NCBI GenBank assembly: GCA_037137395.1
Contig: JBAXKK010000007.1
Location: forward strand, 1 to 50,158
Direction: 5' to 3'
DNA: 50,158 nt
From: Elusimicrobiota bacterium
GTDB lineage: Bacteria > Elusimicrobiota > Elusimicrobia > Elusimicrobiales > UBA9959
The notes under the pieces are model-generated. The model did not search any database and was not told the origin of the DNA. It saw nothing but the letters and a program-made list of their open reading frames with translations. How positions within the stretch are numbered: the first letter of the stretch is position 1; each line of letters begins with the position of its first letter. Position numbers and translations under genes: made by a program. Shown piece after piece: positions 1-50,158 of this stretch.

Positions 1-104
1 TTTACTTTTTACAGGACGGCAAGATTATATCTCAATCAGAAGGATGGGGCGGCGCAGACGACCAGAAAGAGAGTAGAAATAATTTATTAAAAGGTTTCCG
101 GGGA
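1..104. repeat. Left copy of ~104-bp inverted repeat shared with the window end; contains the 3' end of a truncated CDS (frame 2, ...LLFTGRQDYISIRRMGRRRRPERE*, stop 74-76)
   Basis: Reverse complement of 50055-50158 with 5 mismatches; first 55 nt identical; overlaps the start of the perfect palindrome GGGGACAGCTGTCCCC (100-115). Confidence 0.9.
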
Positions 105-131
105 CAGCTGTCCCCGTATCTTTGGATCTTA

Positions 132-1142
132 CTACTCGGCGAGTTCGAACATTTTTTCTATGGCTTTTTGGGCGCGGACGGCTGTTTCGGGGGGGACTGT
201 CACTTCCAGTTCCGGCCTCGGGTTTTCCAGAGCGTCCAGGATACTTTCCAGCGTGATAGACTTCATGTATGGACATAATCTGCACATCGCTATAAAATTC
301 TTTTGCGGGAATCGGATACGCGCCAGCTCTCCGAAACCGCATTCCGTAACCAGCAGATAGGCCGCCGCGTTCGTGTTCTCTATGTAATGCAGCATGTCTC
401 CGGTCCCGCCCATAAAATCCACGGCGTTAATTATATCCGAGGGACACTCGGCATGCGCCAGAACCGCCAGCCCCGGGTGGTTTTTCCGGTAAACCCCTAT
501 AACCGCCGCGTTAAATTTATCGTGCACTACGCATGAACCCTGCCATAAGATAATATCTTTGCCGGAAGTTTTATCCAGGACCTTGGCCAGATTTGCGCCC
601 ATAAAACGGTCGGGTATGAAAATTATCTTTTCATTCTTCCGATAAAGCTGGCGCAATATCTTTTCAGCGTTCGCGCTGGTCACTACGCAATCCGATTCGG
701 CTTTCACTTCGGCCGAGGTGTTTATATAAGTTACCACCGGCAGACCGGGATACCTGGCTTTTAATTTACGCACGTCTTCAGCGGTAACGCTTTCGCTCAA
801 GGAGCAGCCGGAGTTCCGGGAGGGGATGTACACTTTTTTAGAGGGATTAAGGATCTTGGCGGTCTCGCCCATAAAGCGGACGCCGCAAAAAATTATAATA
901 TCCGCGTCCGTATTGCGGGAATCATCCGCCAGCTTATAAGAGTCCCCGATAATATCGCCGACGCCGCAGATGATATCCGGGGTCTGATACACATGGGCGC
1001 AAATAACAGCGTTTTTCTTCTTCTTAAGCCGATTTATCTTTTCGGTCAGCGCGGCCACGGCCGGAAGCCCCCTTGCCAGGCAGTTCTCCCGAAGGCCCTT
1101 ACCCGATAACCTTTTGATTTCCTCTTTCAACATCGCTTCCAT
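132..1142 (-). CDS. nadA: Quinolinate synthase A
   Basis: AHVYQ, GDSYKL, FCGVRFMGETAKILNP, GCSL, TYINTSAEVKAESD, CVVH, HAEC, CPYMK motifs with the three Fe-S Cys. Confidence 0.95.
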   Translation of the reverse strand: MEAMLKEEIKRLSGKGLRENCLARGLPAVAALTEKINRLKKKKNAVICAHVYQTPDIICGVGDIIGDSYKLADDSRNTDADIIIFCGVRFMGETAKILNPSKKVYIPSRNSGCSLSESVTAEDVRKLKARYPGLPVVTYINTSAEVKAESDCVVTSANAEKILRQLYRKNEKIIFIPDRFMGANLAKVLDKTSGKDIILWQGSCVVHDKFNAAVIGVYRKNHPGLAVLAHAECPSDIINAVDFMGGTGDMLHYIENTNAAAYLLVTECGFGELARIRFPQKNFIAMCRLCPYMKSITLESILDALENPRPELEVTVPPETAVRAQKAIEKMFELAE

Positions 1143-1143
1143 A

Positions 1144-1860
1144 TTATTTCTGCAGTATATCCGGATAATTAGAGAAAATACCGTCCACGCCGATTTTCTG
1201 CATCCGCAGGGCGTCGGTTTTTTTATTTACGGTGTAGACGCATACGCTAAAACCCGCCTTGCGGAGCAGGGCGACATTGAGCGCGACGGCAATACGCAGG
1301 GATATGTGAAAATTTACCGCCCCCACCGCTTTAGCCCTGACAATGGCGGGCAGCAATAGTAAAGTCGCGAGACGATGGCCCAGATATCCCAATTTGATAA
1401 ATTTATCCAAAGCCCGCAAACGCTTTAGCGTCCCATAATCAAAGCTGGAGAACAGGGCTTTTTCCGACAGGCCGTGGCGCTGGCGGACAAAGTTAAGCAC
1501 CGCTTCCTCAAGACCCGGATAAACGTTCAGATCATTCTTGAGCTCAAAGTTTATCCACTCGGCCTTCGGGGCAATAAGATTTACTATCTCCTCAAGGAGC
1601 GGGACGCGCTCCACGGGAAAGCCGAATTTATTTCCGACATTTATCTTTTTCAGGGCGGCGTAATCAAGGTCCGCGATCTTAGCGTGGTTTCCCGCGGTGA
1701 GTTTAAGGTCATAATCGTGGTGCACGACCAGTTTTTTATCTTTGGTCATATGCACATCAAACTCAAAGGCCTTTGAGCCCATCTTCAGGGCAAGATCAAA
1801 CGCTGAGATGGTGTTTTCCGGCGCGTAGCCGGAAGCGCCGCGATGCGATATTATTTTCAC
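1144..1860 (-). CDS. Glycerophosphodiester phosphodiesterase (GDPD family)
   Basis: SHRGASGYAPENT, EFDV, VVHHD, ELK, SSFD, YTVN, DGIFSNYPD. Confidence 0.92.
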   Translation of the reverse strand: MKIISHRGASGYAPENTISAFDLALKMGSKAFEFDVHMTKDKKLVVHHDYDLKLTAGNHAKIADLDYAALKKINVGNKFGFPVERVPLLEEIVNLIAPKAEWINFELKNDLNVYPGLEEAVLNFVRQRHGLSEKALFSSFDYGTLKRLRALDKFIKLGYLGHRLATLLLLPAIVRAKAVGAVNFHISLRIAVALNVALLRKAGFSVCVYTVNKKTDALRMQKIGVDGIFSNYPDILQK

Positions 1861-2669
1861 AAGAACATTCCTTTCAGCGGCTCGAAGAATTCATCATGGA
1901 ATTCAAAGCCGTACAGTTCGCCGCGCCCCGAATCGGGACCGTGGTAATCGGTGCCGGCAGTGACCAGAAGTCCGTGCGCTTTAGCAAGAGCAAGAAACTC
2001 CCGCGTAAGAACATTGGTGTGGGCCGGATAAAAAGCCTCTATCCCGTCCAAACCCATGTCTTTCCACTTGCCCAGCTCGAGTATATTATAAACAACTCCG
2101 GGGTGCGCCAGCACCGCTATTCCGCCGGCATTTTTTATGGTCTTTATGGCCTCTTCAATATCAGGGCCGCGTGGTGGTGAGTAGGCTGGCTTCCCATAGG
2201 CTATGTATTTTTCAAAAGCTTTCTGACGCGTCTTAACGAACCCTTTGCTTTTCATCAGGTCTGCGATATGCGGCCGCCCGTAGGAATGTCCGGAGGATGT
2301 ATTAAGCTCATCGAAAGAAACATCCACGCCCTGCTCCTTGAGCAGAGCGAGGATCTTTTTAAGCCGCTCAATACGGCGGGCGCGAAAATCCTCAAGCTTG
2401 GCCAGAAATACGGGGTCTTTCAGGTTCAGGCCGTAACCAAGTATATGAAGATTATCGTGGAGCGTGGTGCTGAGCTCTATGCCGTAAAGATAATGGATAC
2501 CGAGCTCTTTCAAGTGTGGCTCAATCTCCTCCCAGCCCAGAGAAATGTCATGGTCGGTGAGCGAGAAATATCCTATCTTGGCTTTTGAAACAGCATCCGC
2601 CAGTTCACGGGGCGTTAGCGTGCCATCCGAACACCTGGAATGGGAGTGGAGATTTATTAATGCCGTAAT
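1857..2669 (-). CDS. PHP-domain phosphoesterase (TrpH/YciV-like); probable non-canonical ATT start at 2669
   Basis: The frame stays open upstream of the 2513 TTG and encodes NLHSHSRCSDG and LTDHD; later GIELS, HILGY, GRPHIA, LAHPG, GTDYHG. Confidence 0.88.
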   Translation of the reverse strand: MTALINLHSHSRCSDGTLTPRELADAVSKAKIGYFSLTDHDISLGWEEIEPHLKELGIHYLYGIELSTTLHDNLHILGYGLNLKDPVFLAKLEDFRARRIERLKKILALLKEQGVDVSFDELNTSSGHSYGRPHIADLMKSKGFVKTRQKAFEKYIAYGKPAYSPPRGPDIEEAIKTIKNAGGIAVLAHPGVVYNILELGKWKDMGLDGIEAFYPAHTNVLTREFLALAKAHGLLVTAGTDYHGPDSGRGELYGFEFHDEFFEPLKGMFL

Positions 2670-2687
2670 GTTACCTGTTGTTATCTA

Positions 2688-2912
2688 TCAGCCGACAACA
2701 ATTTCTTTGACTTGGGGGACTTCTTCCTTTATCATGCGCTCCACAACATTCTTAAGGGTCATGGTGGCATGCGGGCAGCAGCCGCAGGCTCCGGTAAGCC
2801 GCACTTTCACGATGCCGCTCTTTTCATCCACTCCCAGCAGCTCGATAGAGCCGCCGTCCGCCTCGAGCATGGGTTTTATTTTCTCAATAACTTTGGCAAT
2901 TTTTTCTTTCAT
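2688..2912 (-). CDS. NifU-like (Nfu) Fe-S carrier domain protein
   Basis: IKPMLEADGGSIEL...VRLTGACGCCP (CxxC) typical of NifU_C/Nfu. Confidence 0.9.
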   Translation of the reverse strand: MKEKIAKVIEKIKPMLEADGGSIELLGVDEKSGIVKVRLTGACGCCPHATMTLKNVVERMIKEEVPQVKEIVVG

Positions 2913-3030
2913 GATATCTCCTTTATAAACAAATTATAGCAAGTATTCCTCCAGCGCCGCTCCACCTCGCGTGACACCGCGCCAAACATGGTGGGCCGCG
3001 TGAACCCCTAAATATTTGTAAAATATCCGC

Positions 3031-3435
3031 ATGCTCATGGAAACTAAAAATGTCCGCCAGATCAAAGGCGACCCGCCGCGCCGATGGTTTTCCGACTCTT
3101 TCTTTGACCTTATCGTCTGGCAGGATACAGACAAATCAATATGGGGTTTCCAGCTCTGCTATGACCTGGAAGTCAATCCTCGCGCGCTCACCTGGACAAA
3201 GGTGCAGAGTTACTCTCACTCGGGTATAGACGACGGGGAAGGAGCCAGTGGCGCGCATAAATCATCCCCGATACTGGTGCAGGACGGCTTGTTTGACCCG
3301 AAGGGCGTCAGCGAGCTTTTAATCGCCTCCGCCGGAGATCTGCCGAAGGAAATACTGTCATTTGTGACTGAAAAATTAGACAATTTTAAGATCTGCGCGT
3401 CGAACGGACATAAGCCTTTATATGACAAAATTTAA
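3031..3435 (+). CDS. Hypothetical protein
   Basis: 134-aa ORF with normal composition (RRWFSD..FDLIVW..GFQLCYD), overlapping the next gene. Confidence 0.65.
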   Translation: MLMETKNVRQIKGDPPRRWFSDSFFDLIVWQDTDKSIWGFQLCYDLEVNPRALTWTKVQSYSHSGIDDGEGASGAHKSSPILVQDGLFDPKGVSELLIASAGDLPKEILSFVTEKLDNFKICASNGHKPLYDKI

Positions 3436-3901
3436 ACCTGTGATGGGGCGCGGCGATACCGGGATGACCGACCTGCCTACTGGAAAGCGGGTAAAAAAAA
3501 CCGATAAGCGGATAAAGGCCCTTGGCCTTATAGACGAGCTAGGCGCGTTATTAGGTCTCGTGAAGGTTAAGCTGTCCGGCAAAAAGGGCGCGGCGGAATT
3601 TCACAGAATGCAGCAAGCCCTTTTAACAGTCGGCTCACACGCGGCCGGTATTAATTTTGCGGCGAAACTTAAAACAGAGACCGCTTATCTAGAAACCAGG
3701 ATAGACAAGCTTTCTTCCGCCGCAAAACCGCCCCTTAAATTCATACTGCCGGGCCGGACTGAAACCGAAGTCCTTATCCATCTTGCCCGGACAAAAGCGC
3801 GGAGCTGCGAGATCTCGCTCTGGGAAACAAACTCCGCCCCCGCGGCCGTTTACCTGAACCGTCTTTCCGACTATCTCTTCCTATTGGCCGGCGAAAAGTA
3901 G
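3422..3901 (+). CDS. ATP:cob(I)alamin adenosyltransferase, PduO type (divergent)
   Basis: GDTGMT, RVKK..RIKALGLIDEL, FILPG, HLARTKAR, YLNRLSDYLF. Confidence 0.85.
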   Translation: MTKFKPVMGRGDTGMTDLPTGKRVKKTDKRIKALGLIDELGALLGLVKVKLSGKKGAAEFHRMQQALLTVGSHAAGINFAAKLKTETAYLETRIDKLSSAAKPPLKFILPGRTETEVLIHLARTKARSCEISLWETNSAPAAVYLNRLSDYLFLLAGEK

Positions 3902-3950
3902 CCCAAAAGTCCCAGTTGAGCCTTTCCACCCGCATAGCAGCCGCCACAAT

Positions 3951-3980
3951 AAAAAAAAGCCGCTACGGACGCGGCTTTTT
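3951..3980. terminator. Bidirectional intrinsic terminator
   Basis: A8-GCCGC...GCGGC-T5 hairpin between convergent genes. Confidence 0.7.
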
Positions 3981-4001
3981 GCTTTTATTATGTTCCTTTG
4001 T

Positions 4002-5612
4002 TTACATTTTTTCAGGAGCGGAGACGCCAAGCAGCCCCAGCCCACGGCCGATTACGCGCTGCACGGCTTTAAGCAAAAACAGGCGGAAAGCCGTGGTTTC
4101 CGGCTCGGCCGCATCGAGAACCTTATGCTGGTCGTAAAAAGAGTGGAACATGGCCGACAGCTCGCTTAAATAAACTGTCAGCTGGTGCGGAGAGGAATCG
4201 CGCACGCAGGTCTCAAGGACTTTTTCCAACCATAACAGTTTAATCATAAGAGACCGCTCTTCGGGGTTGGGCTTTATCAGCGCCGGGTCATACACCCGCG
4301 CCGGGTCAACGCCCTTGTCGGCGGCGTTGTTAAAGATAGAGCAGATCCGGGCATGCACATATTGCACATAGAACACCGGGTTATCGTTAGATTTCTTTTT
4401 GGCCAGGTCTATGTCAAAGGTCATATGGGAATTGGGACTGTGCATCGCGAAGAAGAAACGACAGGCGTCAGACCCCACCTCGTCCACAAGCTCCTTCAGG
4501 GAAATAAAATCCCCCGCGCGTTTTGACATCTTTACAAGTTCCATGCCGCGCTTTAAAAGCACCTGCTGATGAATAATTATTTTAAATAGTTCTTTGTCAT
4601 GCCCTAGGGCTGAAACAGCGGCCTCCATCCTGGGCACATGGCCGTGATGATCCGCTCCCCAGATATCGACTATTTTCGTAAAGCCCCTATCGATCTTGTT
4701 CAGATGATAGGCTATATCGTTCAGGAAATATGTGTTATGGCCGTCAGACTTAACCAGCACGCGGTCTTTGTCGTCAGAATCCATCACCGAGGAGGTGCCG
4801 AGCCAAAGCGCGCCCTCTTTTTCATAAGTCATGCCGCGTTTCTTCAGTTCTTCCAGAGCTTTTTCTGGGCCGCCGGCCTCGTGCAGCTCGGATTCCAGGA
4901 ACCATCTGTCAAACTCCACGCCGAAAGCTTTCATATCCGCCTTGTGAAGGATAAGCATTTCCCTCACGGCAAATTCAGAAAACTGCTTGTCGCTCCACCC
5001 GGCGGCTTCCGAAGGCAGCGCGACGGCCATCTCTTTAAGATACTCGCCCTGATAGCCGTCTTCCGGCGGGTTCTGCCCCTGGTACCTGGCTTTAAGAGAC
5101 TGCCCCAGCAGCAAAACTTGCCTGCCGACATTATTGACATAAAATTCTTCTTTCACCTGATACCCTAAAAACCGCATGATACGGGAGAGCGAATCGCCCA
5201 GCGTGGCGCCGCGCCCGGAAGCCAGGTGCATCGGTCCGGTGGGATTGGCTGAAACAAATTCAATATTTACTTTTTCGGCGGCGTGGACGGGATTCGCGAA
5301 ATAGGAATCCTCCGATAGTATCCGGCCCGTATCATCCAGCAGGGATTTATCCCTCAGGCTGATGTTAACAAACCCGGGGGGCAGCACCGCGGCGTCGTAT
5401 TTATCGGCAAGCGCCGCTTTAAGCTCCTCGGCTATTTTTAACGGCGGTTTTTTAAGGGCCTTCGCTGCGGCAATGGGCCAGGCCAGGGAAAGGTCACCCT
5501 TTATGTGCGGAGGTGGGACGGAAACGGAGAAATTCTTCAATTGCCCGTCGTCAAGGCTGAAAGCGTCCTTAGCCACAGCCTTCAGCTTCTCTTCAAGCTC
5601 GGAGAGTTTCAT
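4002..5612 (-). CDS. argS: Arginine--tRNA ligase
   Basis: EFVSANPTGPMH (HIGH region), WGADHHG, KMSKRAG, NPVFYVQYVHARICSI, C-terminal GVSAPEKM. Confidence 0.97.
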   Translation of the reverse strand: MKLSELEEKLKAVAKDAFSLDDGQLKNFSVSVPPPHIKGDLSLAWPIAAAKALKKPPLKIAEELKAALADKYDAAVLPPGFVNISLRDKSLLDDTGRILSEDSYFANPVHAAEKVNIEFVSANPTGPMHLASGRGATLGDSLSRIMRFLGYQVKEEFYVNNVGRQVLLLGQSLKARYQGQNPPEDGYQGEYLKEMAVALPSEAAGWSDKQFSEFAVREMLILHKADMKAFGVEFDRWFLESELHEAGGPEKALEELKKRGMTYEKEGALWLGTSSVMDSDDKDRVLVKSDGHNTYFLNDIAYHLNKIDRGFTKIVDIWGADHHGHVPRMEAAVSALGHDKELFKIIIHQQVLLKRGMELVKMSKRAGDFISLKELVDEVGSDACRFFFAMHSPNSHMTFDIDLAKKKSNDNPVFYVQYVHARICSIFNNAADKGVDPARVYDPALIKPNPEERSLMIKLLWLEKVLETCVRDSSPHQLTVYLSELSAMFHSFYDQHKVLDAAEPETTAFRLFLLKAVQRVIGRGLGLLGVSAPEKM

Positions 5613-6232
5613 TATTTTTTCTTTTTAGAAACTTTTTTCTTGGCGGCTTTTTGGGAAGCGGCCTTCCGGGCCGGGGCCTTCTTAACGGCTTTTTTGGCAG
5701 CCGTTTTTTTTGTCGGAGTTTTTTTGGCCGCTATTTTTTTAGATTTTACAGGAGCAGCTTTGGCTTTTTTCGCCGCCACCGGGGCTTTTTTCTGAACGGA
5801 TTTCCGCGCCACTTTCACTGCCGCGCTGTCTTGCTGCCGCGCTGTTTTGCCGCCGTGCGTCTGCGCGGCTACTTTTTCTTCCCATTTAATGGCGCTGTAG
5901 CCGGCGTATACCTTATCGAAAGAATAAAATTCTCTGGCCTGCTTTTCAAAGATGTGCACGATGATGCCGCCGTAATCCAGAACCTTCCAGTTCTTGGACT
6001 TCATGCCGTCCCGATAAATAGCGTAGAATCCTTCTTTTTTCAGATTTATGGATATTTCGTCGTCCACGGCGTCAAGTTGCGTCGGGTTGTCAACCGTTAC
6101 CACCACAACATAATCGGCGAGTTCCGAGCGGCCGGCCATATCGTATACGGCCACGGCCTCGGCTTTCTTTGCGTCCGCCAGTCTGGCGACGGTAATAGCG
6201 ATGTTCTTGAATTCGTTTTTATTGTCTTTCAT
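5612..6232 (-). CDS. rsfS: Ribosomal silencing factor RsfS with histone H1-like Lys/Ala-rich C-terminal tail
   Basis: KKAE..VYD..ADYVVVVT, WKVLDYGGIIVHIF..AREFY; tail of KKA/AAKK repeats. Confidence 0.88.
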   Translation of the reverse strand: MKDNKNEFKNIAITVARLADAKKAEAVAVYDMAGRSELADYVVVVTVDNPTQLDAVDDEISINLKKEGFYAIYRDGMKSKNWKVLDYGGIIVHIFEKQAREFYSFDKVYAGYSAIKWEEKVAAQTHGGKTARQQDSAAVKVARKSVQKKAPVAAKKAKAAPVKSKKIAAKKTPTKKTAAKKAVKKAPARKAASQKAAKKKVSKKKK

Positions 6233-7119
6233 ATGTTATATTTCTGCGTTTTAAGTTTCAGCAGGAGCGCAGCTTCCATCCTGTGTTCTATATTTTCTAT
6301 GGCGGAGCCCATTATGGATGATATTGTATTAAATATAGTGGCAAGATTGTTCTTTTCGTAGTCAGAAATCCCCTCTGATCTGGAGAATATTATGTAGCCG
6401 GCCCGTTTACCGTGCGCATGAAAAACCATAATGTAAGAGGAGTCGTTCAGCCAACTGCTCCGGAGGTCCCCTTTCGCCTCTTTGGCCAAGGGGCCCTGTG
6501 TAAACCTTTCCAAAGAAACCACGGCCTCAAACTCTTCATTGAATTGATTATAAGCGTACCCGTTGAAGTTCCAAACTCCGTCAAAATAAATGCGGATCTC
6601 CTCCACCGTTTTTTTAATGAACTCAGCGGGAGATTTATATTCCTGCATTACCAGATTACTCATGTCAAACAACATGGTCAGTTCGCTTGACGTGTGCTGC
6701 AGCCTTTTGGATATGACTTTTACTATTTCCGTGAAGATGGCGCTTCCGTTTTCCGGGTGTTCCGTGACGAATTTGAAGAATTCAGCGCGCCTTATCTCGT
6801 AAACTGAGGAATCTTTTTCCGCGCGGGCCTGGGCGAACCGAACCGCCCCCTCCAGCAGCGCCATCTCGCCGAAAAACTCTCCGTTTGACAGGATGGCCAG
6901 AGGCTTGAAATTACGCCCGGTCTCGTCTAAACCTTTTTCAATTACAACCTGCCCGGCGACAAGGATAAAAAGAGTGTCACCGGCACTTTTTTCCTTAAAT
7001 ATGATATCGCCGCCCTTGAAGGAAGAGCGTTTAAAAGCACCTCCGAATTCTCCAAGCATGCGGTCGGAAAAATTCTTAAAGAGCGGCACAGCCCTGAGAG
7101 CTTCTATTTCATTATCCAT
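6229..7119 (-). CDS. Cyclic-nucleotide-binding domain protein with uncharacterised (possibly GAF-like) C-terminal domain
   Basis: LRAVPLFKNFS, GDIIFKE..GDTLF, GEFFGEMALLEGAVRFAQARA; no HTH recognised. Confidence 0.8.
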   Translation of the reverse strand: MDNEIEALRAVPLFKNFSDRMLGEFGGAFKRSSFKGGDIIFKEKSAGDTLFILVAGQVVIEKGLDETGRNFKPLAILSNGEFFGEMALLEGAVRFAQARAEKDSSVYEIRRAEFFKFVTEHPENGSAIFTEIVKVISKRLQHTSSELTMLFDMSNLVMQEYKSPAEFIKKTVEEIRIYFDGVWNFNGYAYNQFNEEFEAVVSLERFTQGPLAKEAKGDLRSSWLNDSSYIMVFHAHGKRAGYIIFSRSEGISDYEKNNLATIFNTISSIMGSAIENIEHRMEAALLLKLKTQKYNI

Positions 7120-7149
7120 ATTTCTCCCTTTTCCAAAACTATTATCGTT

Positions 7150-8214
7150 TTACTCCGCGCAGAGTTTCTTAAACGTATCCTGGTCGTGCGCCTTGGCAAG
7201 AGCTACATCAAACGCCACCTGGTTCTCCTTCACCAGGTTTATAAGCGCCTTATCCATGGAGATCATGCCGCTCCGGGCGCCGGTCTCTATAGCGCTGTAG
7301 ATCATATGGGTCTTGCCTTCGCGTATAAGGTTGGAGATGGCGGGAGTCATGATCATTATCTCGCGCGCCGCCACGCGTCCCTTTCCATCCTTTCTTGGCA
7401 ATAGAATTTGGGAAACCACGGCCTGAAGCGCGCTGGCCAGCTGGACGCGCACCTGCGTCTGCTGGTGCGGGGGAAACACATCTATGACGCGGTCAACGGT
7501 GGAAGGCGCGTCCTGCGTATGCAGGGTGGCGAAAGTTAAATGCCCGGTCTCGGCCGCCGTTATGGTTAATTGGATTGTTTCAAGGTCGCGCATTTCTCCG
7601 ACCAGTATGACATTGGGGTCCTCGCGCAGCGCGGCTCTCAGCGCGTTGCTAAAAGACTTGGTATGCTGACCGATCTCGCGCTGGCGCACTACGCAACTTT
7701 TGGCCTCGTAAGTGAATTCTATTGGATCCTCGATGGTAAGCATGTGTCCCCGCTTTTTCTGGTTTATAAGGTCCAGAACGGCGGCCAGCGTGGTGGATTT
7801 CCCCGATCCGGTCGGACCGGTCACCAGCACCAGACCCTTGTGCAGAGTGGAAAGTCCCACGATGGTGGCATTAAGCCCCAGCTGCTCAGGAGTGGGAATA
7901 ATGGAAGGGATAACGCGCATAACCGCCTCCACACCATTGCGTGCAACCAACACATTGAGACGGAAACGGGAAAGGCCCGTAATGGCGAAAGAGCAGTCCA
8001 GTTCCCAGTTCGCCTCAAATTTGGCGCGCTGTTCATCGTAAAGCGTGGAGTAAACCAGCGATTTAGTGTCCTCCGCTGTAAGCACCGGCATCGTGGCGCC
8101 CACCGGGACTATCTCCCCGTTCAGTCTCATCATGGGGGGCTTCCCCACGCAGATATGAATATCGCTGGCTCCAAGCGCGACGGCGCTCTTAAGTATCGTT
8201 ATCAGATCAATCAT
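7150..8214 (-). CDS. pilT: Type IV pilus retraction ATPase PilT
   Basis: ASDIH, GPTGSGKSTT, TIEDPIE, LREDPNVILVGEMRD, AAETGHL..TLHT, AISNLIRE. Confidence 0.93.
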   Translation of the reverse strand: MIDLITILKSAVALGASDIHICVGKPPMMRLNGEIVPVGATMPVLTAEDTKSLVYSTLYDEQRAKFEANWELDCSFAITGLSRFRLNVLVARNGVEAVMRVIPSIIPTPEQLGLNATIVGLSTLHKGLVLVTGPTGSGKSTTLAAVLDLINQKKRGHMLTIEDPIEFTYEAKSCVVRQREIGQHTKSFSNALRAALREDPNVILVGEMRDLETIQLTITAAETGHLTFATLHTQDAPSTVDRVIDVFPPHQQTQVRVQLASALQAVVSQILLPRKDGKGRVAAREIMIMTPAISNLIREGKTHMIYSAIETGARSGMISMDKALINLVKENQVAFDVALAKAHDQDTFKKLCAE

Positions 8215-9119
8215 CTCATCCCCCTATTTATTTTTTCCATCTTGGAATAGTCAAAATCCGCGCCGAGTATTATCTTTATCTGTGCGATGGCGCGTTTATC
8301 GAACTTTGAATATATCTCCAGCCCGCCCAGATCAAGGGCCTCCCTGACAGCGTGAGCCGCTTTTATATTGTCGGAACAATTTACGATTTTTGTCTGCGTC
8401 TCTATGCTACCGTAAGTGCCGAAATTAATAACGTCAAAACCTTTGTCGCGCAGGAACTTCGTGACCGCGCCAGCCAGATCTTTCCTGCCTGATGCGTTCA
8501 TAACCTCAAGCCTCAAAACCGCGGGGGCATCCGGAGTTTCCGCCGCGGTTTCCGCGGCCAGAGCGGCGTCGGAGGATCGGGCCTTATTAAATTCCTCTTT
8601 AACAAAATTGGACGAATTCATGCGCGCCAGTTCCAGAGTGAGCAGCGCTATGTCATGCATGGAAAGATTTGTGGCGTCATTTTGCCTTAGCTCCCGCAGA
8701 TAGCGGACCAGCGGGCTTAGGGACGCCGGACACGCCCGCCAGTTGTTAATCATGTATTCAAAAGCGGCCATGTCCGGAGACTGGACCTCTATATAGGCCG
8801 GTTCCGATGCCCCGTTGCGGGAGAAATCTTTTAAAACATCGCTGGCGCGCTGATACGCCGAACCGCCGCGCGCGGATTTGCCCGGCAGCTTCACGGCGTC
8901 AACAGTTTTTGAAAAAGAATTATAAATAAAAAGCATCGGGTGTTCTTTGTTCAACATAACCAGTTCCACTTTTGAGTTGGAGGACAGTCTACGGGATATC
9001 GGGGAAAGGTAATGAGCGACCATAAGGGAGAACGTTATAAGTCCGCCCGCCGCCAAGATTATCAGTTGTTTTTTTCTGACAGCTTGTTCCATACTTTGAC
9101 ACTTTCGGGGTGAATCCAT
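8211..9119 (-). CDS. Membrane-anchored LytR C-terminal domain protein
   Basis: N-terminal TM; C-terminal LEVMNASGRKDLAG...GFDVINFG...IILGADF. Confidence 0.8.
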   Translation of the reverse strand: MDSPRKCQSMEQAVRKKQLIILAAGGLITFSLMVAHYLSPISRRLSSNSKVELVMLNKEHPMLFIYNSFSKTVDAVKLPGKSARGGSAYQRASDVLKDFSRNGASEPAYIEVQSPDMAAFEYMINNWRACPASLSPLVRYLRELRQNDATNLSMHDIALLTLELARMNSSNFVKEEFNKARSSDAALAAETAAETPDAPAVLRLEVMNASGRKDLAGAVTKFLRDKGFDVINFGTYGSIETQTKIVNCSDNIKAAHAVREALDLGGLEIYSKFDKRAIAQIKIILGADFDYSKMEKINRGMR

Positions 9120-10216
9120 TTTCCGGTCCTGAAAGCATAGACAAGTTTAACATAATTAGCGGCCGCGTACGCCGCGCCCAATTCCCGAAAAGCCAGCTTT
9201 CTGACCACAGCGGCCTCGGGGAAATCCCGGCCTTCGGCCGCCAGATCTGCCACATATAATATTTTATCAATCAGCCCTGGGATAGGTGAACCAAGGGTGT
9301 GATTTCGTATCGCGCTAAGGACTTCTCTGTCTTTCACGCCGAATCTCTTCTCCGCCATATCGGCGCCGGCATACGCGTGGAGCAGGATTGGAGCCTCGCT
9401 TAGCGTTTCTTTTAAAGCCGGCGCAGTTAGCCGGTTCCTGACAGCGTAAGCCGCCAGATATTGCGGGGTACGGTCCCGGGCTATGTCGTGCAACAGGCCA
9501 GCAAGGGCCGTTCGCTTTGTGTCGGCCCCATACTTAACGGCCAGGGCCAGCGCGAGCCTAGTAACAGCGATAGTATGAACAAAGCGCTGCGCCGTCATAA
9601 GTTTAGCGGCTCTGCTGCGCTGCCCGGTGAGATAAAGACCGCGCCGGGTTATATACTCAGAAACGCTTTTGCTCAGGCCAGACTGAACCTGCCCGTAAAA
9701 AAGCCTGACCTTAAGCTCGGCGGACGCTATAAGCGGAAAGCGGCCTTTGAGCTTTATATACGGCAGGCCGCGCGGATTTTTTAGCGTGAACCCGTCTCGC
9801 GCCCCCACCACCAGCCGGGCTGAATCGAGAATACGACGGTAATTTTTCCAGCGGTGAAAGGTTTCAAGACAATCGGAGCCCATCAGCAAATAAAGTTCCG
9901 CGCCGGGATGTGTCTTCCTGAAAAATTCCGCCGTCTGCCAGGTATAAGTAAGGCGGCCGCGCTTAAACTCGTACGGGTGAATTTTCACGCGCGTCCCCCG
10001 CCCAAGGCCCGCGGCTTTAAGCCCGGCGCGCAGCATCTCGGCGCGGTCCTTAAACGGGGCGCAAGGCGTTTCCTTGAACGGAGAGCGAAAACCCGGCACC
10101 ACATAAATAACGGAGGGGTTCAGCATTTTTAAGGCCGCCTTTATAAGCGCGAAATGACCTTTATGAGGAGGGTCGAAAGTGCCGCCGTATATTATTATTT
10201 TCCTGTTTTCTTTCAT
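9062..10216 (-). CDS. nadD: Fused nicotinate-nucleotide adenylyltransferase NadD / YqeK-type HD hydrolase
   Basis: YGGTFDPPHKGH, LLMGSD, W; then RFVHT, GLLHDIAR, LLHAYAGA, AIRNHT, LYVAD. Confidence 0.9.
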   Translation of the reverse strand: MKENRKIIIYGGTFDPPHKGHFALIKAALKMLNPSVIYVVPGFRSPFKETPCAPFKDRAEMLRAGLKAAGLGRGTRVKIHPYEFKRGRLTYTWQTAEFFRKTHPGAELYLLMGSDCLETFHRWKNYRRILDSARLVVGARDGFTLKNPRGLPYIKLKGRFPLIASAELKVRLFYGQVQSGLSKSVSEYITRRGLYLTGQRSRAAKLMTAQRFVHTIAVTRLALALAVKYGADTKRTALAGLLHDIARDRTPQYLAAYAVRNRLTAPALKETLSEAPILLHAYAGADMAEKRFGVKDREVLSAIRNHTLGSPIPGLIDKILYVADLAAEGRDFPEAAVVRKLAFRELGAAYAAANYVKLVYAFRTGKWIHPESVKVWNKLSEKNN

Positions 10217-10334
10217 TCTTCCGCCAGCCGGCGCGCACCGAGATTTAAGAGCGCCCTTCACCCTTCATGCGACCCCGCGTCAATTCAATGTAGTATAATA
10301 TACTTTGAATCGCATTCTCAATTCCATTGTAACC

Positions 10335-11105
10335 ATGAGCAATAAACGAGACAACTGTATAATTCTTCTGATAGAGGCCCCGGACCCGGAAAACATCAAT
10401 CCGGAGCTCGTTGCGGCTTTCGGGGTGGAGCGCGCCGCTCATATAAACCTCGATCTTCTTCAAACCGCTTATAAGCTGGCCAAAAGCTTCTCCGCCGCGA
10501 CACTTTTCCTTTCTTTCGCAAAGTCGCCACGACACCAGGATCTGACTTGGTTAGACGGCGACGACCCGGGCTTTCTTGAGGCAAAAGGAGGGGATTTGGG
10601 GGGCCGGCTCACCGATGCGTTTCGATTAGCCTTCTACACTGGCGCTAAGAAAGTCCTCCTTTTAAACCACCTTTCCCCGGGAGTAAAAACCGCGTATCTT
10701 TCTCAAACCTTCGATTCGGTAACCGAGAAGACCGTCGCGCTCGGGATGAATCAGGATGGCTCAATTTATATATTGGGCCTGACCCAGAACAACCTCAGGC
10801 TGTTGGACGGGTTAAACCTCTCTTCACCCAAAGCCGCCGATGAGGTGTCAATAAAAGCTAAAAAAAACAGCCTCTCTGTTTTCTCACTGCCGGAAGCTTT
10901 TGCCGTTACAAGCGAGGAGTTGCTGCGCAAATGGCTTGACGCTGGGGATTCAAACCCCTCTCTTTTCCTGAAAGTACCGACCCCACCCGTGGATTCCGCG
11001 GCTCTTCCGGCCGCTCCCAGGCAGGGAGAAAAAAAACACAGGCGCGGACATAAGACCGCTCTCCCTCCTCCGCTCCTGCCGGACACCGAACAAAAGCCGT
11101 TATAA
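10335..11105 (+). CDS. DUF2064 / glycosyltransferase-like protein
   Basis: GGDLGGRLTDAF, VLLL..LSP, VALG..QDGSIYILGL pattern. Confidence 0.7.
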   Translation: MSNKRDNCIILLIEAPDPENINPELVAAFGVERAAHINLDLLQTAYKLAKSFSAATLFLSFAKSPRHQDLTWLDGDDPGFLEAKGGDLGGRLTDAFRLAFYTGAKKVLLLNHLSPGVKTAYLSQTFDSVTEKTVALGMNQDGSIYILGLTQNNLRLLDGLNLSSPKAADEVSIKAKKNSLSVFSLPEAFAVTSEELLRKWLDAGDSNPSLFLKVPTPPVDSAALPAAPRQGEKKHRRGHKTALPPPLLPDTEQKPL

Positions 11106-11149
11106 AAACCAGGGTACAGGGTTTAGGGCAGAGGGGAGGCCTATACCAA

Positions 11150-12478
11150 ATGCAAGATCATAAAACTATTTGCGAAAGAATAATGCGTATAGGGGGACGC
11201 TGCCGGACGGAAGCAATTATAACCTCCGCTGATTCGGCTTTGACACGCTTCGCAAATAACGTTATTTCGCAGAATGTCGCAAACACCTCCACCGATATTT
11301 CGGTACGCTTGATGGACCGCGGCCGCATGACAAGGTTCTCCCTGAACCAATTTTCAGAAGCCGCTCTTAAGACGGCTTTCGCAGCCGCTCTCTGCTCTCT
11401 AAGGACCCAGAAAAAAGATACGCGCCTTCTGCCTTTTTCAACCCCGGTCCCGATATCGGCAAGTAAAAACCTTTTCTTCCCAGGCACGGCCGCCATGACT
11501 CCTGGCGAGCGGGCGGAGCGGGTTTCCTCATTGATAAAAAAATGCAAAAAAGCCGGCGCGACGGCCTATGGCACCTATGAGAATGGAGCCGTGGCCACCA
11601 CTGTCGCCAACAGCCTGGGGGTGAACACTTTTTACAAGGAAAGCTACGCGGTATACGGCGTTACCGTCCGCGACAAGGATGGTTTCGGCTGGGCGGAGGC
11701 ACTGGAGGCTGACGCAAGCAAAATAGATTTTGGGCGTGTTGACCGGATTGCTCTGGAGAAAGCCCGGCTTTCAAGAAACCCTATAACCATAAAACCCGGG
11801 CGTTACACGGTGATATTGGAACCGGCGGCGGCGGCGGACCTGATGTTTTATCTTGGCATCTATGGTTTCGGCGCGCAGTTCTGCCAGGAAGGACAAAGCT
11901 TCGTGGCCGACAAGCTCGGGAAAAAGATAATGAGTTCTGAAATAACCCTTGAGGATAACGCCCTTGACGGTCCGAGCGCGGGTATGCCTTTTGATTATGA
12001 AGGACAGCCCAGAAGAAAAGTAACGCTGATCGACAGAGGCGTCGCGCGGGCCATAGTGCACGACAGGAAAACCGCCGCACTGGCCGGGACGACAACCACC
12101 GGCCACGCACTGCCCATGCCCAATACTTCCGGCCCTATACCCATGAACCTTTCACTGGCCAAAGGATCAGTTTCCATGGATGAGATGATAAAAAGCACGA
12201 AAAAAGGCGTGCTCATCACAAATTTTCATTATACAAACCTTCTCAAACCTCTGCCTGTGGAGATAACCGGCATGACCAGAAACGGAACTTTTATGATAGA
12301 GAACGGCCGCGTGACCCACCCTGTAAAGAATATGCGCTTCACGGAAAGCGCCGTGGCCGCCTTCAAAAGGGTAGAGGCTGTGGGCGATAGACCGGAGGCC
12401 TGCCTGTCCTGGGGCCGGGTATCCTCTCCCGCTCTAAAAATCCGGGGTTTTAATTTTTCGTCCTCGACAGAATTCTGA
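11150..12478 (+). CDS. TldE/PmbA family protein
   Basis: TRFANN, PGRYTVILEP, PFDYEG, TGHA, TGMTRNGTFMIENG; no HExxxH; adjacent to tldD. Confidence 0.9.
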   Translation: MQDHKTICERIMRIGGRCRTEAIITSADSALTRFANNVISQNVANTSTDISVRLMDRGRMTRFSLNQFSEAALKTAFAAALCSLRTQKKDTRLLPFSTPVPISASKNLFFPGTAAMTPGERAERVSSLIKKCKKAGATAYGTYENGAVATTVANSLGVNTFYKESYAVYGVTVRDKDGFGWAEALEADASKIDFGRVDRIALEKARLSRNPITIKPGRYTVILEPAAAADLMFYLGIYGFGAQFCQEGQSFVADKLGKKIMSSEITLEDNALDGPSAGMPFDYEGQPRRKVTLIDRGVARAIVHDRKTAALAGTTTTGHALPMPNTSGPIPMNLSLAKGSVSMDEMIKSTKKGVLITNFHYTNLLKPLPVEITGMTRNGTFMIENGRVTHPVKNMRFTESAVAAFKRVEAVGDRPEACLSWGRVSSPALKIRGFNFSSSTEF

Positions 12479-12535
12479 AAGCACTGGACGATGGTCAGTG
12501 AAAAAATAATATTCTGCTATTAAACTCCGCGCCCT

Positions 12536-12569
12536 ATACTAACCACTCGCCACTATGCACTAATCACTA
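12536..12569. repeat. Degenerate 7-bp tandem repeat (AGTGNNN on minus strand)
   Basis: Reverse complement reads AGTGATT AGTGCAT AGTGGCG AGTGGTT AGTAT. Confidence 0.65.
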
Positions 12570-12582
12570 TTAAGGAGCCCTT

Positions 12583-14034
12583 ATGTTTGGTTTCGCTAAA
12601 AAAGCCATTGAGATAGCGGATAAGCACAAAGCTGATTTCGGCGACATCCGAATAATAGAAACCAGACGCCAGACCCTGAATGTTAAGAATGGTGAGCTTG
12701 GCGCCATTAATGACTCCGTTACACTGGGCTTCGGCGTTCGCGTCCTTTTTAACGGCGCGTGGGGCTTTGCGTCAAGCGACGGCATGACCTCCCGTGAGGT
12801 AGAGCGCGTGACGAAGCTCGCTCTGGATATCGCCAAAGCCAGCTCCACCCTGAAAGATAAAAAAGTGCGCCTGGCCCCCGAACCCGCCTATCAGGACTTC
12901 TGGCAAACCCCGTTCATCATAGATCCTTTCTCCATTGCCGCGGAAAAAAAGCTGGATCTGCTTTTCGCCGTGGATAAGATACTGAGAAAAGATACCAGGA
13001 TCCGCTCCGCGGTCTCAGGTATGAATTTCATCAGAGAACACCAGTGGCACATGACTACTGAAGGGTCAAGGATAGAGCAGGTGCTTCTTTCAAGCGGCGC
13101 CGGCTACCTCTCCCTCGCTGTGGACAAAGGCTCGGCCCAGGTCCGTTCTTACCCCTCCACTCACGGCGGCCAGACGCTGTCTATGGGGTATGAACTCATA
13201 AATAGCCTGAACCTCGCGGAAAACGCCGAGCGCGTCCGCTGTGAAGCTGTCGCTCTCTTGTCAGCCCCGTCCTGCCCAAGCGGGGAAAAAGACCTGATAA
13301 TCTCCGGCAACCAACTGGCCCTGCAGATTCACGAATCCGTTGGACACGCCTCAGAACTTGACCGCGTGCTGGGGTACGAAGAATCTTACGCCGGCTCAAG
13401 CTTCGCCACCATCGAGAAGCTCGGCAAATTCCGCTACGCATCACCAATAGTCAATCTGGTGGCCGACGCCACCCTGCCCGGAGGCCTGGCGACCGCCGGT
13501 TACGACGACGACGCGGTTAAAGCCCAGCGCTGGCATATCGTTAAGGATGGAATATTGAGCGGATATATGACCAACCGGGAATTCGCGGGTCGCATCGGCC
13601 AAAACCGCAGTCAGGGCTCCTGCCGGGCCGACGGATATAGCAATATACCTATAACCAGAATTTGCAATCTCAGTCTTATGCCTGGAACAATTTCTTATTC
13701 GGATTTAATAAAGGACACAAAAGACGGGATAATTATGGAGAATAATAAATCCTGGAGCATCGATCAGAAGAGACTGAATTTTCAGTTCGGCTGCGAGATA
13801 GGCTGGCTGGTGAAGAACGGCAAAAAAACCACGATGGTAAAAAACCCCACTTACCAAGGTATCACCCCTGAATTCTGGAATTCATGCGACGCCATCGCGG
13901 ATGAGAATTCATGGCGTCTATGGGGAGTGGCCAACTGCGGAAAGGGTCAACCGCCTCAGACGGCCATGATGTGCCACGGCAACAGCCCCTCACGCTTCAG
14001 GAAGGTTAAAATCGGAGTAAAGGCCTCTGATTGA
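12583..14034 (+). CDS. tldD: TldD metalloprotease
   Basis: GFGVRVL..GAWGFAS, HESVGH (HExxxH), GYDDD, FQFGCE, CGKGQP. Confidence 0.92.
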   Translation: MFGFAKKAIEIADKHKADFGDIRIIETRRQTLNVKNGELGAINDSVTLGFGVRVLFNGAWGFASSDGMTSREVERVTKLALDIAKASSTLKDKKVRLAPEPAYQDFWQTPFIIDPFSIAAEKKLDLLFAVDKILRKDTRIRSAVSGMNFIREHQWHMTTEGSRIEQVLLSSGAGYLSLAVDKGSAQVRSYPSTHGGQTLSMGYELINSLNLAENAERVRCEAVALLSAPSCPSGEKDLIISGNQLALQIHESVGHASELDRVLGYEESYAGSSFATIEKLGKFRYASPIVNLVADATLPGGLATAGYDDDAVKAQRWHIVKDGILSGYMTNREFAGRIGQNRSQGSCRADGYSNIPITRICNLSLMPGTISYSDLIKDTKDGIIMENNKSWSIDQKRLNFQFGCEIGWLVKNGKKTTMVKNPTYQGITPEFWNSCDAIADENSWRLWGVANCGKGQPPQTAMMCHGNSPSRFRKVKIGVKASD

Positions 14035-14039
14035 AGACT

Positions 14040-14315
14040 TGGACAGGCTAAAGGCCCCCGGTCCCTTATAATTAAATTAATAATTATTCTTCTCATTTTC
14101 TACTACTTGGGTGTTGACTTTTTGCCCTAAAAAAAATACCATTATTAAGAGTTATATTCTGGCTGTCAGTATTTTACATTTATTTAACATCTTCCCATGG
14201 CAGCTTGTTTATTAAAAATTTAAAAAATAGTTATTAACAAAAAAAACACTTATTTTTTAAACACTTTTTGAGTTTTGACATAATTTACTAACAGGTGTGG
14301 ATAGGTTGTGGATAA
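14040..14315. promoter_or_regulatory. Putative oriC region upstream of dnaA (AT-rich, DnaA boxes)
   Basis: Very AT-rich; TGTGGATAG 14296-14304, perfect TGTGGATAA 14307-14315, variants TTATTAACA 14231-14239 and TTACTAACA 14285-14293. Confidence 0.7.
14114..14142 (+). promoter_or_regulatory. Sigma70-like promoter upstream of dnaA
   Basis: TTGACT-N17-TACCAT. Confidence 0.55.
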
Positions 14316-15690
14316 CTCTACAGAAATCAAAGAAGTCTGGCATAATATCTTAAAAAAACTTGAAGGCGACATAGGCCTTGAGGCGGTGGACCTTTGGCTT
14401 AGACCCATAAAACCACTGGTCATGGACGGAGATATAATTAAATTAGAAGTCCCGGATCCCGTCATATATAAAACTGTTAAAGAGCGCTATGAGGAAAAGA
14501 TAATAAAAGCGGCGCTATTCTCTACCGGTAAAAACTTCTCTATAAACTATTCCCTCTCCCTAGCGTCAAGTGAGCCCAAGCCCGCGCCAAAAATTGAGAT
14601 TGTTCGGGAAGAGACCCACAACCGCACCCCCGGCGCGGGACAGCCTCCGACTTTAGCATTTAATCCTAACTATACTTTTGAGACTTTTATAGAGGGCGCC
14701 TCCAACAGATTCGCCTATGCTTCCGCCGTGGGCGTATCGCGGAGCCCTGGCAAATCCAACCCTTTCTTTATATATAGCGCGCCCGGACTGGGAAAAACAC
14801 ATTTACTGCACGGCATCGCCAACGAGATGCTTAAAACCAATCCGTCTGCCCGTATTATATATACTGCCAGCGAAAATTTTGTGAATGAGTATATAGAAAC
14901 ACTGCAGAATAAAACCCCTGAAGCTTTCCGCAAGAAGTATCGCCGCCTGGATTGCCTTCTTTTGGACGATATACAGTTCCTTATAGGCAAGGACCGCAGT
15001 GAAGAAGAATTTTTTAATACTTTTAATTCCCTTTTTGAATCGAAAAAACAGATTGTGGTAACCTCGGACCGGCCTCCTAAAGAACTGGCTCTCAGCCAGC
15101 GCCTGGTATCACGCTTCCTTTCCGGCCTGGCGGTTGATATAAAAATTCCTGATGTGGAAACCCGCATTGCCATCCTGCGGCAGAAAAAAGAGCTTCACAA
15201 CTTCGTTATTCCGGACGAAGTTATTACTTTTATCGCGGAAAAAGTAAAAAAGAACATCAGAGAGCTTGAAGGCTGCCTTATAACCGTGGGGAATTACTGT
15301 GCAAACATGAGCACTCAGCCAACAATAGATATAGTAAAGGAAATTATAAAAGATCACATGGCCCCTGGTGATCAGGAAGAAAACAACATTCACATAGATA
15401 CCATCAAAACAGTGGTGGCCGACAAATACGGCATGGATAGAAAGGATTTTAAGTCCCCTCGCAAAACCGAGGCCATCGCTTTCCCGCGCCAGATAGCCAT
15501 GTTCCTTGCCTGCGACCTTACTGAAATGTCTTTGCCCGAAATCGGCGCCGCTTTCAACAGGGATCACACCACGGTTATGTTCGCGCGGGATAAAATAAAG
15601 CAGCTTGTGCACACGGACCCGTATTTTAACGAGGTTATAAATCAGTTGATATCTAAGATAAAAGCTGTTAATAACTCTGTAAAGCCCTGA
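14308..15690 (+). CDS. dnaA: Chromosomal replication initiator DnaA
   Basis: NPNYTFETF, NPFFIYSAPGLGKTHLL, LLLDDIQF, TSDRPP, NIRELEG, RQIAM, RDHTTV. Confidence 0.98.
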   Translation: MDNSTEIKEVWHNILKKLEGDIGLEAVDLWLRPIKPLVMDGDIIKLEVPDPVIYKTVKERYEEKIIKAALFSTGKNFSINYSLSLASSEPKPAPKIEIVREETHNRTPGAGQPPTLAFNPNYTFETFIEGASNRFAYASAVGVSRSPGKSNPFFIYSAPGLGKTHLLHGIANEMLKTNPSARIIYTASENFVNEYIETLQNKTPEAFRKKYRRLDCLLLDDIQFLIGKDRSEEEFFNTFNSLFESKKQIVVTSDRPPKELALSQRLVSRFLSGLAVDIKIPDVETRIAILRQKKELHNFVIPDEVITFIAEKVKKNIRELEGCLITVGNYCANMSTQPTIDIVKEIIKDHMAPGDQEENNIHIDTIKTVVADKYGMDRKDFKSPRKTEAIAFPRQIAMFLACDLTEMSLPEIGAAFNRDHTTVMFARDKIKQLVHTDPYFNEVINQLISKIKAVNNSVKP

Positions 15691-15782
15691 AAAAGATGTT
15701 TTTTTCTGGGGATGCTCGGTTATTTTTAAGTGTCTGTTGATAATTTTTCCAAATGCTACTAACAGTACTAACATTATGCACA
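15666..15782. promoter_or_regulatory. DnaA-box-like cluster in dnaA-dnaN spacer
   Basis: TGTTAATAA 15666, TGTTGATAA 15735, abutting 9-mers CTACTAACA-GTACTAACA-TTATGCACA 15756-15782. Confidence 0.55.
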
Positions 15783-15807
15783 GCCTCTCTTATAGATGGA
15801 GAATACG

Positions 15808-16923
15808 ATGAAAATAACTGGTAATAGGGACAATTTAATAAAGGGCATTCAAACCATCCAGGCCGGAACGTCTTCAAAAACCGGAACAATTCCCATCCTA
15901 CAGAATTTTTTGATGGAAACAGAGGATTCTGGATTAAAAGTTGTTTTTACTGATCTAGAAATGGCAGTTAAGCACCACATAAACGTCGATATTAAAACTG
16001 CCGGCAGCATTACTGTTCCCGTAAAGAAGTTTATGGAGGTTATACAGAATCTGGCGGAGGGAGCGGAAGTTAATATATCTGCGGACGAATCGAACAGAAT
16101 ATTAATAAACAGCGGAAAATCTAAATTTAAAATAAGCGGGGCGCCAAAAACAGATTATCCCGTAATTCCCGATCTGGACGAAACAAACTCTTTCAGGGTT
16201 CCCGCCGGTACGCTGGCGGCGATGATAAGCGGGACTATTTTTTCCGCCTCCACGGAAGACGACAGACATTTTTTAAACGGACTGTTATGGAAATATGAAA
16301 AAGACCTTTTTTCGGTAGTAGCTACGGATGGACGCCGTCTGGCACTAGCTTCCACCGATAAGGTTAAAAGCAAAAAGGATTTCAAAGTAATAGTTCCTTC
16401 AAAAATATTAAATGAGTTGGTTAAATTTATAAAGGCGGCGGAACTAGAGGATAAAGAAGAAATTATTGTAGGCCTTTCCTCCAATCAAATAGGATTTAAA
16501 ATTGAGAAAACCGTTTTTATATCCCGGCTGATAGAAGGTAATTTTCCCGCGTATGATCAAATTATCCCTAAAACCAAGGAAATATCCATAGAGACGGATA
16601 TTCCTAAATTTGTAGCCGTTACCAAAAGGGCCGCCGTTTGTTCAACAGAACGCGGAGGAGCTGTTAAATATACTTTTAAAAAAGGGATTATTGTTGTGAA
16701 TTCAGCCTCCCAGAACATGGATTTTGAAGATGAAATGGAAGTGGCTTATACTGGAAAGGAATTTCAGGTCAGCTTTAATCCTAAATTTATTCTGGATATA
16801 CTTAAGACCGCCGGCGAAGGCAAAGCTATACTTGATTTTAATACGCCGGCTACCCCGGTAATGGTAAGAATACCGGACAATAATAAATTCACTTATATTG
16901 TAATGCCACTCAGAATCCAATAA
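15808..16923 (+). CDS. dnaN: DNA polymerase III beta clamp
   Basis: TDLEM, ATDGRRLA, SRLIEGNFPAY, FNPKFILD, MPLR; GGAG RBS favours 15808 (alternative start 15796). Confidence 0.97.
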   Translation: MKITGNRDNLIKGIQTIQAGTSSKTGTIPILQNFLMETEDSGLKVVFTDLEMAVKHHINVDIKTAGSITVPVKKFMEVIQNLAEGAEVNISADESNRILINSGKSKFKISGAPKTDYPVIPDLDETNSFRVPAGTLAAMISGTIFSASTEDDRHFLNGLLWKYEKDLFSVVATDGRRLALASTDKVKSKKDFKVIVPSKILNELVKFIKAAELEDKEEIIVGLSSNQIGFKIEKTVFISRLIEGNFPAYDQIIPKTKEISIETDIPKFVAVTKRAAVCSTERGGAVKYTFKKGIIVVNSASQNMDFEDEMEVAYTGKEFQVSFNPKFILDILKTAGEGKAILDFNTPATPVMVRIPDNNKFTYIVMPLRIQ

Positions 16924-16928
16924 AAACT

Positions 16929-17234
16929 ATGTTTTTAACCAAAAAAACCTCCAATTGGACCAATATAGGGTATGTTAAAAATTCATGGAAGTCCTTGGGA
17001 GGAATAGTGCCGGAAAGGCTTGTTATATTGGACGCCGTATGGGCAAAAGAGATAGGACGGCTTGGTGACCACTGTGAATTGATTGGCGTTAATAAAGGAT
17101 ATATAGTTGTTAAAACAAATTCCTCAGTGGCTTATAATGAACTTGTTATGAGGTCTAAGCAAATACTGCGCAGCCTTAATAAATATTTTTCAAAGCCCTG
17201 GCTGAAAGGAATAAAAACGGCGGCGGATATTTAA
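16929..17234 (+). CDS. DUF721 / DciA-like protein
   Basis: W..EIG..G..IVVKTNSSVAYNEL..I...LN pattern; usual position between dnaN and gyrB. Confidence 0.75.
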   Translation: MFLTKKTSNWTNIGYVKNSWKSLGGIVPERLVILDAVWAKEIGRLGDHCELIGVNKGYIVVKTNSSVAYNELVMRSKQILRSLNKYFSKPWLKGIKTAADI

Positions 17235-17250
17235 TTTTTACACCTTTTGA

Positions 17251-19728
<2,478 letters not shown>

Positions 19729-19795
19729 TTAATTAAACCCCGGACTAAGAGGGAAGGCGTGAAAAGCGGATCAAATTTAACACTACGGAGCATTT

Positions 19796-22294
19796 ATGAC
19801 AGAACCTAAGGAACCAAAAGATCAGCCGGTTGAAAACATTTTCACCAACGTTGTAGAGAGGGACATAAGCGAGGAAATGAAGTCCTCCTACATAGAATAC
19901 TCCATGAGCGTTATCGTGGGAAGGGCACTTCCGGATGTGCGCGACGGCCTGAAACCCGTGCACAGGCGCGTTCTTTATACGATGGATGACATGGGCCTGC
20001 AGCACAACAAACCCTATAAAAAATCAGCCCGCGTTGTCGGCGATGTTATGGGTAAATATCATCCGCACGGCGATGCGGCCATCTACGACACAATGGTTCG
20101 TATGGCCCAGCCGTTCTCGCTCCGGTATACTCTGGTGGACGGACAGGGCAATTTTGGTTCTGTGGACGGCGACCCCGCCGCGGCCATGAGGTACACCGAG
20201 GCCAGGCTGTCGGCAATTGCCGGCGAACTTCTGGCCGACATCGAAAAAGATACGGTAAAATTTGTTCCTAACTACGACGGTTCAATGAAAGAGCCGTCTG
20301 TTCTGCCAGCCAAGCTCCCCAACCTGCTGGTGAACGGATCCTCAGGTATTGCTGTGGGAATGGCTACCAATATACCCACCCACAACCTGGGAGAGGTGTG
20401 CGACGCCACCATAGCCGTTATAAATAACCCGGACCTCGACACCAAAGAGCTGATGAAAATTATTAAAGGACCTGATTTCCCCACCGCCGGCATCATCCGC
20501 GGGCGACAGGGCATCAAGGATTATTTTGAAACTGGCCGGGGCTCCGTCAAGATCCAGGCCAGGGCCGAGATTGAGGAAATGAAGGGGAATCGCGAAGCTA
20601 TCGTTATAACCGAACTTCCTTATCAGGTCAATAAAGCCAACCTCGTAGAGAATATAGCCATGCTGGTGAAAGAGAAGAAGATTCCGGATATTTCCGATCT
20701 ACGCGACGAATCGGATCGCCGTGGTATGCGCGTGGTCATAGAAATTAAGCGCGACGGAAACGCACAGGTCGTCCTTAATCAGCTTTATAAACATACGCAG
20801 ATGGCAACCTCCTTCGGCGTCATCATGCTGGCAATTGTTGATGGGCGGCCCAGGGTCCTGCCCATCAAAGAAGTGATGCTTCATTACGTCCGCCATCGCC
20901 GCATCATGATTTACAACCGCACCAAGTATGACCTCAACAAGGCGCTGGCGCGCGCGCATATTCTTGAAGGGTATCTTATAGCCCTTCAGAATATAGACGC
21001 CGTCGTGGAAATCATAAAGAAATCCAAAGACTCTTCTGAAGCTAAACTGAAATTGATCAAGCAATTCTCGCTAAGCGACATCCAGGCCCAAGCTATACTG
21101 GATATGCGCCTACACCAACTCACGCGCCTTGAAGTCGGCGCCATAGAAGAAGAGCATAAAGGGCTTATGAAGCTTATCGGGGAGTTGCGCGCCATCCTTT
21201 CCGATCCCAAGAAAATACTAAAGATCATTATACAGGAACTTGAGGATCTTAAAGCAAAATACGGCGACAAGCGTCGGACCGAAATTACAAGCGAAGCCGC
21301 GGAATTGGATATAGAAGATCTGATTCCCGAGGAAAAAGTGGTTATAACCATGTCGCACGGCGGCTATATCAAAAGAATCCCGTCCGACACCTATAAAGTA
21401 CAGGGCCGCGGCGGGAAAGGAATCATCGGCTCCGACGTCAAGGAAGAGGATTTTATCGAAAAGCTCTTCGTTACCTCCAGCCATGCCACGATCCTGCTGT
21501 TCACCACCCGCGGCAAGGTTTATGCTTTAAAGGGATACGAGATCCCCGAAGGCAACCGCACCTCACGCGGCAAAGCCATCGTAAACCTGCTGCAGGTTAA
21601 AGATGAGACGGTAACCTCAGTTATCGCTATAGAGTCTTTTGAAGAGGCTAAAGGCAAGGAGTCCTACCTTGTTATGTGCACCCGTAAGGGAAACATAAAG
21701 AAGACACCCATCAAAGACTTCTCTAATATCCGGCGCTCTGGCATCAACGCTATAACGCTTGAGGACGGCGATATACTGACCAATGTGGGACACACTGACG
21801 GGAAGTATGAACTTATGATAGGTACCAAATGCGGCATGTCTATAAGATTCAACGAATCCGACGTGCGGTCCATGGGAAGGAACGCGATGGGCGTGCATGG
21901 TATCCGTCTTGATAAGGATGACCAGGTTATTGCAATGGAAGTGGCCGAACCGAAGAGCAAGAAGACGCTTCTTACCGTTTGTGAGAACGGTTACGGCAAG
22001 CGAACAAATCTTGATGAATACAGAAACCAGCACCGCGGCGGCTCGGGAGTTATCACCATAAAAGCTACGGATCGCAACGGGTCCGTGGTGGCCATACACC
22101 TGGTGGAAAATAAGGATCACTTGATGGTCATGACTGAAAAGGGCAAGATTATCCGAATGCCCTGCAAGGATATACGCGCGATATCGCGCAATACCCAGGG
22201 CGTCAGGCTCGTGCGGCTCGAGGAAGGCGACAAAATAGCCTCCGTCGAACCCATAATTGACGATGGGGAAGCCCCCGTAGAAGATAAAAAATAG
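19796..22294 (+). CDS. gyrA: DNA gyrase subunit A
   Basis: [25 protein letters not shown], GyrA-box QGRGGKG, beta-pinwheel repeats. Confidence 0.98.
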
Positions 22295-22379
22295 GCGGTA
22301 CAAAAGCGGAGAGGCTGGCAGATGCGGCGTGTGGAGTAAATTCTCCGCACTCTAAACTCCGGGCTCTCCGCTGTTATTT

Positions 22380-22976
22380 ATGGACGCTCTTCAACTTTTT
22401 TCAGCGGTATTCACGCTCACGCTGGTTATGGATCCGCTGGGCAATATCCCGCTTTTTATGTCCGCTTTGAAAGGCGTTCCTGAAGAGCGCAGGAAAAAGA
22501 TAGTCGCCAGGGAGCTCGTTATAGCCCTTGGCATTATGGTGTTTTTCCTGCTGTTCGGTAAATATTTCCTCGGCTGGCTTTCTCTGGACGTTACGGCGAT
22601 GTCTGTGGCCGGGGGGATAGTGCTGTTTCTTATCGCCATACAAATGATATTTCCCGCGCAGCATTCCGGTTTCGGCGAAAACCCGGGCGGAGAGCCGTTC
22701 ATTGTGCCTCTTGCTATCCCGCTGGTGGCCGGACCCTCCACTCTGACCACCATTATGATATTTTCACTGAAGGACCCCGGTGCGTGGCCGACCTGGTTGG
22801 CGATGGTGGGTATTTCCTGGGTGATAAATGTGCTGATCCTGAGCATGGCCTCGAAACTTTCAAAATTTCTTGGAGCCCGTGGTCTCCTGGCCATGGAAAA
22901 GCTGATGGGTATGATACTCATCACTATTTCGGTTCAGATGATAATGGTGGGGTTAAAGAAATTTATAGTGGGGTAA
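22380..22976 (+). CDS. MarC family membrane protein
   Basis: MDPLGNIP, VAGGIVLF, VPLAIPLVAGP, KLMGMIL. Confidence 0.92.
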   Translation: MDALQLFSAVFTLTLVMDPLGNIPLFMSALKGVPEERRKKIVARELVIALGIMVFFLLFGKYFLGWLSLDVTAMSVAGGIVLFLIAIQMIFPAQHSGFGENPGGEPFIVPLAIPLVAGPSTLTTIMIFSLKDPGAWPTWLAMVGISWVINVLILSMASKLSKFLGARGLLAMEKLMGMILITISVQMIMVGLKKFIVG

Positions 22977-22998
22977 AAAGATATAGGGAGAATTTATT

Positions 22999-24687
22999 AT
23001 GGGCGAACACAAACCGGACAAAATTATTTATTCGATGGTGGGGGTTAGTAAATATTACGACAAAAAAGCCGTCCTTAAAGACGTTTATCTCTCTTATTTT
23101 TACGGGGCCAAGATAGGAGTGCTTGGGTTAAACGGTTCCGGTAAAAGCTCCTTGCTGCGCATTCTCGCCGGCAAAGATCAGGATTTTAAGGGCGAGACGG
23201 TTCTTTCCCCCGGGCATACCGTAGGAATGCTTGAGCAGGAACCAAAGCTTGACGATACCAAAACCGTGCGCCAGGTGGTGGAAGAAGGTGTCCCGGAAAC
23301 CATGGCCGCGCTTAAAGAGTACAACGAGATAAACGAAAAAATGGCCGAGCCCATGAGCGACGCCGCCATGAACGCTCTTATTGAAAGGCAGTCCAAGGTG
23401 CAGGAAAAAATAGACGCGCTGGACGCATGGGATATAGATTCCCGGCTTGAAATGGCTATGGATGCCCTCGGTTGCCCCGACGGCGACACGCTGGTCGGAG
23501 TGATCTCCGGCGGAGAAAAAAGGCGGGTCGCCCTCTGCCGGCTGCTCCTGCAAAAGCCAGATATACTGCTTCTTGACGAGCCTACCAATCATCTGGACGC
23601 GGAATCTGTGGCCTGGTTGGAACACCATTTAAAGGAATATAAAGGAACTATTATAGCCGTGACCCACGACCGCTATTTTCTGGACAATGTCGCCGGCTGG
23701 ATACTGGAGCTGGACCGCGGGCACGGCATTCCCTGGAAAGGAAATTACTCATCTTGGCTTGAGCAGAAGCAGGATCGCCTGCGTCTGGAAGAGAAGAGCG
23801 AAACTGAAAGACAGAAAACTCTGGCGCGCGAGCTGGAATGGATAAGAATGTCCCCAAAGGGACGCCGGGTTAAGTCTCAGGCCCGTATAACCGCCTATGA
23901 GAATTTATTAGGACAGAATAATGAAAAATTAGCCAAAGACCTTGAGATCTACATCCCTGCTGGCCCGCGGCTCGGCTCCGTGGTAATAGAAGCCGAGAAT
24001 ATTTCCAAAGCGTACGGCGATAAGATATTGATGGAAAACCTCAGCTTCAAGCTTCCGCCCGGAGGCATCGTGGGAGTCATAGGTCCCAACGGTGCCGGCA
24101 AAACCACGCTTTTCAAGATGATAACCGGCGCCGAGAAACCGGATTCCGGCTCTTTCAGGGTCGGAGAGACGGTAAGTATGTCCTATGTAGATCAGTCACG
24201 ATCGTCTCTGGATCCCGCCAAGAACGTCTGGGAAGCGATCTCCGGCGGGCTGGATATAGTTAAACTCGGCAAGCAGGAAGTGAACTCGCGGGCGTATGTG
24301 GCCAGGTTTAATTTTATGGGCCCGGACCAGCAAAAAAAAGTGGGAGAGCTATCCGGGGGAGAGCGGAACAGGGTGCACTTGGCCGTTATGCTTAAAGAGG
24401 GATCCAATCTTATACTTCTGGACGAACCCACCAACGATCTGGATGTTAACACCATGCGCGCGCTGGAAGAAGCTCTGGAGAATTTTGGAGGCTGTGCCGT
24501 AGTTATCAGCCACGATCGCTGGTTTCTGGACAGAATAGCCACACATATCATGGCCTTTGAAGGGGATAGCAAGGTGGTATGGTTCGAGGGAAACTTCTCG
24601 GAATACGAGGAGAACCGTCGCGCGCGCCTCGGCGCCGAAGCCGAGACTCCCCACCGCATAAAATACAGAAAACTTACTCGACAATAA
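22999..24687 (+). CDS. ettA: Energy-dependent translational throttle protein EttA (ABC-F)
   Basis: YGAKIGVLGLNGSGKS, two ABC domains, RELEWIRMSPKGR linker, C-terminal PHRIKYRKL. Confidence 0.95.
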   Translation: MGEHKPDKIIYSMVGVSKYYDKKAVLKDVYLSYFYGAKIGVLGLNGSGKSSLLRILAGKDQDFKGETVLSPGHTVGMLEQEPKLDDTKTVRQVVEEGVPETMAALKEYNEINEKMAEPMSDAAMNALIERQSKVQEKIDALDAWDIDSRLEMAMDALGCPDGDTLVGVISGGEKRRVALCRLLLQKPDILLLDEPTNHLDAESVAWLEHHLKEYKGTIIAVTHDRYFLDNVAGWILELDRGHGIPWKGNYSSWLEQKQDRLRLEEKSETERQKTLARELEWIRMSPKGRRVKSQARITAYENLLGQNNEKLAKDLEIYIPAGPRLGSVVIEAENISKAYGDKILMENLSFKLPPGGIVGVIGPNGAGKTTLFKMITGAEKPDSGSFRVGETVSMSYVDQSRSSLDPAKNVWEAISGGLDIVKLGKQEVNSRAYVARFNFMGPDQQKKVGELSGGERNRVHLAVMLKEGSNLILLDEPTNDLDVNTMRALEEALENFGGCAVVISHDRWFLDRIATHIMAFEGDSKVVWFEGNFSEYEENRRARLGAEAETPHRIKYRKLTRQ

Positions 24688-24729
24688 AAATAGGAGGAGT
24701 CGGCGTGTTTTCTGTGCGCCCGGATTAAT

Positions 24730-24765
24730 AAAAGGGCGTCCGATTAACCGGACGCCCTCTTTTTT
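24730..24765. terminator. Intrinsic terminator after ettA (probably bidirectional)
   Basis: AGGGCGTCCG-loop-CGGACGCCCT followed by T-run. Confidence 0.8.
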
Positions 24766-24777
24766 AAGGAAATGTAA

Positions 24778-25188
24778 TTATTTGTCGTCCAAGCCGGCTT
24801 TAAGGATCTCCACGGCGCGGTCGGCGTCGGAGACATTGATGAGGATGCGGGCGGTGTTGCCGCCCAACGCCGTCCCGTAAACCGTAGTTATATTAATGCT
24901 GTTCCCCGCCAGTAGTTTGGCCAGGTTAAGAAGTTCTCCGGGCTTGTCGGTCAACTCAATGGAAATCATGGGGGTTTCAACGGTTGTGAAACCGGCGCTA
25001 GTGAGGATATAACTTATCTTCTTTTCCGTGTCCACGGTAACACGCACGACGCCGGAATCGTCTCGAATCTCTGAGGCAATACCTATAATATTTATTCCCT
25101 CGTTAACAAAAAGCTCTATAAATCTGCTGAGCGCTCCGGGGACATTGGGAAGAAACACAGTGTACTGACTGACAATTTTAACCGACAT
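24778..25188 (-). CDS. Tandem ACT-domain protein
   Basis: VFLPNVPGAL...GINI and LTDKPGEL...INI repeats; GGAG RBS before ATG 25188. Confidence 0.85.
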   Translation of the reverse strand: MSVKIVSQYTVFLPNVPGALSRFIELFVNEGINIIGIASEIRDDSGVVRVTVDTEKKISYILTSAGFTTVETPMISIELTDKPGELLNLAKLLAGNSINITTVYGTALGGNTARILINVSDADRAVEILKAGLDDK

Positions 25189-25315
25189 AGGAATCTCCAT
25201 CCCACGCTAAAAGCTATAACTAATGTAATAAACTTTACCCGAAGGTAGCAACAGGGAACTATTGATATTATATAATTGGTTTGGGTGTGACAGCGGTCCC
25301 GGCGCAAAAAACACA

Positions 25316-25849
25316 ATGGAAAACAAAAAATCGGCTCTGGTAAGTGTGGTCGCGTGGGCCTTTATAATATTCGGGGGTTGGCACGTCGCCCGCGCGGCGT
25401 ACGATAACTTCACCCTGGCGGCAATGTTCTCTTCACCAGGGTTCATGCTGGGGTTGGCTGGCGCGACTATACCGGTGGAAACACCGCCGCTGGCTCGCTT
25501 TGCTGTGGCGCATATAAGGATGGTATTCGTGTTTTATTTATTCGCCTCTCTTACAGTGTTGATCGCTGGGGTGGGATTGTCATTTCGGAAAGCCTGGGCG
25601 TTGAATTCTTCTAAATGGTTTTTTTACATCAGTGCAGCATGCTGTCTGCTCATTTTTCTTTTTCCGGGACTGCTTATTCCTAAACCCTACATATACGCCG
25701 GAGTTTCGCTGGCTCCGGAGTTTAACTCCGCCGTGGAGCATATGAGGTTTCAGCTGCGCCTGTTCTCGGTGGTTCCAGGCGCAGCCGGCCTGTGGCTCGC
25801 CAGGCGTTTAGAGAATGATGAAATAAGGCGGGAGTTCGGACTTAAATAA
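25316..25849 (+). CDS. Hypothetical membrane protein (~4 TM)
   Basis: Four hydrophobic segments; 17 bp upstream of the next gene, same strand. Confidence 0.7.
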   Translation: MENKKSALVSVVAWAFIIFGGWHVARAAYDNFTLAAMFSSPGFMLGLAGATIPVETPPLARFAVAHIRMVFVFYLFASLTVLIAGVGLSFRKAWALNSSKWFFYISAACCLLIFLFPGLLIPKPYIYAGVSLAPEFNSAVEHMRFQLRLFSVVPGAAGLWLARRLENDEIRREFGLK

Positions 25850-25866
25850 TATTATTAGAGATCATC

Positions 25867-27531
25867 ATGAAAAACATGAGAAAACGTATTTTTCGCGCCG
25901 CAATGACAATACTGGTATTTCTACCCGCCGCCGGATACGGCGCCGGATTTAAGATGGACTGGGTGGAGAACGAAGTTGCCGTGGATCGGGACGGAAAAGC
26001 CCAGATATCCTACGCGGTCAGGTGGACGGTTTCAGGCGGGCCGCTGCACGGGTTTTATTTTGAAGGGTTCCAGGAAACGCCGGTTTTTGACATGGATGAA
26101 GCCTACGCGCTGGACGCGGACGGTAAAAAATACGCGCTTGAAATAGTTAAAGTTTCCGACAAGAAATATGACATTGTTCTGGCTGACGGAGCCGCTTTTA
26201 ATAACGGACAAATAACCTATTTTTTCCGTTATGCCGCGGATCTGGAGGGGGCCGGTAATCTGACTCAGACCATGGCGGGTGATAAACGCCTGGTCGTATT
26301 CAACTGGTCGCCGGTGCAGTGGCAGGACAGGATGAGTCACCAAGCTGTGACGGTGCGTTTCCCCGTCATCGTCCCCGGCGAAAACGCCGACGACGCCTTC
26401 CTTGCAGAGGCCGGGTTCCTGACCGAAAAGTTCATAAATGAGCGCTATAGTATAGATTATCCGTTAGTAAAAAACGAGGATGGTGAAAATGTTTTCAGCG
26501 CCCGCTTCTTCCGGCGGAACCTCGGCAGCCGGTACCATTTCCAGATACAGACTTATCTGGACGCGCGGTATTTCAGTCTGAAGACCATGGCATACGGGGG
26601 GCTCTTAAAGGGCCCGCCGCAAAAGACCAAATATCTGCCGGCGGAGGAAGAATACTATTTAAACCGCTATTCTCCGGGAACAATGCTGGCCGGTCTGCCT
26701 ATCAGTCGCGGCGAGGCCGTTTTTTTAACGCTGATAATGGCGGGTGTTTTCTGCGTTCTGCCTTTTTTTATAATGACCATAAAGCATAAATCCATGCTTA
26801 GCGCGGCCGAGGGCATTTCCGCGGTCAACTGGGACGGCGCCGAGTGGACGCCGCCCAAATTGCAGGTTGGCACCTTCCGCAAGCCGGGGAAAGTGGCGAC
26901 AAGTCTGACGCCCATAGAGGCCGGGATCTTGCTGGAGATGCCGGTGGGAGAGCTTGTGTCCCTTATGGTGGCCAACATGGAACGCAAAGGGCTTATAAAG
27001 ATAAAAGCGGTAGAACCGTTATGCGTTGAGAGGCTGTCGCAGGTGACGGCAAGTAACGACCCCTATGAAACCGTCCTCCTGAACTCCGTGAAGCCGGACG
27101 GAACCCTTGACCAGGCCATGGTAAGCGAAACGATAAAAACGATCGCGGCCGGCCTTGAGCAAAAGCTCTGGGATTGCGACCTTGCGGCCACCAAAGCCTA
27201 TTACAAAAAAAATCTTGATAAATATCTGCCCGGAAAAGCGGACACGGACCGGGATTATTATTGGGGCGGTTACCGGCGCCGCTTCAACGGTTATATAAAC
27301 CCTGTCTACGCGCGGGTGGAAAGCGTAAACAAGGATCTGGGGAAGAAAATTTCGGAGCTCAGCGCTTCCTTTGAAAAGTTCAGGGATACGCAGGCCTGCT
27401 ATGAAGGAGCTTTCAGCAAGACTGTATGCCATGACGCCTGCCACGACGCCTGTCACTCGGCCTGCCATTCGGCGTGTCATTCGGCCTGCCACGGGGCGTG
27501 TCATTCCGCCTGCGTTAGCAGCGGACATTAA
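25867..27531 (+). CDS. Signal-peptide, single-TM protein (DUF2207-like ectodomain) with C-terminal (CHxA)7-C repeat; candidate radical-SAM substrate
   Basis: Signal peptide (..LVFLPAAGYGA), beta-rich ectodomain, TM VFLTLIMAGVFCVLPFFIMTI, LTPIEAGILL, ends CHDACHDACHSACHSACHSACHGACHSACVSSGH. Confidence 0.8.
   Translation: MKNMRKRIFRAAMTILVFLPAAGYGAGFKMDWVENEVAVDRDGKAQISYAVRWTVSGGPLHGFYFEGFQETPVFDMDEAYALDADGKKYALEIVKVSDKKYDIVLADGAAFNNGQITYFFRYAADLEGAGNLTQTMAGDKRLVVFNWSPVQWQDRMSHQAVTVRFPVIVPGENADDAFLAEAGFLTEKFINERYSIDYPLVKNEDGENVFSARFFRRNLGSRYHFQIQTYLDARYFSLKTMAYGGLLKGPPQKTKYLPAEEEYYLNRYSPGTMLAGLPISRGEAVFLTLIMAGVFCVLPFFIMTIKHKSMLSAAEGISAVNWDGAEWTPPKLQVGTFRKPGKVATSLTPIEAGILLEMPVGELVSLMVANMERKGLIKIKAVEPLCVERLSQVTASNDPYETVLLNSVKPDGTLDQAMVSETIKTIAAGLEQKLWDCDLAATKAYYKKNLDKYLPGKADTDRDYYWGGYRRRFNGYINPVYARVESVNKDLGKKISELSASFEKFRDTQACYEGAFSKTVCHDACHDACHSACHSACHSACHGACHSACVSSGH
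27427..27513 (+). repeat. 12-bp coding tandem repeat x7 encoding CHxA, plus final Cys
   Basis: TGY CAY NNN GCS units with synonymous variation. Confidence 0.95.
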
Positions 27532-27537
27532 AGGGGA

Positions 27538-27572
27538 AGTGATTAGTGGATAGTGGTCAGTGCATAGTGGGG
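27538..27572. repeat. Degenerate 7-bp tandem repeat
   Basis: AGTGATT AGTGGAT AGTGGTC AGTGCAT AGTGGGG. Confidence 0.65.
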
Positions 27573-27611
27573 GAGAGGATAATAATATTTTGGGATGACC
27601 GAAGATCAGAG

Positions 27612-28967
27612 ATGATGAAACCGGAGTGGGAAAAAAGAACGGAGTGGATAGACGGCTATGTCGCGCGCATAAAGCCTTATGTGCGAGTGCGCCGCGCCGA
27701 CTTGCTGCTTATAAAGATTCCTAACCAGGCCTACAAATTAAATCCGCAGGGGCTGAAGCTCCTGGAATACCTGATGGCGGGCGGGAAAACAGCGGATATT
27801 CTGGCCGCCTACGAAGATAAGGAGCGGGTGTCGCTGGACATGTACTGGTTTTTCAGGGATCTGACGGCGCTTTTAAAGGGTTGCTACAACGAGACAACGG
27901 AGCGGCTGGCTGTGGAAAAGGTCCCATTCTCTCTGCCGTATAATTTGCTGCCGGTTCTGAGCGAGATCGCAGTCACTTATCGTTGCAACCTCTCCTGCAG
28001 ATTCTGCTACGCGGCTTGCGGATGTAAGAAGGACGAGGCCCATCCGGATCTCCCCGCCGCGCGCCTTAAAGAAGCGCTGGATATAATAAGCAAAGAAGCC
28101 GGGGTCCCGTCAGTCAGCTTCACCGGCGGAGAGCCTGTCCTGCGCCCGGAGCTGCCGGAACTGGTCGCCCACGCCAAAAGCCTGGGAATGTGGGCTAACC
28201 TTATAACCAACGGCACACTGCTAACTCCGGAAAAAGTGTCGCAGCTGAAAGCCTCAGGCCTTGATTCCGCCCAGGTAAGCATAGAGGGGGGGTCGGCCGG
28301 GACACACGATTGTATTGTGCAGAGCAACGGCGCTTTTGACGCGGCTGTGAGAGGGATAAAGAATCTATTGGAAGCCGGCCTGCGGGTGCACACCAACACG
28401 ACTGTTTCGGCGCTCAATAAAGATTCTCTGCCGGAAATAGTAGAGCTTGTGAAAAGCCTTGGCCTCGGCAAATTTTCCATGAATATGCTCATGCCGGTAG
28501 GTTCAGCAGGCGCAAATCTTGAAGAGACCTTCATTTCCTATACTGAGATAGGTCCGGTGATTGAAACAGTTCAAGGCTTGGCGGAACGGGCGGGCCTGGA
28601 GTTTATGTGGTATTCGCCAACGCCGATGTGCGTTTTTAATCCCGTGACCAAAGGCCTTGGTAATAAGGGCTGCGCCGCCTGCGATGGTCTTCTGAGCCTG
28701 GCGCCGAACGGCGACATCCTGCCCTGCTCAAGCTATCCCAGGCCGATGGGAAATATACTGGAACATAAAGGAGCGTTCCGCGAGCTGTGGGAAAGCGGTC
28801 CCTTTAAATTTTTTCAGGAAAAAGGGTTCACCCATGAGATCTGCCGGAAATGTGAAGATCTCGCCGTCTGTAACGGAGGCTGTCCCCTTTACTGGGAGAA
28901 AGCCGGCTACGGCGAATTAATAAAACATAACGAGGTGAAAAATGGCGCTGTTTCCTCCGCCCGATAA
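27612..28967 (+). CDS. Radical SAM/SPASM protein with N-terminal PqqD/RRE-like domain (putative peptide/protein maturase)
   Basis: CNLSCRFC (CX3CX2C), FTGGEP, TNGTLL; SPASM Cys set CAAC..PNGDILPC..CRKCEDLAVCNGGCP; N-terminal LLIKIPNQAYKLNPQGLKLLEYL; start 27612/27615 preferred over 27546. Confidence 0.9.
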   Translation: MMKPEWEKRTEWIDGYVARIKPYVRVRRADLLLIKIPNQAYKLNPQGLKLLEYLMAGGKTADILAAYEDKERVSLDMYWFFRDLTALLKGCYNETTERLAVEKVPFSLPYNLLPVLSEIAVTYRCNLSCRFCYAACGCKKDEAHPDLPAARLKEALDIISKEAGVPSVSFTGGEPVLRPELPELVAHAKSLGMWANLITNGTLLTPEKVSQLKASGLDSAQVSIEGGSAGTHDCIVQSNGAFDAAVRGIKNLLEAGLRVHTNTTVSALNKDSLPEIVELVKSLGLGKFSMNMLMPVGSAGANLEETFISYTEIGPVIETVQGLAERAGLEFMWYSPTPMCVFNPVTKGLGNKGCAACDGLLSLAPNGDILPCSSYPRPMGNILEHKGAFRELWESGPFKFFQEKGFTHEICRKCEDLAVCNGGCPLYWEKAGYGELIKHNEVKNGAVSSAR

Positions 28968-29967
28968 AGACGGGCAGATAAAATTTATTATCGCTAAAAG
29001 TCTGCCGTACAAGCCGCGCATGGCTTTGATAGCCGGGCTTTTGTTGGCGGGCCTGGGCCTTGAGGTCGGATTTTCTTTCTGGGCCGGTCTGGCGGTCCTG
29101 CTCGCCGCGTCCCTGTTCGGCATGGTGCAGGGTTATGACGCCACGCCCCGGATCGCGGGCGCGCAAAAGTGGGAGCGGGTTACGCCGGACGAATACACGA
29201 AGATTAAATTAAAGGCCGACCAGCTTAAGCGCTGGGATGAGGATATGTTTGACATCACCAATACCACCGGAGCGCTGGTGTTCGTCGCTATTTTCATTCT
29301 CTGCGTGGGCATATACCTGGCACTGGCCGGCACATTCGGTTTCCCTGTCGGCTACTGTAATTTAGTGGGGATTAACGCGGCCGTTCTTATCGCGCCGCTC
29401 TGGTTCACCGGCGTGAAGGAGTATCTGCGTAAAGACCGGCTTATAATCAAAATAAATCTTCTTGAGGGCGTCATGAGGGCTCTGACCCCGCTTAGCGAAG
29501 TTCAGGTGTTCCCCATGCTGGCCCTTGCCGAGACCAGCGAAGGGAAGCAAGACCCCGAGGACGCCCGGCTGCTGATAAATCTGGTAGGAGCCCCGGCATC
29601 GTTCTATGGCGTCCAGGCTCAGATCTCCATAAATGGCGTGAAGGGGCAGGATTTCCCATATCTTTATTGCGTGCTTATAACTAAAGCGGGGTCCGGCCTG
29701 CTTGACGGCTATGAGCGGTTTATGGCTAAACCCAGTGAATCTTCAGGCATGATTTCTGATTTTTTTATGAGGTTTGTAAATCCCGGCCAGAAGCTGGTTT
29801 ACGAGGCGCAGAAAAACCCGGACGCCGACATCCTTGTAATTCGTCAGCTTGCCGAGAAAAACAGGGGCTACTCTACCGGGCAGAAGGAAGCGGACGCGAT
29901 AGTCTCAGCATCGCTGGAAATGGCTAAAAAGCTGATCGGCGGCAAGGGCCCCGACGCTGTTTCTTAA
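28942..29967 (+). CDS. Hypothetical membrane protein (~4 TM plus soluble C-terminal domain)
   Basis: Overlaps the rSAM 3' end by 26 nt, with a GAGG RBS; hydrophobic segment pairs. Confidence 0.75.
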   Translation: MALFPPPDKDGQIKFIIAKSLPYKPRMALIAGLLLAGLGLEVGFSFWAGLAVLLAASLFGMVQGYDATPRIAGAQKWERVTPDEYTKIKLKADQLKRWDEDMFDITNTTGALVFVAIFILCVGIYLALAGTFGFPVGYCNLVGINAAVLIAPLWFTGVKEYLRKDRLIIKINLLEGVMRALTPLSEVQVFPMLALAETSEGKQDPEDARLLINLVGAPASFYGVQAQISINGVKGQDFPYLYCVLITKAGSGLLDGYERFMAKPSESSGMISDFFMRFVNPGQKLVYEAQKNPDADILVIRQLAEKNRGYSTGQKEADAIVSASLEMAKKLIGGKGPDAVS

Positions 29968-30240
29968 CCTGAATCCTGCAACTCAGTCTGCGGGATTCCC
30001 CACGCAGTGGGCTGAGGGCCCAGCACTATGCGCGCCTGGCCCGACGGGGTGAGGCCCGGCTTTAGAACGAGGCATAATTATGCCTCGCGTCCGGACCGCA
30101 AGGCCGCAGGTGTTTCCCTGCGCAGCGAAAACACCGAGGCGGGGTCGCGCAAAACCGCTATGCGGCTTATGCGTGACTATACCTCCCAAACGGGCGCCTG
30201 CTATGCGGGCGGAAAGTTGCACCTGCAACTTTCAGGTTAG
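29964..30240. repeat. Structured MITE/REP-like element, copy 1 (TIR TAACCTGAA/TTCAGGTTA)
   Basis: Homologous to the reverse complement of 32581-32767; many hairpins; 126-bp internal insert 30052-30177. Confidence 0.8.
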
Positions 30241-30272
30241 TATAATTGTTTATCGGACTTTCGGAGGCGAGC

Positions 30273-31106
30273 ATGTGGAATTACACTGAAAAAGTTTATG
30301 AGCACTTTAAGAATCCCCGGAATGTCGGTGAAATAGAGAACCCTGATGCCGTAGGCGAGGTCGGCAGCATTATCTGCGGCGACGCTCTTAAGCTTACGCT
30401 CCGGATAGACAAGGCCGCCGATAAAATAACTGACGCCAAGTTTAAGACATTCGGCTGCGCGTCGGCCATAGCCTCTTCATCCGCTCTGACCGAAATGATA
30501 AAGGGTAAGACGCTGGCGGAAGCGTCCAAAATAACAAACCATGAAATAGCCGAATACCTCGGCGGCCTGCCCAGCGAGAAGATGCATTGTTCGGTTATGG
30601 GCATGGAGGCGCTTGAGGCGGCCATAAAAAATTACCGAGGCGGAAAGGCGGAGAAAGTTATTCTTGACTCGGGGGAACGCCTGGTGTGTAAATGCTTCAG
30701 CGTGACCGAGGGAAAGATCTTAAGAGCCATAAAGGAAGAGAGCCTTAGGACGGTTGAGGAAGTTACAAATTTCACCAAGGCCGGCGGCGGGTGCCGCCAG
30801 TGCGTGGGCGAAATAGAGAAAATACTTAAAGATTACTGGGCCCGGGCCGAACATAAAACCTTCGCCAAAATGACCGTCGTGGAGAAGGTTAAGATGGTTG
30901 AAAAAGTTCTAGCCGAAGATGTTAATCCAAAATTGAAACTGGACGGCGGGTGGATAGAACTTGTTGATCTGGACGGCGATAAAGTCAAGGTGCGGTTCCT
31001 TGGAATGTGTTCCAGCTGCCCGTCTTCTTCCGCCACGCTCAAAAATATAGTTGAAAAAGAGCTGAAGGAAAAAATAGATCAGGCGCTGATAATTGAGGCG
31101 CAGTAG
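30273..31106 (+). CDS. nifU: Fe-S cluster scaffold NifU (IscU + BFD-like + Nfu domains)
   Basis: HFKNPRNVG, CGDAL, TFGCASAIAS, KMHCS; CKC..GGGCRQC; DGGWIEL..GMCSSC; GGAGG RBS. Confidence 0.93.
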   Translation: MWNYTEKVYEHFKNPRNVGEIENPDAVGEVGSIICGDALKLTLRIDKAADKITDAKFKTFGCASAIASSSALTEMIKGKTLAEASKITNHEIAEYLGGLPSEKMHCSVMGMEALEAAIKNYRGGKAEKVILDSGERLVCKCFSVTEGKILRAIKEESLRTVEEVTNFTKAGGGCRQCVGEIEKILKDYWARAEHKTFAKMTVVEKVKMVEKVLAEDVNPKLKLDGGWIELVDLDGDKVKVRFLGMCSSCPSSSATLKNIVEKELKEKIDQALIIEAQ

Positions 31107-31231
31107 CGCCTCAATGATCGCCATAGGCTTTAGGCTATAAGCCATACGCAGGAACCGTAAAGGAATTTCCTTATATAAGGCCTACGGCTTAAAGCTTATA
31201 GCAATCGCAGTAGATTACGAGAAGGATTTTT

Positions 31232-32434
31232 ATGGAAAATGATAAGGTTATATACCTTGATAACAATGCCACTACCCGCGTGGCGCCTGAAGTTGCCGAA
31301 GAAATGAGGCCGTTTTTCACTGAATTGTACGGCAATCCATCTAGCATGCATTTTTTCGGCGGCGGCGTGCAGAAGCATCTGGATGCTGCACGCCGGAAAG
31401 TGGCTGAGCTTCTGGGAGCTTCCCCGGAGGAGATAATTTTTACCAGCTGCGGCACCGAGTCTGACTCCACCGCTATCTGGTCGGCGCTGCGCGCCTACCC
31501 GGACAAAAAGCATATCGTTACCACCAAAGTTGAGCATCCCGGAGTGCTGAATGTGTGTAAATTTCTTGAGGCCCAGGGGTACCGCGTTACCAGCCTACCG
31601 GTGGACGGAGAAGGCCGCTTAAACCTGGAAGACCTTAAAATCGCAATCACTCCTGACACCGCGCTTGTTTCCATAATGTGGGCAAATAATGAGACAGGGG
31701 TTGTATTTCCGGTTGAGGAAGCCGCGCGGATCACTCACGCCAAGGGCGCCCTGTTCCACACCGACGCCGTGCAGGCCGTGGGTAAGATCCCCATAAACCT
31801 TAAAGATACCAAGATAGACATGCTCTCCCTCTCGGGCCATAAACTGCACGCCCCTAAAGGAATCGGCGTTCTCTATGTTAAAAAAGGCGCGCGTTTCTCG
31901 CCCTTCATGCTGGGCGGCCATCAGGAGCGCGGCCGTCGGGCCGGCACGGAAAATGTCCCCTATATCATCGGTCTCGGCAAGGCCGCTGAGCTGGCGCTCA
32001 AGAATATGGAAAAAGAGAACGCCTATGTAAAAGCCCTGCGGGACCGGCTTCAGGACGGGCTCGTGAAGGGCGTCAGGAATGTCCGCGTGAACGGCGGCGG
32101 GGCGGAGCGCCTGCCAAACACGACTAATATAAGTTTCGAATATATAGAAGGTGAATCCATCCTGATCATGCTCAGCGAAAAAGGTATATGCGCCTCATCC
32201 GGTTCGGCCTGCACTTCCGGTTCACTTGAGCCGTCGCATGTAATGATGTCCATGGGCGTGCCGCAGACCTACGCGCACGGCTCCATCCGTTTTTCCTTTA
32301 GTGTCTATAATACCGAGGAAGAGGTTGATGCTGTTATCCGCGAATTGCCTGCCATCATAGACCGCCTGCGCGCCATCTCGCCTTTCGCGGACGGCAAGCC
32401 GCTCTTCGGCATGGACGCCTGCGAGAGACATTAA
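31232..32434 (+). CDS. nifS: Cysteine desulfurase NifS
   Basis: YLDNNATT, YGNPSS, FTSCGTE, HTDAVQ, SGHKLH, SSGSACTS; paired with three-domain nifU. Confidence 0.95.
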   Translation: MENDKVIYLDNNATTRVAPEVAEEMRPFFTELYGNPSSMHFFGGGVQKHLDAARRKVAELLGASPEEIIFTSCGTESDSTAIWSALRAYPDKKHIVTTKVEHPGVLNVCKFLEAQGYRVTSLPVDGEGRLNLEDLKIAITPDTALVSIMWANNETGVVFPVEEAARITHAKGALFHTDAVQAVGKIPINLKDTKIDMLSLSGHKLHAPKGIGVLYVKKGARFSPFMLGGHQERGRRAGTENVPYIIGLGKAAELALKNMEKENAYVKALRDRLQDGLVKGVRNVRVNGGGAERLPNTTNISFEYIEGESILIMLSEKGICASSGSACTSGSLEPSHVMMSMGVPQTYAHGSIRFSFSVYNTEEEVDAVIRELPAIIDRLRAISPFADGKPLFGMDACERH

Positions 32435-32458
32435 CCGCGGCGCGGTTAATGTGCGGGG

Positions 32459-32538
32459 AGTGAGCAGTATGCAGTGTTGATAGCGGAGTTTTACTCTTGG
32501 TTATTTACTAATCACTAACCACTAACCACTAATCACTG
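32459..32538. repeat. Degenerate 7-bp repeats in both orientations
   Basis: AGTGAGC AGTATGC AGTG... then ACTAATC ACTAACC ACTAACC ACTAATC ACTG. Confidence 0.65.
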
Positions 32539-32580
32539 TTGTATGTGTTTGTTTTAACAGGCCAAAGTTTATAGAATAGA

Positions 32581-32767
32581 CTAACCTGAAAACTTCGGTT
32601 GAAGTTTTCCGCCCGCATAGCGGGCGCCCTTCGGGAGGAATACACCCCGTCGGGCCTGTCGCGCATAGCGCTGGGCCCTCCGCCCGCTGTGCGGGGAATC
32701 CTGCAGAATAATTTTATTCCCCTGATTTCTCTATGGGAATCATTCTGAACTGTAGGATTCGGGCTAA
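32581..32767. repeat. Structured MITE/REP-like element, copy 2 (inverted relative to copy 1)
   Basis: Ends CTAACCTGAA...TTCGGGCTAA; aligns to 29964-30240 with compensatory stem changes. Confidence 0.8.
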
Positions 32768-32777
32768 CAGATTTGAC

Positions 32778-32851
32778 GGGCCCGTAGCTCAGTTGGTTAG
32801 AGCAGACGACTCATAATCGTCGGGTCGTAGGTTCAAGTCCTACCGGGCCCA
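32778..32851 (+). tRNA. tRNA with CAT anticodon, most likely tRNA-Ile2 (lysidine type); CCA not encoded
   Basis: GGGCCCG/CGGGCCC acceptor stem, TAGCTCAGTTGGTTAGAGC D arm, GACGA-CTCATAA-TCGTC anticodon arm, GGTTCAAGTCC T arm. Confidence 0.93.
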
Positions 32852-32860
32852 GTAATTTAG

Positions 32861-32894
32861 AAGGGCTGCCTTAATTATAAGGCAGCCCTTTTTT
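32861..32894 (+). terminator. Intrinsic terminator after tRNA
   Basis: AAGGGCTGCCTTA-ATTA-TAAGGCAGCCCTT-TTTT. Confidence 0.85.
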
Positions 32895-32954
32895 AGTAAT
32901 CCGGTTTAAGCGGCAAAGCTTTGAAATGGCCTGCTTTTATAAATTTCGGTTCTT

Positions 32955-33995
32955 CTATTTCTTCACAGCCTGGTTTTCTTTGTATGCGTACTCGCCCGTG
33001 AGAGCGCCGGCTTCATTGTAGACCTTCAATATGTTTACTTCGTTTTTTATAAAAACGAACTCTTTTTCAAGCTTGCCGTCTTTATTGTAAACCTTAACGG
33101 CTCCGTCGGGCACTTTGCCGTCTTTGGAGATCATGTTGAACGCTTTATCCAGGTGTATTTTTGCCACATATTTATTATTGAGGTAGAAAGTGAACCGTTC
33201 TCCGCGCGCGAGGGCCATGGTTTTGACCGTGACCATGGATTCCGTCGTCTCCTGCGCAGCCGCTGGCCCCGCTTTTGTGGGTTCCGCGGCCTTAGGCGTC
33301 TCGGCGATATGGCCGTCGGCGTAGAAAAGTTCCGATTTAAGGCCGCCGGCCTCATCGAATTCCTTGAACCAGCCGTTGGGTACGCCATCCTTGAAATTTT
33401 GTTCCAGCAGCAGTTTCGAGTTCTCGCTATAAATGCGCACAGTGCCGTTCAGGGCGCCAGCCGTGTAATAAGCCTCACTTTGGATGACCCCGGTGGGGTA
33501 ATATGCTCGCAGCGTGCCGGAAGTTTTGGTGTTGATTATGGTCTTTTCGGTCTTTAGGTTTCCGCTCTCATAATACTCTTTATAGCTGCCATCTTTTATG
33601 AACCCCTGTAATCCCAGGAGGTCTCCCCTAGAATCAAAGGTCTCTGTGGCCACGACCACCCCGTTTTCCGCGTATATCCGCTCAAAAGACGAGGTGCTAG
33701 GGGTGACGGTCGTAAAGGTGTATTTAGGTGCCGGCGGCGGTTCAGCCGGTAGTTCGGCCAGAGGGGGTTCGGCGGTGACAGCTGACGTTGAGGACGTAAT
33801 GTCTTCCTGGCGGCTTTGCGAGGCGATATCTGTTTTACTGATGTTGAGTATCCCGTATTTGGTTTTTACCATGGCAACGCCGTCCATCTCGCCTTCTATA
33901 ACACCGTCAAGGCGGGTGCCGTCCTTAAGCGTGATGATATCGGCGTAAGCGGTCAGGCTTAAACCCGCTAACAGAAATAAAAAAATTATTTTCAC
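32955..33995 (-). CDS. Secreted MORN-variant repeat protein (YwqK-like)
   Basis: Signal peptide, DIITLKDG..LDG domain, repeats GSYKEYYESGNLK / GTLRAYYPTGVIQ / GWFKEFDEAG. Confidence 0.8.
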   Translation of the reverse strand: MKIIFLFLLAGLSLTAYADIITLKDGTRLDGVIEGEMDGVAMVKTKYGILNISKTDIASQSRQEDITSSTSAVTAEPPLAELPAEPPPAPKYTFTTVTPSTSSFERIYAENGVVVATETFDSRGDLLGLQGFIKDGSYKEYYESGNLKTEKTIINTKTSGTLRAYYPTGVIQSEAYYTAGALNGTVRIYSENSKLLLEQNFKDGVPNGWFKEFDEAGGLKSELFYADGHIAETPKAAEPTKAGPAAAQETTESMVTVKTMALARGERFTFYLNNKYVAKIHLDKAFNMISKDGKVPDGAVKVYNKDGKLEKEFVFIKNEVNILKVYNEAGALTGEYAYKENQAVKK

Positions 33996-34219
33996 ATTTT
34001 CCTCCCGACCCTGATATCAGGGCGCTGTATCCTTATGATTTAAATTCTAGCAAAATACAATACCAGTTCACTGCCGGCAATATTTAGAGCCGGAGCATGG
34101 TCGGTGCTTTCTAAAAGTGATTTTGCGCGGCGCGCCGGGCAGATACGGGTCTTTTGTCTTAATGATGAGGGCCCTTTGGCCCTTGGAAAAGGTCCTAAAT
34201 CCCACTAAACTATAGTCAC

Positions 34220-35497
34220 ATGAAGAGAAAAATTATCGCGCTTATTGCGGCGTTCATTATACAGCCGCTTCTTTGCGGTGCGTCCTGGTCTGCCGCGTCG
34301 GAGACCGGCAGGCAGATTTTTGAAGGTGGCACTTTTACTTTAGACAGAGTTGATCCTCCGGCTACTCCGGCCACTCCCTTAAATAACGCGGATGGGCTGC
34401 TCTTCCCGGAAGATGGCAGTATGCCGATGGCCGCCTGGTATACCGACCTGGAGCAGGCGGTTTCTCCCGGGCTTGTATCCGCGCTCGCGGCCGAGGGCGT
34501 CGAACTCAGGGGTATAAAATTCCGTTACGACTGGATCCAGGACATCGCCGTTTTTTCCCGGGGCGGCGCCATTATTCTGCAGGCTGAAATGCCGGTGAGG
34601 ATATTAAAAGACCTGGGCCTCACGATGGGCGTTTTTGATTTTGATGACAATCTCACCGCCGTTTCAGAGCATACCGCAGAGTCAATAGGCTCAACATCCC
34701 GCAGGATGAAATGGACTTTTTTGGAAGGTGGCGGCCTGATAACCGGTTCTTTCCGTGACGGGCGGCCTTACGCGATAATAACTCCGAGCCCGGTTGAGGG
34801 GGCGCGAAATCTGTATCTGGAGAAAACCCGGATTGCGATCAGTTCCGCTGACGCAAAGGTGCTTGTAGCGAAAGATCTGGAGGTGGATGAGGACGATCTT
34901 TTTATCATCCCAGCCTTTCGTCATATTGACCTTTTTATTGCCCCGCTCAGGGGCGGGGAGCTGCTTTTAAGCGACCCCTCCAAAACCGCCGGTGTTCTAA
35001 AACAGCTTCTGGCCGGCAGTCTTCAGGACCGGGAGAGGGAACAGTTGGCCGGCATGCTGGAGCTCTATCAAAACGGCTTTCAACCGGTATATTCCGGCAG
35101 CGCGCCGCCGGACATAGCCGGCAAACCGATGGGAGACAGGCTGTTCGCGTATGATAAGAGCGAGACTGCCATGCTGGACGCGGTTGAACGGGAGTTGTCG
35201 GGCCGGTTCAAAATTGTGAGGACGGCGGGCGTATTTAAGAACCTTGAGCGATATATAAACTCTGCCGAGAGCCTGTATATCCGGGACGGCATTAATTTTT
35301 TTAACGGGTTCACTGGTTCCGGCCGCTCCGGAAAACTATTCCAGATCACCAACGGCGCCGCCGGCCTTACCGCGCTTGAAAATTACTGGCGCTCCGTGCT
35401 GGTGGCTCAGGGAGTGGCGCCGGAGCGCGTATACTTTCCCGGTTCGTACAGTCAAGGCGCCGGCCTTGATTGCCGGGGCGCCCCCGCGGGGCAATAA
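34220..35497 (+). CDS. Secreted pentein-fold (agmatine/peptidylarginine deiminase-like) protein
   Basis: Signal peptide; DWIQD, FLEGG, RHIDLF, INFFN, C-terminal GAGLDC in canonical order. Confidence 0.65.
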   Translation: MKRKIIALIAAFIIQPLLCGASWSAASETGRQIFEGGTFTLDRVDPPATPATPLNNADGLLFPEDGSMPMAAWYTDLEQAVSPGLVSALAAEGVELRGIKFRYDWIQDIAVFSRGGAIILQAEMPVRILKDLGLTMGVFDFDDNLTAVSEHTAESIGSTSRRMKWTFLEGGGLITGSFRDGRPYAIITPSPVEGARNLYLEKTRIAISSADAKVLVAKDLEVDEDDLFIIPAFRHIDLFIAPLRGGELLLSDPSKTAGVLKQLLAGSLQDREREQLAGMLELYQNGFQPVYSGSAPPDIAGKPMGDRLFAYDKSETAMLDAVERELSGRFKIVRTAGVFKNLERYINSAESLYIRDGINFFNGFTGSGRSGKLFQITNGAAGLTALENYWRSVLVAQGVAPERVYFPGSYSQGAGLDCRGAPAGQ

Positions 35498-35535
35498 TGG
35501 GGGTGGTGAGCTATAAAATCTTAGCGGAGGTTATA

Positions 35536-36255
35536 ATGAACGGAAAATTTAGATGGGTTATCCTGCTCGCGGCCTTAGCCCTTCCGGGGCGCCTGGCGGC
35601 AGCGCCGCCACTGCGTATCCTGTGTGTCGGCGATTCGATCACGGATGGGCTCGCCTCCACGGATAGCTACCGCGCGCAGCTCCGGCGCGACCTTTCAGCC
35701 GCGGATATCGAGGTCGAATTCGTCGGGGGGCGCAGCAATGAGTCCAACCCGGCATCCCTGCTCAAACATCAGGGTATTCCCGGGCTGCGGGTTGAATGGC
35801 TGCAGTATTGGATAGACGATTGGATCAAGGATTTTAAACCGGATATGGTTCTCGGCATGATAGGAACCAATAACATCTGGATGGACTATGATATCGAGCC
35901 CGCCCAGAAAGAGCTGCGCGCCCTCATCGACGGCATCACGGCGCGTCATCCCTCGGTCCGTTTCATCTTCTCCAACATCCCGCCAGTGGATTGGCCCGAG
36001 TGGGGGGAGAATGCCAGACGCTACAACACCATCTTCCCTGTTCTGGAGAAGGACTTAAAGAGAGACAACCTTTACTTTGTAGATTCCTATTTTAAACTCG
36101 ATCCTAAGCTGGACCTCTTTGAGTCGCTCGGCGGCAAGCCGGATCGCATACACCCCAATCCCAATGGACAGGCTGAAATAGCCCATGTGTGGTCCAAGGC
36201 GATTCTTTCCCTGTCGGCGAGTGGCGGTGGGGTAAAAAAACAAAAAAACCATTGA
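35536..36255 (+). CDS. Secreted SGNH/GDSL hydrolase
   Basis: VGDSIT, G, GTNN, DRIHPN; GGAGG RBS and signal peptide. Confidence 0.9.
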   Translation: MNGKFRWVILLAALALPGRLAAAPPLRILCVGDSITDGLASTDSYRAQLRRDLSAADIEVEFVGGRSNESNPASLLKHQGIPGLRVEWLQYWIDDWIKDFKPDMVLGMIGTNNIWMDYDIEPAQKELRALIDGITARHPSVRFIFSNIPPVDWPEWGENARRYNTIFPVLEKDLKRDNLYFVDSYFKLDPKLDLFESLGGKPDRIHPNPNGQAEIAHVWSKAILSLSASGGGVKKQKNH

Positions 36256-36348
36256 CAAAATTTCCGGTTACCTTTGTCTGCCTGTTCATAGTTAAAATAT
36301 ATCGAAGTTAATCGACAAACATTTTACAACTTAGAAAAGGACACCAAG

Positions 36349-37095
36349 ATGAATAAATATTTGTTTTTGCCACTCGCTCTTCTGTCAGTTATAGCCACAT
36401 CAGTTCCTGTAAGCGCGTTGCCCCCAGAAAAGGGTTTTTTCCTTGGTGGCGGCTATGGGAAAAGCTCGCTTAACAACGACCTCTCAATATACTCCATTGA
36501 TAATAACGCCCGGCAGCCCACCCTGAACATCAGACAGAGCACTGAGGAAAAGAACACCGCTCCCGCCGCGTTCGTCGGATATAATTTCGCCGGAACTGAA
36601 ACTAATATTTTAGGTAAAGGCAGGTTGCAGCTCGGGGCACAGGTCGGCTATGTCGATCTGGGAGAGTATATTGTAAAAGCGCACTATTATGAGGCAACAA
36701 CTTCAAGCACAGGTTATCGTTCCATAAATGAAAACGCCACGGACCTGCTGCTCACGTCGTCTCTTTACTGGGAGAACGGCTTTAATGTTTTTTTAAAGGC
36801 CGGGGTCGCGCGGCTGCACGGCGTATATACCCAATATGGACTGCTTACGGCCAGGCAGCCGGAATTCGTCCCGGAAAAAGAAACCTTTACCTACACGGTC
36901 TACCGCCCCGAATTAGTCTTAGGAACTGGCGTACTGCTCTTTAACCGGTGCAATTTATTCCTTCAGTACGTTGCCATCTTGGGACCGACACCAAACACCA
37001 GCAACGACCGGTTCGGCACTAGTGAAATGGTCGAGATGCCCAACACGCTTTATAAAGCCGATTATTTCACCGTCGGGGTCACGCTGTATATTTGA
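36349..37095 (+). CDS. Outer-membrane beta-barrel protein (OmpA-like membrane domain)
   Basis: Signal peptide, GFFLGGGYG, FVGYNF, GYVDLG, FLKAGVA, C-terminal amphipathic strand. Confidence 0.75.
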   Translation: MNKYLFLPLALLSVIATSVPVSALPPEKGFFLGGGYGKSSLNNDLSIYSIDNNARQPTLNIRQSTEEKNTAPAAFVGYNFAGTETNILGKGRLQLGAQVGYVDLGEYIVKAHYYEATTSSTGYRSINENATDLLLTSSLYWENGFNVFLKAGVARLHGVYTQYGLLTARQPEFVPEKETFTYTVYRPELVLGTGVLLFNRCNLFLQYVAILGPTPNTSNDRFGTSEMVEMPNTLYKADYFTVGVTLYI

Positions 37096-37124
37096 TCAGC
37101 CGATAGATAGCTCTTCGACTAAAG

Positions 37125-37154
37125 AGAAGCCGCCTGGAAAACCAGGCGGCTTCT
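37125..37154. terminator. Terminator-like hairpin
   Basis: AGAAGCCGCCTGG-AAAA-CCAGGCGGCTTCT. Confidence 0.7.
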
Positions 37155-37297
37155 GTGTTAAAAGGCAAGACGTGTCGTCTTTTGATAAAACATGTCACTA
37201 TCGGCGCACGCTTGAAAAAGAAGAGGCGAGTTTTAAGTATGATTTTTTACACAAGCGTAGGCCGGACGGCGTGCACGCTACGCCAAAGACCAGGGAC

Positions 37298-38206
37298 TTA
37301 TTTCGTGGGATGACGGACAGGATATGGGACTCTACGGAAGGGGCCTGCGCCGGCCCGGGGTTCCGGTTTGAAATCGCGATACGCCGCGCCCACGGCGGTC
37401 ATCTCTCCTGAGACACTTTTATAAAGAGACGCCTTTTCATAGAAGATTTTATGAGGTTTAAGGTCGCATATCGCGGCGAACCACGCGTAGCGTTCCACGA
37501 ACGGCAGCTCCTCAAGCAGAGGCAGTGCTTTGGGGATGAAATCGGTGTTGTGTTTGTAAGTGAGCGGTTTATTCTTAAGGAATTTCCAGTCGCCCCCGGA
37601 GAATTCAGTCAACCAGATAGGCAGGCGGTATTTATCGTGAAGGTCCAGAAGGTAACTGGCCATCATGGCGGGGCCCTGCGGGTCGGTGACGTCGTCATAC
37701 CAGTGCACGCAGAGAAAGTCCACGCGGTACCCCCGGGCTTTGGCCTTTGACATAAACTCTTCCAGCCAGCGCGCGCCAGCCTCGCTTTGCGTTACGGCGG
37801 GGCTGCCCAGGCGCTTGCCCGTGGCCATCAGTTTAGGCCATAGTTCAATGGCTTTTTCCACCGACATAGCTGACTGCTCGGCGAAGTCCGGCTCATTAAA
37901 ACCGAGCAGATGCGTGTATTTCGGGTTAGCCTTAATTGAGGCCAGAGCTTTATCGGTGGCGAAAAATCCACTCCAAATCATGGGCACAAATTCAGCTTCG
38001 GTCTCGCCGGCGGAGGGCTCAGTCCCCCAATTATAATACCAACTGACCTTAAGACCATTAACGCGCGCCGACGCCCCGGGCAGATAGTCGCCGACGCCCT
38101 TCTTGCCCGACAGCCGGGAGGATTGCGAATCGCAAGACGCGATAAGCAGCAGAACTGGCAAGAGGGCGGCCGTAAGGCCTATTTTTCTCAAGGGTATATT
38201 TATCAT
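37298..38206 (-). CDS. Lipoprotein glycoside hydrolase, GH128-like
   Basis: Lipobox LIASC; WYYNW, FVPMIW, LGFNEPD, VHWY, PIWLTEF, VERYAWF. Confidence 0.85.
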   Translation of the reverse strand: MINIPLRKIGLTAALLPVLLLIASCDSQSSRLSGKKGVGDYLPGASARVNGLKVSWYYNWGTEPSAGETEAEFVPMIWSGFFATDKALASIKANPKYTHLLGFNEPDFAEQSAMSVEKAIELWPKLMATGKRLGSPAVTQSEAGARWLEEFMSKAKARGYRVDFLCVHWYDDVTDPQGPAMMASYLLDLHDKYRLPIWLTEFSGGDWKFLKNKPLTYKHNTDFIPKALPLLEELPFVERYAWFAAICDLKPHKIFYEKASLYKSVSGEMTAVGAAYRDFKPEPRAGAGPFRRVPYPVRHPTK

Positions 38207-38223
38207 GTGTGCAGCCGCGCGTT

Positions 38224-41124
38224 TTATTCGGCGCGGACAAGAACCTTGGCGGGCTTAAGCCCGTCCGTCTCGGCTGTAAGAATTATTTCTCCGCCCGCGG
38301 CCGCGGGGCGCAGGATAGCCAGGGCTTGTCCGCGGAACAGCTGCCTGGTGTCGGTTTGGAAGCCGGCCGTGTTCAGGGGGTCGCCGCTGCATACCCCGGA
38401 CAATTCTCCCTGGCCGGTGACTGAGAAGCGGACGGCGCCAGAGGCATTTGGTACCGGCTCGCCGGTCTCGTCGAGAACATCGACGGTAATATAGGCCAGG
38501 TCGTTGCGGTCGGCGCGTATGGTCGTGCGGTCCGCGGTCAGGCGCAGGCTATAGGGCTTGCCGGAGGTGCGCAGCACCGCCGAATCCGCCTCTTTACCGT
38601 CGACCAGGCCCACGGCTCGAAGTTCTCCCGTAGTGTAGGGCACATCAAACACCGCGGTCAGAGCTGTTTCCGCCCCAAGATCGGGAGTCACAAACCTTCC
38701 GTTGAAACTGGTGTCGCGCGAGATAGGCTTAGTGCCCACCTCTTTACCGTTGAGCAGGAGCCTTACCTCGGGATAGGTGGAGTAAACTTTTACCTGCATA
38801 GTCCGGCCTTCCTGTCCGGCCCAATTCCAGCTGCGCTCCTCGTCCGGCCAGCCCCATTGCCCTACGGCCTCGCTGCGTCCTTCCGGCAGGGGGCGGCGCA
38901 CGGCCAGCTCCAGCTTGCTGCGGCCCCAGACCACGTCGCGGTAGTAAGACTGGGGCTGCCTGAAGCCGCAGATATCTATGTCGCCGCAGTTGGCGAGGTT
39001 CCATGGCCAGGGTTTAAGGTAGCTGTGTAGGTCGGTGTCCAGCTCGGTATGACCGATGCCGGACTCGCCGATGTAGTCAAAGCCCGTCCATACGAAATCG
39101 CCGATGACCCAGGGCATCTCCTCCACCTGTTTCCAGTATTCATAGATGCGGGCCGGCAGCGATTCCGTGCCCACCATAACTCGTTTAGGCTGACGCTGGT
39201 GGTCAATGGCATAGCGGTTTGAATTATAATTATAGCCGGCCACATCCAGCGCGGCAAAGTAGGGGTCGGCCCCGTCATCAACTTCGTTATACGCCGCCGT
39301 CACCGGCCTGGTGGGATCGAGCTGGCGGACATAGTCGGCTAAACGCTTCGCGAGCCTGGCACCCTTGTCAGTTTTTCGCTCGGCAATCTCGTTTCCGATG
39401 CTCCACATTATAATGCTGGGATGGTTGCGGTCCCGCAGCACCATGCTTGTGATATCTTGCCGCCACCAATCCTTGAAGAAGCGGTGGTAGTCCATCGGGT
39501 TTTTCCCGGTCTCCCAATTATCAAAGGCCTCGTCCATTACCAGCATGCCCAGGCGATCGCACGCGTCCAGTAGTGCTGGGGACGGCGGGTTATGGCTGGT
39601 GCGGATAGCGTTGAAGCCTGCCGCCTTAAGCAGCTCCACGCGGCGCTCCTCGGCGCGGTCGATGGCGATTGAGCCGAGCGGGCCGTTGTCGTGATGCACG
39701 CAGGCGCCCTTGAGCTTGACCGGTTCGCCGTTGATGCGCAGGCCTTTCTCGGCGTCCACTTCTATGGAGCGTATTCCGAATCTGGTTTCAGTACTATCCA
39801 GTGTTTTATCTTCTGATATAATCTCGACCCGGGCCAGGTAGAGGTTTGGTTGCGAAGTAGACCACAGGGCGGGCTTGGTTACCATGATATCTAGCGCGAC
39901 CGGTCCGCTGTTCTTGCGGGGGATAGTGACCGGGACTTCGGCAACGCCCGAGGGTGAACCGTCCGGAGCTATCAGGCTAACCCGTAGACGCGCGTCGGTC
40001 CGGGCGCCGGTGTTCCCCAGCGAAACTGACACGCTGACAGTGGCTTTATCCGGGCTCACTAGGGGAGTCGTGACGGATACGCCCCATAGCGGGATATGCA
40101 CGGGCCCGGTGACGGTCAGCCAGGTGTGCCGGTAGATGCCTGAGCCGCTGTACCAGCGGCTGTTTGCGCCCAGGTTTCGCACGCGCACGGCCACGACATT
40201 TGTTTCGCCGGCGGGCTTGAGCCCGGAGCTTATATCATAGACAAAAGTGGTATATCCGTAAGGGTGGTTGCCCAGGTGCCGTCCGTTAATCCAGATATCC
40301 GCGTCCATATATACGCCGTCGAAGCGCAGTTCCACGCGGCGCCCCTGGTCGGCTGCAGGAATGATAAAGCTTTTACGGTACCAACCTGTACCCCCTACGG
40401 TGTGGCCGGTCGCGGCTCCGCCCGGGCTGGCGCCGGGGTCGAAAGGACCGACGCGCTTTCCCGGGCCGAGCGGGTCGTAGAGGCCAGCGATGCCGGGGTT
40501 AGGGGAATAGACGCGCACCGCCACCACATTGTCTCCTTGGCGGATCAGCCGCGCGGGGACGGGATAGCTGCGGTAGGATTGATAGACATTAGACCAAAAA
40601 TCCTCAAAGTTTGGAGGGAAACTGCCGATGCCGCCGACGCGCACGCCGTTGAAGAAAACTTCGTCGGCGCCCATCACGGTTCCAAGATCGAGTTGGAGGT
40701 CCTTGCCGCGCTGGGCGGGTGAGACGCTGATATGCCGCCGATACCAACCGAAATTTTGGGATTGATCGTAGCCTGAATGGTCCTTCCATTTGGCGGGGAG
40801 CACGACTTTCTGCCAGGCGTCGTCGTCAAGGGAGGCCTTCTTCCAGGAGAGGTCGTCGCCTTGTTTAAACAGCCACTCTCCGTCGCGCGCGGCCAGGACC
40901 GCGATGTCGTCCTGCTCGCGCGGCGGAAGAGCTTCTATGCTCCAATCATGCGGCAGATCCAGGAGGCGCCAGGCGGAATCCTGGAATCCGGGACGCTCAG
41001 CCCCGGCCGCGTCGCCGCGATGGAACCGCCAACCCTCGTCGAAGGACCGCTCGCGTCCGCCGTCAGCGGCGGCATGGCCCGGCATCGGCGCCAGCGCCAA
41101 TAAGGCGAAAAGGAACAAGTTCAT
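38224..41124 (-). CDS. Secreted GH2 glycoside hydrolase (beta-galactosidase-like) with extra inserted sugar-binding domain
   Basis: LDLPHDWSIE, FDGVY, HPYGYT, SRWYSGSGIYR, RTSHNPP, WSIGNE, GTES, WTGFDYIGE. Confidence 0.9.
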   Translation of the reverse strand: MNLFLFALLALAPMPGHAAADGGRERSFDEGWRFHRGDAAGAERPGFQDSAWRLLDLPHDWSIEALPPREQDDIAVLAARDGEWLFKQGDDLSWKKASLDDDAWQKVVLPAKWKDHSGYDQSQNFGWYRRHISVSPAQRGKDLQLDLGTVMGADEVFFNGVRVGGIGSFPPNFEDFWSNVYQSYRSYPVPARLIRQGDNVVAVRVYSPNPGIAGLYDPLGPGKRVGPFDPGASPGGAATGHTVGGTGWYRKSFIIPAADQGRRVELRFDGVYMDADIWINGRHLGNHPYGYTTFVYDISSGLKPAGETNVVAVRVRNLGANSRWYSGSGIYRHTWLTVTGPVHIPLWGVSVTTPLVSPDKATVSVSVSLGNTGARTDARLRVSLIAPDGSPSGVAEVPVTIPRKNSGPVALDIMVTKPALWSTSQPNLYLARVEIISEDKTLDSTETRFGIRSIEVDAEKGLRINGEPVKLKGACVHHDNGPLGSIAIDRAEERRVELLKAAGFNAIRTSHNPPSPALLDACDRLGMLVMDEAFDNWETGKNPMDYHRFFKDWWRQDITSMVLRDRNHPSIIMWSIGNEIAERKTDKGARLAKRLADYVRQLDPTRPVTAAYNEVDDGADPYFAALDVAGYNYNSNRYAIDHQRQPKRVMVGTESLPARIYEYWKQVEEMPWVIGDFVWTGFDYIGESGIGHTELDTDLHSYLKPWPWNLANCGDIDICGFRQPQSYYRDVVWGRSKLELAVRRPLPEGRSEAVGQWGWPDEERSWNWAGQEGRTMQVKVYSTYPEVRLLLNGKEVGTKPISRDTSFNGRFVTPDLGAETALTAVFDVPYTTGELRAVGLVDGKEADSAVLRTSGKPYSLRLTADRTTIRADRNDLAYITVDVLDETGEPVPNASGAVRFSVTGQGELSGVCSGDPLNTAGFQTDTRQLFRGQALAILRPAAAGGEIILTAETDGLKPAKVLVRAE

Positions 41125-41198
41125 AGGCTCTCCTGAGTGAAAAAATACGCCGCGCTAACGCGGTAGATCCCGCATTAGCGCAGCGCGAAGGCAGGGGC

Positions 41199-43013
41199 TT
41201 ATCCTCTGAAATACACGTAAGCCCAGCAGATGCAGAACAGCACTAATCCGGAAGCTGCCACCTCGGTCCAATGCCAGCTGGCCCGGGTGCGCTGAATATC
41301 CTCGGCGGTCGCCGTCTCGAAGGTGAGGCCGGAGATCTTCAGATAATCAGGTTCCTGTGTCATCCGGCTTACCACAACCATTACAACCGCGGATACGATC
41401 GTGATCAGCACGCTGAAGTACTGGAAGTAGATGTTGTTGACTATCCACAACATCGAGCCCGGAGTGTAGCCGTTCTCAAAGCCGGCCAGGCCGAGTGTCA
41501 CAGGAGTGTCTACCGCCATCCGGAAGATACCCATAGCGAACCCGACGATCATGGCCCACAGACAGCCCTTAGCGTTGAGGCGCTTATTAAACACGCCGAA
41601 GAAGAACACTACAAAGACCGGCGGGGCCAGATAGCCCTGTACCGACTGCAGGTAGTTGTAGAGCCCGTGCGCGCCCTGTATCACTGGGATCCAGGCCAGA
41701 GCGATGAGCACCATCACACCTGTGGCGATGCGGCCCATGCGCACCAGCTGATGCTGTGTGGCTTTGGGGCGCCATTTCTCGTAGAAGTCTACGGTGAACA
41801 GCGTGGCGCAGGCGTTGAAGACGCCGGCCAGCGAACCCATCAGGGCTGAGAGAAGCCCGGCTACCACGATGCCCCGCACGCCTTCCGGCAGCAGATACTT
41901 GACCATCATCGGGAAAGCCGCCTGGGCCTCATGCGGAACCGGCAGCCCGTTCGGTGAGACCATTACCTCCAGTCCCGGCACCTTGCCGCTCTTGGCCAGG
42001 GCGAAGGCGATCATGCCCGGGATGATGAAGAGATAGACGGGAAACAGTTTAAGGAACGCGGCGAATATGCTGCCGCGGCGGGCGGTGGCTTCGTTAGGCG
42101 CTCCCAGCGCGCGCTGCACGATGTACTGGTCGGTGCACCAGTACCACAATCCGATGATGGGCGCGCAGAAAAGCATGCCCAGCCAGGGGAAGTAGTCGTT
42201 GAAATACCAGGCCATCCGTCCGGTCTCCTTGACCGGCAGCCAGGTTCCTGTCACTCCGGCCGGGATAAGCGGCTTCCAAAGGTTGAACATTTCCGAGCCG
42301 CAGAGAGCGCGCAGCTCGTGCCAGCCGCCCAGCTGCTTTAAGCCGTAGGCGGTCAGCAGGCCGGAGCCGGTGATAAGGACTACACATTGGATCGCGTCGT
42401 TGTAGGCCACGGCCCGCATACCGCCGAGCATTGTGTAGAGGCCCGTCATCACGATTACGGCTACGGAGCCGATCCAGAAACTGTTGATGAGGTGGCCGGC
42501 AAAGTGCAGGTGTACCTCAGGCAGCAAGGTTGCGAACACTACGCCGCCGGCGAATATGCCCACCGCGATCTTTGACACCACGAAGGTAATCAGCGACACG
42601 AAGGAGAGCATATAGCGCGAGCCCACGGAGAAACGCTTCTCCAGGAACTCCGGCATGGTGAACACCATCGAGCGGGCGTAGAAGGGAACGAACACCCAGG
42701 CTAGCACCAGCAGACACCAGGCGTGCAGTTCGTAGTGAGCCATAGCCACGCCGTCGGCGGCTCCCGATCCTGCAAGGCCGACTACGTGTTCTGAGCCGAT
42801 GTTCGAGGCGAATATTGAGGCGCCTACGACCCACCAACTGAGGTTTCTGCCCGCGAGAAAATAATCGTCCGCGGTGTCTTTGCGCTTATTGATTACCCAC
42901 CAAGCCACGCCTATCAGCACGCTGAAGTAGGCCGCTATCATCATCCAGTCTAGCGAGGTCAGGATGGCTGTGGGGGCGAGCGCCACAGCTGTGGAAACAG
43001 TGTCTGTCGTCAT
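41199..43013 (-). CDS. Sodium:solute symporter (SGLT-like sugar transporter)
   Basis: YFLAGR, ASNIGSEH, TMPEFLEKRF, WYWCTDQYIVQRAL, ~14 TM. Confidence 0.93.
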   Translation of the reverse strand: MTTDTVSTAVALAPTAILTSLDWMMIAAYFSVLIGVAWWVINKRKDTADDYFLAGRNLSWWVVGASIFASNIGSEHVVGLAGSGAADGVAMAHYELHAWCLLVLAWVFVPFYARSMVFTMPEFLEKRFSVGSRYMLSFVSLITFVVSKIAVGIFAGGVVFATLLPEVHLHFAGHLINSFWIGSVAVIVMTGLYTMLGGMRAVAYNDAIQCVVLITGSGLLTAYGLKQLGGWHELRALCGSEMFNLWKPLIPAGVTGTWLPVKETGRMAWYFNDYFPWLGMLFCAPIIGLWYWCTDQYIVQRALGAPNEATARRGSIFAAFLKLFPVYLFIIPGMIAFALAKSGKVPGLEVMVSPNGLPVPHEAQAAFPMMVKYLLPEGVRGIVVAGLLSALMGSLAGVFNACATLFTVDFYEKWRPKATQHQLVRMGRIATGVMVLIALAWIPVIQGAHGLYNYLQSVQGYLAPPVFVVFFFGVFNKRLNAKGCLWAMIVGFAMGIFRMAVDTPVTLGLAGFENGYTPGSMLWIVNNIYFQYFSVLITIVSAVVMVVVSRMTQEPDYLKISGLTFETATAEDIQRTRASWHWTEVAASGLVLFCICWAYVYFRG

Positions 43014-44119
43014 TAGTCATTTCTCCTTTTGTTTTTAGTATTCTTTGCTTTGGGTAGTGATGAAAACTTGAAAATCGTAGTAGTGCGGTATGTTTTGCCC
43101 GGTCTCAGGACGGCGGAAGGGAACTGTCTCTGGTTGGGAGCGTCCGGAAAGCGCTGCGTTTCCAGACAGAGCCCGGCGTGACGCTGGTAGGGCTTTGCGC
43201 CCTTGCCGACGGCCGTACCGTCCAGAAAATTTCCGGAATAAAACTGCATGCCAGGCTGATTTGTAAAAACCTTCATAACCCGTCCGCTTCCAGGTTCGAT
43301 AAGCGTGGCCGCGAGAGACGGCTTACCGGAGGCGGAGGCCTTGAGAACGAAATTATGGTCGTAGCCGGCCGGGTCGCCGCCGGCCTCCCTGAGACGAGCG
43401 CCTACGGGCGCGGGCTTGCGAAAATCCAGGGCACTGCCCGCGACCGGCAAAATTTTTCCGGTGGGGATAAGCCGCTCATCGGCCGGGGTGTAGCGGTTGG
43501 CGCGGACGCAGAGCATATGATTTAAGATATCGCCATAGCCGGCGCCGGCGAGGTTGAAATAGGTATGGTTGGTCAGGCTGACGACGGTGGCCCGGTCGGT
43601 TTTGGCCTGATAGGAGATGCGGACCTCGTTGTTATCGGTCAGCGTGAAGGTGACGGACGCATCCAGGTTTCCAGGGTAGCCTTCCTCGCCATCGGGGCTG
43701 CGCAGAGAGAAACTAACTGATGCTTGTCCGGGCATGACCCGCGCCTTCCAGACGCGCTTGTCGAACCCCTTTAATCCCCCGTGCAGAGAGTTAGTGCCGT
43801 CGTTGCGCGCCAAATGGTATGTTTTTCCATCCAGAGTGAATCGGCCTTGCGCGATGCGGTTAGCAAAGCGCCCAACGGTGCAGCCGAGGTATATCTTTGA
43901 GGTTAAATAGGATGAGAGGCTGTCAAAACCCAGCGCCACATCATCAATCTTACCGTCACGGTCTGAAACCAGGAGGCGGGTGATAGTGGCGCCATACGAG
44001 GAAAGGCTTAATTGCATGCCGCTATTATTGGTGAGAGTGTAGAGTTCCACGGGCTCCCCGTCGGGCGTAATACCGAAAGGCGCGGTTTTGATCTTAGTTT
44101 TAGTGGTCATCACTGTCAT
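43013..44119 (-). CDS. galM: Aldose 1-epimerase (mutarotase)
   Basis: GRFANRI, LHGG, LTNHTYFNL, GYDHNF, QFYSGN, CLETQ. Confidence 0.93.
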   Translation of the reverse strand: MTVMTTKTKIKTAPFGITPDGEPVELYTLTNNSGMQLSLSSYGATITRLLVSDRDGKIDDVALGFDSLSSYLTSKIYLGCTVGRFANRIAQGRFTLDGKTYHLARNDGTNSLHGGLKGFDKRVWKARVMPGQASVSFSLRSPDGEEGYPGNLDASVTFTLTDNNEVRISYQAKTDRATVVSLTNHTYFNLAGAGYGDILNHMLCVRANRYTPADERLIPTGKILPVAGSALDFRKPAPVGARLREAGGDPAGYDHNFVLKASASGKPSLAATLIEPGSGRVMKVFTNQPGMQFYSGNFLDGTAVGKGAKPYQRHAGLCLETQRFPDAPNQRQFPSAVLRPGKTYRTTTIFKFSSLPKAKNTKNKRRND

Positions 44120-44826
44120 TAATGAGAGCCCTTTGATTGTCCGTAGTATGATCCGGCCCCGTGCTTGCGCCGGAAATGTCGGTCTAAAAGATAGCGCGCC
44201 AGAGGCTTAGCGCGGGGGACGAGTTGTAAGGTTTTAATAGCCATCTCAGCTACGATTTCAAGAGCCAGCGCGTTTTCCACGGCCTGGGCGCCGCATGAGC
44301 CCCAGGCGAAGACCCCGTGCCCGTGCACCAGAACCGCGCGCATGGCGGCCGCGTCCAACCCGGAGAAGCGTTCAGCTATAACATTACCCGTCTCCCATTC
44401 ATAGGCACCCTGCGTCTCTTTTGCGGTTAGCGGGCGCGTCACTGGAACCTCTCCGTAAAAATAATCCGCGTGGGTTGTTCCCAGGCACGGGATGGGTTTG
44501 CCCGCCTGGGCGAAGGCGGTCGCGTTGCGCGAATGGGTGTGCACAACGGAGCGTGCGGCAGCGAAAGCTTTATAAAGCCGCCGGTGAGTCGGCGCGTCCG
44601 AAGAGGGTTTAAGCCGTCCCCCGACCTGTTTGCCGTCCAAGTCCACTAAAACCATGTCCTTTGGAGTCAGGTCTTTATAGGGCACCCCGCTGGGCTTGAT
44701 AGCGAACACGCCGGACGCGCGGTCAATGACGCTGACATTTCCGAAAGTCAGGTCGATGAGCCGGTGGGCGGGAAGGAGGAGGTTAGCCTCGCAGCACTCC
44801 CGCCGTATCGCGTCGTAGCGTTTCAT
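44119..44826 (-). CDS. araD: L-ribulose-5-phosphate 4-epimerase
   Basis: TFGNVS, IKPSGV, PSSDAPTH, VVHTHS, GTTHADYF, HGHG, YYGQ; AAGGA RBS before ATG 44826. Confidence 0.95.
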   Translation of the reverse strand: MKRYDAIRRECCEANLLLPAHRLIDLTFGNVSVIDRASGVFAIKPSGVPYKDLTPKDMVLVDLDGKQVGGRLKPSSDAPTHRRLYKAFAAARSVVHTHSRNATAFAQAGKPIPCLGTTHADYFYGEVPVTRPLTAKETQGAYEWETGNVIAERFSGLDAAAMRAVLVHGHGVFAWGSCGAQAVENALALEIVAEMAIKTLQLVPRAKPLARYLLDRHFRRKHGAGSYYGQSKGSH

Positions 44827-44833
44827 TTCATCC

Positions 44834-46348
44834 TTAGAGGCGCCCCAGACCGGGCGCGACATGGTAATAAACTTCGTCGTTGCGCAACTGCTGTTTGAAG
44901 GAGCGCAGTTCGGTGCCCTTTGCTATGAGTGCCAGCTCGATGCCGGCCATGGCCGCGAAATCTTCCAGGTGCTCGGTTGTGACGGCGTAGCTGAAGGCCG
45001 TGTGATGCGCGCCTCCGGCATATATCCATGCCGCGCAGGCGGTCTTAAAGTCGGGCCGGCAGCGCCACACCGCGCGGGCGACAGGGAGCTTGGGCAGGGG
45101 ACGCGGCGGCTTAACCACGTCGACTTCGTTGACGATCAGGCGAAAGCGGTTACCAAGGTCGATGAGCGAGGCGTTTAGCGCGGCGCCGGCGTGCGCGTCG
45201 AATACGAGCCGTACCGGGGCTTCTTTGCCGCCGATGCCGAGGGGATGGATCTCTAAAGAGGGTTTGCCAGCCGCGATGGATTCGCAGACTTCCAGCATAT
45301 GCGCGCCAAGGACCAGGTGGCCGTCCGGGCTCATGTGGTAAGTGTAGTCCTCCATGAACGAGGTGCCACCCGGCAGATCGCAGGCCATAGCCTTCATGGC
45401 GCGCAACAGCGCGCAGGTCTTCCAATCGCCTTCTGCGCCGAAGCCGTAGCCGTCCGCCATCAGGCGCTGCACCGCGAGGCCAGGCAGCTGCTTTAGGCCG
45501 TGCAAGCTTTCAAATGTGGTGGTGAATCCGTTAAACCCGCCGTCTTCCAGGAACCGGCGCATGCCTAGCTCTATGCGCGCGCCGTCGCGCAGCGAGGCGT
45601 GGCGCTCCGCGCCTTTGCGCAGAGCCTTGGCTACGTCGTAGCGCTGCTCATATTGCGCGCAGAGCCGGCTGATAGCGGCGTCGCCCACCGAATCTACGCA
45701 GCGCGTCAGGTCCTCTATGCCGTAACCGTCTACCGAGAAGCCGAAGCGGGCCTGGGCCGACACCTTGTCGCCCTCCGTTACCGCCACCTGGCGCATATTG
45801 TCGCCGAAGCGGGCGAACCGCGCGCCCTGCATATCGTGCCACGCCCGCGCCGCGCGCATCCAGGCCGCGATGCGGTCCTGCACTTCCGTATCTGACCAGT
45901 GTCCCACTACCACCTTGCGGTTCAGGCGCAGGCGCGTGTGTAGGAAACCCGCTTCGCGGTCGCCGTGGGCGGCCTGATTTAGGTTCATAAAATCCATGTC
46001 GATATCGCCCCAGGGCAGGTCGCGGTTGAACTGTGTGTGCAGGTGCATCATCGGCTTGTTAAGGAGGGAAAGCCCGCCGATCCACATTTTTGCGGGTGAG
46101 AATGTGTGCATCCACAGGATCAGGCCGGCGCACTGCGGCGCGTGGTTGGCTTCCAGGCAGAGTTGGCGGATGTCGTCCGGCGTGGTCATAACCGGCTTGC
46201 AGACCAGTTTTACGGGCAGGCGCTTGGAGCCGTTAAGGGCCGCGACGATCTTTTTTGAGTTTGCCGCAACCTTCTTTATCGCCGCCTCTCCGTAGAGGTG
46301 CTGGCTTCCTGTGACCTGCCAAATTTCCATGTGTTTAAGGTTTTTCAT
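44834..46348 (-). CDS. araA: L-arabinose isomerase
   Basis: [57 protein letters not shown]. Confidence 0.97.
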
Positions 46349-46372
46349 ATGTTTTTAGTTGGAATCTCCGTG

Positions 46373-48079
46373 TCAGGATTTGTGTGCCCGCTGTTTGATG
46401 GCTATGAGCTCTTTCATCACCAGCGAGAGGTCAGGCGCCGGCTTGACCCCGCCGAAGGCGTCGTGAAGCTTGCGGTAGAGAGCATAAAGCTCGTCGTAAA
46501 CGCTCTTTTGTCCTGCCTGCGGCCGGTAAACCACATCCTTAAGCGAGGTCATGCGGCGCTGCGCTTCGGGGAAGGTGTCGTGCCCGCCCTTCGCTTTGCC
46601 GGCCAGGACCGCGGCTGAAAGGGCTGAGCCGAGGGCGCAGGCCTGGCTTGAGCCCGAGACCCGCATCTCGCAGCCGGTCACATCCGCGTAAATCTGCATA
46701 AGGAAAGGGTTTTTTTCGGCGATGCCGCCGCAGCAGACGATGCGCCGCACCGGGATGTTGTATTTCTGAAGCCGCTCAAGGATGGCGCGGGCGCCGAACG
46801 CGGTGGCCTCGATCAGGGCGCGATAGATTTCCGCGCGCGTAGTGTGCAGAGTCTGCCCCACCAACAGGCCGGTGAGCAGGGGATCGACGAGGATGGTTCT
46901 GTTGCCATTGTTCCAGTCAAGCGCCAGCAGCCCGCTTTGGCCGGGCTTGTGTTTCTCGACTTCACGGACCAGGCGCGCGTGCAGGGCGCTGTCTCCGAGG
47001 CAGACCACCTCAACAAACCATTTGAAAATATCGCCCACCGCGGATTGACCGGCTTCAATACCGTAAAAATTAGGGAGGATAGCGCCTTTGACGATTCCGC
47101 AGATGCCAGGGACGTCGGCTACCTTTTTGCTGGCGGAAACGACCGTGCAGTCGCAGGTGGAAGTGCCGATGACTTTGACCAGAACGCCATCGGTAACGCC
47201 GCTACCGATAGCGCCGTAGTGTACATCGAACTCGCCGATGGCGATGGGGATCCCGGCGGGCAGGCCCAATTTATCGGCCCAATGGGAGCAGAGCGTTCCG
47301 GCCGCGACTGTGGCGTCATGCGCCTTGTCGTAGAGCCGGTCGCGCAGCGCGGCGAGCTTTGGGTCGAGCCGGCTGAGGAATTTTTTATCCGGCAGGCCGC
47401 CCCATTCGTCGCAGTAAAAGGCTTTGTGTCCGGCAGCGCAGATGCCGCGCTTAATGCGCCTCGGATCGGTCTCCCCAGCCAGCACAGCCGGGACATAATC
47501 GCACAGTTCCACCCAGCTGAAAGCCGCGTCAAAAACTTCCGGCGATGTTTTGAGACAATGCCATATTTTTGACCACCACCATTCCGAAGAATAGGTGTTG
47601 CCGCATTTGGCGATATATTCGGGACGGTATTTAGCGGCGAGCCGAGTGATTTCGGCCGCCTCGCGGTAGCCGGTGTGGTCTTTCCACAGCCAGCATTGGG
47701 CTGCGAGATTATTGCGCCATTTCTTGTTAAAGGCGAGAGGGACGTTGTTCTCGTCCACAGGAATCGGGCTTGAGCCGGTGGTGTCCACGCCTACGCCGAT
47801 GACACGGCTCTTCGAGAAAGCGTGGCTCCGGCCGGCTTGGCGCAGCGCGCCTTTAACGCTGGTTTCCAGGCCGTATAGATAATCGGCGGGGTTCTGCCGG
47901 GAGAGATTGTGGTCAGTTTTGTCCGTCAGTACACCCTGGTGGCCGCTGGGGTAGGGTACGACGCATGTGCCGACCTCGGTGCCGTCGGCGCAATCAACGA
48001 TGAGAGCGCGGACAGAGTTGGTTCCGTAATCGATACCTAAGGAATAAGAGCGGGAGGATTGGCTGGATTTAGAAGCCAT
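46373..48079 (-). CDS. araB: Ribulokinase
   Basis: GIDYGTNSVRA, WKDHT, YSSEW, GTSTC, EAGQSAVGD, LDWNNGNR, GGIAEKN; adjacent to araA. Confidence 0.95.
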   Translation of the reverse strand: MASKSSQSSRSYSLGIDYGTNSVRALIVDCADGTEVGTCVVPYPSGHQGVLTDKTDHNLSRQNPADYLYGLETSVKGALRQAGRSHAFSKSRVIGVGVDTTGSSPIPVDENNVPLAFNKKWRNNLAAQCWLWKDHTGYREAAEITRLAAKYRPEYIAKCGNTYSSEWWWSKIWHCLKTSPEVFDAAFSWVELCDYVPAVLAGETDPRRIKRGICAAGHKAFYCDEWGGLPDKKFLSRLDPKLAALRDRLYDKAHDATVAAGTLCSHWADKLGLPAGIPIAIGEFDVHYGAIGSGVTDGVLVKVIGTSTCDCTVVSASKKVADVPGICGIVKGAILPNFYGIEAGQSAVGDIFKWFVEVVCLGDSALHARLVREVEKHKPGQSGLLALDWNNGNRTILVDPLLTGLLVGQTLHTTRAEIYRALIEATAFGARAILERLQKYNIPVRRIVCCGGIAEKNPFLMQIYADVTGCEMRVSGSSQACALGSALSAAVLAGKAKGGHDTFPEAQRRMTSLKDVVYRPQAGQKSVYDELYALYRKLHDAFGGVKPAPDLSLVMKELIAIKQRAHKS

Positions 48080-48326
48080 AAGAGCAAATATCTCAGAGTT
48101 TACTGAAGTTTATATATATGCCGGCGCGAAAGTTCGCAAAAATCAACCCGAATGTATTATACAAAAAAACTTCGCGTTGGCGCATTTTTACCCGCAGGCT
48201 GGTGTGAATGGCAATCCGCTTTGATTAAGTGTTCCTATAATATAAAGGAATAATCCAGGATTTTAACTCCGAACCACAAATCAGATTGTTCTTAAAAGGG
48301 TAAAAAGTGGTAAAATAAACACAATC

Positions 48327-48363
48327 GGCGCGGTGGCCAAGTGGTAAGGCGGAAGTCTGCAAA
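48327..48363 (+). pseudogene. 5' half of tRNA-Cys(GCA), truncated right after the anticodon loop (att-site-like)
   Basis: GGCGCGGTGGCCAAGTGGTAAGGCGGAAGTCTGCAAA, then no complementary anticodon stem, T arm or acceptor 3' strand; TGG-TAAAAT extended -10 at 48308-48316. Confidence 0.85.
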
Positions 48364-48458
48364 GCCTAAAAAATCCTTATAATACAAGCACTATTTTAAA
48401 CCGCTATTGGTAAGAGATACTACCAAATTCCATCAAATTGTATGGTTTGGACCCCATT

Positions 48459-48480
48459 GTGTCAGACTGGTGTCAGACTG
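48459..48480. repeat. Tandem 11-bp direct repeat GTGTCAGACTG (possible integrase arm sites)
   Basis: Two perfect abutting copies ~95 bp from the tRNA half. Confidence 0.6.
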
Positions 48481-48661
48481 TTTTTATCGGTTTTCAGGGC
48501 TTACTTTGCGGGACAACTAACCCCGAATTTAAAGGATTTACCCGGCGCGCGCTATACCGGAAGCGGCAGTTTTATGAAGTGTACCGGCAAAAGCAATTTG
48601 TGTCGGCAGTGCTGACACAAATTAGTCGGACCAACTATTTGTTTGTCCCCTGATAAACAGC

Positions 48662-49798
48662 TTAGATGATAAAATCCAGGAAGTTTTCTTGGGTGATTAC
48701 TTTATAGGTTGCGTTTTTATATGTTTCAAGCCACTCTTTCGGGGCCTTCGGCTGCTTGGCTCCCCATTTTATTTCATACCCGGCCAGTTTGCCGTTGCGC
48801 TCTTCAACCCAATCAACCTCTTTCTTGTCGTATGTGCGCCAGAAATAATTATTTGAAATAATGCCTGAGTATTTCTGTTTTTTTAAGCGCTCCATTACAA
48901 TATAGTTTTCCCATATCATTCCTATATCGTCCCGTAGACGCGGTGGATTAAAATTATTTATCAGAGAATTGCGGATGCCGTTATCAACAAAATAATAGCG
49001 GGAGGTTTTATACACCTCTTTGCGCAGGTTCCGGCTGAAGCCTCTGATATTCACTATTACGAAGGATTTTTCCAGCAGGTCCAGGTACCTGGCCACGGTG
49101 TTTTTATGCAGGTCGAGGTTGTTGCCGAGTTCCGCAAGAGAAACCTCATGGCCTATCTGGAAGGCAAGCAGGATAAGCAAGTCCTTTAATTTTTTCGCGC
49201 CTCTTATGGTGTCAAGTTCAAGAATATCTTTAAAAAGATAGGATCCGGCCAGCGTGTCCAGGTATTCCTGGCGTTGTTTCATGGAGGGCAACGAGAATAA
49301 TTCGGGGTAGCCGCCGTATATAAGATGCTGCTCAAAAATGGAATGGTAATAAGCGGCGCCCTTGGTTAATATCAGCTCGCCGGCGGAAACAGGGTACAGA
49401 TTAACTGTCTTATGCCTGCCGGTAAGAGGTTCCCCGACTTTTTGCGCCAGGTCGAAAGAGGCCGAGCCGCTTACGACAACCTTCAATCCGGGGTTGGTGT
49501 CGACTATTAATTTCAGCGTAGCGCCGATAGAGGGGATCTTCTGTGCCTCATCTATCATCAGCAGCGTGGCGTCGCCTATATAGGCGCACAGCTTTTCAGG
49601 GATATTTGTGGAGAACTGCTCCTGCACGGATCCGCTTTCGCCATTGAGAAAGAGTATTTTCTCTTTCGGGGATAATGTTTTTTTTAGCTGGTCAAACAGA
49701 AAAGTCTTGCCGGTGCGGCGCGTGCCGTAAAGAATTAAGACTTTTCCTTTTTGAAGCTTTTCGGTTAATTGTTTTGCGGCTATGCGGTTTATAATCAT
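48662..49798 (-). CDS. AAA_14 ATPase with DUF4143 C-terminal domain
   Basis: YGTRRTGKT, IDEAQ, SGSAS, EPLTGR, YGGYP, YFVDNGIRN, FWRT..KEVDWV..YEIKW. Confidence 0.9.
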   Translation of the reverse strand: MIINRIAAKQLTEKLQKGKVLILYGTRRTGKTFLFDQLKKTLSPKEKILFLNGESGSVQEQFSTNIPEKLCAYIGDATLLMIDEAQKIPSIGATLKLIVDTNPGLKVVVSGSASFDLAQKVGEPLTGRHKTVNLYPVSAGELILTKGAAYYHSIFEQHLIYGGYPELFSLPSMKQRQEYLDTLAGSYLFKDILELDTIRGAKKLKDLLILLAFQIGHEVSLAELGNNLDLHKNTVARYLDLLEKSFVIVNIRGFSRNLRKEVYKTSRYYFVDNGIRNSLINNFNPPRLRDDIGMIWENYIVMERLKKQKYSGIISNNYFWRTYDKKEVDWVEERNGKLAGYEIKWGAKQPKAPKEWLETYKNATYKVITQENFLDFII

Positions 49799-50054
49799 AG
49801 GTTAACACAAGCACCACGGTGTCCCAATTATAGTAAATACGGGCACTCCGAGCAATATGGTTTGCAACATATGACGCTTCAATTCAGGCGCGGCCGGGGC
49901 CAGGTTGAAATTTAGCATTTCAACAATGTAATTCCAGAAATCAAGGGTTGTCGTAGTGCCGGAGCGCCGGATCGTTCATATAACGACGCTTGGGGTGTAG
50001 GCGAACGAGGGGGGGCTAATTTACTCCTGCTGTTGGTGCGCTCGAAATGGAAAT

Positions 50055-50158
50055 TCCCCGGAAACCTTTTAATAAATTATTCTTGCTCTCTTTCTGGTCG
50101 CCGGCGCCGCCCCATCCTTCTGATTGAGATATAATCTTGCCGTCCTGTAAAAAGTAAA
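50055..50158. repeat. Right copy of the terminal inverted repeat; 3' end of truncated minus-strand CDS (...SIRRMGRRRRPEREQE*, stop 50077-50079)
   Basis: Reverse complement of 1-104. Confidence 0.9.

Follow-up and report, generated by a model that had tools for sequence, protein, structure and literature searches.

A radical SAM/SPASM enzyme and a membrane protein with a Cys-His repeat tail in a conserved three-gene bacterial cassette

Introduction

The precursors of SCIFF and freyrasin are short free peptides. A larger target is found in quinohemoprotein amine dehydrogenase, whose gamma subunit is cross-linked by QhpD. This subunit, QhpC, is small and exported, carries Cys-to-Asp/Glu links, and comes with a leader, a protease, and a transporter. 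The targets of the TIGR04117 and ACGX systems are small stand-alone proteins, and to our knowledge neither system has been experimentally characterized. Membrane proteins of the DUF2207/TIGR04222 type often end in low-complexity Gly/Ser/Cys-rich tails.

In the CrpC/CrpA system of Methanococcus voltae, described in September 2026, an enzyme with radical SAM, SPASM, and RRE domains installs ranthionine thioethers on a 28.8-kDa Cys-rich protein (PMC13692751). The SPASM domain of CrpC holds seven Cys, and one iron of an auxiliary cluster was proposed to be available as a binding site for a substrate Cys; QhpD/QhpC is named there as a precedent (PMC13692751). On an HAA motif, HaaB joins C2 of His1 to C-beta of Ala3 (PMC11499958). 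Canonical DUF2207 genes are reported to be paired with LemA and not with a radical SAM gene (PMC12631010).

Here, a locus from an Elusimicrobiota bacterium is analyzed. The window is the whole stretch of DNA that was studied, with a length of 50,158 nucleotides. We consider it probable that the locus encodes a conserved three-gene membrane module in which an RRE-bearing radical SAM enzyme modifies the cytoplasmic tail of a 554-aa protein.

Results

Gene organization of the locus

Four co-oriented ORFs are present on the + strand, as first described. The first (25316-25849) encodes an adjacent membrane protein of 177 aa with about four hydrophobic segments by hydropathy. The second (25867-27531) encodes the 554-aa tail protein, which has a signal-peptide-like N-terminus and one strong hydrophobic segment by hydropathy, a single TM helix at residues 285-303 (26719..26775; Kyte-Doolittle 19-mer mean 2.61). 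As read from the sequence and the ortholog pattern, this protein ends in (CHxA)7 (residues 521-548) and a terminal CVSSGH (residues 549-554), the two together spanning 27427..27528. The third gene encodes a radical SAM/SPASM enzyme of 452 aa (27609..28967). Its ORF is open from a GTG at 27546 and ends at 28967, and the likely start is the ATG at 27609, where the ortholog alignments begin. The fourth gene (28942-29967) encodes the 341-aa partner, and its start overlaps the 3' end of the radical SAM gene by 26 bases.

The preliminary description had also named a signal-peptide/single-TM protein with the terminal Cys-His repeat, and a radical SAM enzyme with the motif CNLSCRFC, a SPASM Cys set, and an RRE-like N-terminal extension of about 90 aa. 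These readings were borne out by the ORF and hydropathy for the former, and by Pfam matches, seven conserved SPASM cysteines, and the structural model for the latter. The same description had seen no transporter, peptidase, or short free-standing precursor peptide in the locus; neither there nor elsewhere in the genome was a transporter, a peptidase, or a free-standing CHxA peptide found.

Conservation of the three-gene unit

Relatives of the tail protein in genome contigs number 206. The radical SAM gene is the next gene after the tail gene in 76 of 80 loci from about 15 labelled lineages, and the remaining 4 break off after the tail gene. The gene of the 341-aa partner is present in 72 of the 80 loci, the other 8 being cut by contig ends. 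All-against-all clustering of the 3170 ORFs from these loci gave just three conserved families. Among 41 related genomes, the trio is adjacent in 10 of the 10 genomes with any full copy; the radical SAM orthologs in related genomes match at E <= 1.5e-194, and the next-best radical SAM matches reach only about 5e-30. In genomes without the trio, the flanking genes are directly joined, which indicates that the trio is gained or lost as one unit. The synteny of the tail gene, the radical SAM gene, and the downstream membrane gene is strict across many phyla. This co-inheritance of adjacent genes establishes a functional link; an enzyme-substrate relation goes beyond it.

The proposal of a four-gene system was not upheld, since the conserved unit has three genes. 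The 177-aa gene is a lineage-specific neighbour outside this unit. It is present in just 21 of the 80 loci, occurs without the trio in five genomes (G004, G009, G013, G016, and G022), and was not found in four genomes that bear the trio (G002, G008, G010, and G017). In G004, G016, and G009, nifU-nifS follow directly after it. In Elusimicrobia, the cassette adjoins nifU-nifS, and the nifU-nifS neighbourhood also exists without the cassette. In other phyla, the neighbours of the cassette are heterogeneous and consist of unrelated housekeeping genes. Among the neighbours examined, no conserved peptidase or exporter gene accompanies the cassette, and no LemA was found. A ferritin-like gene stands beside the cassette in one locus (L047), and a heavy-metal P-type ATPase gene in another (L062).

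Predicted topology of the tail protein

The tail protein is probably a distant relative of DUF2207, as judged from sequence comparison. PF09972 (DUF2207) matches it with an E of 0.0038 and 17.9 bits, below the gathering cut-off of 24.4. The same domain is among the precomputed annotations of two homologs (P0008 and P0018). Atlas neighbours of the protein are labelled DUF2207, with PF09972 in 17% of the members of one cluster. PF20990, the DUF2207 C-terminal domain, gave no match to the 554-aa protein at E <= 0.1.

The tail is predicted to be cytoplasmic, in line with the preliminary description. We infer export by the signal peptide, anchoring by one TM helix, and a part of about 250 residues in the cytoplasm, a topology taken from hydropathy alone. 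Within 15 residues of the TM helix, the homologs have a mean of 1.5 K/R before it and 3.1 after it. The K/R count is higher after the helix in 31 of 38 homologs, equal in 5, and lower in 2. In many homologs, a further and weaker hydrophobic stretch lies some 20-45 residues past the TM helix. If this stretch were membrane-spanning, the tail would be on the outside of the cell. Two features of the stretch speak against membrane spanning, namely an invariant Glu and Pro, and K/R-rich flanks on both sides.

Sequence and structure of the radical SAM/SPASM enzyme

By its sequence, the enzyme is a member of the radical SAM superfamily with a SPASM domain. PF04055 (Radical_SAM) matches at E 1.8e-25 with 90.5 bits against a cut-off of 29.5, and PF13186 (SPASM) matches ORF residues 379-437 at E 1.1e-7 with 32.4 bits against a cut-off of 21.5. 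The CxxxCxxC cluster motif, CNLSCRFC (27984..28007), contains C126, C130, and C133, which are invariant in 39 aligned orthologs. The ortholog alignment further places seven conserved cysteines in the SPASM region (28629..28883), namely C341, C355, C373, C412, C415, C421, and C425; all of them are invariant except C341, which is kept in at least 90% of the sequences.

The AlphaFold2 model of the enzyme has a pLDDT of 90.6. An RRE/PqqD-like domain at residues ~1-95 (27609..27893) was assigned from this model and from the alignment with SuiB. Its elements in the model are H14-24, E25-28, E33-36, E40-43, H46-56, H61-66, and H71-89, so that the modelled domain has the RRE fold, a winged helix with three beta strands and then three helices. 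The pLDDT is 83-97 over the domain block and 90-97 over the beta3-alpha3 part. PF05402 (PqqD) is precomputed on five close orthologs (P0090, P0094, P0097, P0098, and P0104); the N-terminal sequence of the window enzyme itself matches the PqqD-family model NF033530 weakly (E 0.082). The modelled RRE domain points to a peptide substrate.

The best structural matches of the full model were SkfB (Z 27.7) and SuiB (Z 25.7-26.5). The model aligns end to end on both of them; on SuiB, the alignment covers model 12-439 and chain 0-439, with the SuiB N-terminal domain included. SkfB (7.6e-31), PqqE (3.2e-26), and SuiB (1.9e-21) ranked first in the PDB profile search; TigE, anSME, and CteB ranked lower. 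CteB (5wgg) is a detectable relative, with an E of 4.1e-16 in the profile search and a Z of 22.6-22.9 in the structure comparison.

Comparison with radical SAM families

The enzyme reaches the cut-off of no NCBIfam family, including those of AhbD, NirJ, the SCIFF maturase, and CrpC. The SCIFF maturase model TIGR03974 gave 47.2 bits against 425, and no free Cys-repeat peptide is in the genome. The CrpC family TIGR04463 (rSAM_vs_C_rich) gave 54 bits against 525, over profile positions 85-396 only. The HxsC-type models gave 76.6 bits against 267.9 (HxsC) and 87.4 against 500 (HxsC4), and the ACGX radical SAM model TIGR04340 gave 88.7 against 400. A PADLOC defence system was also rejected: viperin models match the radical SAM core alone (87.9 bits), and the other three proteins have no match.

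PqqE gave 119.3 bits against 381 and MftC, the mycofactocin maturase, gave 91.5 against 265. The partners PqqA-D, MftA, MftB, and MftE are absent among the conserved neighbours, and both assignments were rejected. PqqA is the precursor of PQQ, and the C-terminus of MftA is the precursor of mycofactocin. The presence of these two enzymes among the NCBIfam matches, the second place of PqqE among the solved relatives, and a target at the extreme C-terminus as in MftA would suit a tail that is sacrificed as the precursor of a small redox cofactor or metallophore, cross-linked by the radical SAM enzyme, released by unlinked proteases, and carried by the membrane protein. This explanation is improbable: the scores lie far below both cut-offs, the cassette has no conserved peptidase or exporter beside it, and a leader of 520 residues, with its conserved ectodomain, TM helix, and cytoplasmic domain, would be very costly.

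The top NCBIfam scores of the radical SAM core belong to the small-molecule enzymes AhbD and NirJ2, with PqqE behind them, and all are far below cut-off. A placement of the enzyme with AhbC/AhbD/NirJ had been named as a result that would speak against the preliminary description, and it was not found: AhbD gave 148.5 bits against 500, NirJ2 137.4 against 500, NirJ 115.9 against 515, AhbC 110.9 against 650, and NirJ1 98.7 against 650. These haem-pathway matches bear on another explanation, in which the tail is a multi-haem wire and an AhbD/NirJ-like enzyme serves haem supply or attachment. Neighbouring repeat units read C-H-x-A-C-H, which is CX3CH, one of the known variants of the CXXCH motif for haem binding, and the C-x3-C-H motifs would be the haem c sites. 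However, the tetrapyrrole pathway was not found in the genome. HemB (PF00490), HemC (PF01379), and PF01578 (the CcsA/CcmC/CcmF family) have no match in this 98.9%-complete genome; the same searches gave matches in 9 to 11 of 14 control genomes. Moreover, the tail is predicted to be cytoplasmic and haem c attachment takes place outside the cytoplasm, Val and not His follows the last Cys, and the enzyme has an RRE domain, which is not known in AhbD or NirJ. A haem wire is thus very improbable.

Conservation of the Cys-His repeat tail

The 34-residue tail contains 8 Cys and 8 His. The pattern (C[HY]xA)n-CVS.. was found in 75 of 75 complete, unmasked ortholog tails, and n is 7 or 8 in 71 of the 75. 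The C, H, and A columns of the ortholog alignment are invariant or nearly so, and position x alone varies (S 365, D 105, G 74, N 3, A 1, H 1). The tail is the best-conserved part of the protein, and outside it the tail proteins share just ~33% identity. Scanning all six frames of the whole 2.70-Mb genome with a regular expression turned up a single stretch with at least two consecutive CHxA units, namely this tail, and no free-standing CHxA peptide. The CHxA repeat is not due to chance. The units differ at synonymous sites (TGC/TGT, CAT/CAC, GCC/GCG), which indicates that it is the protein sequence of the repeat that is maintained and that the repeat did not arise by recent DNA slippage.

With the 60-aa tail as the query, the matches were orthologous tails, a handful of repeat-only matches, some period-4 Cys repeats that are unrelated, and short proteins that look like fragments from the C-terminus. 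The sole NCBIfam match of a 68-aa tail query was TIGR04117 (16.6 bits, E 0.0061, cut-off 50). Membership in this family was rejected, and the likeness is confined to the repeat period.

It could be argued that the genes are adjacent without a shared function and that the repeat is a low-complexity tail as on other DUF2207-like proteins; residues 338-440 do match TIGR04222 weakly (E 0.0069). We give this explanation almost no weight. The 76 testable loci from many phyla contain zero synteny exceptions, the cassette is gained or lost whole, the tail is invariant while the remainder of the protein diverges, and the synonymous variation between the units implies selection on the peptide.

A weightier explanation is that the tail binds metal or iron-sulfur clusters without covalent modification, while the radical SAM enzyme acts on another part of the 554-aa protein, on the 341-aa partner, or on a bound cofactor or lipid. 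The Cys and His could be arranged in stripes along one side of a helix or a bundle. Such a density of Cys and His is typical ligand chemistry, and a fixed number of 7 or 8 units fits a structure of defined length. The nifU-nifS genes in Elusimicrobia and the ferritin-like and P-type ATPase genes elsewhere go in the same direction, and metal binding is suspected for CrpA by the Crp authors (PMC13692751). But the nifU-nifS adjacency is a lineage synteny that exists without the cassette and is replaced by housekeeping neighbours in other phyla. The RRE domain points to a peptide substrate, and ligand needs alone explain neither the invariant Ala nor the strict register of C-H-x-A. Metal binding and modification are also compatible with each other. 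Binding without modification is therefore judged unlikely, with a small but real share of the probability.

Structural prediction of the 341-aa partner

In the AlphaFold2 model of the 341-aa partner (pLDDT 87.3), four TM helices are combined with an alpha/beta domain at residues ~165-335, which is predicted to be cytoplasmic. The protein has no Pfam, NCBIfam, or PADLOC family match. Its fold is weakly similar to YbjN and to type III secretion chaperone-like proteins (Z 6.5-7.5), and Foldseek returned nothing at E <= 0.001.

Discussion

Proposed maturation of the tail

The tail protein always adjoins the radical SAM enzyme and a second membrane protein across phyla, which suggests that the radical SAM enzyme matures the tail. 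The observations cover the gene architecture, the synteny, the RRE fold, the SPASM cysteines, the conserved tail, and the lack of fit to any known family. From these we infer the topology, the tail as the substrate, the kind of chemistry, and any role in metal binding or signalling. The 554-aa protein would be exported via its signal peptide and anchored by its one TM helix, and its ~250 cytoplasmic residues would end in 7 or 8 Ala-Cys-His-x units and a CVSxGH terminus. The cytoplasmic radical SAM enzyme would dock through its RRE domain on this cytoplasmic part. The repeat units would then be modified one by one, with one SAM cleavage for each.

The most likely products would be intramolecular cross-links. 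A thioether from Cys-S to carbon is one candidate and has parallels in sactipeptides, ranthipeptides, and CrpA. A cyclophane from His-C2 to Ala-C-beta on the invariant H-x-A, as with HaaB, is the other. Either link could turn a floppy tail into a rigid ladder, with the leftover Cys or His side chains as possible metal ligands. The 341-aa partner, which has a chaperone-like cytoplasmic domain, probably serves to hold the tail or joins the mature protein in an assembly.

In the fullest form of this proposal, a processive radical SAM enzyme builds a cross-linked array of 7-8 units that is metal-binding or redox-active and coupled across the membrane to the extracytoplasmic domain, with the four-TM chaperone-like protein as the partner. 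This form is tentative, and we hold it as possible but doubtful. If true, it would represent a protein-borne cofactor made by RiPP chemistry in about 15 bacterial lineages, mostly uncultured, and the cross-link could be of an undescribed type, for example one to which each unit contributes its Cys as well as its His. The original idea that RiPP chemistry matures a membrane protein is kept in part: the synteny, the RRE domain, and the predicted topology favour it, but the thioether is one option of several and precedents exist. Of the outcomes named beforehand as speaking against the idea, the three that computation could address did not occur.

Comparison with known systems

SCIFF/CteB and PapB/freyrasin share with the present locus a periodic Cys core and a maturase with RRE, radical SAM, and SPASM domains. 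They differ in their short free precursor, as no free peptide is in the genome here. The acceptor Asp and Thr of SCIFF and freyrasin have no invariant counterpart in the tail, because position x varies.

The triceptide synthases act on an aromatic-X-X3 pattern, and the tail units have an invariant H-x-A with the same His and Ala as in HaaB. However, the invariant Cys of the unit has no role in triceptide chemistry, and the triceptide substrates are short peptides. The radical SAM enzyme is also below the cut-offs of HxsC and HxsC4 in the triceptide-related His-Xaa-Ser models. The TIGR04117 and ACGX-repeat systems likewise have a period-4 Cys repeat that is predicted as a radical SAM target, but the window proteins score far below both models (16.6 against 50 and 88.7 against 400).

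DUF2207 proteins (PF09972/PF20990) resemble the tail protein in having an exported N-terminal domain followed by a TM helix. The partner is a radical SAM enzyme here and LemA there (PMC12631010), and the PF09972 match is below cut-off.

In QhpD/QhpC, as in the present proposal, radical SAM RiPP chemistry matures the subunit of a complex and not a secreted peptide. QhpD/QhpC differs in its leader, protease, and transporter, none of which is found with the present cassette.

The CrpC/CrpA system has several features in common with the present cassette. In both, an enzyme with an RRE domain and a seven-Cys SPASM domain is encoded beside a protein, not a short peptide, with C-terminal repeated Cys motifs. 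Each cluster comprises three genes and lacks a protease and an exporter, and a metal-related role is suspected in both. The differences are also clear. The window enzyme scores 54 bits against the CrpC family cut-off of 525. CrpA has 17-residue repeats with C-x-x-Q/D and no membrane anchor described in the available text, whereas the repeat here is the 4-residue C-H-x-A on a single-pass membrane protein. The third gene is a CrpA paralog in the Crp cluster and a 4-TM protein here. Three supplementary files of PMC13692751 do not contain the terms DUF2207, Elusimicrob, Omnitroph, or CHSACH. The distribution of the present cassette is bacterial and covers many phyla, in contrast to the CrpC/CrpA system of Methanococcus voltae. 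RiPP chemistry on proteins thus has precedents in CrpC/CrpA and QhpD/QhpC, and what would be new here is a variant that is widespread in bacteria.

Gene organization of the locus

Four ORFs, all in one orientation, occupy positions 25316-29967 of the window. The first (25316-25849, + strand) encodes a 177-aa membrane protein. The gene of the 554-aa tail protein (25867-27531, +) begins 17 bases after it and is followed by the gene of the radical SAM protein (rSAM). The rSAM ORF (+) is open from GTG 27546 and ends at 28967; ATG 27609 was taken as the start because the ortholog alignments begin near that codon. The last ORF (28942-29967, +) encodes a 341-aa protein and overlaps the rSAM gene by 26 bases. 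In the Pfam scan, Radical_SAM and SPASM were found in the rSAM, and the 177-aa, 554-aa and 341-aa proteins had no match above cut-off. Similarly, no NCBIfam family was above cut-off for any of the four proteins. The ORF coordinates, the two Pfam domains and the Cys-His tail verify that the preliminary description of the four ORFs was accurate.

The sole match in the PADLOC scan was a generic viperin core. Promoter and terminator predictions were at background level (4 versus 3.9 expected and 11 versus 7.9 expected, respectively), and the Rfam and tRNA scans of the locus returned nothing. Among the sequencing runs listed by a search, there were no RNA runs. The G+C content of the window is 0.41-0.42 at 14001-18000 and 0.58-0.62 at 38001-48000, versus about 0.50-0.53 elsewhere.

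The conserved unit is a cassette of three genes

The locus had been proposed to be a four-gene system. Comparison of 41 related genomes indicates a unit of three genes. In the same 10 of them, this genome included, the genes of the tail protein, of a high-scoring rSAM ortholog and of the 341-aa protein lie side by side; an eleventh has nothing but a 46-residue partial match to the tail protein. The rSAM hits fall from E 1.5e-194 for the orthologs to about 5e-30 for the others. The 177-aa gene occurs in five genomes that lack the trio, was not detected in four that bear it, and was rejected as a member of the system. In three trio-less relatives the gene order is ACT-domain gene, 177-aa gene, nifU and nifS, with nothing between. 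Since the 177-aa gene is joined directly to nifU-nifS in these relatives, the trio is a discrete cassette that was inserted at, or lost from, the spot between the 177-aa gene and nifU. In the window, nifU-like and nifS-like genes lie 3' of the cassette at 30246-32434. This adjacency reflects the synteny of the lineage, because nifU-nifS also follow the 177-aa gene where the cassette is missing.

The synteny held across a much wider set of homologs. In a scan limited to a single genome for each species, 206 relatives of the tail protein were detected, of which the 80 best were retained as loci. The rSAM gene is directly downstream of the tail gene in 76 of these 80, and the remaining four (L016, L037, L064 and L086) stop with the tail gene. 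In 72 of the 80 the 341-aa gene comes next; contig ends truncate the other eight. When the 3170 ORFs of the best 80 loci were clustered, only the tail, rSAM and 341-aa families were conserved. The next-largest clusters of real genes, ranked with antisense shadow ORFs left out, were the ACT domain (27 loci), nifU (22), the 177-aa gene (21) and nifS (17), all lineage-specific. For 38 loci outside the Elusimicrobia, the neighbours (one or two per side) amounted, with one faulty reference removed, to 134 proteins, of which 81 were scanned with Pfam. These 81 were a housekeeping mixture, with no recurring transporter or peptidase beside the cassette.

Two clade-specific genes were observed directly upstream of the tail gene. 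One encodes a 129-aa soluble protein with 61-84% identity among five loci (L065:5422-5904, L066:5584-5970, L067:5497-5883, L068:5557-5943 and L071:5525-5911); L066-L068 are labelled Armatimonadota, and L065 and L071 'uncultured bacterium'. The other encodes a membrane-anchored protein of 209-228 aa in three spirochaete loci (L074:5375-6001, L088:5240-5899 and L090:5327-6010). Neither has a Pfam family. These proteins may be accessory parts in their clades.

Distribution of the cassette

Relatives of the tail protein are encoded in at least 206 genomes at species level. The labelled lineages of the best 80 of the 206 loci are Elusimicrobia, Omnitrophota, Auribacterota, Firestonebacteria, Planctomycetota, Armatimonadota, Acidobacteria, Hydrogenedentota, Spirochaetota, Bacteroidota, Gemmatimonadota, Calditrichaceae, Aminicenantes, Nitrospiraceae, Deferrimicrobium, three gammaproteobacterial lineages and one Clostridia-labelled bin. 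All 80 come from metagenome-assembled genomes except one single-cell genome. At least 2839 database proteins match the rSAM at E <= 1e-60, and the named matches among those listed are all 'radical SAM protein' or 'hypothetical protein'.

Conservation of the Cys-His-x-Ala tail

The last 35 residues of the tail protein hold the repeat, (CHxA)7-CVSSGH. All 75 complete, unmasked tails among the homologs fit the pattern (C[HY]xA)n-CVS with a further 3-4 residues, the last of which is His in 73 and Arg in two. Seven units are present in 41 tails and eight in 30; two tails have five, and single tails have nine and three. At position x, 365 units have Ser, 105 Asp, 74 Gly and 5 another residue. In the homolog alignment, the C, H and A columns show no or almost no variation, while overall identity to the window protein is 32-39% in distant clades. 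At the DNA level, the 12-base units match by only 68-81% and differ at synonymous positions (TGC/TGT, CAT/CAC, GCC/GCG); the repeat is therefore maintained as a peptide.

The preliminary description had seen no short free-standing precursor peptide in the locus, and wider searches agree with this. In a six-frame scan of the whole 2.70-Mb genome, the only run of two or more CHxA units was the tail itself. The last 60 residues, searched against 1.84 billion representatives, gave 35 hits; in most, the matched stretch lies at the C-terminal end of a protein some 490-600 aa long. Fourteen of the 35 were read. Three are fragments of the tail protein cut at the N-terminus, and one is a form of 843 aa that has two ectodomains. 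Seven are unrelated Cys repeats of period 4, and the last three are short hits sharing the repeat alone (an ACHx-type repeat in P0162 and P0172 and a related Cys-Tyr repeat in P0175). Among proteins of 33-105 aa, a search returned five matches: three look like C-terminal fragments and come from contigs shorter than 1.4 kb, and the remaining two have just a brief ACHS-type run in common with the tail. No convincing stand-alone precursor was found in the short-protein search or among the 14 tail hits.

Several other repeats were observed. The 843-aa form (P0151) has two apparent tandem ectodomains, then the same TM helix and cytoplasmic domain and a 10-unit tail. Unrelated database proteins retrieved with the tail query (P0153, P0175, P0176; P0160, P0166, P0169 and P0170) contain extended Cys arrays of period 4, of the types (C-Y-D/S-x)n and (C-E/Q-x-x)n, some with dozens of units. 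A 12-base tandem repeat on another contig of the genome (C52, near protein position 6120, outside the window) reads as (CLSV)n in three + frames and is probably a non-coding simple repeat.

Predicted topology of the tail protein

The tail protein has a signal-peptide-like start and one strong hydrophobic helix at 285-303, with no other segment above threshold. Lys and Arg residues average 3.1 after the helix versus 1.5 before it, and exceed those before it in 31 of 38 homologs. This enrichment predicts that the C-terminal 250 residues, including the tail, are in the cytoplasm, where an Fe-S enzyme could reach them, as had been proposed. A weaker hydrophobic stretch 20-45 residues past the TM helix reaches threshold in many homologs. 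It contains an invariant Glu and Pro and is flanked by basic residues on both sides, and for these reasons we read it as a probable buried helix, not a membrane span.

The ectodomain is probably a distant DUF2207 relative. No meaningful match turned up when the tail protein was searched as a profile against PDB sequences (best E 0.47). A 102-aa C-terminal fragment of the tail protein in the database (P0142) carries the precomputed Pfam accession PF27846.1; this recent entry may already cover part of the tail protein.

The rSAM has an RRE and lies outside the haem-pathway families

The AlphaFold2 model of the rSAM, built with a 39-sequence alignment, has a pLDDT of 90.6. Its residues 14-89 show the RRE pattern of one helix followed by three strands and three helices. 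The whole model aligned with two RiPP maturases, with SkfB at Z 27.7 over 341 residues (rmsd 3.8) and with SuiB at Z 26.5 over 373 residues (rmsd 3.9). The SuiB alignment includes its N-terminal domain, since it starts at model residue 12 and chain residue 0. Five close orthologs have a precomputed PqqD Pfam match, and the N-terminal domain of the window rSAM itself has a weak PqqD-family match (E 0.082). These data support the RRE proposed earlier. In the profile search against PDB sequences, SkfB, PqqE and SuiB were at the top, followed by BlsE, TigE, anSME and CteB.

The top NCBIfam scores of the rSAM core were with AhbD and NirJ2, each less than one third of the cut-off. The SCIFF maturase model gave 47 bits (cut-off 425) and the CrpC family model 54 bits (cut-off 525). 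The genome is 98.9% complete with 7.7% contamination, and has no match to HemB (PF00490), HemC (PF01379) or the CcsA/CcmF cytochrome c assembly family (PF01578); control genomes have matches. The organism seems, by its gene content, to be without tetrapyrrole synthesis and cytochrome c maturation. A haem-pathway role of the rSAM is unlikely on this evidence, and the enzyme falls outside the AhbD/NirJ families. The overlapping CX3CH motifs of the tail could also be read as haem c sites, and this reading was set aside on the same results. The genome encodes a second rSAM on contig C44 (15331-16536, - strand), with 189.6 bits against TIGR04463 (CrpC, 'versus Cys-rich protein'; cut-off 525), and about ten further rSAM/SPASM-like paralogs.

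When the rSAM was modelled in complex with tail-protein residues 455-554, without control runs, the score was 0.00 in both runs, which weighs neither for nor against binding. Clade-dependent variation was noticed both in the RRE beta-3 strand and immediately ahead of the repeat; it cannot show co-evolution because adjacent genes share their history.

The 341-aa partner

The model of the 341-aa protein (pLDDT 87.3) shows four TM helices and a cytoplasmic alpha/beta domain. Foldseek against the PDB gave no match at E <= 0.001, and a profile search of PDB sequences likewise had no meaningful match (best E 0.014). In an exhaustive structural search the best Z was 7.5. Many top rows were YbjN-like proteins or type III secretion chaperones, each matched over the whole domain, with middling Z of 6.5-7.5. 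The modelled fold hints at a polypeptide-binding role.

Substrate of the rSAM and comparison with known systems

The tail is the most likely substrate of the rSAM, an assignment that we consider reasonably probable. It is based on the exceptionless synteny, the gain and loss of the cassette as a unit, the RRE of the enzyme, the conservation of the tail beyond the rest of the protein, the lack of a free precursor and the predicted shared compartment.

Discussion of RiPP-type radical SAM enzymes has almost always centred on the production of secreted peptides. To our knowledge, modification of a whole protein by such an enzyme has few examples, QhpC and CrpA (CrpA in 2026). Of the candidate new system, the rSAM clade, the substrate architecture, the motif and the 341-aa partner are in none of the queried family libraries, and a search of the available literature returned no paper on this cassette. 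That an rSAM can modify a protein in RiPP-like fashion is, as a general idea, already in print for QhpC and CrpA.

If the assignment is true, the cassette adds a membrane protein as a substrate of RiPP-type rSAM chemistry. The very simple target motif, conserved at residue level across phyla, would make it a clean system for studying rSAM processivity along a repeat, and it also bears on which chemistry Cys-His-x-Ala supports. It would give a first way into the function of one branch of the DUF2207-like membrane proteins, a large and unexplained group, and of the 341-aa membrane protein family, which is without annotation. The interest is high because the cassette is widespread, sharply defined and directly testable.

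CteB, PapB and QhpD reportedly form thioethers on Cys-periodic substrates. Similarly, CrpC forms thioethers on a Cys-periodic substrate (PMC13692751). Of the candidate chemistries, thioether formation has the strongest precedent for substrates of this kind. However, the variable x of the units leaves no obvious conserved cross-link acceptor except His or Ala. HaaB is described as forming a cyclophane from His-C2 to Ala-C-beta on an H-x-A-type motif, and the invariant H-x-A of the tail units matches this motif (PMC11499958). A His-Ala cyclophane of the HaaB kind would leave the cysteines of the tail free, perhaps for metal.
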